From Octopus sinensis (lineage: Eukaryota), in the NCBI RefSeq assembly GCF_006345805.1, contig NC_043026.1, positions 5,084,001 to 5,148,000 on the forward strand: a stretch of 64,000 nt of DNA. Reading direction: 5' to 3'. How positions within the stretch are numbered: position 1 is the stretch's first letter; every line of letters begins with the position of its first letter. Under the pieces are notes generated by a model. The model searched no databases and was not told the origin of the DNA. It worked only from the letters and a program-made list of their open reading frames with translations. The translations under genes were made by a program, and so were the position numbers. Shown here piece after piece: positions 1 to 64,000 of this stretch.

Positions 1-938
1 TTCTTAACTAGCTCACCTTCTACTCTATTTCTATCTATGGCTAGTGCTTTGCTGTACCTAATCGCTTCTGCTTTTACTGCTCTCTTGAGGGCAAACCACC
101 ATTTGTTGTTGATGATGGCTCCCGTCAAAGCCCTCTTTACTAGTGTGCTAATCCGGTCTCTGAAAACTTGTCTGGACGGGAATGATGCGTTCAGTTTCCA
201 GTACCAGGGACCCTGTCTATGTGCCTTATCTAAGTCTAGCGTACACGTCACCAATTTGTGATCCGTGTAGCTGACTGTGTGGAATTGTGGACGTCCTAAG
301 TTATCCTTGTCTACTGTCCTACACAGTATCCTATCTAGATACGATCTCGACGACCCATTGCGGTTGCTCCATGTCCACGTTGGTGCATTTGGGTGGTCGA
401 GTCGGTACCTGTCAGACAGTTGGAATCGTCTGAGCAGGTCTCTGAGGCATTTGCATCCCCTTCTGTTTTTGTCTCTACCCACGTAGTCTACATGCGTGTC
501 CAAGGTAGCATTCCAATCCCCCACTAAGAGTAAAGGACGAGACGTTCCCAGGAATACTTCTAGACGTCGAAAGAAATCCGCCCGACCTGTTAAGGGCGGT
601 GCGTAGACTGATACGAGTCGAAAAGCGCACCCATTGCTGCCGTCGACATCCAGAACGATCAGTCTACCCTCCGGGTCTACGAATATCGTCTTGACTTCGA
701 GATCCAGGCTCTTGTGAAAAAGTACCGCGGTGCCACTACCGCCCATCCTCGGCAGACAGGGAGCGAAATAAATGTTAAACTGTCCGCCAAACATGGACTT
801 TAGGGCCCGTGGCTCGTGGAGTCTGGTCTCACTTATGGCTATGATTCCCAAATCATGTGACTTGATGTCATTTAGGAGGTATCCTTGTTTCCAAGGAGAC
901 CCCAAGCCACGCGCATTCACACAACCAATCTTGACCAT
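1..938 (-). CDS. Tx1/L1-clade LINE ORF2, N-terminal AP endonuclease domain (runs off the left edge)
   Basis: Hand translation from the ATG at 938 is stop-free to position 1: MVKIGCVNARGL..ISETR..VYAP..GDWNA..TW..YLDRI..TDHK..WKLNAS, the APE motif series. It is missing from the ORF track because no stop lies inside the window. Confidence 0.93.
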   Translation of the reverse strand, partial: MVKIGCVNARGLGSPWKQGYLLNDIKSHDLGIIAISETRLHEPRALKSMFGGQFNIYFAPCLPRMGGSGTAVLFHKSLDLEVKTIFVDPEGRLIVLDVDGSNGCAFRLVSVYAPPLTGRADFFRRLEVFLGTSRPLLLVGDWNATLDTHVDYVGRDKNRRGCKCLRDLLRRFQLSDRYRLDHPNAPTWTWSNRNGSSRSYLDRILCRTVDKDNLGRPQFHTVSYTDHKLVTCTLDLDKAHRQGPWYWKLNASFPSRQVFRDRISTLVKRALTGAIINNKWWFALKRAVKAEAIRYSKALAIDRNRVEGELVK

Positions 939-988
939 GATTCTATTGGGGTGTGTGCTTTAAAACACAAAAATGAAAGTACAGAGAG

Positions 989-1273
989 TTACTTACTTGT
1001 GTCGAAAGTTTTGGCTTCCTCGTTCTTTGATGTGTCTTCGAGGAGGTTTTTATATAGTTTTTGGGACAGATATTTCTGGAAACCCCCTACAGCATTTGGG
1101 AAGAGGGCTTTGAGTTTGTGGTGTTGTGTTTGTGTGATGTGTAGTATTTTTATGTGTTTGGGTGGTGTAGTGCGTGGATGATTGCTATTTTTAAAGTCAT
1201 CTTCACAAATGTTTGTGTAGCCTGTGATGTACTCCATTAGTTTGGAGTCTTTGGTGTCTATCGCTGATAGCAT
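989..1273 (-). CDS. Short inter-ORF reading frame of the LINE (94 aa), possibly a frameshifted ORF1 C-terminus
   Basis: Overlaps the ORF1 stop by 16 nt in the -1 frame and ends 50 nt before the ORF2 ATG; non-repetitive composition. Confidence 0.4.
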   Translation of the reverse strand: MLSAIDTKDSKLMEYITGYTNICEDDFKNSNHPRTTPPKHIKILHITQTQHHKLKALFPNAVGGFQKYLSQKLYKNLLEDTSKNEEAKTFDTSK

Positions 1274-2707
1274 TGTGTGTGTTGCTTTGTGGTGTTGGTG
1301 CTTGTTTGGTTGTATATGGAGTTTTCAGGGTTCAGGTATCTCCCTGCTTTGGTTGCGATTTCTTGTTTGGTTTTTCTTGATCTTTTTCTTTTACCCCCTG
1401 TGGCTATTTGCCATTCTGTCGAACTTTCATCGTTAGATGAAAAGTCTGACGAATCAGCAGGGGGTAACGGTAAAGCGTCTGGGTCTGTTTGTGCGGTTGT
1501 AGATATTGTTGTGTTGCGCGGGGAGGGTGTTGCTGGGGGGTTTGTTGTGGTTATTGTCTCTCCTACATCCTTGGTGCTTGTCTTCTTCGTTGTTATTCTT
1601 GGTGTTGGAATTGGTTTATTTGTTGTTGGTGGTGATGATTCTGTTCTTGGCGCTGGTGTTAGTGTTGTTTGGTTGGGTTGGCTTGTTCTTTGTTGTTTTT
1701 CATGCATTTCTGTATACAGCTTCTTGACTAGCTGTCTATATTGTGGTGTGGGCAATAATGCTGGCTTTTGTGATTTTTCCTGTGGCTGTTGTTGTTGTTG
1801 TAATTTAGCGGCAGATTTGCACTCCTTTTTGAGGTGTGCCTCACTGCCACATGTATAGCATCGTGGTCTTCTGCCCTCGACTACTACGTATAACTTGCGG
1901 CCATCCTCAAGATGTACGTGGGTGGGAATTTTATTGATGTCCTCTTGACTTATGTGGAAGAGGAACTCCATTCTCTTTCCCAGCCAGTCCTTGTTTTTCG
2001 AAACACCGATATCTAGGATGTTTAAGTCCTCCATTTCGGATGTTAAGGCGGATGTTATCCACAGTGTTGTAGTTACTTGGGGTACACCACTGATAATGAC
2101 CTTCGTCACCTTCTGGCCAAGGTAACTCGATGTCATCATTAGTTCATCAGAATGAAGGGTTATCGTTGAGAATTTCTTCGTCAACTCTTCATTCTGAAAA
2201 ACCACCTGTACGTGGGCGAACTTGTTTGCCCAAGTCACATAATCCTTGTATCCCCAGATGGGGCGTAAGCACTTTTCTACTTTGTCTGTGCTTGCCTTTT
2301 CTGGACTTTTAGTTTTTTTATTTGTGATTTTATATACAATTGTCTTTTTTTTCTCCTCATTCAGTATGTCTTGAGGTATGTGTAAGAGTATTTTGCCGTT
2401 TTCATTTGTAATAAGGTTTCTGCAATCTTTTATTTGTTGTGTAGTAAACGAAACTTTTGTTATTTTTTCTTTTATCGCCTCGGCGAAGTTTGTTGTTGTT
2501 TTGTTATTGTTGTTACTGCCGGTGGTGTTGGTGTTGATGGCAGGGGTGTGGGTTGTAGGTTTGTGGTTGCTGATTATGCAACTAGCAAGGGGTGGAAAAT
2601 TGTCTGCGTAATTTAGTCCTGCATTAGCGCAAATTTCGGCATTTCGTTTGGTTGTCGTTGTTATTTTTTCACTTGTTGGTGATGGAGTGAGCAGTGGTTG
2701 AAGGGAA

Positions 2708-2739
<32 letters not shown>

Positions 2740-3231
2740 GTTGTTATTGTCGTTCTTGGAGACGGCGGTGGTGTTAGTGGTATTAGTAGCATTGACGGCA
2801 CGGTCTTTGGTGGCGGTGATGGTGATGTTGGTATTGTTATTGGTGGCGATGTCTTTGGCAGGGATAGCAGTTTTAGTAGCAGATGCTGCCATGGTGTTGT
2901 TGTCGGTGTTGGTGGTGGACTCACTGGTGGTGTTGAGGGTGCTTGGCCTTGCGACCTTTGTTTTGTATTTGTTGCTGATGTCGATGCTGATGGTGGTGGT
3001 GGTGAAAGCGGTGGTGGTAACAGTAGTATTCGCTTTGTTGCTCTTGTTAGTGGTGGTAGTGGTGACAGTGTTGTTACTACAAGTGGTTGCAGCGTTCATT
3101 GCAAATTCATTGATGATTTCACCTTGCGAGGATAAATTCTTTTTTTCTCCTAGCGTTTCCAGACTAGGAGAAAGCTGGTCGATAGAGGAACGCGACCATC
3201 GTTCTAAAATACAATTTCTTGACATTTTCAA
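1258..3231 (-). CDS. Tx1/L1-clade LINE ORF1 (gag-like, CCHC zinc knuckle)
   Basis: 657-aa ORF with an RRM-like segment (TKVIISGVP) and VVVEGRRPRCYTCGSEAHLKKEC (CX2CX4HX4C), directly upstream of the APE ORF; Thr/Asn low-complexity N-terminus. Confidence 0.88.
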
Positions 3232-3432
3232 AAATGTCGAAAAGGAAATTATACAAATGAAATGGGGTTGAAACTGCCCCTAGGGGCGAATTCCTCCCTT
3301 GGAAAAGCACTGAAACGAAAGTTGGGTGCCTTACACAACTTATTTACAAAAATGTACACAAAAATTGGCCTATAAATAGTCAAAATAAATTATTACCTTC
3401 GGAGCTGAACTGACATCACGTCCGTCAATAAA

Positions 3433-3433
3433 C

Positions 3434-3496
<63 letters not shown>

Positions 3497-3530
3497 CAGA
3501 CAGACTGTCAGACAGAGAGAGAGAGGCAGA
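3433..3530. repeat. (GATA)n/(GACA)n/(GA)n microsatellite
   Basis: Directly visible tandem repeats. Confidence 0.95.
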
Positions 3531-4476
3531 ATACACACACACACACACAGGATACACACACACAACATCACACATAAATACACACGCACAAACATAAACA
3601 GGTGTGTATACACACACACAGACACACCGATACGCACCCCAGACATCATTTGTCTCATGTGTACTACCCTGTCTCTCCCCCTTTCTCTCTCTATAGACTT
3701 ATGTAAATATTCATACACACTTACATATATAAATATTTACCTGCTTATGTACACGTAAATACATCCATAAATACATACATATACACACATATATTCACTC
3801 GTGTTCAGTCCAAATCGAAATTTTCCTTTCTTTTTCACGTCCAAATTAATTATAATTCCTAATTAATGACTTAATTGTGAGACCTTTAATGTCATTTAAC
3901 ATTATTTAATTCATAAAAATGCTGACAATGTCTCTTTGATTTTAAATAAATAATTTAGACTCGGATTTCCCGCCATTTTCCCCACGTTTTTGTCATTCAA
4001 ATTAGCGTTGCTAGGAAACAAATAGAAACAATTGAACGGGAAGCGGCAGAAGTTATAGAGAGACTTCAGACTGGGCGGTTTGTATGATACCAGACCAGAA
4101 ATATCACCAGACACCCTTTAGTATGGATGGTCACAAATGGATTTACCCGTCGTCTTTTCTATGTGTGTGCAAGAAGTCTACGTATAATAATGTATAATTA
4201 TATGTATATATATCTGTAGGTGTATATATATCTGAGTTTATATATGAATATGTATGTATAATATTCTGCTTTCCTGTAGGTATAATTATGATGTATATTT
4301 ATATTCCTATATACATGTATCGGCAATCCTATACAATAGAGTCGGAAATTATCCAATACCTCAAATATTCCAACATCTTTTGATATTTCTTTTTTAAACT
4401 TGTACATATACATGAATAAATGTATACACAAACACACATACATATAATATATATATACACACCTACATTTCTACAG

Positions 4477-4519
<43 letters not shown>

Positions 4520-5694
4520 CTGTGGCATAACTACAGATGAACACCCCATCGACTTTGTTTCCTCATAACTTCCAGGAAAATGGATATTTTAAATGAAACT
4601 TCCACTTTCATTTTCTAACAGAAAAGGATGCTCTCAAAAGAAATCCTCTTTTACAAAGCTCTTATTTAAATCCCCGTGGATAAATCCCAGCAAGAATCTT
4701 CTGAGGCTCTCCAATATTTTACAATTATATAAAGAGAAAGAATCGGGGGCCAGGAAGTGGGGCTAAAAATAATCAGAGATTTTTAAAAGATTCTGTTTAT
4801 TTTTTTATAGCATAAATGCGTTTCTGAGGGGAAAATATTGAAAAGCATAAAAAAAAACACTGAATGAGGAAAAAAAAAGACAAGGAGGGTGGTGTGCTAG
4901 AAACAACAGCCAAATCTCCCTTAAATCACACACTATTTCCCTCGACCCCTTACAAAACATTTTGCCCAAAAATTTCTTTTAAATTGTAATCTGCATCGTT
5001 TGAAATTATTTCTACCAAATTTCATTCAAAAATACGCATTTTTCTACAAAAATACCTTTATACACATGTATATACCTACATATACACACATGTCTTTGCT
5101 ATGTTTTTTAAACACATAAAACTCATAGATGCATAATTTTATAATATTTTACACTTAAACCGCCGCTGGACAATATTTTCAGAGTTGCTTCTTAAAGTGT
5201 CCTTTACTTGTTTGATGATAAACGATACAAATTTCAGAGTATTTGGCTGTTATTTCTAGCATAATGTTAGGCCATCTATAGGACAATATTTGACATGGAT
5301 GCTTTGAAAATTGTCCTTCGATTTTTATTTGTGATGAAACAAAAATGTGAAGGTTTAGGTGGCTCTTTCTAGCATGAAATGAGACCATATACAGGCCAAT
5401 TTTATTTATGAATGCTTCTTACAGTGTTCTTCAAAATTTATATGAAAAATAAAGTGGTTTCTATTTCTAGCATGAAAAATGACCAGCTATGAGAAAGCTT
5501 TTAACGAATGCTTCTTAAAGTGTCCTCTTTTTTTATGAACCCCCGACAGCAACAACAACAACAACAACCCGACGAGGACGAAAGGCAATGTTTGTGCGTG
5601 TGTGCAGTTGGAATGTCACTGCAACAACAACAACAATCTATTCTTATTAAATGTTAAAAACTGTCAGATGCAGACTGCACACACGCACACACAA

Positions 5695-5820
5695 CGCTGA
5701 TGACGACGATGGTGATGATGGTGATGATGACGATGATGATGACGATGATGATGATGATGGTGATGGTGATGATGATAATGATGGTGGTGGTGATGGTGGT
5801 GGCGGCGGCGGTGGTCGTCT
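5695..5820. repeat. (GAT)n/(GGT)n compound microsatellite (also at 49617-49740)
   Basis: Visible tandem triplets; these produce the spurious poly-Asp and poly-His ORFs. Confidence 0.9.
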
Positions 5821-5921
5821 GCTGTTTTTGTTGTTGTTGGTCGTCTGCCTTTTAATGGAGAATCAATGATTATGAAAGTCTCTGCTTTCGGACCAGACAT
5901 TCCTATACATACATGCATGCG

Positions 5922-5955
<34 letters not shown>

Positions 5956-6097
5956 AACATACATACTTATAGCCTTATTTCTATACATACATTCCTAAAT
6001 ATGTGTATATATATATAAACACATGTATATATACTGTATATAAATACACACACACACACACACAAAGAGAGTGTGTTGAGGAATGTTACAACGATAA

Positions 6098-6154
6098 GTG
6101 TTAGTGTGTAGAATGCAATGTATGCGATGCAGGTTCGATTCCCGGGCGAAGCCA
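6098..6154 (+). pseudogene. Degenerate tRNA(Gly)-like sequence (tRNA pseudogene or SINE head), antisense in the 3' flank of the propeller gene; second copy ~50996-51053
   Basis: tagtgtgtagaatgcaa...gcga..caggttcgattcccgggcgaagcca resembles the D-loop (A box) and T-loop (B box, GGTTCGATTCC) of tRNA-Gly, but the anticodon arm is missing. Confidence 0.4.
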
Positions 6155-6207
6155 TTTACAACAAAAAGAAGAAGAAGAAGATTGAAGTTTAATATTTCTG
6201 GAAATAT

Positions 6208-9015
6208 TTATTTGTCAAAATAAAAGAAAGCAAAAGATTGACGTCCAGGAATAATTCCAAAAACCATCAAAGAATTGTCTGAAACATCCAAACCAAGAAC
6301 TTCAAAGACTTCATTATCCTCCCCTCTGAGGAGTAAATATTTAGGATTATCTTTTAATCCCAGGATTTCATCATCTTCAGATGTTTCCTCTTCAATATAT
6401 TGAGGTATTTCGTAAATATTGTTTATTAAATCTGTTATATAAACACATTCACCAATTATGGTCAGACGAGGTCTTGGAATATAATCTTCCGGATAATAAG
6501 TCGTTTCTCCTTCTATTCTTATCTTCCTCACCAAAGACTTTTCCCTGAACCATTCCACAAAACAAAAAACTCCCCACCATCCAGACCCCTTCTCCTCCAT
6601 CTCTCTCCTCAAAACAACAACATCACCAAAAGATGTGACTCCCACATCTTCCACCCCTTCATCTCCCTCAAACTTTCCCTTTCTCCTCATCTTCCCACGA
6701 CACACTTCATCTTTACATTTCCCATCTTTGATATCAACCACATCCACATAATAAGGGTCAAAGATGTAGGAGTTATTGCAATAATAGTAATCCTTGTTGT
6801 TCTTCCATATTCTTTGGTATTTCTTGTGTCTCTCTTCTTGAGTTATGTCTCTAATATAATGACCACCACACACGAGTTGATTGTCGTTGTATTTATAAAT
6901 CCTGTTGTAGTATTTCTCAGTTCTGATGGTTTTTAAACGACGGAGATCCCTGTTGAAGACCCTCATTTCTCTCCCAAAGGCGACAATGAAACATTCCTCT
7001 ATCCACCGACATATGTCCAGTGCTGGTCGTTGTTGTTGTTCATGTTGAAGTATGTCCACTGTTGTTGTTGTTGTTCTGATTAATGTGACACTTTCTCGAA
7101 ATATCAACACACTCACATTCTCATCTAACTTAATTAGTTTACTGTTCCGGTCCCTAATGTCCCTCATATCATAATCAACAGGTTCCTCGAATGCAGGAAT
7201 GGAAAAAGGGACCATTGCTGTCCTATATGGAAGTCTCCTCACTGATATTTCATCAATTCCTGAATTATTAATCTCTGCTATGTAATTACCACATCTCACC
7301 TTTAATCTACCTTTACCAATTATTTCACCTGATTTACCTCTTCTTCTTCCTCCTCCATCTCCATCTCCTCCTCTGTATTCCAATTTATTAATTAATTCAT
7401 TACTGAATATTTCCTTGTTCGTTTCAGATGTAATGGAAGGGAAACGAAGACCAGAATCAAGATTTAATAACGACACAGATTCCAGAATGTTCACTTGGTC
7501 CCCATCAATCTTTATGCAATGACATTCAATCAATTCATTATGTACACACCAGTAAATACCCGCCACTTTTCTCCATATTACACCATAAGGGATGAGACTC
7601 GACCAAACTTGAGATGTCTGCAAATCTTCTCCATTCAGGTGAAATATTTCTTTCCTTTTAGGAACCGTGGCCATTATGTGTGATTCTTGTGTAAAACACA
7701 CACCACCGACTAAACTTGCAACATTTCTGTGACATAGCAACTGGCCGTCTTCATCGAATATTTTAACATTTCCATTATTGGCTTTTTCACACACAACTGT
7801 CTTTCCTTCCTCAGAGACATCAAAATCTTTTACTTGAACAGGACTTTCGTCTGTTTGTAAACGAGCAACCGGGAAGCTGTCTCGATTCACCATAAACAAC
7901 CCTTCAACATACAATTCATTCCATCTCATTCCCCTCCTGGGCCTTCCAACAAACCTTGGTCCTTTACAGTCTATACTGGAGAAATATACTTCATCTTTAT
8001 AAATTCTTTTATTTAAAAATATTCTCTTGTATTCCCCATTCTGAGTCAAACACAAAATATTTCCATATTCAGATGAACCTAAATATTTCTCCCACTGACC
8101 GTAAATGTACAAAAAACTGTCATCAATTGTCATCCTGTCATCACCAAAATACTCCATGTAGTGTCTGACTGAATGTAAATATTGACCACCACTGTTGAAG
8201 AAAATGATGAATCTGCAATTTAAGACAATGATGACATCTTCATCAGTAACTTTAATATCCAGGATTATATCAAAATAATTTCCATCTTCGTTTCTCTTTA
8301 TTAATGGTTCAGGTATGTCTATTTTTTTTATTTCCTTCACACTCGAATGTATTTCATCAATATCAACAAAATGCAAATGTCTTACATCTCTCGATTCACT
8401 AAAAACCAGTTGATTGTTTGATAAAGAAGCCACACATTCATAATAATTTCTCGTTTGGTAAATTACCAACGACAATGGAAACTCCACTTTTAATGTCAAC
8501 AGTTGGTGTTTATCATCATCAGAATGATCCCTATTCGTAATGACCAATGTGTTTGACTGCCATCGACACATTTTAATATTAATATAAACATTCACTTTGA
8601 TTGAATCCATAAGGTGACCATCCAATGTGAATATCTTAATGTTTCCATTCTCCCTGTCCCATCCTGCAATCATATTATTTTCAGTAAGAACCAAACGATT
8701 AATCTCCACTGGTTCTTTGTCTCCCAAATGTTTAGGGGGAGGAATACGTCTGGCTTTATCAGAAACTGTCAGGTCCTGTAGATATAAAGTGGAAGACAAC
8801 ATTTCACTGAGAGAAATGTGTCTGGAAAATACATCCACCAGGTCGATATAATAATTAAGTTGATTATTAGTAACGAGATCATTAACCAACAAATTCTGAT
8901 CGTTTATGGCAAACATACGGCTTCTGTCTATCAGATAAACAGACTTTTGGTCAATAGATCCACCTTGGAGACTGAGGGGACGTTTCACTTGGGACATTAA
9001 AACACTGGGGACCAT
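6208..9015 (-). CDS. Tandem NHL-like beta-propeller protein, C-terminal half (end of propeller 3 plus propellers 4-6)
   Basis: 935-aa ORF of beta-strand-rich repeats with motifs such as WDRENGNIKIFTLDG, CEKANNGNVKIFDEDG, MCRWQSNTLVIT and LDICRWIEECFIVAF. The reading frame is open upstream to 9096. Confidence 0.85.
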   Translation of the reverse strand: MVPSVLMSQVKRPLSLQGGSIDQKSVYLIDRSRMFAINDQNLLVNDLVTNNQLNYYIDLVDVFSRHISLSEMLSSTLYLQDLTVSDKARRIPPPKHLGDKEPVEINRLVLTENNMIAGWDRENGNIKIFTLDGHLMDSIKVNVYINIKMCRWQSNTLVITNRDHSDDDKHQLLTLKVEFPLSLVIYQTRNYYECVASLSNNQLVFSESRDVRHLHFVDIDEIHSSVKEIKKIDIPEPLIKRNEDGNYFDIILDIKVTDEDVIIVLNCRFIIFFNSGGQYLHSVRHYMEYFGDDRMTIDDSFLYIYGQWEKYLGSSEYGNILCLTQNGEYKRIFLNKRIYKDEVYFSSIDCKGPRFVGRPRRGMRWNELYVEGLFMVNRDSFPVARLQTDESPVQVKDFDVSEEGKTVVCEKANNGNVKIFDEDGQLLCHRNVASLVGGVCFTQESHIMATVPKRKEIFHLNGEDLQTSQVWSSLIPYGVIWRKVAGIYWCVHNELIECHCIKIDGDQVNILESVSLLNLDSGLRFPSITSETNKEIFSNELINKLEYRGGDGDGGGRRRGKSGEIIGKGRLKVRCGNYIAEINNSGIDEISVRRLPYRTAMVPFSIPAFEEPVDYDMRDIRDRNSKLIKLDENVSVLIFRESVTLIRTTTTTVDILQHEQQQRPALDICRWIEECFIVAFGREMRVFNRDLRRLKTIRTEKYYNRIYKYNDNQLVCGGHYIRDITQEERHKKYQRIWKNNKDYYYCNNSYIFDPYYVDVVDIKDGKCKDEVCRGKMRRKGKFEGDEGVEDVGVTSFGDVVVLRREMEEKGSGWWGVFCFVEWFREKSLVRKIRIEGETTYYPEDYIPRPRLTIIGECVYITDLINNIYEIPQYIEEETSEDDEILGLKDNPKYLLLRGEDNEVFEVLGLDVSDNSLMVFGIIPGRQSFAFFYFDK

Positions 9016-9024
9016 CTGACGACC

Positions 9025-9180
9025 GCCATGACCACCACCACTAATGTGCTTGAAGAAAGCTTCTATTTCGGACTCTGAATCACTGGAACCATACCATCAC
9101 TACTACTAATACTACCATCACCACTACTAATACTACCATCACCACTGCTAATACTACCATCACTGCCATGACCACCACCA
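9025..9180. repeat. Gly/Ser linker: 21-bp tandem repeat x3 within a 140-bp segment bounded by 16-bp direct repeats GCCATGACCACCACCA
   Basis: Direct repeats at 9025-9040 and 9165-9180; the segment is absent in copy 2 (53915-53940). Confidence 0.9.
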
Positions 9181-11657
9181 CCTATTCTAGTGTTGTACTG
9201 AAAAGCTTTTCCCCTAGTAACAATTAATAGCTTTTCTGTTTTCTTGTCTATTGATAATGATTTCACAAACACAGGGATATTAATTGTCTTAATTACTTCG
9301 ACTTGATTATAATAATTGATGGCTAAAATGTCTAAATGTGATGGTTTATCACAATAACAAACAATTTCACATTCACCCATCTTACACACCCGTACATAAG
9401 GCTGCCTTAATGATACACTTCTCACTCTCTTTGATAGGTTTCCGATGACCCTTAATTGTTTCTGTAGGGGTAACGTGACCCCTATATGATTAGAATCCCA
9501 TCGACATATATGTGTGGCTATAGACGGCAGAGATAATCTGGACACAATGTCTCCTTCCTCAGAAATATACAACAAGCAATCATGCTTGATGTCAGACACC
9601 ACCAACTGTCCATTGGACAGATTACATATTTCGCCAATGACAAGTTTTTGGTCATTCTCCTTTTCTTTGAGTCGTAGATTTAGATTTCTGATATAAGGAT
9701 TTTTAATGGGTAAACAACAGCCAGACGACCGGTCTTGATACATGTAAAGAAGAACCCTGTTGAGTTGAGTGTCCGGGACATAAAGAGTTCCTTGGAAAAC
9801 AGCAATGTGAGGGTGAACAGGGAAAGGCAGTTCCCACTGCCATTTCATTTGTCCATATAGATCGTAACATTTGAGAATAGAGTGTCTCCTGAAGAGGACA
9901 TAGAAATAAACATTATCAGAGTAGATGTGATGAGGGTGGCCATAGAATGGAAGGTATTTTTGAAAAAGTTCTTCACCACATGTGGAATAAAATACCATTT
10001 TATTTTCGTTTCCATCTACGACTACAAAATTAATTGGAGTTGCAGCAATGCTGACATTATGATGTCCAAGAGAAATTCTTTCTGCAATGTCAACTTTATC
10101 TTCGTTGATCAATAGGATATGGACCTCGCTTTTGTTTTCAGTGGTGGTCACAGCCAGACACTTATTTGATACAATATGACATATTTTCATGTAACCAGTT
10201 TGCACCTTTATTAAAGGGCCTTTTCTTAGTTCAGGACAGGTGATATACTGAAATCCTTTCATTTCACGATAAAATACCAGGAATCTGTTTGCATTTATTC
10301 TACAACAGAAAGAAGGAAGCTCAAGGAAAACTAAATTATTTTGGCTAATTATTTCCCCGTTATCAGTGAATAATTTAGCTTTCTTGTTTTTGTAAATTAT
10401 TAATATAGAAGATGTAGACATAGGTAGAATATTTGTAATGTTGTAGCAATCCTCAATATGAATATAGTCTTTTAAACTGGGGGTATGTAGCTGGTGGTTG
10501 TATGACAGTTTGGGCCAAAAGTCTTTATTCATTTGAATACCATGTGGTTTGCCGCAATAATCTGTTACCAAAATGGTATCTTTACCAACAGAAATAGAGC
10601 GGCATTTCCTGCCAACGTCCCTCCTTGTTACACCACCTTTAGCTGAAATTCTATAAATTATTTGTCCCTGGAGGACATAGAAATAATTTTGGTACAGAGA
10701 GATTTTACTTGGGAGGTGCAGAGAATGGGTCTCTACCTCCCATAACTGTTGGCCATCCAGTTTGTAACAGATTACTCTTTTAATACTGGGAAATGATATT
10801 ACAAGTATATTCTGGACCCCTACAGCAATATCTGTAGGGGTTTCTTTGGTAATAAATTGATAGTTTATGGTATTATCCTCCCAATCAAATTGGTAAACTA
10901 TCTTACCAAACATTTCTACACCTATAAGTTTAGAATCTTCCAAGTAACTCACCATATGTAACCCCAACTGTATCCTTTTGATCTTGAAGGTTTTGGGGCT
11001 GATAATAAGAATCATTTCTTGGAATGGGAGGGTTGCCAGAACCATGTCTTCACTGATTCTTGTGAAACTGGTCACAGAAGATTGACAATGGACATCAATT
11101 CTGTCACTGTCTCTTGTGACTAAACTTATTGTCTTACAATGGTGGGAATATGTCATCACTCCCTCCTCTAAGATGACAATATTGGATATTATTGTCCTTT
11201 CTTCAAATTCTTCTCCAGATTCCTCAATGTTTGCTTCTCTAGTCACAACTGGCTGAAGAGGCCGAAATTTATTTTTGGTTATTTTTGGTGTCTGAATGGT
11301 CTTCCATCTGTATGGGTTACAGGTGACATAAATGTCAAAGAGTCTTTGTTGAAACCATTCAAGGTTCTGCTCAATAGAAATATTCTGTTCTTTAGTATAT
11401 TTCAGCAAAATTCCAAGTCTCTCTTTGACCTTTTCTAAAATACAATTGGCACTTAACCCCAGACTTTCATAATGTTTGATCTCCTTAACTATATGCTCCA
11501 TAAACATCATGCTGCAATCATATTGAAGACAAATCCTCTGTATTTTAGCAACTATTTGTTTTTCAGTTCCTTTTGTGCTTTCTTTGTCTCCAGATATGGC
11601 CTTCACTGCTGATTCTCTCTCTGAACTAACCCTAGTATTTTCAGTCTGGTCTTCCAT
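9063..11657 (-). CDS. Tandem NHL-like beta-propeller protein, N-terminal half (helical domain, propellers 1-2, start of 3)
   Basis: 864-aa ORF with motifs such as SNGQLVVSDIKHDCLLYISEEG and HICRWDSNHIGVTLPLQKQL, as in NHL-like propellers of molluscan TRIM-like proteins. A splice acceptor (ttttccttatatttctttacag) lies 7 nt before the ATG. Confidence 0.85.
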   Translation of the reverse strand: MEDQTENTRVSSERESAVKAISGDKESTKGTEKQIVAKIQRICLQYDCSMMFMEHIVKEIKHYESLGLSANCILEKVKERLGILLKYTKEQNISIEQNLEWFQQRLFDIYVTCNPYRWKTIQTPKITKNKFRPLQPVVTREANIEESGEEFEERTIISNIVILEEGVMTYSHHCKTISLVTRDSDRIDVHCQSSVTSFTRISEDMVLATLPFQEMILIISPKTFKIKRIQLGLHMVSYLEDSKLIGVEMFGKIVYQFDWEDNTINYQFITKETPTDIAVGVQNILVISFPSIKRVICYKLDGQQLWEVETHSLHLPSKISLYQNYFYVLQGQIIYRISAKGGVTRRDVGRKCRSISVGKDTILVTDYCGKPHGIQMNKDFWPKLSYNHQLHTPSLKDYIHIEDCYNITNILPMSTSSILIIYKNKKAKLFTDNGEIISQNNLVFLELPSFCCRINANRFLVFYREMKGFQYITCPELRKGPLIKVQTGYMKICHIVSNKCLAVTTTENKSEVHILLINEDKVDIAERISLGHHNVSIAATPINFVVVDGNENKMVFYSTCGEELFQKYLPFYGHPHHIYSDNVYFYVLFRRHSILKCYDLYGQMKWQWELPFPVHPHIAVFQGTLYVPDTQLNRVLLYMYQDRSSGCCLPIKNPYIRNLNLRLKEKENDQKLVIGEICNLSNGQLVVSDIKHDCLLYISEEGDIVSRLSLPSIATHICRWDSNHIGVTLPLQKQLRVIGNLSKRVRSVSLRQPYVRVCKMGECEIVCYCDKPSHLDILAINYYNQVEVIKTINIPVFVKSLSIDKKTEKLLIVTRGKAFQYNTRIGGGGHGSDGSISSGDGSISSGDGSISSSDGMVPVIQSPK

Positions 11658-12265
11658 AATGAATCTGTAAAGAAATATAAGGAAAACATTTAGCTTTGTG
11701 AAAATATTAAAGTTTCAGGGAGATGATGTTTGCTTCATCATTTGAAAAACACCAACAAAACATTTATGTATTTCTGTCAGTGAATTAATCTTGTCTAATT
11801 AATATTTAAACAACTTATTACAATCTATTCTAAGATGTATTAATAAGTTTCATTAATTACATGGAGTCTAAATATTAGAAATAATTATTTTCACTGGAAA
11901 TGATATTTGCTCTCAACATCACCAAGAAATAGTCATGTGTGGCTTAGATTTATTTAACGATAATTAGTCAAAGAGATTCCCCTGCTCCAAAAGCACTCAA
12001 TAACGAGACACTCTAAGCTGTAGAGAAAATTAACTTTAATTGGTGTACATGCTATATTATGTCCCAACACACAGCAATCATGTTCAAACTTCGTTAATAT
12101 GGAACAATTAGCAAAACATAGACTTTATTATGTTTCATAGACATTTGTCAGATACAAGACAGACTGAACATTTTGCTAGTTAGATGGAATATAAGTATTA
12201 CTAATGATTATATGTACTGAAAATGATGGGACAGTCATGGCTGGCTTGGTTTCCATCATATTTAC

Positions 12266-12463
12266 CTGGAATAACAGATAGCAATAAATCTGGAGATGAA
12301 ACTGTTCTTAACCTGACAAATGCTGTAAATCTCTCGACATTTCAATATAATCCACACAATTATCATACACAACATTGATTAACTCGGAAAGCTTATCCAA
12401 AGATGGGCTTTCATATAATCACACTGATAGACAGCATGTTGAGAGGATCGTTATTATTTGTTG
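12266..12463 (-). other. Candidate exon 2 of the propeller gene (copy 2: 57301-57495)
   Basis: Acceptor tctttattaatctcaatcag and donor CAG|GTAAAT are conserved in both copies. The ATG at 12375 gives 36 codons + 2 nt, phase-compatible with the large exon. Confidence 0.5.
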
Positions 12464-13538
12464 CTGATTGAGATTAATAAAGATTGGTTAATGAATTAGC
12501 CCAATTAATGAAAGGTAGGTTCATCTTAATTATCTTTAATATAAGGGACAATGTTTGGGTAGCAATGGGAAAGATGTGTTTGTATGAAAAAGGGGTTTGG
12601 CAGGTGAAGTGTGTTTTGTTTTGTGTTAGGTGAGGAGTTATATCTTGGTGTAGTTTATTATGAAGTATTGGGGGTTTAATGAGGTGGATTAGGAAATATT
12701 GGTGGGGGTGTTTAATGACATTCTGGTGACCCATCATCATCAAAATGATCCTCCACCCCTCCTTGGTCTATGAAATAATGACTGTTACTCTATTGACCCC
12801 AGGAGGAATGAAAAATAAAAGAGACCTTCTTCAGGATACACATACCTGTATATGTATATATGATAGAATGAATGTGTATAATATATACACAAGGATGCAC
12901 ATATGTATATTTATACATCCATACGTCTGTATGTATGTATGATGATCATCATTTTACCCCCACTTTCCATGCTGGAATGGGTTGGATGGTTCAAAGAATA
13001 TCTTGCCTGAAGTTACATTTTCTGATTATCTTTTTACAGCTGGATGCTCTTCCTGACACCAACCACTGCACAATGTGCACTGGGTGCATCTTATGGCACC
13101 ATCGCTAGAGACAATCGCCATGTCCTTGACAAAACTAAAGGTTCCCCTCAATCTCTGGGTGTGACATATACCTTGGGATGGGTGAGAGATCTAGGGTAAT
13201 AAATATATGAAAAGGAGTGGCTGAGTGTTGAGGAGAGACTCAGGTGGGTCCAGTAACATCCCTAGTTTCATTGGAAGAATGGTAAAGAGAAGAGATTTAC
13301 TGCCAATCTTTGTTACAGCAGTAAGATAGTGGAGTAAAAAGAAGAAGAGAGAGTGATTGAGAGATGAAAGATAGAGGTGGGGGTGATAGGGGCGTGACAG
13401 TAGGGACTCAAGGTCCAAGAGTTGACACTCATCAAAGTGGTGTTTGGAGGTCTGGGAATATACCTCCAAAGAACCAGTTTGATAAATGCTAATAAACGAA
13501 ACTTTCGGATTTTGGGTCACTTTGTTACTTCTGCTAAA

Positions 13539-13574
<36 letters not shown>

Positions 13575-13577
13575 CAA

Positions 13578-14965
13578 AGGGCCTTAGAGTCAACCTAGCT
13601 AAAACCAAAGTCCTAATAAGTGGGAAGGCAAGCAAACCACAAATCCCTTCAGGTAGATGGCCCTGCCCGATCTGTAGTAGAGGTTTAGGTAGAAACTCTA
13701 AGATGTACTTGGTGTAAGCTATGGACACATAAGAGGTGCAGCAATATCAAAGGAAGGCTAACTGGCAAGATAGCTTTTGTATGTGGCAGATGCTCGGGTG
13801 CAATAAACACTGAAAATACGCAGAGAACAACTTCCGCCACATTCCAGGAAGAAAAACTAGAAGTAGTTGATAGCTTCCATTACCTAGGTGACCAAGTCAG
13901 TAGTGGGGGAGGGTGCGCTGAAAGTGTAGCTGCTAGAATAAGAATAGCTTGGGCAAAGTTCAGAGAGCTCTTACCTTTGCTGGTGACAAAGGGCCTCTCG
14001 CTCAGAGTAAAAGGTAGACTGTATGACGTATGTGCACGAAATGCCATGCTACATGGCAGTGAAACATGGGCTGTGACTGCTGAGGACATGCGTAAGCTCG
14101 CAAGGAATGAAACCAGTATGCTCCGATGGATGTGTAATGTCAGTGTTCATAAACGACAGAGTGTAAGCACCTTGAGAGAAATATTGGTCCTAAGAAGCAG
14201 CAGATGGGGTGTCCAAAAGACGACTGCACTGGTATGGTCATGTCGCAAGAATGGATGAGGATAGCTGTGTGAAAAAGTGCCACACCCTAGCGTTTGAGGG
14301 AACCTGTGGAAGAGGTAGGCCCAGGAAAACCTGGGATGAAGTGGTGAAGCATGACCTTCGAACTTTAGGCCTCACCAAGGAAATGATTAGTGACCGACAC
14401 TTTTGGAAATATGCCGTGCGTGAGAAGACTCAGCAAGCCACATGAGAACATAACCTCGTGGTCTATGCCAGGGGCGTAACCAGCCCACTTATGCGTCCCT
14501 TTTCCTTCTTTGGACACTAAAACTCTGCTTGCGAAGACCTGTTGATGCAAGTGAAATCAAAATCAAATCCGATGACTGGCATCTGTGCTAGCGGGGAGCA
14601 AAGAGCACCATACGAGTGTGATCGTTGACAGAGTGGCTAACCGGCTTCCATGCCAGTGGCACATAAAAGTCGCCATTCGAGCTTGATAGTTACCAGCATT
14701 GCCTTACTGGCACCTGTGCCGGTGGCATGTGTAAAAGATTTGAACAAGGTAGTTACCAGTATCGCGTGACTGGCCCTGTGCCGGTGACACGTAAAAGCAC
14801 CCACTACACTCTCGGAGTGGTTGGCGTTAGGAAGGGCATCCAGCTGTAGAAACTCTGCCAGATCAAGATTGGAGCCTGGTGCCACCATCTGGTTCGCCAG
14901 CCTTCAGTCAAATTGTCCAACCATGTTAGCATGGAAAGTGGATGTTAAACGATGATGATGATGAT
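13578..14965 (+). mobile_element. RTE-clade LINE, 5'-truncated, with 3' UTR and (GAT)n tail
   Basis: GLRVNLAKTKVL..WPCPIC; YLGDQV..RIRIAWAKFRELLPLL..HGSETW..LRWMC..RRLHWYGHVARM..GRGRPRKTW; frameshifted. Confidence 0.9.
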
Positions 14966-15920
14966 ATATACATACATACAGATATACATAAATGGACATA
15001 TGTAAATATATGAATATACCTTCACATACCCGTGTATAAATGTTTGTGTCTATGTATGTTTTTAGATATGAATCAATGAACAACAAAAGAGCCAGAGTTA
15101 CGTAGACACGTTCATTAGCTTCCAGCTGTTTCTGCTACAGGAAGCAGTGAACTCGAGCTGAGTGTGTGTGCGCGTAGGTGTCTATGCATTTGTTTATGTT
15201 TACAATCTCTTTTAAGTTGCTCCAAGCAGAAACATCTGTCAACCATTCACCCCCACCTTGGAAGACATGGGAAATAAGAACTTTTGTTCTTGCAAAATGG
15301 TTTTGGGTGAGCAATAAGAAGGCTGTCTGTCCGTAAAACAAGGCTACAATAATATATTCACCTAACCCATGCAAGCATACAAAATCAGATGTGCAATCAA
15401 ACATAAGTAAACCCATGTTTATTCATTCATATACTCTTATGCATGCATAAACACACACACACACGTGTGTGTGTGCATCTGGTATTAAGAAGATCATCCA
15501 GCTGTAGAAATCTTGCCAAATCTTTCATTGGAGCTCAGCAATGTCCTCTGGTTCACTGCTTCCTCGTCAACTGTCCTACCCATGCCAGTTAGGGAAAATG
15601 GATGTCAAAACCTTTATAATACATCAGATGATGTATTTTCTTTTCTGTATTTTCCCTCTCATAATTTTGTTTTTTTTCTTGCCAGGTTCTTGTGAGTGCC
15701 ACTCAGTCAAGTCTATGACTACACTCGATGAGGGTCACTAATCTTCAGCTGGGTTCAAGCAAGAGAATATTTCCCCAAGTTCTTCCAACATGAACAGCAC
15801 AATGGTTGGATATGTTTTCTGGTGAAACACTGCAAACAAACGACTCTGTTTATGTGACGTGACATTTGTTTATAATTCGCAGCAGATATCAAGACAAGGA
15901 GACATGAGCAGACATATGCA

Positions 15921-15985
<65 letters not shown>

Positions 15986-16229
15986 CTTACATGCATACAC
16001 ATACATGCATACATGAATATACACACACATGCATATACCATAGACTTTATCAGTTCCATGTACGAAACTCATTCACAAGGCTTGAGTCAACCTGTAACAT
16101 TAGAAGAAGTTAATTCTTTAAGGTGCTGCAAAGTGGGACTGAACCTGAGACCACAAGGTTGTGAAGTGAGTTTCTTAACCATACAGCCATGCCCCCAACT
16201 TTTTTTGGTAATATTTTGAAGATAATAAT

Positions 16230-17230
16230 AATCCTTTCTACTATAGGCATAAGACCTGAAATTTTGGGTGTGGGCACTAATTGATTACATCACCCCCCAG
16301 CCCCTAACTGGTTCTTATTTTATCAATCCCAAAAGGACGGGGGGCAAAATCAACCTTGGTGGAATTTGAACTCGAAATGTAAACTTGGAAGAAATGATGC
16401 AAAATATTTTGTCTGGCATTTTGTAACAATTCTGCTTGTTCATCACATTAATAATAATAAGAAGAAGAATATCAATAACTATAACAATAACAACATCAAT
16501 AATAATAATATTAGCAGCAGCAGCAAAAACAACAACAACAACAGCAATGATTTTTTTTTTTTAATATAATAAAAATGATTTCAAGTTTTGGCACAAGGCC
16601 AGCAAGTTCAAGGAAGGGTCCAGTCTATTATACTGATCCCAATACTCAACTAGTACTTAATTTATCGATCCCATAAGGATGAGAGGCTAAGTCAACCTTG
16701 GTGGAATTTGAACTCAGAATGTAAAGATGGACAAAATGCCGCTCAACATTTTGCTTTGCATCCTCACAATTCTGCCAGCTCATCACAGTAATAATAATAA
16801 TAATGATAATGATAATAATAATAATGATAATAATAATAATAATACTTTCTTACAATAGGCACAAGGCCTGAAATTTGGGGTGAGGGGACTAGTAAAGTAC
16901 ATTGCCTCCATTGCGTAGCTGGAACTTATTGAATCGACCCCAAAAGGATGAAAGGCAAAGTTGATCTTGGTGGAATTTGAACTCAGAATGTAGTGGCAGA
17001 TGAGTCGTAATAATAATAATAATGGCTTCAAATTTTAACAGAAGGCCAGCTTGTTCTGGAGAGCAGTTAAATTGATTGCATCGACCCCAGAATACAAAAG
17101 GTACTTATTTTATTGACCCCGAAAGGATAAAGGTTGATGTCGGCAAAATTTGAACTCAGAACGTAAAGGCAAACAAATAGCTGCCTAGCATTTTGCCCAG
17201 CATGCTAACGATTCTGCCAGCTCACCACCC
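16230..17230 (-). mobile_element. Cluster of four tandem tRNA-derived SINE copies separated by (AAT)n tails
   Basis: Repeated units (reverse complement of gagctggcagaatcgttagc..ttctgagttcaaattccaccaagg..ggccttgtgcc) at ~16230, 16575, 16850 and 17025. Confidence 0.8.
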
Positions 17231-17247
17231 AAATAATAGTAATAGTA

Positions 17248-17278
<31 letters not shown>

Positions 17279-18404
17279 GTAACTAATAATAATGATAACA
17301 ACCCTTCCTTTCCTATTTTATATCCTTCATATGTCCTTCTCTTCTTATACTTTCTTCTCTCTCTTTCTCTCATTCCCTCTCTCCTTTTCAATATCAACTT
17401 CAACATTTTATTTCCCTTTTACATAAACATGTATATATTATGTGTGTGTGTGTATTTATATAGTGTACGTGTATATATGTATTTATATTCTTTTATTCTT
17501 GTACTTGTTTCAGTCATTTCACTGTGGCCATACTGGAGCACCGACTTTAGTCATACAAATTGACCCCAGGACTTATTCTTTGTAAGCCTAGTACTTATTC
17601 TATTGGTGTCTTTTGCTGAACTTTTAAGTTACAGGGATGTAAACACACCAACATCGGTTGTCAAGCAATGTTAGTGGGACAAAAATAAAGACACAATTAC
17701 GTACCTATTTGATTTCTTAGCTTATATTTCTATAAAATTGATTTACAAACTTTGAATTTTCCATGCAAAATAAAATCTAAAACTTTTTGTCATGAAATAT
17801 AATTTACATTTTCTTTCTTTAGAATTCATGAAATATTTTTGAAATTGTTCAAAAAAATACAAACTTTCTCTTCTTGTAAAAGTATTTGAAATCCTGGACA
17901 CATTTTTTATCTCTTATTATAAAAGGCAGATTTTATCTGCCTCCCTTTGTCACTTATAGAAATCTACAATATAGGATTTCTTCAATTACAATTTACCTAG
18001 CATTTTTAAGAGTAGAATGCATCGGGTTTTGCCAGGTCCGGTTTTTAAAATTTCAACCCCAATTAAGCAAAATTTAGAGAAAACTCACATTGTGGTGTAT
18101 ATGTCAAATGCTTTTCTTAGTTTGGGCTACAGCACACGCAAACGCACACACACACAGTGTGCAACGAATAAAGTGAAACTAATTCACTGTGTGTGTGTTG
18201 ACAGGTAGACAATAGAATGCGATGGCGATGTAATATTTGTTTCTGTCTATGACAATGATAGATACATGAGTAAAATGTATGGGAAGCTAAGAGATAAGAG
18301 TGAGTGAAAATGTTCTTGGAAGAGAGTAAATAGCAAGAGAGTGATTTGAGGAAGACTTTACATTAAATAACCGTAGTGGCTTGTATATATATATATATAT
18401 ACAT

Positions 18405-18670
18405 ACATAAGACAGTAAGGTGTGATTTGAGGGAGATTTGGCTGCTATTTCTACCATGTCTAGCTGCCATGTAGGGGTCTCCCTCATAGGCTCATACATA
18501 CATATATACATAGATAAGACAGTAAGGTGTGATTTGGGGGAAATTTGGCTGCTATTTCTACCAGGTCTAGCTACCATGTAGAGGTCCCCCTCATTGGCTC
18601 ATATATATATACATACATAAGACAGTAAGGTGTGATTTGAGGGAGATTTGGCTGCTGTTTCTACCAGGTC
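18405..18670. repeat. ~105-bp tandem repeat x2.5 of a SINE-derived unit
   Basis: taagacagtaaggtgtgatttg..gatttggctgctatttctacc recurs at ~18409, 18515 and 18619. Confidence 0.8.
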
Positions 18671-19036
18671 TGTTAGACCTTCTCATGTAAACTCAAGCTT
18701 TCTCATGCCTTGAACATAAGACCAAAGCAGAGAATGTATTCTTTTATTCTTCTGCTTTTTCCAGCCATTGGTCTGTGGCCATGCATGCTGGGGCAATGCC
18801 TTGAAGAATTGTAGTTTAATGAATCAACTCCAGTTTTATTTTTGTAAGCATTGTACTTATTCTATCTGTTTCCTTTGTCAAACCACTAGGTGACAGGGAT
18901 GTAAACAAACCAACATTCATTGTCAAGCAGTGGTGGAGGACAATCACAAGCACAGACATGCACACACACACACATACATGCATACACATATACATACATA
19001 CATACATACATATATATATATGTGTGTATATATATA

Positions 19037-19339
19037 TTGCAGCGTGGAAGGTGTTTGTAAGCCATTTAAGAAACACAAAAAAACCGTTAGATTCACTTCA
19101 ACATTTAAATTTAATTTGCCAAAATATTTTCCTCGCTTTGAGACCGCGACCTGTTCACTGACAAAAATATCGTGCTAACAGGTCGCGGTCTCAAAGTGAC
19201 GAAAATATTTTGACAAATTAAATTTAAATGTTGAAGTGAATCTAACGGTTTTTGTGTGTTTCTTAAATGGCTTATAAACACCTTCAACGCTGCGCAACTG
19301 TTTTCGTTCCAGCACACGATCTCAGATCAAGTCACTTGC
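19037..19339. mobile_element. Palindromic MITE nested in the Helitron
   Basis: Near-perfect inverted arms of ~115 bp (gcagcgtggaaggtg...gacctgtt / aacaggtc...cttcaacgctgc). Confidence 0.75.
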
Positions 19340-20184
19340 TATGCAAGTACATCTCTGTAACTATATATATATTTTATATATATATATGTATATTGGTAAA
19401 AACAGTAAGATAACAAAAGAAAGAGACCTCAATATTATGTAAATAGAGGAAATCTTTATATAAAAAGTGAGGTTGTGTGTCTGTCTCCTACGATTTAGAT
19501 TCCTAACTACTCCCACATTTTGCGGTGCAGTTTAACCAAAACCGGGTATCTTATAGTCGTGATTCATATCGAGCCCTTCTGGGTATTAGCGCACGTCTAC
19601 GATGAGTCTACGATTAAAAAAAAAATTTACCATCAATTTTTCCCATTTTAATCCATTTTGACATATATAAGGGAAGTAACTCTCTAAAATTTATTATTAA
19701 ATCTCAGAACGTAAAAAGCTACAGTAACACCCCTCCCCCTTTGTGGTTAGCCATATTGAGATGGCTATATATTTTATTTACATCTCTAAAAATGCTTATA
19801 TAATTATTTCCCTTACAAACCCGAGCAACGCCGGGCGATACTGCTAGTAGTTTATAAAATGGTTGGAGGAAATTAGCACAAATGTGAAGAGTGTGTGTAT
19901 ATATGTATGTATACAAGTGTGTATCTCTCTCTCTCTCACTTTATATATATATTTAATGCATTGCACATTAAAATGTTGATGTAGGATGTAGGATGTACTG
20001 GGAGAGAAAATATATGTTGTCACCAAATTGTTTAATATTTAAACAATTCTTCTTGTTTGCTTCAAGATATAAAATAGAAATGAAATCACCAGAACAATTC
20101 CATTTATATACAAAGTTTAATATTAAAATCAAAATCAGTTAAAAAAAATATTTCATTGATGAAAGAAGAAGAAAAGATCAATTA

Positions 20185-21535
20185 CACAACGTAACAATTT
20201 CAAAAAAAATTTGTTATTGTATTTTTTTATTGTTTATCAATCTATTTTTTCTGCTGATTCCAAAACTGAAATTATTTTTGTGTCTCATCAACAGTTAAAA
20301 AAATATGTCGACTTTCAATGTTATATTATATTCGGTATTGTTATAATGTTCCGCTAACTAATGTATGTCTAATTTTCCCTTTCAGACCAATTACTAAGTT
20401 GTGCTACTTTCAGGATGGCTTCTAGAATATGTAAAAATTCTCCAGATACATTTTGCTATGTGTGTGGTTATTATATTGGAAAAAAGCAGGTATTACATAA
20501 GATCGTGAAAGGTGCCAAATTGTGGATAGCGTACAGACTATTTCGGAATGCCCATGGGTGACCAGGACAAACCACGGGCCCCCACATGTGATATGTGGAA
20601 GCTGTCAGTCTACTCTAGAATGATGGTTAAGAGGTACAGGAAGGTCATTGCCTTTTGCCATTCCAAGGGTATGGAGAGAGCCAAAGAACCATCACGATGA
20701 CTGTTAGTTTTGTATGATCGATGTGCCAAAGTACAGAAAAGTGAAAAGAAGACAAGCTCTTCAGTATCCAGACATACCATCATCTAGAGCACCTGACAGT
20801 TTACGAGTACCACTACCACCAGAAAATATTTCATCTGAAGAGTCAACATGTAGCAGAAGCCAAGAAATGGCAGAAGCTTTCGTACCATGAACAACTTCAG
20901 AGCCTCACCTTCCAAATCAGAGTGAGCTAGATGATTTAATCAGGGATCTGGGTCTTACTAAATCAGGAGTTGAAATTCTTTCATCAAGGTTGAAGGAATG
21001 GAATCTACTGGGGGAAGACTGCAAGACATCTGTGAACTGGAAATGCCATGAAGTGAGGATCATGATGAGATATTTAATCAGGACGTCGCAACTATGGAAA
21101 GAAGATACCAAGGACGATGGGATACTGCTATGATGGGAGATTATATATGGTCTCTAGTCAGAAGAGATGAAGGTATACACTCTAGAAAATCTCGATCGTC
21201 AAAGCACTTCTCATCTTAAGAAAAGAGTTATCAAGGCATTTACAGTGCAGAGTTTTATTGTTTCTTTTTGTTGTAACTAATATATACTTCCTAAATACTT
21301 TTCAATAATGAAAAATTACTAAATGTTGTGTAATTATCCTTACAATACTAGAATAGATTGAACCAACAAAGTGCTGTAGAGAAAAGTTACAAATATAACG
21401 AGCAAAATGAAATTAGGAATAAATAAATAACTATCGATGTTAGGTAAAAATGAATGCGATTTTTGAATTTAGTGGCAAAAAATGCTTATATGAACATTAA
21501 AAAATACAAATAAACAAAACATGTGTTACATTGTG
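20185..21535 (+). mobile_element. Chapaev3 (CMC superfamily) DNA transposon, internally deleted
   Basis: TIRs CACAACGTAACA / TGTTACATTGTG with 3-bp TSD TTA. Transposase relic from the ATG at 20415: CKNSPDTFCYVCG..GDQDKP.APHVICGSC..WREPKNHHDDC.FC and C-terminal RRYQGRWDTAMMGDYIWSL. Confidence 0.85.
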
Positions 21536-22454
21536 TTAGTAGAGTCGTTAGAACGTTGGACTTAGACACAAACTTAATCAGGCTATAAATTTGTTTTTTA
21601 CTTATTTTGCTTTCTTTCTTTTTATGGAAAAATCCGATCCTCAATATTGAAATTTGTATACATATATAGCTACACACACACACTACCTTGTGGTATTTAT
21701 ACAAACTCTTTGTCTGCTGAGTTCAAATCCTGCCGAGATTAATTTTGATTTTTTATTATGCAAGGGTCGATAATTAAAATGCCAGTCTGAGGTGGTGGTC
21801 TGATGGATTTATATATTTGACAAGATGCCTTGTAGTATTTAATGTGGTTCTTTGTGATCTGAGTTCAAATCCTTCTGTTGCCTCCTTGGGTTGCAGACTT
21901 AATCTATCACCTTTTTTGACACCATCACCTGGCCCTTGAGATGCTTTTTAGGAGAGGATTTCTCTGTTGTATGCATTCATGTTAGGTCTCTTGTTTTGAG
22001 AATGTCTATCTTCCATTCACCACTTTTGAAGACCCTGGAAATATAAAGGACCATCGGCAGGGCCCTTCTCCCTTGCTAAGCTTTTAAAAAATTAAGTTTA
22101 CATAAAAACTAATAATTTAACAGCCATAAAATTTACAAATTTTAAATTTCACTTGAGAATTAGAAATCCACTGTAAACTACCTAAAATTGTGTATCCTTA
22201 GATGAACATATCCATTCCTCTAATTTCCATTAAATAGTTTTGACATAGTCATAACCAAACTATACTTTATTTATATTCTGAAAATGAAAATTTTTTACTT
22301 GTAATGTAACAGTGTAAAATCTTTGAAAATTTTCTTGTCTAAAAATACTGCCTGAAAATAAAACAAATTCCAATATAAAAGTTTATGCTTCAAATAGTTC
22401 TAATGAAGCTTTAACGAAGTGTATGGTAAATTGCATATTAAATAAAATAATTAC

Positions 22455-22566
22455 CTGGATTACTTGTGTTGCGGTGGTATTCTAGCCTGAAGACTGTCTC
22501 TCTCAGAAATATCATGCAAAGGTGGCAATGGTTTGCTAGTATACTGCACTTAAAGCTATATTTATA
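22455..22566 (-). promoter_or_regulatory. Candidate TATA promoter and short non-coding exon 1 of propeller gene copy 1
   Basis: TATAAATA at 22566-22559, then ~100 nt to donors CAA|GTAATC and CAG|GTAATT; homologous to 60509-60617. Confidence 0.5.
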
Positions 22567-23553
22567 ATCTACCAGGAAGAAGTTTCTAGATACCTGGTGG
22601 GTGTTACCTTGTCATGGGTATGTATCTTGGTTTAAAAGTATGTGTCTGTTGTAGTGTATAGGTATGTGTGTGTATATGTTGGTGTGTGTGTATATGTTAG
22701 CCAGATTGCATCGACACGCCTATCTCAGATTACCACAGACTGTATGAATGACACCCTCTCCCCACCTCCCATCCAATTCTATATTCTTTCTTTCTCTCTT
22801 TACATCCTCTCCAACATGGCCACCACCACCACCACCTCTCCATGCATTTCCATTCAAGTGTTTCATGTTTCTGAACCAATCATATTCACTTATTTTGCTT
22901 TCTTTCTTTATATGGAAAAATCCCATCCTCAACATTTAAATTTGTATACATACATATATAGCTACACACACACACACATACATATATATACATATAAACA
23001 TGTACCTACAAACACACCCATATACATACACACATACAGGCATACCTTTTCCAATGAGTTGTAGTGACCCTAACATCGTATACAATAAGCCCATTATAGT
23101 TATTATTATTATTATAATTATTAAGAATCGTTAGCATACAGGGCGAAATGCTTAGTGGTATTTCACTTGTCGCTAAGTTCCAAGTTCAAATTCCACCGAG
23201 GCCGACTTTGGTTTCATCTCCCCAGGGTCAATAAAACAAGTATCATTTGAGTACTGAGGCCGATGTAGTCGACCGTCCGCTTCCCTACGAAATGTCAGGC
23301 CTTGTGCATTTAGAAGAAAGGACTGTTATTTGTGCAGTGAATGACTTCATCGTTAATGTGTCGGACATTGAACGAAGCAAGGAAGGAGAATGCTTTAGAG
23401 TAGCTAACCCTGCTAGAAATAACAGCCAAATCTCCTTCTAGTCAGATTCTATTGTTATTGGAATGTATATATGTATGCATTGAGCCAATGACCGAGAGCT
23501 CTGTATGGCTCGGTGCATCAGCATGGGCTGCAGCTCTGAGCTGAAATTAGAAA

Positions 23554-23594
<41 letters not shown>

Positions 23595-23903
23595 ATTATA
23601 CATGTGTGTGTATATATATATATAATATATATATATAAATATATGTGTATATAAACATGTATATATATCTGCTGAGCTGGCAGAATCGTTAGTACACCAG
23701 GAAAATGCTTAGCAGTGTTTCATCTGACTTTTGTTCTGAGTTCTAATTCCATGGAGATTCACATTCAGGGACGATGGCCACTGGGACTGATGCAATCAAA
23801 ATGGAGCATTCCACGATTCTGCTGGCTTTGTGTGCCAAAATTGAAGCCAATATATATAATATTATAATATATATATATATATATTATATATATATATATA
23901 TAT

Positions 23904-24326
23904 TTTGTGAAATAGAAAGATGAATAATCTTGTTGCAGATTAATCAAAAAGTTTAACCGATACCTGGTAGCAAAAATCACAGCAGAAGACAGCACGGTTG
24001 GAGGTACAACCATATGGTGTTGCAACCGTGCGTTGGTGCGGATAATTGAATTTTAATATTATTAGTGAATTGAAGAAATGGAGTTGAACGAAGATTGAAC
24101 AGAAATCGTTTTATTGCATTCTACACGTGTTTCGAAAGGCACAATTTACCAAATTCCGATTGAATAATGAGACCATATTGTGTCTTTCTCTTCAGGAAGA
24201 AATAGGAAATCCGTTGGAAAAAACAAAAACAGAACAGAGGCGGAGGAAAACAAATCGAACAAGGCTCCTAAGAGCCCATGGCCATGGTTCAATCTTCGTT
24301 CAACTCCATTTCTTCAATTCACTAAA
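23904..24326 (-). mobile_element. Solo pseudo-LTR fragment of the Penelope-like family at 34.2-37.6 kb, with a short inverted 5' end, in (TA)n
   Basis: Highly similar to 34212-34585; 24291-24326 is the reverse complement of 24062-24100. Confidence 0.85.
24112..24204 (-). ncRNA. Minimal type I hammerhead ribozyme (family A)
   Basis: Stem I UUC/GAA, core CUGAAGA, stem II GAAAG-A-CACAAU..AUUGUG-C-CUUUC, GAAA, stem III AC[ACGU]GU, cleavage triplet GUA. Confidence 0.75.
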
Positions 24327-25199
24327 TATATATATATATACATATAAATTAATGTATGTATTTATACACAAAGTAGGTTACCTTTAACAGGACACCTTAC
24401 GTGCTAGAGAGGGCAGTTAAAGCCCAAACCACAAGAGTAATTTCAAAGGGAATGAAAAATAAAATATTTTTATACTTACCCCATGACTTGATTTTCTGTA
24501 TTGATGTGGAAATAAATTAATTTGCCATCTGTGCTTGAGTGTGTATATATATTATATATATATTATATATATATATAATATATATATATATATAATATAT
24601 ATATACACATAATATATATTATATAATACACATACATACAGTTACACCCTTTACACCCATGCCTTCCCCCAATACAATCTGGTCCTCCACCTCTTCTCAA
24701 CAACACTTTCCTTCCTCCTACTTCATGTCCCTCCACTCTCCCTCATATGCCTGCTCACACACATTCACTCTCAATGCCCTCACAGACGTACCATGGTCCC
24801 CTTAGACACTCATATATCTCTCCCCCTCACTTGTTACAGTCTCCATAACCCAACCCATCTCCCCTCACACTGTTAGGGATCACCCCTCTCTCTTCTCTCT
24901 ATCCACACACCCTGTCCAGTCTTCTGAACCCCTTCATTATGCAGGTGCTCCCTCTTCTTTGTTCATTCACTCTGCCTATTCCGAATATGAACCTATTTGA
25001 TAAGAGAGGAGGGGAGTGAAAAGTAATGCTCTCTTTCTGTAGAGAGACTCTCTGTCTCTGTGTCCATCCGTCCGTCCAGCCATCCAATCACACAAACAGG
25101 TATATGGTTCAAATTTACAAAAGACAAAGACAGGTGTAGGAACAATGTATTAGTTAAAAGCTTGAGAATGGAAAAGTTGATTAAATATTATTTACATCT

Positions 25200-25985
25200 G
25201 AAGTTGGACTTAAGAAACATCAGATGTGGTGTGCAAGAGAGACAACTGCACTGATATGGTCATGTGTTGTGTATGGATGAGGACAGCTGTGTGAAAAAGT
25301 ATCACACCCTAGTAGTAGGGGTAACCTGTGGGAAAGGTAGACCCAGGAAGACCTGGAATGAGGTGGTGAGGCACGACCTTCAAACGTTGGGCTTCACTGA
25401 GGCAATGACAAGTGGCTGAGACCTCTGCAGATATATCCTGTGCTTGAGAAGCCCCAGCAAGCTGAAACCATAACCGTGGCCTATGCCAGTGCAGCATAAC
25501 CAGCCCATTTAAGAGTGCCCTTCAATCATTAGGCAATAAACTGCGCTTGTAAGGTCATGTTGAGGCAAGTGAGTTCATTGTCGTGGCTGATGACAGTACA
25601 ACCTGACTGGCTCCTGTGCCAGGGGGACATAAAAAGCAGCATTTGAGGGTGGTTGATACCAGTGCCAGCTAACTGGTCCCATGCTGGTGGCATGTAAAAA
25701 TCACCATTTGAATGTGATCATTGCCAGTGCCACCTCACTGGCTCCCATGCCGGTGGCACGTAAAAAGCACCATTCAAACATGGTTGTTACCAGTACTGCT
25801 TGACCAGCCCTTGTGCTGGTTGCATGTAAAAAGCACCCTCTACACTCTCAGAGTGGTTGGCGTTAGAAAGGGCATCCAACTGTTGAAGCTTTGCCAAATT
25901 GGCTTGAAACCGGTTGCAACATTCTGACTTGTCAGACCGTCCAATCCATGCCAACATAGAAAGTGGACATTAAATGACGATGATA
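25200..25985 (+). mobile_element. RTE LINE 3' fragment
   Basis: RCGVQERQLH.YGHV..GRPRKTWNEVV plus the same 3' UTR as 14450-14965. Confidence 0.8.
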
Positions 25986-26034
25986 TATGTATATGCATGT
26001 AGACATATGTATACACATGTATATATATATATAA

Positions 26035-26865
26035 TAATAATAATAATAATAATTGTGTACAGTGCTCAGGTGCACTACAACTCATCTAAAGTGTATATAT
26101 AATCAGGTGTAGTTTCGGCGGATTTCGGAAAGCATGAGGGCCTTAAAGGATGCAGTGTCATGGCAGTCAACAACTGACGCAGGCAGTTTATTCCATGCTT
26201 CAGCAACTCTGAGCGTGAAAAAATGTTTCCGAAAGTCATGGGAGCTGTGTTGTTTTCTGACTTTGTAGGCATGTCCACGTGTGTTAGACACATGGAGATC
26301 AAAAAGGTATTCAGTGTTGTTGTTGGTGAGGTGGTTGATAACTTTGTGGGTGTATTCCAAGTCCGTCGCCAGACGCCGGAGCTTCAGTGAATCCATGCCC
26401 AGGGAAACAAGGCGCTCAGAATATGGTAGGTGTCTGATGGAGGGCATGCGTTTGGTTGCACGTCTCTGAACAGATTCCAGGAGGTCAATGTTCTGAGCAA
26501 GATAGGGGTTCCAAACTGATGATGCGAATTCCAAGTGTGGTCATACCATAGCTGTATACAGTTTTAAATAGATGGCTGGAGAGCGGCTAACAAAAGTCTT
26601 GCTGAGTGATGCCAAGACACACTCAGCCTTCTTGACAATTTTCGAGATATGCTTTGTCCAACGCAAATCACTGCTGACAGTGATGTCTAGGTCACGCTCG
26701 CAAGAGGATTTCTTGATATCAGTGTTGTGGAGGGAGTATGTGGACGCAGGGTTTTTTCCCCCAAAATGCATGGTGGTACACTTGTCCACAGCCAGTTTCA
26801 GTTGCCAGTCTGTGATCCATTGCTGCATTGTGTCTAGGTCTGATTGCAGGAAAGAGTTGTAGCCG
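26035..26865 (-). mobile_element. CR1-clade LINE 3' fragment with (ATT)n tail
   Basis: LQSDLD..W..WQLKLAVDKC..ERDL..LEFASSVWNP..LESVQRRATK..YSERL..LRRL..TRGH..FFTLRVAEAWNKLP. Confidence 0.9.
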
Positions 26866-27003
26866 TGTGTGTGTGTGTGTGTATGTAAATATATATACAT
26901 ACATACACACACACACACACACATATTATATATATTATGTAATATATATATATATATTATGTATATTATATGTATATATATATATATATATATAATGTAT
27001 GTA

Positions 27004-27040
<37 letters not shown>

Positions 27041-27056
27041 TGTAAACACATGTACA

Positions 27057-27091
<35 letters not shown>

Positions 27092-28740
27092 GTATGTATG
27101 TATATATATTTACATACACACACACACACATGTATATACACATTTATGCACATAATGCAAGCTAATTAATTAGTGAGAGAATGTAACGCAGTGCCCATAA
27201 CTTACTCAGTGCCCCAAAACCTAATAATTACGTGAGCAGAATGGTAACAACGTATTACTGGTATTTAATGTTTTTCATTGTCTGGCGAGATGCTGTGTAA
27301 AGTTAGTTCAAATAGTATGTCATGGCTGGAATGTCTTAGCTTCTAGATTTGATGGATCAGGGTTGAGTTGGGGCCAAACTTCTCTAACTACATTAATACC
27401 AACCTCTCCCTCTGATAGGCACCATGACCACCACCTCTATGACCCTTGTCACCACCACCTCTATGACCCTTGTCACCACCACCTTGCCAATTTCTACTGT
27501 GGCCACCTCCACACTTGCCTTGGGCCCTTAATGGAATGAGAGCAGTGCCATGTTGAGGTAGGTATGTCTTGTATTTTATTTGTTGACCCTGAGAGAATGA
27601 AAAATACATCTGAATTCAGCAGGATTTGATCTCAGAACACAAAGAGCTGGAACAATTACTGCAAAGCTGTCAATTTGCTACCATCATGGACTATTAGAAA
27701 AAGTAGCTAAACTTCACTCAAATCACATGCAGAACAATAAATATGTAGGTGGCATTCACTGACTTGAACAACAAGCTTGGGGGAAATGACATGACAGCAA
27801 CAACAACAACAACAACAATATCACACTCACACACACACACACACACACACCACTACCTCAATCACCACTGCAACCATCAAGGTTGACAGTCCTTAATTTT
27901 ATTGAAGATCACCTTTCTTAAACGAGATATTAAATGGAAACGCCTGGGGTAAACTGATACAGTGAAATGATCCTACCACACCTAAGATGGCAATCACGTT
28001 GTCCATTGATGTTATTCAACATAATATTGGCTTACACACTCTGCTCTCATATTCGGTTCTGCAAAAATGAATTTCTAACCTGTTTCTTTATTTTGGGTTT
28101 GTTGCAAATATTTCAACAATTTCTATCCGCATTTGAAATGTCTGACTGAACTTTGTAGAAGTAAACTGGTGAATTTAAAACTGGGGGTGCACGCACACAC
28201 ACACATATACTATGTGTGCATTTCTGTATTTGAGGGTTATGTAGCTGCTATTTATAGCTGGTCTCACAACCAGGCAGCGATCTCCCTCATTGAACTGTGT
28301 GTGTGTATATGCGTACGTAGGTGATGTCCAGCAAAAACTGACTTTGTAGTCAGCCACAAGATTATCCACCATCTTTCCAGCAGCAAAACTTGGGCCCTGT
28401 TTGAATTCCTATGTCTAAACCCTTTGACATGCTTACAAAATCAAAAAACATGAATTTCGTAAACATTTCTCTTGCTCAGAATTGAATCAACCTCCCACAT
28501 AGTACGTCTATGTTTGTACATACGTAGTAAGTATATATACAAACGTATGTATATATACATACATACATATATATATATGTACACATATATATATATTCAT
28601 ACACACACACACACACACACACACATATTTTATATATATATATATATATATATACAACACATATACATATATTATATATATATATATATAATATATGACA
28701 ATAATAAATCTCTGAGCGAGATATAAACAGTAACTGCTCT

Positions 28741-28886
28741 ATAACACAAGGGGGATCAGCCATCTGAATGTGGCTAGGGACAGGGCGGGGTGGTGGGGTG
28801 TTACTGGAGCTAAATGCATCAGTAACACCCCCACCACCCCGCCCTGCCCCTAGCCACATTCAGATGGCTGATCCCCCTTGTGTTAT
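28741..28886. repeat. GC-rich fold-back hairpin (~66-bp arms, 13-nt loop) inside (TA)n
   Basis: ataacacaagggggatcagcc...gtgttactg / cagtaacac...ggctgatcccccttgtgttat, with about 2 differences. Confidence 0.92.
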
Positions 28887-28977
28887 ATATATATGTATAT
28901 ATATACATATATATACATATATATATATATATATGCATATATATATACATATAATATATATAGTATTAGTATATAAA

Positions 28978-29014
<37 letters not shown>

Positions 29015-29034
29015 ATATATGTATATATATATAA

Positions 29035-29222
29035 TAAGAAAAATGGAGGAATAGATTTCTTTCAATCATCAACTTCCAGATGATCCCAATTCATATAATT
29101 TATTAACTAATTATTTAGATTAACTAGGAACATCCAATCCAAACAGAATAAGACAGAATAAAACAATATACATTCAATAAGTAAGTTGATAATTGAAAGG
29201 AATCTATTCCTCCAGTTTCTTA
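29035..29222. mobile_element. MITE with ~40-bp TIRs, TA-flanked
   Basis: taagaaaaatggaggaatagatttctttcaatcatcaactt vs aagttgataattgaaaggaatctattcctccagtttctta. Confidence 0.65.
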
Positions 29223-29434
29223 TTTTGTATTATGAGTTTGAGGTAAAACATTTTACCTTCGCCCATCTAATACAATAAACGAATTAATTGCATTGCAATT
29301 CTTAGCATTTATGTATTACTTCTGGCTACTTTACTGGCAGTATATTGGATAAATGATATCCCATAGTGGGTTACACTCATAACCCCTATCTCACTTTGTA
29401 CTTTATATATATACATACATATATACAGATATAT

Positions 29435-29730
29435 GGAGGGCAATGGCCCAGTGGTTAGAGCAGCGTACTCCTGGTCGTAGGTTCGCGTTTCGATTCCCCA
29501 GACCGGGCATTGTGAGTGTTTATTGAGCGAAAACACCTAAAGTACCACAGGCTCCGGCAGGGGGTGGTGGTGATCCTGCTGTACTCTTTCAACCAACTTT
29601 CTCTCACTCTTTTTCTTCTGTTTGCCTGCTCGCTAGCCAGTGGGGTGGCATCATTTGAAGGCTACAGCAATACGAACCGCATTGGACCAGCGATGTGTAG
29701 CAACATTTGATAGCCTGGTCGGTCACAGTG
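29435..29730 (+). mobile_element. tRNA-derived SINE
   Basis: A box (tggcccagtggttaga) and B box (gtttcgattccc) at the 5' end. Confidence 0.7.
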
Positions 29731-29841
29731 ACATATATATATATGCATTGGCTGCATACTTACAAAAATGAAGATGCACACACAAGAATATATATTCATG
29801 TATATATATTATATATATATATATTATATATATATATATAT

Positions 29842-29873
<32 letters not shown>

Positions 29874-29930
29874 GTACGTATTTATTAATATATAGACACC
29901 TGTCTATATCTATGTGCTTTTATGTATCTT

Positions 29931-29963
<33 letters not shown>

Positions 29964-31209
29964 CTAAGGTGAGCTGGTAGCAGAATCATTAGAACAGCAG
30001 GTAAAATGCTTGGCGCATTTCGTTTGACTTGATGTTCTGAGTTCTAATTCCAGCAAGGTTGACATTTAGACTCGGTGAACTCTGGGACTGATGTAATCAA
30101 CTTAACCCATTATTGCAGGCCTTGTGCCAAAATTTGAAACCAAGAAATATGTACATGCATACAGGTAAGCCTTTTATGTCTCTGCTTTGCCCCAATACAA
30201 TCTGTTCCCTCACCTCCTGCATAAAAAACTCCTCCCCCCACAACAATCCCAAGTCCTTCCTTCCTTCCACCCTTAATCATCACCCCTGCATGCTCCTCTC
30301 CCCCATCACACACACTCACTCTCAATGTCCTCACTGGCCCCCTGAGCTGCCCCTATATCTCTCACTGTCACCTGCTACTCTCTCCACATCTCCATCCACC
30401 TCCTTCACACCCTCATGAATCACCCCCACCCCTTGATCTCCTCTGTCCACTCACCCTGTCCAATCCTTTGTATGGGCCCTCATTTCATTCATATTCTCCC
30501 CCACTGTACCTTAAGAATTTGTCCCATCACACATTCCCCTGCCATTTATTTCTCTCTCTTTCAAACGGGGATAGCCAAGTATCTCCTACAGGAAGACCCC
30601 TATCTCTACCCTGATCCCTATTATACATTCACCTCTCAACTGGCACAAACCCACCTCCCTCAAATACTACTCCTCCCTTCCTGTTGAGACATCTTCGTTT
30701 TGCAAGTTACTTGGTGGTGCCATGTGAAAAGCACTCTGTGAAGTGGTCGGCCATTAGGAAGGGTATCCAGCCATAGAAACCAATGCAATGTGGCCAACAC
30801 AGCTTGGTGCAGTCCTCTGGCAAACTGTCCAACCCCGTAGCAGAACAGAAAGAAGTCGACTTTTCATACATACACACAACAACACACACATTCATTCATA
30901 CAGACACACAGACAGACAGAAAGCTAGATCACATGACCAACAAGACTATCCGATGTTGCGACACATCGCTAGGCACAATTCACTTTGCATTGTTTTAGCC
31001 ATCGAATGACCCCCACCCTCGGGCTAGGCAAGCAGGCCATCCCTCTCATGCCACTAATGTTATCCAATGGGAAGCAACATGAAATAAAGTGTCTTGCCCA
31101 AGAACAACACAAGAGCCGGTCTGAGAATCGAACTCACTATCCCATGATTGTGGAACCAATGCTCTAACAACAGATCCATCCACTGCACACACACATACAA
31201 ACACACATA

Positions 31210-32420
31210 GAGGGGTTGGACAAAATAATGGAAAACCACCTTAAAATTTCAAATAAATCTATTTTAATATGGGGAAGAACCGCCTTGGGCAATAATTACA
31301 GCTTAAATTCTATGAGGTATGGACTCGTACAAAGTTTGAAGGGTTTCCAAAGGAATTTTTGTTCATTCTCCAGCTAAAACAGTCTCCAGTTCTTGTAGTG
31401 ATGATGGTGGAGGATATTGACACCTTGTTTTTCTAAAATGAACCATAAATGTAAAATAATATTGAGATCTACGGACTGTGGTGACCAGATAAGATGTTCA
31501 ACTCAACTAGTATGTTCCTCGTGCCATTCGGTAACAACTTCAGCTGTGTGAATTGGTGCATTATCATCCTGAAAGATTGTATTTCCATCCAGAAACAGTT
31601 CTGCAACCATAGGATGAATTTGATCAGATAAACTGCTTAAATAATCCTGAAAATAAATTCTACCATTAAGGGAAACCATTGGGCTGGTGGATTTCCAAGA
31701 TATAGCCCCCACCAGATCATCACAGATCCTCTTCCATATTTAACAGTTAGAAGAAGGCAGTCTGGGTCAAATGCTTCTTTTGGTTCTCTCCACACATATA
31801 CTTGGCCAGTGGTCAGAAATAAGGTAAAGGATGACTCATCCGAAAAAATAACATGCTTCCATTGATCTAGGGACGAATTCTGTAGGTTTTCACTTCACTC
31901 TAAATGCTTTGCAACGTTTGTTTTTGAAAGTATGGTTTTCTGATTGCAGTCTTCCCTTAAATCCAGCTTTGTGCAGCTCCTGGCAAACAGTTTTGTGGAA
32001 AAACTGGGTTCTCGAGGTGGTCATTAAGCTCTGCAGTAATTTTGGGAGCTGTATTTTTTGTGATCCTTTCTAATAATTCGTGTAAGAGTCGGATGGTCCC
32101 TGGAGGTTTTTCCCTCTTTCTCAAAGGTGTCATTACTTTCGAGGCACTACTTCTTGATACACCAAACATTGTGGCTGTTTTTTTATGCTAGCACCTGTCA
32201 TATAAGCACCAACAATTTGACCTCTTGGGAAGTCCAATCAATTTGTCATTTTAATGAATTTAATTACCTTTTCTGATGATATCTGAAAAGAAAGAGCAAT
32301 TTTTAGCAAATCATATTAAGCAACACTCATAGTAAATCAAAAAACATAAAAATAAACAAGCTTTTGACAGTTTATAGATATTTCAAAATTATGATGCTAG
32401 TGTTTCCATTATCCAAACCC
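31210..32420 (-). mobile_element. Degenerate Tc1-like DNA transposon
   Basis: HTH remnant MFGVSRSSASKVM; catalytic FQDDNAPIH..WSPQSVDLNII; imperfect TIRs (ggggttggac..taatggaaa / tttccattatccaaaccc); multiple stops. Confidence 0.85.
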
Positions 32421-33368
32421 ATATATATAATATATATATATTATATATATATAATATATATATATATAAATGTGTGGTGTGTATACAAGAGAGTGTGCCT
32501 ATGGTGGAGCCAAACAGAGGGACCAGCTATTCGAATAGACAGTACCATGGTAGATAAAGCCATGAGACATATGAAAATGAAGGAAGCCCCTGGCCCCTCA
32601 AGATTCACCACGGAAGTGCTTAAAGTATCTGGTGGTGTGGCATATGGTAGCAGGGAAAGCAGCCGTTAAATGATGATGATGATGATGATGATAATGCACA
32701 CACACACATAATTATACAACATATCTATGCAGAGAGGTATATATAGCGGATGGAGAGGGTTTCTCACAAGCATTCCTGTAAGGAGAATTCCCTTCCTGAA
32801 AGAATTTATACAGCAAAGGTCTTTCCATGTCTGTGTACAGGAACCTATGAAATATAATATATCTTTAAACGTAACTCCATAAATCTCAATCAACGCTGTT
32901 TAATCAGCATCAAGTTAATGAATTCCTGTAAAACTTTGCATCTGTCAGAAAATGTTTTCCGTTCGGTTGAAATAAATGTCTTGACATCACTCGGGTGCCA
33001 TGAACTATGCACACGGATTCAACATCCTTCGCAAAAACACTTCTATGTCTTTCATAGCCCCTTTTATACACAAACACACACACACACACACATATCTATT
33101 ATCTCTTACTTGCTTCACTTGTTTGACTGCGGCCATGCTGGGGCACAGCCTTGAAGAATTTTTAGTCAAAGAAATCAACCACCACAATTTATTTTTTAAA
33201 GCCTACTCCTTATTCTATCAGCCTCTTTAGGTTTCGTGTTTCCCTTAATTGATGATCCCTTCGAGAACCCTCATCAAATTAGAATATTTTATTTTCAATT
33301 TACTTTAGGTTTTGTGTGTTCTTCCTATAACTTTTATACGACCAGCCTATATATATATATATATATAT

Positions 33369-33431
<63 letters not shown>

Positions 33432-33434
<3 letters not shown>

Positions 33435-33660
33435 CGGGAAGCTTTACGAAAATAAACAAAAGACGAAGGCAGGTGGAGTACAAACAAACAATTGTATTAG
33501 TATGGCACTCAGGAATATAAATAAAAACAAGTCTTTAACGTTTCGAGCCTACGCTCTTCAACAGAAAGATACACAGAAAACAAACACGGAGAGAAACAAA
33601 GAGAAGAAAGAAATGCATGCAGAAGCTGGCGAATCAACATGGCGATCTGATTCCGGCCAT
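33432..33660 (-). mobile_element. Short (TA)n-embedded repeat with a hammerhead-like fold (second copy 41272-41530)
   Basis: Two ~85% similar copies, each starting within (TA)n; both contain UCUUU-CUGUYGAA-GAGC(N4)GCUC-GAAACGU-N-AAAGA. Confidence 0.55.
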
Positions 33661-34123
33661 ATATATATATACTATATATATATATATATATATATATGGG
33701 TAGATAGATAGACAGACAGGAAGAAAGATAGATTCATACATATGTCATACATACATACATACATTCATACATATGTACATAGACACAAAAGTGTATATAT
33801 ATACATGTATATATATATATGTATATTTATAATATGTATGTATGTATATAAGTGTATATAATTGAGATTCATTTGAATTAGGACTTCAGTTGATGCACAA
33901 GTCAGTGTGGTATTATCCATGCAGTATTTGAGTAAAATTATATTAATGTGTCTGATTGATTGAAAATTCTATTCTATTTATTTATGTGTTCAGCTGAGGA
34001 TAGCCCTGCATTGAAACTGATGTAATGATTGCATTGTTCAATGAAATGGAGCCACTTGACACGGTCATACTGCAGCACCTCTTGATATTCTGTTGCTTAT
34101 TTTGATCTGATATATATATATAT

Positions 34124-34208
<85 letters not shown>

Positions 34209-34414
34209 TATGTGAAATAGAAAGATGAATAATCTTGTTGTAGATTAATCAAAAGTTAACCGATACCTTAGTAGCAAAAATCACAGCAGTAAACAGCACG
34301 GTTGAGGGTACAACCATCTGGCGTTGCAACGTGCGTTGGTGCGGATAATTGAAATTAAAACATTATTGGTGAATTGAAGAAATGGAGCTGAACGCAGATT
34401 GAACAGAAATCGTT

Positions 34415-34505
34415 TTATTTCATTCTACACGTGTTTCGAAGGCACAATTACCAAAATCCGATTGAATAATGGGACCATATTGTGTCTTTCTCTTCAGGAA
34501 GAAAA
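34415..34505 (-). ncRNA. Minimal type I hammerhead ribozyme (family A), left pLTR
   Basis: Same fold as 37462-37552; one base is missing in stem II. Confidence 0.65.
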
Positions 34506-35099
34506 AAGGAAATCCGTTAGAGAAACAAAAACAGAACAGAGGCGGAGCAAAAACCAAATCGAACTATGCTCCTAAGAGCCCATGGCGAAACTGTTTATCA
34601 GTGTATGCTGAGAACCGGTGGCTGAAGAATTCTACAGGTCAGGCATCGGTCAATCATGTGGGTGAGGGTGTATAGATGTTCTTAGTGACCGAGAATAAAG
34701 TTCTGACTATTTAAGGAATATTGGATGTTTTATAAGGGGCGAGAAAAAATCTACTTAGAGACGTGTGTGTGTGTATACTGTTCTATATATGTGTGTGTTG
34801 GCGTAGGGGTAGAAAACATTTTTTGTGTACGTGTGTGCGTTTGATCGTTCGGCTGTCAGTGGCTACTGCCGTGATAACCGTTGGGTGGCAGAAAGAAAAA
34901 AATATATATATATTATGTTTTATGTGTGTGTGTGTTCATCTAAGCCTGCCTTGTTAAGGAAACCCCCCGCTGTGAAAAAACCCAAGCCCCGTTTGTCTTA
35001 CAGGAGTAATTCCCCTTGCAGTGGATAATCGTAGATATCTTAAAGGCTATTTCAGAATTTGTTACCAAGGGCTATGGGTGCCGGTATTATTTATAAACG

Positions 35100-36790
35100 C
35101 TATTTAAAAGCCAGATAAGTGTAACGCCGCCAATGGGGGCATCGAAAAGCCGACTGTAAGAGCCCGTTTACCATCCGGCCTCTGGCAAACAAAATATGGA
35201 AGAGTTCGGAGACACAAAGGTTGCACTGTCTTCTGCCCCTATCAAATGGGAGGGCCACCGACAAAATTGACCATTCCAGCCTGTAGCTTAAGTTCGTATC
35301 CTTCAGTCGCCATATTAGCTTACTGAGTCCCGTGGTCTGGCGCTTGTTCACGTCCCGAAAAGTTGCGTAATGATTGGAGACACGCAAAGACAATCTTGAG
35401 GATGATGCCCCTACATAAGTGAAGACATCTGAGTCCGTGTAAACCTTGCATTGGTAGACGGCGTTTTTGATCTTGGAGTTCGCCGACGTAAATCTTAATC
35501 TGCTAGGATTAGTTTCTGAATTTAACTGCGTTCCTGTCACTATATTCGTTCCGAGACCTGCAGCCGCTTACTACTCTATTTTCCACTACGTCACTATTAA
35601 CTATAGGAATAACCCCTGATTCTCCACTATCTATCAGAGTACTGTCATTGCTAGTGCCCGTGGTGCTGCTATTGCGGGAAATGATGCTGGGGTTGCTATT
35701 GGGGCTCTCTACCCTACTCCCATTGTTACCGTCACCACAACACCCCTATTTATAACTATACCCCTAGTGGGTACTCCCTGGCTGGAGCTGAGATTATGTG
35801 TCACTGTACTGGCTCTCATATCATTATTACTACTATAATTATTCCTACTGAGCATTAAACCGGGAGCGGAAGAGGCTGTGCCTCCGGAAAAAGGTGATAG
35901 GGTCTTAGTAAGTAGCCTATTATTATGGGAGGCGATTATCTGGGCGAGGTTTTTAGTGTTGGAGAAAGCTATCCTAACTTTATGTGAGTTAACCGTGGAG
36001 TAATATTTGGATTTCTGGGGAAGTTATTGGCGATGGCTTGTCTAAACAAGAGGGGGAGGTTAGTTCTAATCTGCTTACCAAAGGGGATTACAAACCATAT
36101 ATGCTTATTCCTATCAGTGTGATGGGTCGGGACGCCAGCTCTCGCACTCTGGTGGGTGATTCTCGGATAAATAACGGGTCTTGGGTTAGTGTAAGACCTC
36201 CCGGACCGATAATTATCCTTGTTCGCTAAATTAAATGCGGGAGCGACTACCCCGGCATCCGCCGCGCTCCCGTCCTTACTTAAAATGTTTGTGTATTATA
36301 TACGGCCCTATCCTGATGACCGAATGATGGCATCGGAAGGGCCGGATCAATATAAATTACCTTCTGCCTATAACCGGCCTTGGACAGTGCGGCGTTATAA
36401 AATTCCGCTTTCTGCATAAAAATATCGGCACTGGCGGACAAGCCAGACAATCTTAGAGAGATGTTTTTAACCAAATTGTCTGTTACGGTTTTGGCATGAT
36501 TTGAGAAGACACTGACATACTTCAAATTAGTGGAAGGCTTATGGTAAGGGCAGTATGAGTCGCTATTAAGGTTAAGTGTAACGTCTAGGAAATTAGCCTT
36601 GGTGAGTTCATTATCAAAAACTATACTCATGCCCATTCTATTAAAAAACCTAGCTAACCTGCTCTTAGTTTTCTGCACTATTCTGTTCGTGGTGTTTTGC
36701 AGGTAAAACAGACAATCGTCACGATACAGGCCGCCCGCGATCTCCGGGAATTGGTCGGACAATTCGTAGAGAATATAGGATGGTAAACGG
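35100..36790 (-). pseudogene. PLE RT + C-terminal GIY-YIG endonuclease ORF (truncated, frameshifted)
   Basis: GLYRDDCL..NFLDVTLNL..PYHKP..YV...SNH; thumb HIWFVIPFGKQIRTN..KVRIAFS..IIASHN; AVYQCKV..YVGAS..R..NH..LSKLIWRLK..CNLCVSELFHI. Confidence 0.88.
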
Positions 36791-37461
36791 GCCGGATGGT
36801 AAACGGGCTCTTACAGTCGGCTTTTCGATGCCCCCATTGGCGGCGTTACACTTATCTGGCTTTTAAATAGCGTTTATAAATAATACCGGCACCCATAGCC
36901 CTTGGTAACAAATTCTGAAATAGCCTTTAAGATATCTACGATTATCCACTGCAAGGGGAATTACTCCTGTAAGACAAACGGGGCTTGGGTTTTTTCACAG
37001 CGGGGGGTTTCCTTAACAAGGCAGGCTTAGATGAACACACACACACATAAAACATAATATATATTTTTTTTTCTTTCTGCCACCCAACGGTTATCACGGC
37101 AGTAGCCACTGACAGCCGAACGATCAAACGCACACACGTACACAAAAAATGTTTTCTACCCCTACGCCAACACACACATATAGAACAGTATACACACACA
37201 CACGTCTCTAAGTAGATTTTTTCTCGCCCCTTATAAAACATCCAATATTCCTTAAATAGTCAGAACTTTATTCTCGGTCACTAAGAACATCTATACACCC
37301 TCACCCACATGATTGACCGATGCCTGACCTGTAGAATTCTTCAGCCACCGGTTCTCAGCATACACTGATAAACAGTTTCGCCATGGGCTCTTAGGAGCAT
37401 AGTTCGATTTGGTTTTTGCTCCGCCTCTGTTCTGTTTTTGTTTCTCTAACGGATTTCCTTT

Positions 37462-37552
37462 TTTCTTCCTGAAGAGAAAGACACAATATGGTCCCATTAT
37501 TCAATCGGATTTTGGTAATTTGTGCCTTTCGAAACACGTGTAGAATGAAATA
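37462..37552 (+). ncRNA. Minimal type I hammerhead ribozyme (family A), right pLTR
   Basis: CUGAAGA at 37469-37475, GAAAG/CUUUC stem II, GAAA at 37531, AC[ACGU]GUA, stem I UUC/GAA. Confidence 0.75.
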
Positions 37553-37738
37553 AAACGATTTCTGTTCAATCTGCGTTCAGCTCCATTTCTTCAATTCACC
37601 AATAATGTTATATATATATATATATATATGTAAGTATGTATGTATGTATATAGACACATATACATACAGCTTATTTGTGTATAATGCTGGCTGAGGAATT
37701 AGAGAGAGAAGGTAATGCACTGCCCATAGCCTATTCAG

Positions 37739-37838
37739 NNNNNNNNNNNNNNNNNNNNNNNNNNNNNNNNNNNNNNNNNNNNNNNNNNNNNNNNNNNNNN
37801 NNNNNNNNNNNNNNNNNNNNNNNNNNNNNNNNNNNNNN
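37739..37838. other. Assembly gap (100 N)
   Basis: Run of N. Confidence 1.
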
Positions 37839-38440
37839 GGTAAGAGGAACCCAGGAAGACATGGATGAGGTGGTGAAGGATGACCTTTGAGTTTTGGGGC
37901 TCACAGAGGCAGTGACAAGAGGCCGAGGCCTTTAGATATATGCTGTGATTGAGAAGACCCAGCAACTAAAGTGAGATCGCAGCCATGGCCGATGCCAGTG
38001 TTGATGTCTGGCCCTTTTAAGAGTACCCCTGATGTGTCAGGTGATATGATATGCTTGAAAAGACCTGTTGAGTCAAGTAAAACCAAAATTGCAGCTGTGG
38101 TCAGTGCTTCCTGACTGGCTCCCTTTCTTGTGGAACGTAAAAAGTACCACCCGAATGTGGCCAATGCCAGTGTTCCCTGACTGGCTCCCATGTTGGTAGC
38201 ACATAAAAAGCACTATCTGAATGCTTTTGGTGCCAGGCCTGCCTGACTGGCTCCTGTGCCGGTGGCATGTAAAAAGCACCCACTACACTCTCAGAGTGGT
38301 TGGCATTAGGAAGGGCATCCAGCTGTAGAAACCCTGCCAGACTAGAATGGAGCCTGGTGCAGCCTTCTGGCTTCCCATACCTCAGTCAAACCGTCCAACC
38401 CATGCCAGCATGGAAAACGGACATTAAACGATGATGATGT
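37839..38440 (+). mobile_element. RTE LINE 3' end/UTR fragment
   Basis: GRPRKTWDEVVK-like sequence, shared 3' UTR and (GAT)n tail. Confidence 0.75.
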
Positions 38441-40599
38441 ATTTGTGTGTGTCTGAGTTTGTCCCCCCCCCAACTAACCGCTTGGCACCATTGTCGGTGT
38501 GTTTTGCATCAGGGCTGTGGAATCAAAACAAAAACCTTCGATTCCGACTCCTCTACCATTGGCACCTCTGACTCTGACTCTTCTTTATGTAATCAAGTGA
38601 TTGTGGTCTACACATCTCATAAAGCACATGCATACGCTTGTGAATCAGGATTGGAGTCAGTATAGTTTTACTGACTCCGACTCCACAGCCCTGGTGTTTA
38701 CATCCCTGTAACCTAGCAGTTTGGCAAAAGAGAATGATAAAATAAGTCCTGGGGTCTTATTTACTCAACTAAAACCCCATCGAGGTGGTGCTCTTTTTTT
38801 ATTTTGTGAATTCTCCATATATATATATATATATATATATAATTTGCATGGAAAAGACATGAATTCTGTAGACAAGGGCATGACCGTACTGGAAGAGTAT
38901 TTTTCATCAGGGACAAAGGAACCTTGAAAGAGGGGCCTTGCAGTCTACCCAGATAGACAGAATAGCTTTGTAGAAATGAAGGAGAGTATATTTCAGATTA
39001 AAAAAGAACTTTGCCTCAATTTTGAAAAGTAAAAAAGTATCAAAGAACCCCAATTCTTTATGGGACGATCCATATATAGCAGTTAGCCTTAAAATGAGCT
39101 CTATGAAGAGAAAATATATGCAGTTGGAAGATGTACTAAAGAGGTGAATAGAGGTGGGGAGTGATGAAATTGAGGGGGTAAAAAGGAGGTCCACTTAGGG
39201 CACACAGTGACTAGGGGCTGAGATATGGAAGCTGAAATTTCAAAGATTAGGGGTGGTGGTGCAGGATGGAAGTGTTTAACTCAATAACGAAGGATAAAAC
39301 TCAATTAATTTGAATTCGTTTATATTAATTACTAGGTTAAAAGCTTGCACTCCATGTGGACTTTTTAAACTAGCTCCTGCAGAGGGCTAATTGGACCCGC
39401 AGCCCTAAACTAACGAGAGCTTGAAAAAAAGGGTATAAAATTTCTATATAGAGCACATATAGACCAAGATACAGGGTCACAGACGGACAGAATTTTCACT
39501 TTTATTAATATATTTATCTAATTATATAATTTTAGAATTGTATAGTTTATTGCTGATAAACAGCTGTTTCGTAATGTATATATCTGTGAAATTTATGCCA
39601 GAATGCCTCCACGCGGGACTTGAACCCCAAATCACACAAAACTTCTTAACCAAACATCCCTTCTGGATTCTGTCTATATACCTGGAGGTGAAAGGCATGT
39701 GTGCCTCTGTATATAAGGATATATCTGAATCTCAACTGGTGTGTGTATACATATATATCTATATGCACATGTATAGATGGGTCCGGTCTGAATGTGTAGG
39801 TGTGTGTATAAACAGGTGCATATATTTGTATTGTGTAAACATGTATGTATATAGAATCCATGGATATTGTGTGCATGTGGACATAAATGTGTATGTATAT
39901 GTTGTATAAGTATGTGTGTGTTTTGTGTATAAATAGGCTTGTGTGTGTATATATATATAAGCATGTATGTATTTGTGTTTATGTATATATATGGAGAGTA
40001 GGAGGAAGAGGAGAGAAAAAGTCCAGCTGAATTGTCATTACTACCCCCCCCACGCCCCGCATATGTGTATATGTGTGGTGTGTATATATATATTATGTGT
40101 GTATATGTGTGGTGTATATATGTACATTGTGTGCCTGTCATGTGAAAGTTCATAGTCTGCTGAAGTAGGTCAACTTGTATTTCTCGTCAGTGTGTGTGTA
40201 TAGATATATATATTCCAGGCGTAGCCGTGTGGTGAGAACTTTGCTCCCCAACCATGTAGTTCTAGGTTCAAACCCATGGCGCAGCACCTTCGCTAGGTGA
40301 CTTCTACTATGGCTTGGGCCGACCAGAGTCTTCTGAGTGCATTAGATTGGAAACTGAAAGAAGCCCCGTCGTATATGTGTGTGTATGCATGCATGTGTGC
40401 TTTGGTTGACCTGAGGCAATAGTAGAAGACACCTACCAAGGTGCCATAGACATAAATATAAATATATGTATTTATTATGTGTATAGATATATATATTTGT
40501 TGTGTGAATATAATATCTATATATAGATGGATGATGATGATGATATGGTGTGTGTATTGTATTTTTATATATATAGATATATTATATATATATATATAT

Positions 40600-40635
<36 letters not shown>

Positions 40636-40637
40636 TA

Positions 40638-40677
<40 letters not shown>

Positions 40678-40683
40678 ATTAAC

Positions 40684-41225
40684 ATTAAGGGTAGAAATTA
40701 TGATATTATCAATTAAGACCAGTGTTAGCATATTAAAAAAGAATCCCGGATTCTTTTTAATATGCTAGACCACTGGTCTTAATTGATAAATATCCATTTC
40801 TACCCTTAATTATTTTATATAAATAAATATGTTGCTCTAACCGATAAATTAACTGCTGCTAATTATCCTGCAGTCTAGTTTTTCCCGGGTTCCAACGCGC
40901 CAAAGTAGAGCATTTGAAAGATATATTCAAATGTAATAGGCTGAACTCCATGCACTCGATATTTCGGTATCGTGTTAGCATCTAGTCCAGCAAATTACAT
41001 TTATAAACGGACCATGCTGATGATGGCTGCAGTTTTCCTTGCGGAAATAACAGCTGAAACTAATTTAGTACATGGGTAATTATTTTATTCGTATATGTTT
41101 CACTTGTTTATCTATGTTTTTGTTTTGAGTTTGATCTGAGAACATAATCTTTTGTGGTGAATGGCGATTTGACGTCTATATCTAGCATGTTGACTGTCCA
41201 CTTTTCGTGTTCAGTCCTTAATTGG
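40684..41225 (+). mobile_element. Short hammerhead-bearing element with 5' fold-back (40684-40810), in (TA)n
   Basis: ~60-bp inverted arms centred on cccgg, a hammerhead at 41012, and TA repeats on both sides. Confidence 0.65.
41012..41075 (+). ncRNA. Type I hammerhead ribozyme (family C)
   Basis: Stem I CCAUG/CAUGG, CUGAUGA at 41017-41023, an extra U, stem II GGCUG..CAGCU, GAAA at 41056, stem III ACUA[AUU]UAGU, triplet GUA. Confidence 0.72.
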
Positions 41226-42833
41226 TATATATATACATATATACCAATATATTGGTATATATATACATATATATATAACGGGAAGATTTATGAAAAGAAA
41301 CAAAAGACGAAGGCAGGTGGAGTACAAACAAACAAATGTATTAGTATGGTGCTCAGGAATAGAAATAGAAAAAGTCTTTTACGTTTCGAGCCTATGCTCT
41401 TCGACAGAAAGAAACACAGAAAAAAAACAAGGAGAGAAAAAAAATGCGTGTAGGAGCTAACGATTCAACATGGCGTTCTGATTTCGGTCAAAAGTCAGAG
41501 ATCAGACATCAGACGCTAGAGGGATAGTAGGGGAGATAACAGGGTCAAGTGACCTCACCCCAACATAAGGGTGCGTGTGTGTATAAGAGAGTATGTATGT
41601 GCGTATGAAAGGTCTGGACATGTGTATGTATGTATGATGTGATGTGCAATGTCGTATGGTGTGTGTAGTGTGGTGGGAGGTGGGAAAGCCCATGTTGGGG
41701 TGTGAGTCGGCTGGGTTTGGGGTAGAGTGGGGTTGTGGGGAGAGAAGAGAGATGAGGGGGAGGGGAACATGTGTGTGTGTGTTGCATATATATATATGTG
41801 ACTGACCTGTAACTTGTGGGCTTTGTTTTGGAAGTAAGCTTTTTACCACACAGCCACACCTGCACCTATCACTTTATATCTCTTTGTAGTGTTGTGTGAT
41901 GGCAGGCTTGGAAGTCCGAACTCTTCATTCAGCTTCCCATTTCATTTCTGTTTACTTTTTTTGTTTTTGTTTTTTCTCTACTCTGCCTATTCTTTATTGT
42001 CCCTCCCCACCCCCCTCTCTCTCTCCCTCCCTCTCTCTCCCTCCCTCTCTTCAAATATGCTTTTCAATCATTTTTCACTGTTGTTGCTTTTTTTTTTCCC
42101 TCAAATTTCATTTTCACTTCCTTGTTTTGTCTATTAATAAATATCTGTCTGTGTCAGCGGCTGTCATTTGCCAGGGAACAACACACTTCATTTCATGTAA
42201 CTCTAAAACACCGAGAAGCAATTACCACCACCCCACCGCCACCACTCTGCTACTACTACTACTACTACTACTACTACTGATTTAGAGTAGTGCAAGCCAT
42301 CAAAGTAACACTGGGGTAAAATATACAAAGCCCAGTATACCCATCATGACTACCCCCTGATAAGGGTACATCAGGCACATTCATCACAACCATATGTGTG
42401 CAACATGTGATCTCATATCAAGATAAAACAGCACATGACCTTGCAGGTGGGGCCCAGTTTAAGATTTTTTCTTCTGGTTGAGTAACCCATCCTACTCAAA
42501 AGGTCCCTGAATAAGGTTTGTTTCAAAGATGATGAGCAAATATCCCATGTTTCCACAGGTGAATTATTCAAACCCCAAGAATCCCTCTCAACACATGGCT
42601 ATAATACACCCCCCCCCAGTACTTTCTGCTCATGATCAAGATGCACATATCGTCAGCCACTGAGGGTCATGCTCAATTGGTTAAGGTCAAACACTGACAA
42701 GCAAATCTGTGGTATTGAGCAGAATATTTGCTGTAGCCCATCTTTTATACCAAGACAAACAATTACATGATAACACTTCCAATCAGTTAAGATCAGAAGC
42801 CATGAGAGCCACTGCCTGGTACTGCATCATGGC

Positions 42834-42874
<41 letters not shown>

Positions 42875-43099
42875 ATTATTATTATTATTGTTATACACTC
42901 AACAGCTTAACTGTTGGAAAAGAAAAGAATCCTACATCGTGCTCCAACAAGTTGCCTGAAATGCCAGAACCCCCCCTAAAGTATACAACAAGTAACCTTA
43001 GATGCCAAAAACCCTCCTAAGTATCCTAGCTGTCCCTGTTTTCTGCAGCTGTACGAAACGGGTTTTATGCCTATTTCCTCTATCCTTCTGTTCAGATCT

Positions 43100-43111
43100 T
43101 TAGGATCATCA

Positions 43112-43143
<32 letters not shown>

Positions 43144-43362
43144 TATTCTTTAGGGATCATCACCATCATCACATCAACATATATTATTATTATATTATTA
43201 TTATTATCATCATCATCATCATTATTATTATATTATTTTATTATTATTATTATTATTACTATTTTTATAATCATTATTATTATTATTATTATTCATTATT
43301 ATTATTATTATTATTATATTATTATTATTATATTTTTTAATCATTATTATTTATTATATTAT

Positions 43363-43404
<42 letters not shown>

Positions 43405-43482
43405 CATCATCATCATCATCATCATCATTATTATTATTATTATTATTATTATATCATTATTATTAATATCATTATTTTATTA

Positions 43483-43517
<35 letters not shown>

Positions 43518-43540
43518 AATTATTATTATTATTATCATTA
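43100..43540. repeat. Long degenerate (ATT)n/(ATC)n microsatellite
   Basis: Directly visible. Confidence 0.95.
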
Positions 43541-45839
43541 GTTCTTTTTCCAGGATGCACCTCCTTCCAGACATTTGGAGATGTGAGTACCTTTTCTGTT
43601 TATGATGACCAATTTTGGTGCCATCCGGCATGTGTTGTGAGGTGTGGGTGTGTGTGTGTGTGTTTATATGAATTGCATTTGTACACCACTTTCTGTTTAA
43701 GATTATGGAAAAAAAAAAAAAAAAACCCAACCAAAGCAGATCGATATCTTCGAATAAATTGTAAGAAGCTGGCCTTTCATTCCTGTCAATCAGGTTCCCA
43801 GACTTGAGTGCAGCAGACATTGACATTGGCCCCATGAGGGCGCCGGAGAGAAATGGATGGGCTACGCCATACCTGGACAAGTCCGCGTTTGCCAATCACA
43901 CACACAATCACACACACACACACACAAATACCCACACACACAAACACACACCACACAACACACCACAACAAACACACACACACACACAACACACACACAA
44001 ACACACACACACACACGCCTAGGCCCCATTATGGAACTGTTTACATATTTGGGACACTTCTGCTGTCACACACACACACAAACACACACATCCTGATCAT
44101 ATTTCAAACTTGCTCACACAGTTGTGTGTGTGTGTTGTGTGTGAGACAGCAGCCCCACCCCCGGGTATGTGTGCAGTACTGCAATATGGTGCCAATGCCT
44201 CTGTGTTTGTATGACATCAAATTTGTTAATTCTAACCGTAATCCCTTAGTCATTCATGACCAAAGGGGCTTTACCCTTCTTTGCCCTATGGAGAGAGGGA
44301 CTGTTATGCATAAAACCATCCTGCGCTGGACTTTGTGCCCCAGAGGGCAACTTTCTAGGTGCAATACCAAAGGGGCTTTTACCCTTCACCTTTAATAAAG
44401 ATGGAGAGTGTGTTATTTTGGTTTGTTTTGTTTGTAAAGGACTGCACAAAGTAAGGGAAGCAGTTGTATTAACCAAAATCACAAGATGCTATTCACTGTT
44501 GGATTAGTGAGGGGCAAAAGAAGAGCTGACCCAGCAGAAAGAGAACTCTGGCAGAGGAACTGGAACCCTGATTGTATGAGAGGACATGTCAACCAAGTTA
44601 AAGCATGTTGTCCTTGCATACAGGCTTGTCCCCTGCGTCCCTCTCCACTGAGTGTTCTTCATCTTGCAGGCTTCTGGCTGCTGCTACCACATAAAATGCA
44701 CCTGTACCAGTTTGTTTTGCTGTAATTTTTCCAAAAAAATATTACGGATAATTTTTCCTTCTCCAGTGTTTCGTTTGACTCGATTCATTTAAAATTATTC
44801 AAATTTCAAAACTTCTTACAACTTATCGTTTTCTAAATTCTGTTTTCTGATTAAGAATAATCAAACTTTAAACCTCTTTAACATTTCTCTAAAATTTTTC
44901 TGGAACAAGTGAAATTCTTTTCTGGTTGGTTTTCACGTTTAAAAAATTTTTAAATTGAGTGAAAATGTTTAAATTTGATATACTGATGTAATTTTTCTCA
45001 CTAAACCTGATGTCGTTATTCAGTTGTTCCTGAAAAATTTTAGAAAAATGTAGAAAAGAAATCTCGAATGCAGTGGAGAAGTGAAAACAGCTAAGATCGA
45101 TAAAATACTCTTAGAAAATGAAAACAGAAAACTTTATACCAAGCCACTACAGAGAAATCGTATCATTTAAAAAACAGTTAAGCATACTGTACCATTAAGC
45201 TACGTGAACTATTACATCTGATACCAACTTTTATAATGTTAAATATCTTAAAATGACCAAAATTTTTCATTTGTGTAACAATCACCTTTATTTTTGTCAG
45301 TTAAAGATACACCACTTTTTTGATGCTAATATTTTTTGATGATTCATTGAACACAACTGTTGTATAATTTTCTTCAATATTAGTTGATATATTTTTGATT
45401 CAAAGTCAATCTTGGGGTTACTTACCATATTTCATTACTTAAAGTCACTACTTTTTCCTTGCTGATACTTTTTAACAAGTTTTTCACCAAAAGATTCTCC
45501 TCAATGAACACAGTCTTTTAAAACCCAATTAATTTATTCACCCGCTGTCATGGGTGAATGATTCTGCTAGAGAGTGGACTTTAGGGTTATAACCTTTATG
45601 TGCTCCTCCACCATTGCCACCACTTTGTGTCTGGTCCCTGTTGGGGCTGATACATTGCTAACTCCTATTTTGGGTCACCAGTCTCTCTATAAATAGTTAT
45701 GTCATAAGAGAACCTTGGGATGTGCAAGTAATAGTAGCCACAGTTTTAGCTTCTGCTTTACTGTTACGAACAGCAATAACTATCCAGTGTCATTTACCTC
45801 TTGTTATGAAGTCCATTTGTTCCTGCAAGAATTTTTTCA

Positions 45840-46275
45840 GTTGTGCTGCACTGGGACACTGTTGTTTTCTTTCATTTGTGTGAATGTATTTATAACTCTG
45901 AGCACCTTTTCAAACTCCACCTGTCTAACACCCGTGGACATGTTTACAAAGTCAGAAAACAGCACAGCTCCCATGACTTTCGGAAACATTTTTTCACGCT
46001 AAGATTTGCTGAAGCATGGAACAAACTGCCAACATCAGTTGTTAGTTGTTGGAGCACTGCATCCTTCAAAACTTCCATGCTTCCTGAGATTCACCAACGC
46101 TACACCTGATTTTCTCCCCTCCATGCACAGGCAAGCATGTATCTGACTCATATACTGTTCACTTCCCAGACATTTGTACATTACTGCATATGCTTTATAT
46201 GCACTTTTGACAAGTTGTGGTGCACCTGAACACTGTATACAATAATTTCATTATTATTATTATTATTATAAATAA
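45840..46275 (+). mobile_element. CR1 LINE 3' fragment (same family as 26035-26865)
   Basis: HLSNTRGHVYKVRKQHSSHDFRKHFFTLRFAEAWNKLP plus (ATT)n tail. Confidence 0.85.
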
Positions 46276-47442
46276 TGTGTTTTTTCTTCTTGTTTTATTT
46301 ATTTTCTGGTGCACGTATCACAATGACTGGAAGTTTCATGAATCCTGGGATATAATATCACATTTATATTCTTTTTACTTCTTGCCTTTCTGCTGCATCC
46401 GTGGCAATGCAACACAAGATCAGTAGCATAACCTGACCGGGTCCTCAACAACAGAAAACGACAAAACCGGAGCAGTGAGCATATATGGAAGTGGTGAGGT
46501 GTTTGACAATGGTCGCTGGTGGTGCCCAGCATGGAGGGGAGTGTTGAGTCAAGGTCGAGGGTCAGTGAGGAGGAAGGAAAGAGAAGCAGGTGGTTGATCA
46601 TAGAGCGCATAAGCATGAGCAACAGTGTCCCCAGTACGAAATCAGCCAGAAGGGCAGCAACAGATTGCAAGCTTCCATAGCATGCCAACTGATGGAGGTG
46701 GTCATGGGAATGCATTGGGGGACACAATGATGATATTGCTGGACTAGAAGCAAGGCAGAGGTGTAGTCTTCACAGCTGTGGCAGCGGAAGAGGTCATAGC
46801 CATGACATCAAGGCGAAGGTGAGGAGGAGTCTGAATGTGAAAAATGATGAATGACCAGAGATGCTGTCAGCGGTGCATATGATGGTGAGGAGCAGGCAAG
46901 CATGCATGAGTGTATGAGCAAGCGTGGTGGCTGCCTGGGTGCAAGGCGGAGTGCAACAATGACAGCGAAGGTGAGGGCACTCATGTGCCGATGTATGAGG
47001 TAGTGGCAGCACACTGAGGACTTGCTGACCTTGTAAGGTCAAGAGGCATGTATCGATTTATCAGAAAAGACGAGGACTGTAAATGTTTGAAATAATCAGC
47101 AAATATTTTGAGAATTGTGAAATGAAAAATTGCACTTAGAAATTTTCCTCACTCACACTTATCAGATTGAGAAATTATGGGTTAATACACATTTACTAAT
47201 AGCTGTGAAGATTATATTTACCCTGCATTTCACTGTAGTGTAAATCTTTGTCAAGAAAACATGAGAAACGAAAATGTTGGAAATCAGTCACAAACCTTTT
47301 GAAAATTTCCAGTTGAAAATTGTATTTCATTAGGTTATTTTTGTATTATCTGAAATAGAATACCCGCATATCGATTAATCCCATTAAATTGAATTAATAT
47401 TTGTATATATATATATATCCAAATATTATATATATATACAAA

Positions 47443-47491
<49 letters not shown>

Positions 47492-47599
47492 AATATATAT
47501 ATATATATACATATATACATACATACAGGCATGTTTTTTCTTTTTGTAGTTTCAGTTCAGAGTTGTGACCATGCTGGAGCACTGCCATTTGCTACTCTG

Positions 47600-48290
47600 T
47601 TATTACTGAGAGTCTCCTCTAATATGTGGCACTTGGTGAAGAATGGAGTTTGATGTTACTTATCCTCATTTGCACCTCTTGCCGTGAGGTAGGTTCATCT
47701 GGGACTCTCGACAGGAAGAGGTCCAGCTTTGATTCAAAAACCGCCACATCTACTCTGTGCAAGTTCTTCAGACTCTATGGGAGAATATTAAAAAGCTGTG
47801 GGTCCCTGAAACCCAGGCTGTTGCAGAAGCTGGTCCTGAAGTGTGATGGCATTGCTGGGATCTTTGGCACTATGCAGTGTTGTCCCGTTCTAGCATTGGT
47901 GTAGCTTACAATGCCAAAATTTGGCACAATTCCTTCCAGGATCTTCCAGATATATATTACTGCATACTTCTCCCGTCTTCTCTCCAGGGAGTAGAGTCTT
48001 AGCTGTTTCAACCTTTCCCAGTAGCTGAGCTGTTGCAAAGAGACGATCTTCTTTGTGAATCTTCTCTGGATTGCTTCACGGTCCGCTGTTAATTTCACAC
48101 TGGTGGGTGACCATAGCTGTGAGCAGTAATCCAGGCGGCTGAGGACGAATGTCCGCCAGAGGACCATCATGGTTTCCTTATCTCTGGTTCTGAATGTTCT
48201 TAGGATCCATCCAGCCAGTCGTTTGCACTTTGTCGCCATCTTGGTAATGTGCACTTGGAAAGAGGTATCCTCACTCATGTCGATACCCAG
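47600..48290 (-). mobile_element. CR1/L2-group LINE fragment (different family)
   Basis: GWILRTFRTRD..VLSRLDYCSQLWSP..EAIQRRFTK..YWERLKQLRLYSLERRRE. Confidence 0.85.
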
Positions 48291-49835
48291 GGTGCTAGAA
48301 ACAACAGCCAAATCTCCCTTAAATCACACACATTTTCCCTCGACCTCTTACAAAACATTTTGCCAACAAATTTCTTTTTAATCGTAATCTACATCGTTTG
48401 AAAGTTATTTCTATAAAATTTCATTCAAAAATACCCATTTCCTGAAATTTATGAGGAGGGAAAATGTCTGGTTGTGTGAATTTTGCGAAACTCCTTTCCG
48501 CAACCCTTCAGAAAATGTTTTTCCAACAAATCCTTACAAAAACTCAATCTATAGGATCTAAGCGATTATTTGTTGAAAGTTTCCTTAAAAAAAATATCTA
48601 TTTTTCTGCAAGTTATGAGGAAACAAAGTCGGTGGGGTATATATCTGTAGTTATGCCGAATTTGCTTCCTCACAACTTTCACAAAATTAAATATTTTTTA
48701 ATGAAATTTTCTACAAATATTCTTCAGATGGTTTAGATTCCGATTAAATCGGAATTCATTGTGAAAATCGCTTGTCCCTGGGTGGGAAACGCAGTTTCAG
48801 AAAATTCACAAGATTCGCCTTTGTTATGAAAGACAAAAAAGTTTTCCCAATAAATCCCCATAGAATCGGAATCCACACCATCTGAAGCATATTTGTAAGA
48901 AATTCCATGAAAAATATCCATTTCTCTGCAAGTTATTAGGGAAGAAGCATATACATCATCAAGGACATTTTACACATGTATATTTATATACCTACATATA
49001 CACACATGTCTTTGCTATGTTTTTTTAAACACATAAACTCATAGATGCATACTTTTATAATATTTAACACTTAAACCGCCCACAGGACAATATTTTAGAG
49101 TTGCTTCTAAAAGTGTCCTTCACGTTTTTTTATGAAAACGATACAAATTTCAGAGTATTTTGGCTGTTATTTTCTAGCATGATGTTAGGCCATCTATAGG
49201 ACAATATTCGACATGGATGCTTTGTAAATTGTCCTTCGATTTTTATTTGTGATGAAACAAAAATGTGAAGGTTTAGGTGGCTCTTTCTAGCATGAAATGA
49301 GACCTATACCAGGTCAATTTATTTATGAATGCTTCTTATCTGTCCTTCAAAATTTATATGAAAAATAAAGTGGTTTCTATTTCTAGCATGAAAATGACCA
49401 GCTATGGGAAGCCTTTACTGAATGCTTCTTAAAATGTCCTTCTCTTTTTTTATGAACCCCCAACAGCAACAACAACAACAACCTACGAGACGAAAGGCAA
49501 TGTTTGTGCGTGTGTGCAGTTGGAATGTCACTGCAACAACAACAACAACAACAATCTATTCTTATTAAACGTTATAAACAGTCAGATGCAGACTGCACAC
49601 ACGCACACACAACGCTGATGACGATGATGATGATGATGATGACGATGATGATGGTGGTGATGATGGCGGTGGTGATGATGATGACGATGATGATGCAGGT
49701 GGCGGTGGTGGTGGTGATGGAGGCGGTGGCGGTTGTCGTCTGCTGTTGTTGTTGTTGGTCGTCTGCCTTTTAATGGAGAATCAATGATTATGAAAGTCTC
49801 TGCTTTCGGACCAGACATTCCTATACATACATGCA

Positions 49836-49874
<39 letters not shown>

Positions 49875-50043
49875 TATATATGTAGCAACGATTTGCCTCA
49901 CCACACACTGAGTTTAGAAATAGCAGTCAAGAGTTATAGCTATTCCTTCTACTAAAAGGGAGATCTCAGTAAAACCACATCACTTAAAGGCAAAACGCAG
50001 GCAAGAGAGAAAGAAATAACGGCAATCATTCTATATTAAGTTA

Positions 50044-50135
50044 CCTACGGACGTACGTTTTCGAAGTTAAGTTTTAGGAAAGCATAAGAATTAGATAATT
50101 ATGTCTTACCCAACTATTCTTCTCATCAGCGTAGG
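50044..50135 (-). ncRNA. Minimal type I hammerhead ribozyme (family B), opposite-strand copy
   Basis: Reverse complement of 50588-50678 with one extra A after GAAA. Confidence 0.78.
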
Positions 50136-50587
50136 ACTCTACAATTATGAATAATTGTATATTAAATTTGGAGATACTAGAAGACATCACCTCACCCAAA
50201 GTATCAGAGTGAGTCAAAGCCGTTACTAGTATCGCCAAATTCAAAGTGTGAATGAAAGTTTGTGTCACCAACCCCTTCCTACCAGCGTGCCGCCAAGACA
50301 ATATGTTGTGGTCATTTACTGGGATGAAATATGGTTATCAGTAAAATATAGGGTGAAATCAATTAATTTGGAATAATCATTAATTTCACCAAGTAGATTT
50401 CGGCATGTAAAAAGCCCCATTCGAGGAAAGTTTAGTAATACTAAGTAATTAAGGGTTTAGCAACGATTTGCCTCACCACACACCACCAATTTAGAAATAG
50501 CAGTCAAAGATTATAGCTATTCCTTCTACTAAAAGGAGATCCAGTAAAACCACATCACTTAAAAGGCAAAACGCATAATTGTAGAGT

Positions 50588-50678
50588 CCTACGCTGATGA
50601 GAAGAATAGTTGGGTAAGACATAATTATCTAATTCTTATGCTTTCCTAAAACTTAACTTCGAAACGTACGTCCGTAGG
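50588..50678 (+). ncRNA. Minimal type I hammerhead ribozyme (family B)
   Basis: Stem I CCUACG/CGUAGG, CUGAUGA, stem II GAAG..CUUC, GAAA, AC[GUAC]GU, cleavage triplet GUC; fully canonical core. Confidence 0.88.
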
Positions 50679-50817
50679 TAACTTAATATAGAATGATTGC
50701 CGTCATTTCTTTCTCTCTTGCCTGCGTTTTGCCTTTTAAGTGATGTGGTTTTACTGAGATCTCCCTTTAAGTAGAAGGAATAGCTATAACTCTTTGACTG
50801 CTATTATTACTGATAAC

Positions 50818-50848
<31 letters not shown>

Positions 50849-51117
50849 CACACACAGAAACATACATACTTATAGCCTTATTTCTATATATACGTTCCTA
50901 AATATCTGTGTATATATATATAACACATGTATATATACTGTATAAATATACACTCACACACAAAGAGAGAGTGTTGAGAAATGTTACAACAATAAGTGTT
51001 AGTGTGTAGAATGCAATGTATGCGATGCAGGTTCGATTCACGGGCGAAGCCATTTACATCAACAACAATAAGAAGAAGAAGAAGAAAGATTTGAAGTTTA
51101 ATATTTCTGGAAATATT

Positions 51118-54100
51118 TATTTGTCAAAATAAAAGAAAGCAAAAGATTGACGTCCAGGAATAATTCCAAAACCATCAAAGAATTGTCTGAAACATCTAAA
51201 CAAAGAACTTCAAAGACTTCATTATCATACCCTCTGAGGAGTAAATATTTTGAATTATCTTTTAATTCCAGGATTTCATCATCTTCAGATGTTTCTCTTC
51301 AATATGTTGAGGTATTTCGTAAATATTGTTTATGAAATCTGTTATATAAACACATTCACCAATTATGGTCAGACGAGCTCTTGGAATATAGTATTCTGGA
51401 TCATAAAAACATTCTTTCTTCTATTCTTATCCTCCTCACCAAAGACTTTTCCTGAACCATTCCACAAAAAAAAAAAACCTCCCACCCTCCAAACCTCCTC
51501 TTCTTTGTCTCCCTCCTCAAAACAACAACATCACCAAAGATGTGACTCCCACACCATCCACCCCTTCATCTTCCTCCAACCTTCTCCATCTCCTCACCTT
51601 CCCACGACACACTCCATCTTTACATTTCCCATCATTGATATCAACCACATCCACATAATAAGGGTCAAAGATGTCGGGGTCATCGCAATATAGTAATACT
51701 TGTTGTTTCTCCATATTCTTTTGTATTTCTTGTCTCCCTTTTCTTGAGTTATGTCTCTAATATAATGACCACCACACACGAGTTGATTGTCGTTGTATTT
51801 ATAATCCTGTTGTAGTATTTCTCAGTTTTTATGGTTTTTAAACCACAGAGATCCCTGTCAAAGACCCTCATTTCTCTCCCAAAGGCGACAATGAAACATT
51901 CCTCTGTCCACCGACATATGTCCAGTGCTGGTCGTTGTTGTTGTTTCATGTTGAAGTATGTCCACTGTTGTTGTTGTTGTTGTTCTGATTAAGTGACCAC
52001 TTTCTCGAAACATCAACACACTCACATTCTCATCTAACTTAATTAGTTTACTGTTCCGGTCCTTAATGTCCCTCAAATCGTAATCAACAGGTTCCTCGTA
52101 TGCAGGAATGGAAAAAGGACCATTGCTGTCCTATAGAAGTCCGCCGCACTGATAGTTCATCAATTCCTGAATTATTAATCTCTGCTATGTAATTACCACA
52201 TCTCACCTTTAATCTACCTTACTATTATTTCACCTGATTTACCTCTTCTTCCTCCTCCATCTCCATCTCCTCCTCTGTATTCCAAGTTGTTAATTAATTC
52301 ATTACTGAATATTTCCTTGTTCGTTTCAGATGTAATGGAAGGAAACGAAGACCAGAATCAAGATTTAATAACGACCAGATTCCAGAATGTTCACTTGTCC
52401 CCCATCAATCTTTATGCAATGACATTCAATCAATTCATTATGTACACACCAGTAATACCCGCCACTTTTCTCCCTATTACACCATACGGGATGAGACTCG
52501 ACAAACTTGAGATGTCTGCAAATCTCCCCATTCAGTTGAAATATTTCTTTCCTTTTAGGACCGTGGCCATTATGTGTGATTCTTGTGTAAAACACACACC
52601 ACCAACTAAACTTGCAAACTTTCTGTGACGTAGCAACTGGCCGTCGTCATCGAATATTTAACATTTCCATTATTGGCTTTTTCACACACAACTGTCTTTC
52701 CTTCCTCAGAGACATCAAAATCTTTTACTTGAACAGGACATTCGTCTGTTGTAAACGAGCAACCGGGAAACTGTCTCGATTCACCATAAACAACCCTTCA
52801 ACATACAATTCATTACTTTCTTTTCCCTCCTGGGGCTTCCAACGAACCTTGGTCCTTTACAGTCTATACTGGAGAAATATACTTTATCTTTATAAATTCT
52901 TTCATTTAAAAATATTCTCTTGTATTCCCCATTCTGGGTCAACACACAAATGTTTCGATATCCAGATGACTAAAACATTTCTCCCACTCACCATAAATGT
53001 ACAAAAAACTGTCATCAATTGTCATCCTGTCATCACTACCAAGATAATCCATGTAGTGTCTGACTGAATGTAAATATTGACCATTACTGTTGAAGAAATG
53101 ATGACTCTTTCGTTGAAGACAATGATGACATCTTCATCAGTAACTTAATATCCCGGATTCTATCAGAATAATTTCCATCTTCTTTTCTCCTTATTAATGG
53201 TTCAGGTATGTCTATTTTTTTTTATTTCCTCCACCTCACTGAATGTATTTCATCAAGATCAACAAATGCAAATGTCTTACATCTCTTTCGATTCACTAAA
53301 AACCAGTTGATTGTTTGATAAAGAAGCCACACATTCATAATTATTTCTTGTTTGATAAATTACCAACGACAATGGAAATTCCACTTTTAATGTCAACAGT
53401 TGGAGTTTATCATCATCTTCAGCATCCCCAGTCATAATGACCAGTGTGTTTGACTGCCATTGACACATTTAATATAATCATAACATTCACTTTGATTGAA
53501 TCCAAAAGCTGACCATCCAATGTGAATATCTTAATGTTTCCATTCTCCCTGTCACATACTGCAATCAGATTATTTTCAGTAAGAACCAAAGATATAATCC
53601 TCGCTGGTCTTTTGTCTCCCAAATTTTAGGGAGAGGAATATGTCTGGCTTTATCAGAAACTGTCATGTCCTGTAGATATAAAGTGGAAGACAACATTTCA
53701 CTGAGAGAAATTTTCTGGAAAATACATCCACCAGGTCGATATAATAATTTAGTTGATTATTAGTACGAGATCATTAACCAACAAATTCTGATCGTTTATG
53801 GCAAACATACGCGGCTCTGTCTATCAGATAAACAGACGTTTGGTCAATAGATCCACCTTGGAGACTGAGGGGGACGTTTTCACTTGGGACATTAAAACAC
53901 TGGGGACCATCTGACGACCGCCCTGACCACCACCACCTATTGTAGTGTTGTACTGAAAAGCTTTTCCCCTAGTAACAATAATAGCTTTTCTGTTTCTTGT
54001 CTATTGATAATGATTCACAACACACAGGGATTAATTGTCTTAATTACTTTCAACTTGATTATAATAATTGATAGCTAAAATGTCTAAATGTGATGGTTTA

Positions 54101-56603
54101 TCACAATAACAAACAATTTCACCTTCACCCATCTTACACACCCGTACATAAGGCTTCCTTAATGATACACTTCTCACTGTCTTTGATAGTTTCCGATCAC
54201 CCTTAATTGTTTCTGTAGGGGTAATGTGACCCCTATATGATTAGAATCCCATCGACATATATCTGTGGCTGTAGACGGCAGAGATAATCTAGACACAATG
54301 TCTCCTTCCTCAGAAATGTACAACAAGCAATCATGGTTGATGTCAGACACCACCAACTGTCCATTGGACAGATTACATATTTCGCCAATGACAAGTTTTT
54401 GGTCATTCTCCTTTCTTTGAGTCGTAGATTTAGATTTCTGATGTAAGGATTTTTAATGGGTAAAAGACAGCCAGACGACCGGTCATGATTCTTATAAGAA
54501 GAACCCTGTTGAGTTGAGTGTCCGGGACATAAAGAGTTCCTTGGAAAACAGCAATGTGAGGGTGAACAGGGAAAGGCAGTTCCCACTGCCATTTCATTTG
54601 TCCATATAGCTCGTAACATCTGAGAATAGAGTATCTCCTGAAGAGGACATAGAAATAAACATTATCAGAGTAGATGTGATGAGGGTGGCCATAGAATGGA
54701 AGGTATTTTTGAAAAGTTTTTCTCCACATGTGGAATAAAATACCATTTTATTTTCGTTTTCATCTACGACTACAAAATTAATTGGAGTTGCAGCAATGCT
54801 GACATTATGATGTCCCAGAAAAATTCGTTCAGCAATGTCAACTTTATCTTCGTTGATCAATAAGATATGGACCCCTCGCTTTTGTTTTCAGTGGTGGTCA
54901 CAGCCAAACTTATTTGATACAATATGACATATTTTCATGTAACCAGTTTTGCACCTTTATTAAAGGGCCTTTTCTTAGTTCAGGACAGGTGATATACTGA
55001 AACCCTTTCATTTCAGGATAAATACCAGGAATCTGTTTGCGTTTATTCTACAACAGAAAGAAGGAAGCTCAAGGAAAACTGAATTATTTTGGTTAATTAT
55101 TTCCCCGTTATCAGTGAATAATTTAGCTTTCTTGTTTTTGTAAATTATTAATATAGAAGATGTAGACATAGGTAAATATTTGTAATGTTGTAGCAATCCT
55201 CAATATAAATATAGTTGTTCAATGTGGGGTCCATAGCTTGGGGTTTATGACTGCCTGGGCCAAAAGCTTCATTTGTTCCAATGATATGAAGGACATCAAA
55301 ATAATCGGTTACAAAAATTTTTCTTTGCCAACAGAAATATGGCGGCATTTCATGCCAATTTCTCTTGTTGTCACAGCACCTGTACCTGATATCCGATAAA
55401 TAATATGTCCCTGAAGGACATAAAAATGGTTTTGGTACACAGAGATGTGGCTTGGAATGTCCAGGGAATTGGTATCCACCTCAAATAACTGCTGGCCATC
55501 CACATTGTAACAGGTAACCCTGTTAATATTGGAAAAGGATACTAAGAGTTTATTTTGTGCTCCTACAGCAATATCTGAAGGGGTTTCTTTGGTTATGAAT
55601 TCGTATTTTATTCTATTCTCTTCCCAGTCAATGACGTATATGGTCCGACCAAACATTTCTACACCTATAAGCGTAGAATGTTCCAAATAAGAAACCAAGA
55701 TTAATCCTAGCTGAATTCTTTTGATTCGCAAACTTAAAGGGTTGATAATAAGAATCATCTTTCGAAATGGGATGGTGGCGAGGACTGTGTCTTTACTGAT
55801 TCTGGTAAAATCAGTGACGGAGATGAGCAATAAACTTCATTTCTGTTGCCGTCTCTTGTTATACAACATATTGACATATAATGGCGGGAATATGTTACAA
55901 TACCCCCTTGTATGACGACAATATTGGATATTGTTTGCTTAAGTCTTCACCAGATTCCTCAATCTCTACTTCTCTGGTCACAACTGGCCGAAGAGGACGA
56001 AATTTTGTGATTACTTTTGGTGGTTCTATGGTCTTGTGGTTGTATGGGTTACAGGTGACATAAATGTCAAAGAGTCTTTGTTGAAACCAATCAAGATTTT
56101 GGTGAACAAAATCATTATTTTGTTCTGCAAATTCCAGAAATCTTGGCATTTTACGTTTGATATTACGTAGATTCGAGATCCATTTAAACCCAGAGAGTCC
56201 ATGTGATTACATTTATCCTTTACATAATCTATAAACGTATTGATGTGGTCTGTTTTGATTAGTGTTCGGTAACATGTCACAATATGAAGGAAACTTGGTA
56301 ACATGGACTTTTCCTGTTCTTTAGATTTCTTTCTGTCTTTTCTTTCCTGTTCTTCTGTTTTCTTTGTGTTTGTGTGTATGTAATATTTGGGTAAGAATTG
56401 GTGTAGTTCCTTATAAATTGCTGTTGCATCACAGACTGTGGTGGGAATGAGAGCCAACATTTTGTTTTCTTCATTAATCTTCTCCTTTTATGAATATAGA
56501 ATTATTATCTTTTTCTGTTAAATATATTCTTTTCTGTGGATTTTGTTTTCTTCCTTTGGAATACAATTTATCTCTTCAAAATTCACTAATTTTTACATGA
56601 AAG
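51118..56603 (-). pseudogene. Propeller gene copy 2, large exon fragmented by many 1-bp indels (pseudogene or assembly error)
   Basis: Collinear homology with 6208-11664. ORF fragments match the copy 1 peptides; the junction AFQYNTTIGGGGQGGRQMVPSVL is in frame; acceptor ttttcattttatttcag at 56604. Confidence 0.8.
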
Positions 56604-58427
56604 CTGAAATAAAATGAAAACTTTATTAGTTTTGTGAAAAGCTTTTGGTAAAAATAATATTTACTTGATTCATTCAAAGAATTTCAAGGAAAACACACAC
56701 ATTTCATTAAATATATTAAACAAATTGTTTATTTGACAGTGAAGTTAAACATTTAACTGTTTCCAATGGAATAATCATTAGAAATAAAACTTGAAGATAT
56801 AAATACACCATTATCTTTATTGACTGAATATAAGTGATGGTGAAAAGTTTTGTAGTAAGAAGGAATATAAATATTTTGTTGAGGTTATTCTACAGATATT
56901 ATCGGTAGAAATTATAGCCAGGACTGATTTCCTGCTACAACATTTCATATCGAAATGTCAGATGGAAACAAACAATGAGATCAAAGAGAAAAACATCTGT
57001 TGTTTGTTCTCATTGTGTATCTCATTGTTTGTTTACATCTGACATCTCGATAGGAAAGGCTTTAGCAAAAATCAGAGCCAACCATAATTTCTATGGAATA
57101 TCAATAGAATAATGTGAAAAACACTGCTACAAAGTAGAATGTGGTGTTGACTTCTAAAACGATTTAATATATTTTACAGGAATTTATGTTGCATAATGAA
57201 ATACCACGTCCTACAAATCAGGAATATAAGTATTATTAATAATTATATGCACTGGAAATGATGTGACAGTCATGGTTGGCTTGGTTTCCATCATATTTAC
57301 CTGGATTCACAGATACAATAAAGCTGGAGATGAAACTGTTCTTAACCTGACAAATGCTGTAAATCTCTTGACATTTCAATATAATCCACACAATTATCAT
57401 ACACAACATTGATTAACTCGGAAAGCTTATCCAAAGATGGCTTTCATATAATCACACTGATAGACAGCATGTTGAGAGGATCGTTATTTTTGTTGCTGAT
57501 TGAGATAATAAAGATTGGTTAATGAATAAGCCTAATTAGTGAAAGGTAGGTTCCTCCTAATTATCTTTTAATATAAGGACAATGTTTGGGTAGCAATGAG
57601 AAAGATGTGTCTGTATGAAAAAGGGGTTTGGCAGGTGAAGTGTGTTTTTTGTTTTGTGTTAGGTGAGGAGTTATAACTTGGTGTAGTTTATTATGAAGTG
57701 TTGGGGGTTTAATGAGGTGGATTAGGAAATATTGGTGGGGTGTTTTTAATGACATTCTGGTGACCCATCATCATCAGAATGATCCTCCACTGCCTCCTTG
57801 GTCTATGAAATAATGACTGTTACTCTATTGACCCCAGGAGGAATGAAAATAAAAGAGACCTTCTTCAGGATATACATACATATATATGTATATATGATAG
57901 AATGAATGTGTATAATATATACACAAGGATGCACATATGTATATTTATACATCCATACGTCTGTATGTATGATGATCATCATTTTACCCCACCCTTTCCA
58001 TGCTGGAATGGGTTGGATGTTCAGAGAATATCTTGCCTGAAGTTACATTTTTCTGGTTTTTCTTTCTACAGCTGGATGCTCTTCCTGACACCAACCACTG
58101 CACGATGTGTACTGGGTGCATCTTATGGCACCATCACTAGAGACAATCGCCTTCCTTGACGAAACTAAGGTTCCCCTCAATCTCTGGGTGTGACATATAC
58201 CTTGGGATGTGTGAGAGATCTAGGGTAATAAATATATGCAAAGGAGTGGCTGAGTGTTGGGGAGAGACCCAGGTAGGTCCAGTAACATCCCTAGTTTCAT
58301 TGGAAGAATGGTGAAGAGAAGAGATTTACTGCCAATCTTTGTCACAGCAGTAAGATAGTAGAGTAAAAAGAAGAAGAGAGAGTGATTGAAAGATGAAAGA
58401 TAGAGGTAGGGGTGATAGGGGCATGGC

Positions 58428-58841
58428 ATATTTATTTTTATTTTTTTTTGTTTTACTTGTTTCAGTCATTTGACTGTGGCCATGCTGGAGCACCGCCTTT
58501 AGTCGAGCAAATCGACCCCTGGACTTATTCTTTGTAAGCCCAGTACTTATTCTATCGGTCTCTTTTTGCCGAACCACTAAGTGACGGGGACGTAAACACA
58601 CCAGCATCGGTTGTCAAGCAATGCTAGGAGGACAAACACAGACACTCAGACACACACACATATATATATATACATATATACGACAGGCTTCTTTCAGTTT
58701 CGTCTACCAAATCCACTCACAAGGCATTGGTCGGCCCGGGGCTATAGCAGAAGACACTTGCCCAAGATGCCACGCAGTGGGACTAAACCCGAACCATGAG
58801 TTTGGTTAGCAAGCTACTTACCATACAGCCACTCCTGCGCC
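58428..58841 (-). mobile_element. Full-length tRNA-derived SINE, absent at the paralogous position in copy 1
   Basis: Head ggcgcaggagtggctgtatggtaag..gggtttagtcccactg, central (TG) tract and A-rich tail. Confidence 0.8.
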
Positions 58842-59375
58842 TGTATGTATATATATATATATATTCTTTTATTCTTATACTTGTTTCAGTCATTTGACTG
58901 TGACCATACTGGAGCACCACCTTTAGTCGAGGAAATCGACCCCAGGACTTATTCTTTGTAAGCCTAGTACTTATTCAATTGGTGTCTTTTGCTGAATAAC
59001 TAAGTTACAGGGATGTAAACACACCAACATCGGTTGTCAAGCACTGTTGGTGGGACAAAAATAAAGACACAATTATGTACCTATTTGATTTCCTATCTTA
59101 AATTTCTGTAAAATTGATTTACAAACTTTGAATTTTCCATGAAAAATAAAATCTAAAACTTTTTGTCATTAAATATAATTTACATTTTCTTTCTTTAGAA
59201 TTCATCAAATATTTTTGAAATTGTTCAAAAAAATATAAACTTTCTCTTCTTGTAAAAGTATTTGAAATCCTGGACACATTTTTTATAGTTTATAAAATGG
59301 TTGGAGGAAATTAGCACAAACGTGAAGAGTGTGTGTATATATGTATGTATACAAGTGTGTATCTCTCTCTCTCTC

Positions 59376-59414
<39 letters not shown>

Positions 59415-60508
59415 TTTCCATCATTTAATCATTAGTACTTGCTGTTTAATTAAAATATCAACTCCATTTCCTAATTTAGATGATCCACAAATAGATTCGG
59501 TTAAAATATTTACCGGACTTTATAAGAAATGTTGGTGCTAATACAATCAGTTAAATACATAAAGGCAATGCTCCAGCATGGCCATGGTTCAATAACTAAA
59601 GGAGTAAAACACATCAGCCACACATTACATATATAACTTGAAATCTTTACTTCACCACGACCACCACCATTTAGTCTGATTTTTTTATTTCAATATTAAA
59701 CTTTGTATATAAATGGAATTGTTCTGGTGATTTCATTTCTATTTTATATCTTGAAGCAAACAAGAAGAATTGTTTAAATATTAAACAATTTGGTGACAAC
59801 ATATATTTTCTCTCTCAGCACATCTTTATCCTACATCAACATTTTAATGTGCAATGCATTAAATATGTTTTCTCACCATCTTCAATATTATTTATTAGAT
59901 GGATGGCTTCTGGGAAATATTTCACATTGTCTGCATTTAATATAAACTCTATTACAAACCAACAACAAAGTCCCCCAAAAATGCCCCTAAAAGAGGATTT
60001 CTCTGATGTATATTAGGTCTCTTGATTTGAGAATGTCTTTCTTCCATTCCCCACTCTTGAAGACCCTGGAAATATAAAGGGCCATCGGCAAGGACCTTCT
60101 ACCTTGACTAAACTTTGAAAAACATTAAATTTACTAAAAACAATTTAACAGCCATAAAATTGATTTACAAATTTTAAATTTCACTTGAGAATTAGAAATC
60201 TACTGGAAACAACTTAAAATGCTGTATCCTTAGATGAACATTTCCATTTCCTTAATTTCCATCAAATAGTTTTGACCTTGTCATAACCAAACTATTCTTT
60301 ATATTATATTCCGGAAATGAAATGTTTTGCTTATAATGTAACTCTGTGAAATGTTTGAACAGTTTCTAGTATGAAAAATACTGCCTGAAAATAAAACAAT
60401 TTTCAACATAACAGCATAATTATGTTTGAAATAGTTGTAAGGAATATTTCACACTGTAAATGTGTTAATGAAGTTGTTAATGAAGATAATTATCACAAAA
60501 GTACTTAC

Positions 60509-60617
60509 TTGAGTCAATAATTGCGTTTGAATTTCAGCCTGAAGTCTTTCTGTCTGTGAGTTCAGTTGAAAGAACGGGCAAAAATGTGATAATCCCTACT
60601 GATGAGGCTTATTTATA
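60509..60617 (-). promoter_or_regulatory. Candidate TATA promoter and exon 1 of propeller gene copy 2
   Basis: cttcttcctgctattTATAAATA..ttcaggct..CAA|GTAAGT (consensus donor); homologous to 22455-22580. Confidence 0.55.
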
Positions 60618-60840
60618 AATAGCAGGAAGAAGTGGGCATTAACGCCTCGTGTGTGTGGGTGTGTAGTGTGAAATTTGCACACAAGCTGTTATGTATTTGA
60701 TCACGTAGACAAATGATAAAGCCTAGACATGTCCTACATGTGTGTCTCTATATCATGTCTATATATATGTATATATACTCGTATATATGGATGTGTGTGT
60801 GTGCTAGGTTCCCACTACAGGGAAAAAGAGATAAATACTT

Positions 60841-60875
<35 letters not shown>

Positions 60876-61246
60876 AATGTACATACAATTATTTCTGTGT
60901 GCATAGATAGATGCGTATTTACATATATATATAAATATAATACATACACATATATATATAATATATTTAGTATGTGTGTGTGTGTGTATAGTATCTGCCT
61001 CCAGTCTAGTGATTAAGCAACTGCTATAATTAACAGTATTACTAATTACGACATACAAAGCAAATACACTGAGAAACTATTTATATATATGTATATATAT
61101 ACGATGGGCTTCTTTCAGTTTCCATCTACTAAATCCACTCAAGTCTTTGCTCGGCCCAAAGACACTTGCCCAAGGTGCCATGCAATGGGACTGAACCCAC
61201 AACCGTGTGGTTGGGAAGCAAGCTTCTTACTACAAAGGCACCCCTG

Positions 61247-61305
<59 letters not shown>

Positions 61306-63476
61306 CATAAATACAAAACTATATATGCAGACGTGTGTGTGTGCATACTTACATATACATAGATAGTCACACACACACATGTACTGAAGAGCCTTGTAGT
61401 TTGCTAGAAGCCTTGTCGTTGGAGACTGACAGCTTCTTACAATGTAGAAAGGCAAAAGTCATCTTTTTATATTTCGGGAAATATGTAAATGTTACTTAAC
61501 TGACCCTTTCCACATTGAAAGGGGCTCTCCATCTTCATCATTTTATTAGTTTCATATGTGTGCGTGTGTCCATTTGTATGGATTGGAGGGTCAGCGGTTC
61601 TCTCCCAGATGGGTCTCAGGATGTCATTTAGCCTTTAATATTTATTTTGGGTTTCGTTTCTATGGTGTGTTGTCCTTCCTAACATCAACTGTCTTACAGT
61701 GTCCTTGGTGCCTTCTTGTTCTGGATCCAGCCCAGGAGGGGATTAGAAGTGAGAAAGAGCGAGATATAAGGCATCTCAATAAATGATGAGAGTGAATGGT
61801 TGATGTCAATATCAAATGGACATTGGTGGGAGGGAGTGTATGGGGTACATGTACATCTGATGAGCTCCCTTATATGTGGACCCCAAACAGTACCAGAAGA
61901 CTGATGTGCATGAGGGGGGGGGGTGTTGGGTGGGGGTGATATATGTCTCTTGGCTTTCTTGTTACAATGGAATTGATGTAGAGGGAGCCATCGGAAAGAT
62001 CCAGTGCTATCGTTAGTCACATCAATATGAGAGAAGAGGAGAGGGGCAGAAATGGAGATGAATAGGGGTATGTGATGGGAGAGGGGAGTGGTAGAAGGGG
62101 TAGTAGACCACTGATGGGGTGGGGGTGTCTATATATGTGTATAAATTACATATACATGCATACATTGTTCAATTTATTGTTTTGTTTTTCCATTTCTGAT
62201 TTATATTTATATGTATGTATCTATCAATATTGTGCCCATGCTGGGGCACTGCCTTGAAACGTTTTAAACACATGAATTGACCTCATTTAAAAAAAAAATC
62301 TTGATATTTATTTTATTGATTTTTTTGATGAACCACTAGGTTACAGGAATGTAAACACACACCAGTTGCCAAGCGATTGTGGGTAAGAAATACTCACAAA
62401 GATCTATGCATTTAGATGTATGTATACATATGATGGGCTTCTTTCAGTTTCCATTTACAAAATTCTCTTACAAAACTTTGGTGGGCATGAGACTGTAGTA
62501 GAAGACTCCTGCCCATGGTGGCACACTGTGGGACTGAAACCAGAACCAGGTGGCTGGAAAGCAGACTTCTTACCACCAACCCACGTCTGCACCTAAGTAC
62601 TCTCTCACACACACATATCTATATATATATATATATATATATGGCTGTATCGTCCTTTGCCTTTCCCATGGACAACATTGGTGACATGGAGAGCAGAGGC
62701 TGGAATGCATGGGCAACTGCTGGACTTGTACCTCAGAGGGGAACTTTCTAAGTGCAATCCCATGGTCATTCATGACCGAAGGGAGCCTTTATACTTTTAC
62801 CCCCTTTCTCTCCCCCCTTTCTCTCTCTCTCTCACACTCTCTCCCTCTTTCTCTCTCCCTCTCTCTCTCCCTCTCTCTCTTTCTCTCTCTCTCTGATTGG
62901 GATTCATGATCAAAAGCATTCCATCCATGACCATCCCAAAATTTTACATCTATTTTGAACTGCACTATCTAAGGGGTCTTTTGATATAAGACAAGGGTGT
63001 GATTAGCAGCAAAATTGGCTGCTATTTCTTGTCTGTTGATTTACCACGTACATAGCCCCTCATTAGCTGAGAGTGTATGTTCTGTTTTGCTGATAAGAGA
63101 AGACTTTGGTCAACATTGTTAATCTAATCTGCTAAAAACAACAAAGAGAGAAGAGCAGTTTATCTGGAGATTATGTCATGTGTTGCAAGGTTGCTTAGAG
63201 AGTGAGTTGGCGAGGGTGGGCATGGATGGCCCCATTGTCATTGCTTAACACAGGATATAATGGGAACAAAGTCATTCCAAAGAATATATTTCAATATCTG
63301 AAGTGGTATTTAAAGTGGTGTGTGTCACGTGGAGAGGTGACTGATAAACACGTGCAAGAAAACTGTATGTGTATGTACGTGTGTGTACATGTGTATGTAT
63401 GTTGTATCCATGTGAATGCATATATGTGGGTATATATGTGTATGTATAGATAGATATATATGTGCATGTGTGTGGG

Positions 63477-63556
<80 letters not shown>

Positions 63557-63584
63557 TAGATGTATGTGTGTATATATGTGAAGG

Positions 63585-63920
63585 TGCATAGCTCAGTGAT
63601 TAGAGTGTTGAGCTTACGATCGTGAGGTTGTGAGCTCAAATCCCGGACTGGGCTCCGTGTTGTGTACTTGAGCAAGACACTTTATTTCACGTTGCTCCAG
63701 TTCACTCAGCCTTAGAAATGAGTTGCAGTGTCACAGGTGGTAAGCTGTATCGGCCCCTTTGCCTTTCCCTTGGATAACACTGGTGGTGTAGAGTGGGGAG
63801 GCTGGTATGCATGGGTGACTGCTGGTCTTCCATAAACAACCTTGCCCGGACTTATGCCTGGGAGGGTAACTTTCTAGGTGCAATCCCATGGTCAGTGTCG
63901 TGACTGAAGGGGGTCTCTCA
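63585..63920 (+). mobile_element. tRNA-derived SINE (related fragments at 44240-44390 and 62640-62790)
   Basis: A box tagctcagtgattaga, B box gagctcaaatccc, and shared 3' part ctttctaggtgcaatcccatggtc. Confidence 0.7.
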
Positions 63921-64000
63921 GATATATATATGCATGTACGTGAAGGGATTCGTGATGTGTCTGACTTCTATTTACTAAGATTTTTCTAGGTTAACTCTAA

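What the first reader, a model, noticed from the sequence alone, without database searches (positions are those of the whole stretch)
6208..11664. Giant single-exon protein with six tandem NHL-like beta-propellers
Seen in sequence: joining the two ORFs gives ~1816 aa with six units of ~200-330 aa. They share three ordered motifs. Start motif: TIISNI / YNITNI / LVIGEI / PVEINRL / PVQVKDF / PVDYDM. Blade motif: SFTRISEDMVLATLP / FCCRINANRFLVFY / HICRWDSNHIGVTLP / KMCRWQSNTLVIT / GVCFTQESHIMATVP / DICRWIEECFIVAF. Third motif: MVSYLEDSKLIG / YMKICHIVSNKCLA / YVRVCKMGECEIVC / YECVASLSNNQLVF / YGVIWRKVAGIYWC / YNRIYKYNDNQLVC. Established: NHL propellers are ligand- or RNA-binding modules, normally one per protein behind RING/B-box/coiled-coil (TRIM71, Brat and the expanded molluscan TRIM-like families). 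Inference: this is a lineage-specific, B-box-less multi-propeller receptor or scaffold built by intra-exonic duplication, possibly immune-related or RNA-binding. I do not recognise this architecture from any named gene.
Basis: partly seen in the sequence, partly recalled or inferred. Interest (0 to 1): 0.87.

Follow-up and report, generated by a model that had tools for sequence, protein, structure and literature searches.

The report
Frameshifted copy of octopus multi-propeller gene family
This is one slightly damaged copy of an unstudied, octopus-only gene family with at least 85 copies, most on one small chromosome, each encoding a very large intracellular protein built from six repeated beta-propeller-like modules whose function is unknown.

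Summary

The ORFs are separated by a single missing T (TT at 9087-9088; the two closest intact paralogues have TTT). The gap lies next to a 21-bp tandem repeat, inside the third beta domain.

The genome is Octopus sinensis. It holds at least 85 related loci (about 300 candidates), mostly on the same 15-Mb scaffold, and many have intact intronless ORFs of about 1800 aa. A second, badly degraded copy lies in the window.

All database relatives are "uncharacterized" proteins of Octopus species and Argonauta. None was found outside octopods.

AlphaFold gives an N-terminal helical region followed by beta-propeller-like domains. Four have about 24 strands (six blades). Units 3 and 5 are smaller or of low confidence.

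Pfam NHL does not match. A merged-unit profile does hit solved NHL domains (TRIM2, E 1e-7; Brat, 3e-5). So "NHL-like" is fair, but membership is not shown.

There is no RING, B-box, signal peptide or TM segment. dN/dS is 0.26-0.56 in propellers 1-3 and 5, and about 1.1-1.3 in 4 and 6.

The function (a recognition scaffold?) is inference only.

The parts
6208..11657 (-). Whole disrupted coding region (ATG at 11657 to stop at 6208-6210). It reads as 1816 aa once the single frameshift is bridged.
9066..11657 (-). ORF A, 864 aa: N-terminal helical region, propellers 1 and 2, and blades 1-4 of propeller 3. It then runs out of frame into a stop at 9063-9065.
6211..9096 (-). ORF B, 962 aa: the rest of propeller 3, a conserved linker, and units 4, 5 and 6.
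9087..9088 (-). Frameshift site. TT here, TTT in the two closest intact paralogues (GGTATGGTTTCCAG).
9092..9163 (-). 21-bp x 3.4 tandem repeat (encodes GDGSISS repeats) in the Gly/Ser-rich loop that interrupts propeller 3. The loop segment is absent from other subfamilies.
11211..11657 (-). N-terminal region, aa 1-149. Three predicted helices (29-65, 70-90, 99-112) at pLDDT 50-70. It is the most variable part of the family and has no zinc-finger pattern.
10512..11195 (-). Unit/propeller 1 (aa 155-382): 24 predicted strands, pLDDT about 80, dN/dS 0.26.
9735..10472 (-). Unit/propeller 2 (aa 396-641): 23 predicted strands, pLDDT about 85.
9183..9650 (-). Unit/propeller 3, first part (aa 670-825): 16 strands, equal to 4 blades. 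This is the most conserved stretch of the family.
8905..9021 (-). Unit 3 continued after the loop and the frameshift (ORF B aa 26-64): four more strands in the model of homologue P0046.
8758..8895 (-). Linker, conserved in sequence but modelled at low confidence (ORF B aa 68-113). It could be a sixth blade or an interdomain element.
7900..8751 (-). Unit/propeller 4 (ORF B aa 116-399): 24 strands in the homologue model, pLDDT 80-90. It has the best NHL-like first blade (IAGWDRENGNIKIFTLDGHLM). dN/dS 1.11.
7204..7833 (-). Unit 5 (ORF B aa 422-631): about 16 strands at low confidence, interrupted by a Gly/Arg-rich disordered loop (7303-7461).
6214..7140 (-). Unit 6 (ORF B aa 653-961): about 23 strands including long hairpins, pLDDT up to 93. 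Its middle part is variable. dN/dS 1.33.
51117..56126 (-). Second copy of the gene in the window. It is 92.8% identical in aligned bases but has 96 gaps, 89 of them frameshifting. It is either a pseudogene or unpolished assembly.
12186..13399 (-). 5' flank shared at 94-97% identity with O. sinensis paralogues (higher than the CDS). It is absent from the O. vulgaris P0003 locus. It may be a promoter/5'UTR block or a shared insertion.

Best explanation
The locus is one member of a large, octopod-restricted, tandemly amplified family of intronless genes.

Shown: each intact member encodes a soluble protein of about 1800 aa with no signal peptide or TM segment. The protein has a variable N-terminal helical region followed by six homologous beta-rich units that arose by internal duplication. 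At least four of the units are predicted to fold as six-bladed, four-stranded beta-propellers. Their first blades carry a weak NHL-type signature.

Shown: the window's copy is intact apart from one missing T in a short T-run beside a tandem repeat. That gap splits the third propeller between blades 4 and 5. It is therefore either a very young pseudogene or an assembly indel error. The two ORFs are not independent genes.

Inferred, not shown: the protein acts as an intracellular multivalent binding scaffold. The constrained propellers (1, 2, 3 and 5) would keep a common structural or partner-binding role. The fast-evolving propellers 4 and 6 and the N-terminus would vary what is recognised. This pattern is typical of amplified recognition or conflict gene families.
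For: ORFs and frameshift.

Paralogues: at least 52 and at least 85 loci scored (314 and 306 candidates), mostly on scaffold C30, many with open frames of 1800-1880 aa.

How the family grows: by collinear segmental duplication of blocks of at least 17 kb, not by transposition.

Relatives: all are 'uncharacterized' or 'hypothetical' proteins from O. vulgaris, O. bimaculoides, O. sinensis and Argonauta hians. Only 26 clusters were found among 1.84 billion representatives. Those whose source I looked up, or that recur, are octopod; the rest are unnamed.

Tree: old 1:1 orthologue lineages, plus a recent burst specific to O. vulgaris/O. sinensis that contains the focal copy.

Internal repeat.

Fold:
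- AlphaFold2 mean pLDDT 69.9 and 66.6; the beta domains mostly score 75-90, apart from unit 5.
- The strand series are 24/23/16+4/24/about 16/about 23.
- Foldseek hits multi-propeller proteins (IFT-A, Utp21, LRP2/LRP4, DDB1) at E 1e-20 to 1e-15.

NHL-type signature.

No TM segment, signal peptide or zinc-finger pattern.

Selection:
- dN/dS: P1 0.26 (CI 0.15-0.47), P3a 0.42 (0.23-0.77), P4 1.11 (0.84-1.51), P6 1.33 (0.92-2.12).
- Strands are more conserved than loops.
- The focal lineage has 73 private substitutions and no stop, where about 3.7 stops are expected if neutral.
Against: - No expression or protein evidence could be examined.
- The intact paralogue L011 has no near-identical O. sinensis protein in the database. 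Many copies may therefore be unannotated, unexpressed or treated as pseudogenes.
- Overall dN/dS among paralogues is high, at 0.45-1.07. dN/dS of about 1 in units 4 and 6 fits relaxed constraint as well as diversifying selection.
- The NHL similarity is confined to single blades, and Pfam NHL fails.
- The selection analysis rests on only 4-8 paralogue CDSs.
Confidence: 0.72

Rival explanations
1. The family is a selfish or transposable-element-borne ORF rather than a host gene family. The high copy number would reflect mobilisation.
For: There are at least 85 copies (about 300 candidates), some on many unplaced contigs. The genes are intronless. The surroundings are rich in TEs, with LINE endonuclease, CCHC and RT fragments in the window. 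Overall dN/dS is high.
Against: - No Pfam domain of any kind, catalytic or otherwise, in six members scanned.
- Copies share long collinear flanks (at least 17 kb), as expected of segmental or tandem duplication.
- Copies are concentrated on one scaffold rather than dispersed.
- Old single-copy orthologues on other chromosomes are conserved between Octopus species.
- Propellers 1 and 3 are under purifying selection.
Confidence: 0.06
2. The units are true NHL propellers. The family would descend from a TRIM-NHL-type gene that lost RING, B-box and coiled-coil and multiplied its propeller, and it would bind RNA as Brat and LIN-41 do.
For: - The merged-unit profile hits TRIM2, Brat, TRIM3 and TRIM71 NHL domains at E 1e-7 to 1e-2.
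- It scores octopus NHL domains 20-32 bits, well above shuffles.
- The first blades read like the NHL core, e.g. IAGWDRENGNIKIFTLDG against IIVADKDNHRIQIFTFDG of TRIM71.
- The blade count and size match: six blades of about 40 aa.
Against: - PF01436 does not match any member.
- hhalign of single units against an octopus NHL profile gives at most 29% probability, over one blade only.
- The same profile scores even higher, by summing many weak repeats, on a repetitive WD40 protein (2ymu).
- Foldseek's best hits are WD40 and YWTD multi-propellers.
- The N-terminal region shows no similarity to an octopus TRIM coiled-coil, at 0.3% probability.
Confidence: 0.25
3. The frameshift is real and this particular locus is a dead pseudogene. 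Only other family members would function.
For: The assembled sequence has TT where the intact paralogues have TTT. The neighbouring copy in the same window is heavily degraded. Several other copies carry stops.
Against: - It is the only lesion in 5.4 kb.
- It lies in a homopolymer next to a tandem repeat, a typical long-read consensus error.
- The focal lineage has 73 private substitutions and no stop, where about 3.7 are expected (Poisson P of about 0.02), and no other private indel.
- The second copy's 14-26 indels per kb, in CDS and flanks alike, suggest local assembly quality may be poor.
Confidence: 0.45
4. Chance ORFs or low-complexity artefact with no real gene.
For: None beyond the absence of Pfam hits.
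Against: Dozens of paralogues and orthologues share the same 1800-aa frame. The structure is confidently predicted. Constraint differs by domain.
Confidence: 0.01

Closest known systems
TRIM-NHL proteins (TRIM2, TRIM3, TRIM71/LIN-41, Brat, Thin/TRIM32): six-bladed NHL propeller
   Same: The blades are about 40 aa and four-stranded, with six per propeller. The first blade of each unit carries the NHL-type core (hydrophobic strand - D/N-x-x-N - hydrophobic I/V-x-I/V-F - x-x-D/E-G - x - L/F). The merged-unit profile hits their solved NHL domains at E 1e-7 to 1e-2. Both are intracellular.
   Different: - The Pfam NHL model fails.
- There is no RING, B-box, coiled-coil or filamin domain.
- There are six units in tandem instead of one.
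- The family is octopod-only and amplified to at least 85 loci.
LRP2/megalin, LRP4 and ROS1: chains of six-bladed YWTD propellers
   Same: Several six-bladed propellers on one polypeptide. These are among the top Foldseek matches for both halves, at E 1e-18 to 1e-17.
   Different: Those are secreted or membrane receptors with EGF or LDL-A modules between the propellers. Here there is no signal peptide, TM segment, EGF module or YWTD Pfam match. Sequence identity is 8-11%.
DDB1 / CPSF160 / SF3B3, and tandem-WD40 proteins (Utp21, IFT-A subunits, WDR90)
   Same: Intracellular multi-propeller scaffolds, and top Foldseek matches. This is the functional analogy for a multivalent binding platform.
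   Different: Those have seven-bladed WD40-like propellers, two to four per protein, and are ancient, single-copy and highly conserved. Here the propellers are six-bladed, there are six units, and the family is young and amplified. There is no WD40 Pfam match.
Lineage-specific amplified recognition families (e.g. fish finTRIMs, molluscan TRIM expansions, NLR arrays); comparison from general knowledge, not tested here
   Same: Tandem amplification, birth-and-death evolution with pseudogenes, and domain-restricted high dN/dS.
   Different: No signalling or effector domain (RING, NACHT, TIR, death fold) was detected, and no link to immunity is shown.

Membership tests
NHL repeat family (Pfam PF01436; NHL six-bladed propeller) | Match to the PF01436 model at or near its gathering score | tested here: not met
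   There is no NHL hit at E<=1 for ORF A, ORF B or five diverse relatives. A genome-wide PF01436 scan finds 45 repeats at about 15 loci, none on scaffold C30.
NHL repeat family (Pfam PF01436; NHL six-bladed propeller) | Sequence similarity to solved NHL domains | tested here: inconclusive
   The full-family profile gives TRIM71 at E 0.39. The merged-unit profile gives TRIM2 1.1e-7, Brat 3.4e-5, TRIM3 3e-4 and TRIM71 0.011. Octopus NHL domains score 20-32 bits against <=7.5 for shuffles. The matches are single blades, and unit-versus-NHL hhalign reaches at most 29%.
NHL repeat family (Pfam PF01436; NHL six-bladed propeller) | Six blades of four antiparallel strands, about 40-45 aa each | tested here: inconclusive
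   By strand count this is met for units 1, 2 and 4 (24, 23 and 24 strands), and about 23 for unit 6. Unit 3 has about 20 and unit 5 about 16, at low pLDDT. Ring closure could not be inspected because no coordinates were available.
TRIM-NHL (tripartite motif) proteins | N-terminal RING, B-box and coiled-coil | tested here: not met
   There are no Pfam zinc-finger hits. Residues 1-150 hold only 4 Cys and 2 His. The N-terminal profile against an octopus RING-B-box-CC-NHL protein gives 0.3% probability.
WD40 repeat proteins | WD40 Pfam repeats, usually in a seven-bladed propeller | tested here: not met
   There is no WD40 Pfam hit. The 2ymu hit is a sum of 13 repeats of 1.5-6 bits each. Strand counts indicate six blades.
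YWTD / LDL-receptor class B propeller receptors | Ldl_recept_b repeats with flanking EGF modules, secreted or membrane-bound | tested here: not met
   There are no Pfam hits and no signal peptide or TM segment. Only fold-level similarity to LRP2/LRP4 is seen.
Transposable-element protein | Transposase, RT, integrase or helicase domain, and defined element termini | tested here: not met
   No such domains are present. Homology between copies runs on collinearly for at least 17 kb, without a sharp common end in the stretches examined. Termini were not searched exhaustively.

The most novel reading that the evidence does not exclude
The roughly 100-300 intronless six-propeller genes that populate one small octopus chromosome could form a diversified intracellular recognition repertoire. 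Conserved propellers would act as the scaffold. Fast-evolving propellers 4 and 6 and the N-terminus would act as specificity modules directed at viruses, transposons or other genetic-conflict targets. That would be a previously undescribed class of invertebrate recognition proteins, invented within octopods.
Probability: 0.15. Interest if true: 0.85.

Novelty: new variant of a known kind. Interest (0 to 1): 0.6.

Why it matters
Octopus genomes are known for a few spectacular lineage-specific expansions: protocadherins, C2H2 zinc fingers and GPCRs.

This family appears to be another expansion of that scale. Its features are:
- at least 85 loci;
- ORFs of about 1800 aa;
- concentration on one 15-Mb scaffold;
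- an architecture (six tandem NHL-like propellers and no other recognisable domain) that has no named counterpart.

I found no description of it in the searchable literature.

If the copies are expressed, the family would be a tractable example of new giant proteins being built by intragenic duplication and then amplified. It would also be a candidate recognition or conflict system in cephalopods.

For annotation, the practical point is narrower. The two ORFs at this locus should be treated as one gene with a single-base frameshift that needs checking against reads.

Tried and rejected
- BLASTP self-comparison found no internal repeat. Profile methods were needed.
- Pfam on the window ORFs and on five relatives gave nothing significant.
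- I considered a short intron as the reason for the frame change (GT...AG around 9204-9041). I rejected it because intact paralogues read straight through with one extra T.
- I first read the 140-nt segment between two GGTGGTGGTCATGGC copies as a frame-breaking insertion, because copy 2 lacks it. That was corrected: the closest intact paralogues keep the segment in frame at 141 nt.
- The profile search with a diverse alignment returned only the founder P0061 and one Logan contig, so it did not extend the phyletic range.
- Whole-model Foldseek cannot discriminate propeller classes, because multi-domain targets dominate and TM-scores are low at 0.05-0.28. The viral library gave only generic propellers.
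- Two genome searches with the full 1662-aa founder failed. A 506-aa piece worked.
- An exact look-up of ORF A in other assemblies found nothing.
- Five literature searches found no paper on the family. The Logan run accession is also cited in no searchable paper.
- The N-terminal region shows no similarity to a TRIM coiled-coil.
Full report
**1. What is in the sequence**

On the minus strand there are two long open frames. One runs 9063..11714, with its first ATG at 11657 and 864 aa to the stop. The other runs 6208..9096 and is 962 aa. They overlap by 34 nt in different frames.

The junction lies in a Gly/Ser-rich stretch that contains a 21-bp x 3.4 tandem repeat at 9092-9163. The two closest intact paralogues in the same genome read GGTATGGTTTCCAG where the window has GGTATGG-TTCCAG (TT at 9087-9088). 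One missing T in a short T-run is therefore the only thing separating the ORFs.

I first considered an intron, and then a 140-nt frame-breaking insertion. The intact paralogues, which keep this segment in frame, rule out both.

**2. The repeat**

BLASTP sees no internal repeat.

Profile-profile comparison of unit sub-alignments aligns the units in register. The results are U3-U6 95.5% (E 1.6e-8), U3-U4 78%, U4-U5 76% and U4-U6 79%. U1 and U2 reach only 10-24%.

An alignment of the first 135 residues or so of all six units, from seven diverse family members, shows the shared pattern: a first blade like nG-x-hvv-D...-h-x-hF-x-x-dG-x-h, then a CRW...TLP motif, then Y-x-x-I...lvC. The six-unit internal duplication is real.

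**3. Genome context and family**

The window is G000:C30:5084001-5148000 of a 2.72-Gb assembly. The scaffold length, 15,106,159 bp, matches the contig length the protein database lists for its Octopus sinensis hits.

A six-frame search of the genome with ORF A scored 52 loci out of 314 candidates. A piece of a distant family member scored 85 out of 306. Most lie along scaffold C30 from 1.5 to 15.1 Mb. A few are on C28, C25, C27, C10, C2 and C1, and some are on unplaced contigs. Dozens have uninterrupted open frames of 1800-1880 aa.

The window itself holds a second copy at 51117-56126, within a duplicated block 48982-58428. It is 92.8% identical in aligned bases but carries 96 gaps, 89 of them frameshifting. 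Its indel density is similar in CDS and flanks, at 14-26 per kb. It is therefore either an old pseudogene or poorly polished assembly.

Homology between copies continues collinearly far beyond the ORF. Window 5066-22415 matches 48982-60452, and the pattern is similar against an O. vulgaris locus. The family therefore grows by segmental or tandem duplication, not transposition.

**4. Relatives elsewhere**

All 51 word-index hits are "uncharacterized" or "hypothetical predicted" proteins of O. vulgaris (dozens on one 29.19-Mb chromosome), O. bimaculoides and O. sinensis. Apart from zinc-finger or DUF4371 domains on two over-long, probably fused gene models (P0004, P0010) and one entry on P0036 (PF23381) that my own Pfam scan did not reproduce, they carry no precomputed Pfam domain.

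An exhaustive phmmer of ORF B against 1.84 billion cluster representatives found only 26 clusters. The ones I looked up are Octopus species and Argonauta hians (41% identity, 1913 aa).

Two divergent lineages form clusters at 90% identity that each hold one protein from all three Octopus species. They are P0061 (33% identity) and P0054 (45%), and they sit on large chromosomes.

A FastTree phylogeny shows these old 1:1 lineages at the base. Above them is a crown clade with only O. vulgaris and O. sinensis members, which contains the focal copy as sister to L011. One O. vulgaris member, P0003, is annotated as a single 5406-nt exon.

I found no paper on the family.

**5. Structure**

AlphaFold2 was run on ORF A with a 39-sequence family alignment. 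Mean pLDDT was 69.9, with the beta domains at about 80-85. The model has helices at 29-65, 70-90 and 99-112. Three all-beta domains follow: 155-382 (24 strands), 396-641 (23 strands) and 670-825 (16 strands).

To see across the frameshift I modelled homologue P0046, which covers fused aa 680-1816 at 61% identity. Its mean pLDDT was 66.6. The features, in order, are:
- Unit 3 continues after the loop with four more strands. These map to ORF B aa 26-64.
- A linker follows that is conserved in sequence but modelled at low confidence.
- Unit 4 has 24 strands at pLDDT 80-90.
- Unit 5 has about 16 strands at low confidence, interrupted by a disordered Gly/Arg loop.
- Unit 6 has about 23 strands with long hairpins, at pLDDT up to 93.

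Foldseek against the PDB matches both models to multi-propeller proteins at E 1e-20 to 1e-15. These include IFT-A subunits, Utp21, LRP2/LRP4/ROS1 and DDB1. TM-scores are low because the targets and the query are multi-domain. The viral library gave only generic propellers.

"Multi-propeller" is therefore supported. "Six complete six-bladed propellers" is shown by strand count for four units only. The frameshift sits inside unit 3, so neither ORF alone would encode a complete third domain.

**6. Is it NHL?**

Pfam NHL matches nothing in ORF A, ORF B or five relatives at E<=1. Its genome-wide hits (45 repeats at about 15 loci) avoid scaffold C30.

A full-family profile against PDB sequences gives TRIM71 at only E 0.39, through one 21-aa blade. 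Single-unit profiles against a small octopus NHL profile reach at most 29% probability.

A profile of all six units merged is more telling. It hits the NHL domains of TRIM2 (E 1.1e-7, one 34-aa stretch, 35 bits), Brat (3.4e-5), TRIM3 (3e-4), TRIM71 (0.011) and Thin (0.13). It also scores four genuine O. sinensis NHL domains at 20-32 bits, against <=7.5 bits for 1000 shuffled controls.

The same profile's top hit is a highly repetitive WD40 protein. That score is a sum of 13 very weak repeats.

My reading is that the blades carry a genuine but faint NHL-type signature. "NHL-like" is a fair description of how the units look. Family membership is not demonstrated.

There is no RING, B-box or coiled-coil. 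There is no signal peptide or TM segment; the maximum 19-aa hydropathy is 1.31.

**7. Selection**

Pairwise dN/dS among eight close paralogues is 0.45-1.07, but it is strongly domain-dependent:

| Region | dN/dS | Bootstrap 95% CI |
|---|---|---|
| Propeller 1 | 0.26 | 0.15-0.47 |
| Propeller 3a | 0.42 | 0.23-0.77 |
| Propeller 2 | 0.56 | 0.31-1.11 |
| Propeller 5 | 0.54 | 0.31-1.00 |
| N-terminus | 0.69 | 0.48-1.01 |
| Propeller 4 | 1.11 | 0.84-1.51 |
| Propeller 6 | 1.33 | 0.92-2.12 |

Across 38 relatives, the N-terminus and parts of units 4 and 6 are the most variable. Units 3 and 5 are the most conserved, and strands are more conserved than loops.

The focal lineage has 73 private substitutions and no stop, where about 3.7 would be expected under neutrality (Poisson P of about 0.02). 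I counted no other private indel.

The family is, or recently was, under protein-level selection. The focal lesion is either recent or an artefact. The ratios for units 4 and 6 do not exceed 1 significantly, and they rest on 4-7 sequences.

**8. How it most likely works**

Shown: the protein is large and soluble, with a variable helical N-terminus and six homologous propeller-like modules. The family is amplified by tandem duplication, restricted to octopods, and has mosaic constraint.

Inferred: it is an intracellular multivalent binding scaffold in which the constrained propellers (1-3 and 5) keep a common role. The variable modules (N-terminus, 4 and 6) would diversify what is bound. Targets such as RNA, viral or transposon proteins, or genetic-conflict partners are speculation. 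I put about 0.25-0.3 on a recognition or conflict role and about 0.15 on a true diversified immune-type repertoire.

Rivals:
- TE-borne ORF, 0.06.
- True TRIM-NHL descendant, 0.25. This is compatible with the main reading.
- This copy being a genuine pseudogene, about 0.45, against an assembly error.

**9. Verdict**

The proteins are already in public databases as hypothetical proteins, and this particular locus is a frameshifted copy.

Novelty: a new variant of a known kind, namely beta-propeller repeat proteins with an NHL-like signature.

Interest: 0.6.

Noticed in passing
window 48982-58428 (gene-homologous part 51117-56126, minus strand): A second copy of the same gene and its flanks. It is 87-94% identical at DNA level but has 89 frameshifting indels in about 5 kb, mostly 1-nt deletions. 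The indel density is equally high in the flanks. It is either an old pseudogene or unpolished assembly.
   Followed up: yes
window 3-959 and 1258-3279 (minus strand): A LINE-like retrotransposon. One ORF has an Exo_endo_phos (APE-type endonuclease) domain (E 1e-15) and runs off the window. An upstream 673-aa low-complexity ORF has a CCHC zinc knuckle (E 0.0035, below the Pfam cut-off).
   Followed up: partly
window 26541-27143 (minus strand): A 200-aa ORF embedded in microsatellite-like sequence, with a weak reverse-transcriptase fragment (RVT_1, E 0.008, below cut-off).
   Followed up: partly
window 34356-35180 and 36790-37612: A pair of 827-bp inverted repeats, 99% identical and about 1.6 kb apart. 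It could be a foldback or TIR element, or a recent inverted duplication.
   Followed up: no
window 49919-50149 and 50574-50805: A 233-bp inverted repeat pair (97.9% identical) just downstream of the degraded second copy.
   Followed up: no
window 12186-13399, and the first ~100 codons of the gene (11657-11441): The 5' flank block is 94-97% identical among O. sinensis paralogues, more conserved than the CDS. It is absent upstream of the O. vulgaris P0003 gene, whose upstream region instead matches window 16-22 kb. The first ~70 codons (11657-11442) also fail to align. This suggests subfamily-specific swapping of the 5' end and promoter region.
   Followed up: partly
window 5664-5966: A (TGA/TGG)n microsatellite block just 3' of the gene. 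Its opposite strand reads as a 100-aa His/Arg-rich ORF, almost certainly non-coding.
   Followed up: no
G000 scaffold C30, 1.5-15.1 Mb (outside the window): More than 40 scored family copies are spread along the entire 15.1-Mb scaffold. In O. vulgaris the relatives sit on one 29.19-Mb chromosome (OX597841.1). A small chromosome appears to be largely an array of this family.
   Followed up: partly
L011 (G000:C30:4405832-4411267) versus the protein database: The intact 1811-aa paralogue has no near-identical O. sinensis protein in the database. The best O. sinensis hit is 77%, while O. vulgaris hits reach 89%. Many intact copies therefore seem to be missing from the O. sinensis protein annotation.
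   Followed up: no
L031/L032 (G000:C2:146466265-146467781): The O. sinensis orthologue of the conserved founder P0061 matches in two overlapping pieces, with 2 TAA codons inside one match. It also looks frameshifted in this assembly, which hints again at local assembly indel errors.
   Followed up: no

What the first reader, a model, noticed from the sequence alone, without database searches (positions are those of the whole stretch)
10465..12188. Sharply bounded hypervariable cassette: N-terminus + propeller 1 differ between otherwise near-identical copies
The copies are >90% identical on both sides, but 10465-12188 vs 55215-57224 diverge. By hand alignment propeller 1 is ~70% aa identical (about 52 changes in ~168 aa, mostly conservative), the N-terminal extension differs in length and sequence, and intron 2 barely aligns. 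The right breakpoint falls in the propeller 1/2 linker. Inference: gene conversion or domain swap with a third paralog, or homogenisation of propellers 2-6 while the first module is kept diverse. This pattern is typical of specificity-determining domains in immune or recognition genes. The conservative changes imply copy 2's module evolved under selection.
Basis: partly seen in the sequence, partly recalled or inferred. Interest (0 to 1): 0.78.

Follow-up and report, generated by a model that had tools for sequence, protein, structure and literature searches.

The report
Swapped front module in octopus paralogs
Two neighbouring copies of an uncharacterised, octopus-only giant beta-propeller gene are about 95% alike except for a 2-kb front end, because they carry two ancient alternative versions of that module that recombination among tandem paralogs has shuffled; this is a clean but ordinary case of mosaic gene-family evolution, not a hypervariable cassette.

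Summary
Two direct 8.3-kb repeats (5066-13393 and 48982-58422) are 93-98% identical. The exception is a block at about 10450-12190 in copy 1 and 55197-57226 in copy 2, which is 69-81% identical in its coding part and unalignable upstream.

The gene lies on the minus strand. It is one long intronless ORF of about 1,800 aa in intact relatives: an N-terminal helical domain followed by tandem beta-propellers. The family was found only in octopods and has no Pfam or PDB sequence match.

The block is not hypervariable. It is one of two discrete, old module types: dS is 0.72-0.85 between types against 0.06-0.13 within a type, and dN/dS is 0.24-0.28. Both types occur in other paralogs of Octopus vulgaris and O. 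sinensis, including intact full-length genes.

Copy 2 is a recombinant. About 158 diagnostic sites of type 2 are followed by 43 of type 1, with one switch at 55187-55207, inside the predicted propeller 1/2 linker (MaxChi 335, 0 of 2000 permutations). An independent O. vulgaris locus and an intact 1,813-aa protein share this junction, so it is not a mis-assembly.

The immune or recognition reading has no support.

The parts
5066..13393 (-). Copy 1 of the 8.3-kb repeat unit (gene plus flanks), module class 1-1-1.
   Evidence: Self-BLAST and MAFFT. It is 94.7% identical over 7.7 kb to O. sinensis locus L006, which holds an intact 1,811-aa ORF.
48982..58422 (-). Copy 2 of the repeat unit, module class 2-2-1 (recombinant). 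As assembled it is a pseudogene.
   Evidence: about 56 frameshifting indels and 3 in-frame stops. Private substitution rate is 27.6/kb in coding sequence against 19-23/kb in the flanks.
9063..11657 (-). Copy 1 ORF A (864 aa): N-terminal helical domain, linker, then three beta-rich domains.
   Evidence: ORF list. AF2 model. Foldseek returns only multi-propeller proteins.
6208..9015 (-). Copy 1 ORF B (935 aa), the C-terminal half of the same protein in intact relatives.
   Evidence: P0013, L005 and L006 read through from A to B.
9087..9089 (-). Approximate site of a 1-nt deletion in a T-run that splits copy 1 into ORF A and ORF B.
   Evidence: Alignment with L006 and L001. Copy 1 reads ATGG-TTCCAGTG where they read ATGGTTTCCAGTG.
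9047..9162 (-). Ser/Gly-rich linker insert. Present in copy 1, L001 and L006; absent in copy 2, L002-L005. Its presence is discordant with module type.
10450..12190 (-). Type-1 version of the divergent block in copy 1.
11310..11657 (-). N-terminal helical domain, type 1 (aa 1-116).
   Evidence: AF2 helices 9-21, 29-65, 70-90 and 99-113. The N-helix tree has three deep clades.
10515..11192 (-). Beta-propeller 1, type 1 (aa 156-381), probably six blades.
   Evidence: AF2 of aa 150-400: pLDDT 79.4, pTM 0.73, 23-24 strands. Foldseek matches propellers, with TMq 0.61-0.66 to Brat and TRIM3 NHL domains and to Vgb lyase.
10440..10460 (-). Position in copy 1 homologous to the recombination junction of copy 2 (aa 399-406, propeller 1/2 linker).
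   Evidence: Diagnostic sites and MaxChi. Linker aa 382-409 has pLDDT below 50.
55197..57226 (-). Type-2 version of the block in copy 2: upstream region, N-helix type 2, propeller 1 type 2.
   Evidence: 94-100% identical to L001, 95.5-99.4% to L007 and 92-98% to L005, but 50-81% to type-1 copies.
55187..55207 (-). Recombination junction in copy 2: type 2 on the 5' side, type 1 on the 3' side.
   Evidence: About 158 type-2 diagnostic sites, then 43 type-1 sites, with a single switch. MaxChi chi2 335 with 0 of 2000 permutations reaching it. L007 has the same switch.
12186..12195 (-). 5' edge of the block in copy 1. Homology ends about 10 nt upstream of a TAG that both types keep in register, which may be a splice acceptor.
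   Evidence: Alignment. The splice-site reading is inference only.
57221..57230 (-). 5' edge of the block in copy 2.
9741..10439 (-). Beta domain 2 (aa 407-639).
   Evidence: AF2 model.
9192..9638 (-). Beta domain 3 (aa 674-822).
   Evidence: AF2 model.

Best explanation
The window holds two tandem paralogs, 45 kb apart, of an octopod-restricted gene. The gene encodes a cytosolic-looking protein of about 1,800 aa: an N-terminal helical domain followed by tandem beta-propellers.

The family sits in a megabase-scale cluster. Its 5' flank and everything 3' of propeller 1 or 2 stay 92-98% alike in all copies, through exchange among paralogs (unequal crossing-over or interlocus gene conversion) and recent duplication.

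The front module exists as a few old, discrete versions: N-helix types 1, 2 and 3, and propeller-1 types 1 and 2. Copy 1 carries type 1. Copy 2 belongs to a recombinant sub-lineage, type 2 up to the propeller 1/2 linker and type 1 afterwards. One crossover or conversion at 55187-55207 created that sub-lineage, and it was then propagated by duplication.

I infer the cause of the sharp edges. Once the two versions were about 25% diverged, heteroduplex rejection would stop conversion tracts at the border of the island, so the island persists while its surroundings are homogenised.

Shown: the two types, the junction, the tree discordance, purifying selection on propeller 1, and the propeller fold.

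Inferred: the mechanism that keeps the edges sharp, and whether selection maintains the alternative types.

Function is unknown. The likeliest role is a scaffold or binding protein whose front propeller and helical head give alternative partner specificities.
For: - Sliding identity shows the block.
- Type-2 and type-1 blocks recur in other loci: L001, L005 and L007 carry type 2; L002, L003, L004 and L006 carry type 1.
- Copy 2 shows a single clean switch of diagnostic sites.
- MaxChi is 335 with 0 of 2000 permutations reaching it.
- Segment trees disagree. For propeller 1 the split is {c2, L001, L005} against the rest at 100/100. For the next 108 codons it is {L001, L005} against the rest, now including c2, at 100/100. 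Further 3' the tree is star-like.
- In protein trees with outgroups, O. bimaculoides sits inside the type-1 propeller clade but outside all vulgaris/sinensis copies for the 3' part.
- dS is 0.72-0.85 between types, against 0.06-0.13 within a type and 0.03-0.12 in the 3' part. dN/dS is 0.24-0.28.
- L001 is nearer to vulgaris type-1 copies (2.9-3.6%) than to the same-type sinensis copy L005 (5.4%) in the 3' part.
- The module census gives 222 x8, 221 x3 (including the intact 1,813-aa P0058), 311 x5 and 111.
- Intact ORFs of both types exist.
- The propeller fold is supported by the models and fold searches.
Against: - Only seven related loci were aligned at DNA level, and the cluster was not censused completely.
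- The species and assembly of the window are unknown, so some 'paralog' comparisons may be orthologous or allelic.
- Within-type divergence in the block (1-5%) is about the same as in the 3' part. A recent burst of duplication from a few progenitors explains much of the similarity without ongoing conversion.
- No donor outside the cluster was found for the type-2 propeller.
- The anti-recombination explanation for the sharp edges is untested.
- Copy 2's many 1-nt deletions could partly be consensus errors.
Confidence: 0.85

Rival explanations
1. The block is a hypervariable specificity cassette under diversifying selection, as in immune or recognition receptors. The first module is kept diverse by selection for many variants.
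For: - The front module (N-helix plus propeller 1) is the only part that differs.
- Several head types are combined with several propeller types.
- The family is a lineage-restricted, expanded tandem cluster with many pseudogenes, a profile shared with many immune families.
Against: - dN/dS between types is 0.24-0.28, and no bootstrap replicate exceeded 0.55.
- Only 2 propeller-1 types and 3 N-helix types were seen among about 55 family proteins.
- Within-type variation is no higher than in the rest of the gene.
- Substitutions are not enriched in loops.
- No signal peptide is evident in the N-terminal sequence by eye, and no immune-type domain was found.
Confidence: 0.1
2. Copy 2's chimeric structure is an assembly artefact, a false join or mixed consensus of reads from a type-2 and a type-1 paralog.
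For: - Copy 2 carries an unusual load of 1-nt deletions: 41, of which 56% lie in homopolymers of 3 or more against 21.5% in the background.
- There is an assembly gap elsewhere in the window, at 37739-37838.
Against: - The same junction, at the same diagnostic sites, is present in O. vulgaris locus L007 (OX597841.1, 9.26 Mb), which has an intact 827-aa ORF.
- It is also present in proteins P0058 (1,813 aa) and P0059.
- The switch lies between sequence that is 25% diverged on one side and 15% on the other, where an overlap-based false join is unlikely.
- Copy 2's private changes are uniform across coding sequence and flanks, as expected for real neutral decay.
Confidence: 0.03
3. The type-2 block was imported once into the cluster by ectopic conversion from a distant paralog on another chromosome, rather than being an old resident lineage whose surroundings were homogenised.
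For: The type-2 N-helix groups with those of dispersed paralogs P0011 and P0025 (70-72% identity, support 91). Type 1 groups with P0013.
Against: - The type-2 propeller 1 is no closer to any dispersed paralog (61-66%) than to type 1 (65%).
- Its clade is sister to type 1 in the propeller-1 tree.
- No donor has been identified.
Confidence: 0.2

Closest known systems
Mosaic divergence of tandem paralogs through interlocus gene conversion or partial concerted evolution. Examples: HMA4 copies of Arabidopsis halleri (bioRxiv 10.1101/2025.10.29.685298) and mammalian gene pairs (PMC2720389).
   Same: - Tandem copies are homogenised over most of their length, with islands of high divergence.
- Phylogenetic discordance occurs between adjacent segments.
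- In the homogenised part, paralogs are closer to each other than to same-type copies of the sister species.
   Different: - Here the island is a whole functional module (head domain plus first propeller).
- It exists as discrete old types reused in many copies.
- It sits in a cluster of dozens of members of an uncharacterised octopod-only family.
Domain shuffling in clustered receptor families by unequal crossing-over (KIR and Ly49 genes, plant NLR clusters).
   Same: Hybrid genes arise by recombination between paralogs at or near domain borders. Modules are recombined in different combinations.
   Different: - No evidence here of diversifying selection, of receptor or immune function, or of the defining domains (Ig, lectin, NB-ARC/LRR).
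- One of the two 3' junctions lies inside a propeller, not at a border.
NHL-repeat six-bladed beta-propellers (Brat, TRIM3) and other small propellers (virginiamycin B lyase).
   Same: The predicted fold of propeller 1 gives TMq 0.61-0.66 and Foldseek probability 1.0.
   Different: No sequence-level match to NHL, WD40 or any Pfam family, and 10-15% identity in the structural alignments. Here at least three such domains follow each other in one chain.
Fungal NACHT-WD40 (HNWD/HET) genes, with concerted evolution of propeller repeats and swapped N-terminal effector domains. Own knowledge, not searched here.
   Same: A propeller-containing paralog family with recombination-driven exchange and alternative N-terminal modules.
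   Different: No NACHT or other NTPase domain. The exchange is between whole modules of paralogs, not between individual repeats. There is no sign of positive selection.

Membership tests
Beta-propeller fold (generic) | Repeated four-stranded antiparallel sheets (blades) closing into a ring. | tested here: met
   AF2 of aa 150-400: pLDDT 79.4, pTM 0.73, 23-24 strands. All top Foldseek PDB matches are propellers at probability 1.0. This is model-based, not experimental.
NHL repeat family (Pfam PF01436) | Sequence match to the NHL repeat profile. | tested here: not met
   No Pfam hit at E<=1 for ORF A or ORF B, and none at E<=0.1 for four relatives. The profile search against PDB gives TRIM3 only at E=2.5.
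NHL repeat family (Pfam PF01436) | Six-bladed propeller of about 270 aa superposable on Brat or TRIM3. | tested here: inconclusive
   TMq is 0.61-0.66 to 1q7f, 4zlr, 5ex7 and 7qrw, but it is equally good to seven- and eight-bladed propellers.
WD40 repeat family | Sequence match to WD40 profiles. | tested here: not met
   Only a sub-threshold hit to WDR90_beta-prop_4th, at E=0.069 and 12.7 bits against a cut-off of 50.
Interlocus gene conversion / partial concerted evolution | Significant recombination breakpoint between paralogs. | tested here: met
   MaxChi chi2 335 with 0 of 2000 permutations reaching it. Clean 2-to-1 switch of about 200 diagnostic sites.
Interlocus gene conversion / partial concerted evolution | Adjacent segments give conflicting, well-supported trees. 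| tested here: met
   Copy 2 changes clade with 100/100 support on both sides of the junction.
Interlocus gene conversion / partial concerted evolution | In the homogenised part, paralogs within a species are closer than same-type copies between species. | tested here: met
   L001 is 2.9-3.6% from vulgaris type-1 copies and 5.4% from sinensis type-2 L005. O. bimaculoides falls outside all vulgaris/sinensis copies for the 3' part but inside the type-1 clade for propeller 1. Few loci were available, and the window's species is unknown.
Hypervariable specificity cassette under diversifying selection | dN/dS above 1, overall or at surface sites. | tested here: not met
   Overall dN/dS is 0.24-0.28 with CI 0.16-0.41. 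Site-level models were not run.
Hypervariable specificity cassette under diversifying selection | Many variants, with more diversity in the cassette than elsewhere. | tested here: not met
   There are two propeller-1 types and three N-helix types. Within-type distance is 1-5%, against 2.6-7.7% in the 3' part.
Hypervariable specificity cassette under diversifying selection | Variation concentrated on a binding surface. | tested here: inconclusive
   Strands 34/130 against loops 30/91, Fisher p=0.29. Model coordinates could not be used to map faces.
STAND/NLR-type sensors with C-terminal propellers | Central NACHT or NB-ARC NTPase domain. | tested here: not met
   No such Pfam hit in six family proteins.

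The most novel reading that the evidence does not exclude
The N-helix plus first propeller is a functional 'head' kept as a small set of alternative versions for tens of millions of years; the types predate the O. bimaculoides split. Recombination re-deals this head onto a common, homogenised five-propeller body. That would give octopods a combinatorial family of cytosolic binding or scaffold proteins, possibly an innate-immune or self/non-self recognition system of a new kind.
Probability: 0.15. Interest if true: 0.7.

Novelty: new member of a known kind. Interest (0 to 1): 0.38.

Why it matters
It gives a well-resolved example of module-level mosaic evolution in a cephalopod tandem cluster, with a junction mapped to about 20 nt. 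It also flags a large, octopod-restricted family of about 1,800-aa multi-propeller proteins that has no name, no domain annotation and no literature. The family has dozens of gene models on one O. vulgaris chromosome. For annotation, it shows that these genes are single-exon and that many current models are truncated or split at frameshifts. It does not by itself reveal a new mechanism or function.

Tried and rejected
- Pfam on ORF A, ORF B and four relatives gave no family.
- PDB sequence searches with a single protein and with a profile gave nothing significant.
- Two profile jobs against the 1.84-billion-protein library failed because the profile exceeded 1,200 positions. The third ran.
- Exact-protein look-ups for P0004 and for window ORF B were not on record, so the window's assembly could not be identified.
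- Self-BLAST of the 1,811-aa protein found no internal repeats, so the propellers are not detectably similar to each other at that level.
- Searches for six locus identifiers returned no papers, and general cephalopod gene-family searches returned nothing on this family.
- I considered that the unit is a transposable element and rejected it. It has no transposase, RT or integrase domain, and conserved single-copy relatives sit on other chromosomes in three Octopus species and in Argonauta.
- I considered that the block reflects local decay of the copy 2 pseudogene and rejected it. The same block is intact in L001, L005 and L007.
- The test for enrichment of substitutions in loops was negative.
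Full report
**1. What is in the window**

Self-comparison shows a direct duplication, 5066-13393 against 48982-58422. A MAFFT alignment scored in 100-column steps gives 93-98% identity on both sides of a block.
- Identity is still 98% at 10310-10410.
- It drops to 69-81% over 10510-11410 (copy 2 55255-56140).
- The sequence is essentially unalignable over 11410-12180 (56140-57217).
- It returns to 87-97% at 12186/57221.

**2. Gene structure**

The coding strand is minus. Copy 1 has two long ORFs, 9063-11657 (864 aa) and 6208-9015 (935 aa).

Homologs show that these are two halves of one protein. P0013 reads through, and loci L006 and L005 of O. sinensis carry uninterrupted ORFs of 1,811 and 1,799 aa. 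Gene models that translate directly from the DNA (for example P0006, 3,258 nt for 1,085 aa) show the coding region is a single exon.

Copy 1 is split by a 1-nt deletion in a T-run at about 9087-9089. The deletion lies inside a Ser/Gly-rich linker insert that is itself present or absent independently of module type.

Against an intact reference, copy 2 carries about 56 frameshifting indels and 3 in-frame stops. Forty-one are single-base deletions, and 56% of those lie in homopolymers of 3 or more, against a 21.5% background.

The private substitution rates point to a real, unconstrained pseudogene.
- Copy 2: 27.6/kb in coding sequence, 19-23/kb in flanks.
- Copy 1: 9.3/kb in coding sequence, 12-14/kb in flanks.

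Consensus errors cannot be excluded.

**3. What the protein is**

There is no Pfam family and no PDB sequence match.

AlphaFold2 on ORF A with 22 family sequences (mean pLDDT 57.6) predicts these segments:
- an N-terminal helical domain (aa 9-113);
- a disordered linker;
- a beta domain at aa 159-375 (pLDDT 70-83);
- a disordered linker at aa 382-409;
- beta domains at aa 407-639 and aa 674-822.

Foldseek returns only multi-propeller proteins. Modelling aa 150-400 alone gives pLDDT 79.4, pTM 0.73 and 23-24 strands. The best structural matches are small propellers, namely virginiamycin B lyase and the Brat and TRIM3 NHL domains, at TMq 0.61-0.66.

'Propeller 1' is thus supported as a fold. Membership of NHL or WD40 is not.

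A profile search of 1.84 billion representative proteins found only 23 clusters at E<=0.001. The ten representatives whose clusters I looked up are almost all from Octopus vulgaris, O. sinensis, O. bimaculoides and Argonauta hians; one is an unnamed ENA sequence. O. vulgaris alone has dozens of gene models on chromosome OX597841.1. No paper mentions the loci.

**4. The block is one of two old, discrete types**

I fetched seven related loci and aligned them with both window copies.

Inside the block, copy 2 compares as follows:
- 94-100% identical to L001 (O. vulgaris);
- 95.5-99.4% to L007 (O. vulgaris);
- 92-98% to L005 (O. sinensis);
- 50-81% to copy 1, L002, L003, L004 and L006, which are 96-98% alike among themselves.

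Distances in propeller 1 are 24-26% between types and 1-5% within a type. In the 3' coding part all pairs are 2.6-7.7% apart, with no type structure.

Nei-Gojobori estimates for propeller 1 between types are dN 0.20-0.23, dS 0.72-0.85 and dN/dS 0.24-0.32. The bootstrap CI for dN/dS is 0.16-0.41.
- Within-type dS is 0.06-0.13.
- The 3' part has dS 0.03-0.12.

Fixed type differences run at 13-27 per 100 nt from about 12200 down to 10143. Only 3 occur in the next 3.9 kb.

Type-separating amino-acid changes are spread evenly over strands and loops (34/130 against 30/91, p=0.29). This is old divergence under purifying selection, not hypervariability.

**5. Copy 2 is a recombinant**

I used sites fixed for one base in type-1 copies and another in L001 and L005. 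At these sites copy 2 reads about 158 type-2 states, then 43 type-1 states, with a single switch.

Maximum chi-square places the break between 55207 and 55187, which is 10460-10440 in copy 1. Chi2 is 335, and 0 of 2000 permutations reach it. The break falls at aa 399-406, inside the predicted propeller 1/2 linker.

L001 and L005 stay type 2 for another 300 nt or so, to about aa 505 inside propeller 2. A break at a domain border is therefore not a rule.

Segment trees agree with this.
- For propeller 1, copy 2 groups with L001 and L005 at 100/100.
- For the next 108 codons, copy 2 groups with the type-1 copies at 100/100.
- Further 3' the tree is star-like.

L007 has exactly the same switch and an intact 827-aa ORF. 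Proteins P0058 (1,813 aa, full length) and P0059 have the same 2-2-1 make-up. The junction is therefore inherited and real, not a mis-assembly of this window.

**6. Family-wide modularity**

I classified about 55 family proteins by N-helix, propeller 1 and the first part of propeller 2. The counts are 2-2-2 (8), 2-2-1 (3), 3-1-1 (5), 1-1-1, and more distant members.

N-helix types 1, 2 and 3 form three deep clades. Each also contains dispersed, distant paralogs, so heads and propellers have been recombined more than once.

For propeller 1, an O. bimaculoides protein sits inside the type-1 clade. For the 3' part, O. bimaculoides falls outside all vulgaris and sinensis copies of both types. In the 3' part, L001 is closer to vulgaris type-1 copies than to the sinensis type-2 copy.

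Together these results show that the front-module types predate the species, while the rest of the gene and its flanks share recent ancestry across types. This is partial concerted evolution, recent duplication, or both.

**7. The 5' edge**

Homology resumes upstream at about 12190 / 57226. That is about 10 nt before a TAG that both types keep in register after a pyrimidine-rich stretch. It may be a splice acceptor at the start of the large exon, but no transcript data were available, so this is only an inference.

**8. Mechanism**

Shown:
- two module types;
- a mapped recombination junction;
- discordant trees;
- purifying selection;
- the propeller fold.

Inferred:
- The sharp edges persist because conversion tracts cannot extend into sequence that is about 25% diverged, so the island survives while its surroundings are homogenised.
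- Selection for alternative heads may add to this.
- Function remains unknown. An intracellular scaffold or binding protein with alternative front modules is the most economical guess.

**9. Verdict**

The 'exchange with a third paralog' and 'homogenised body, diverse head' ideas are supported. 'Hypervariable', 'immune/recognition' and 'intron' are not.

The phenomenon is a known kind, mosaic divergence among tandem paralogs (for example bioRxiv 10.1101/2025.10.29.685298 and PMC2720389). Here it occurs in an undescribed octopod-specific family.

Noticed in passing
window 49946-50846: A 0.9-kb insertion specific to copy 2, about 270 nt downstream of the gene's stop. It has internal inverted repeats (49919-50149 against 50805-50574, 97.9%), which looks like a foldback or MITE-like element.
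   Followed up: partly
window 34359-35180 vs 36790-37609, gap 37739-37838: A 0.8-kb inverted repeat at 99.3% identity lies next to a 100-N assembly gap. It may be a real palindromic element or an assembly artefact.
   Followed up: no
window 1258-3231 (-): A 657-aa ORF rich in Asn/Thr runs, with a sub-threshold CCHC zinc knuckle (E=0.0034). It is probably a gag-like remnant of a retroelement.
   Followed up: partly
window 13977-14445 (+), 26103-27143 (-), 47775-48311 (-): Short ORFs that resemble C-terminal parts of non-LTR reverse transcriptases. Only 26541-27143 gave a weak RVT_1 hit (E=0.0083). They sit in the spacers between the two gene copies.
   Followed up: partly
window 9047-9162 and loci L001, L006: A Ser/Gly-rich (GSDGSISS-like) tandem-repeat insert in the linker between the two halves of the protein. 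It is bounded by a short direct repeat (GGTGGTCATGGC) and is present or absent independently of module type.
   Followed up: partly
L003, L004; proteins P0002, P0004, P0071, P0074-P0076: A third head type replaces only the N-terminal helical domain (copy-1 equivalent about 11302-11646) and is joined to a type-1 propeller. This is a second, nested cassette with its own edges.
   Followed up: partly
O. vulgaris OX597841.1 gene models: Many annotated family proteins are fragments (155-1,260 aa) of what are single about 5.4-kb ORFs, split at frameshifts or given artificial introns. The annotation of this cluster looks unreliable.
   Followed up: partly
proteins P0030/P0049/P0050 and P0035/P0054: Distant family members of about 1,670 aa on other chromosomes share at least 90% identity across the three Octopus species. 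These conserved single-copy relatives contrast with the fast-turnover cluster.
   Followed up: no
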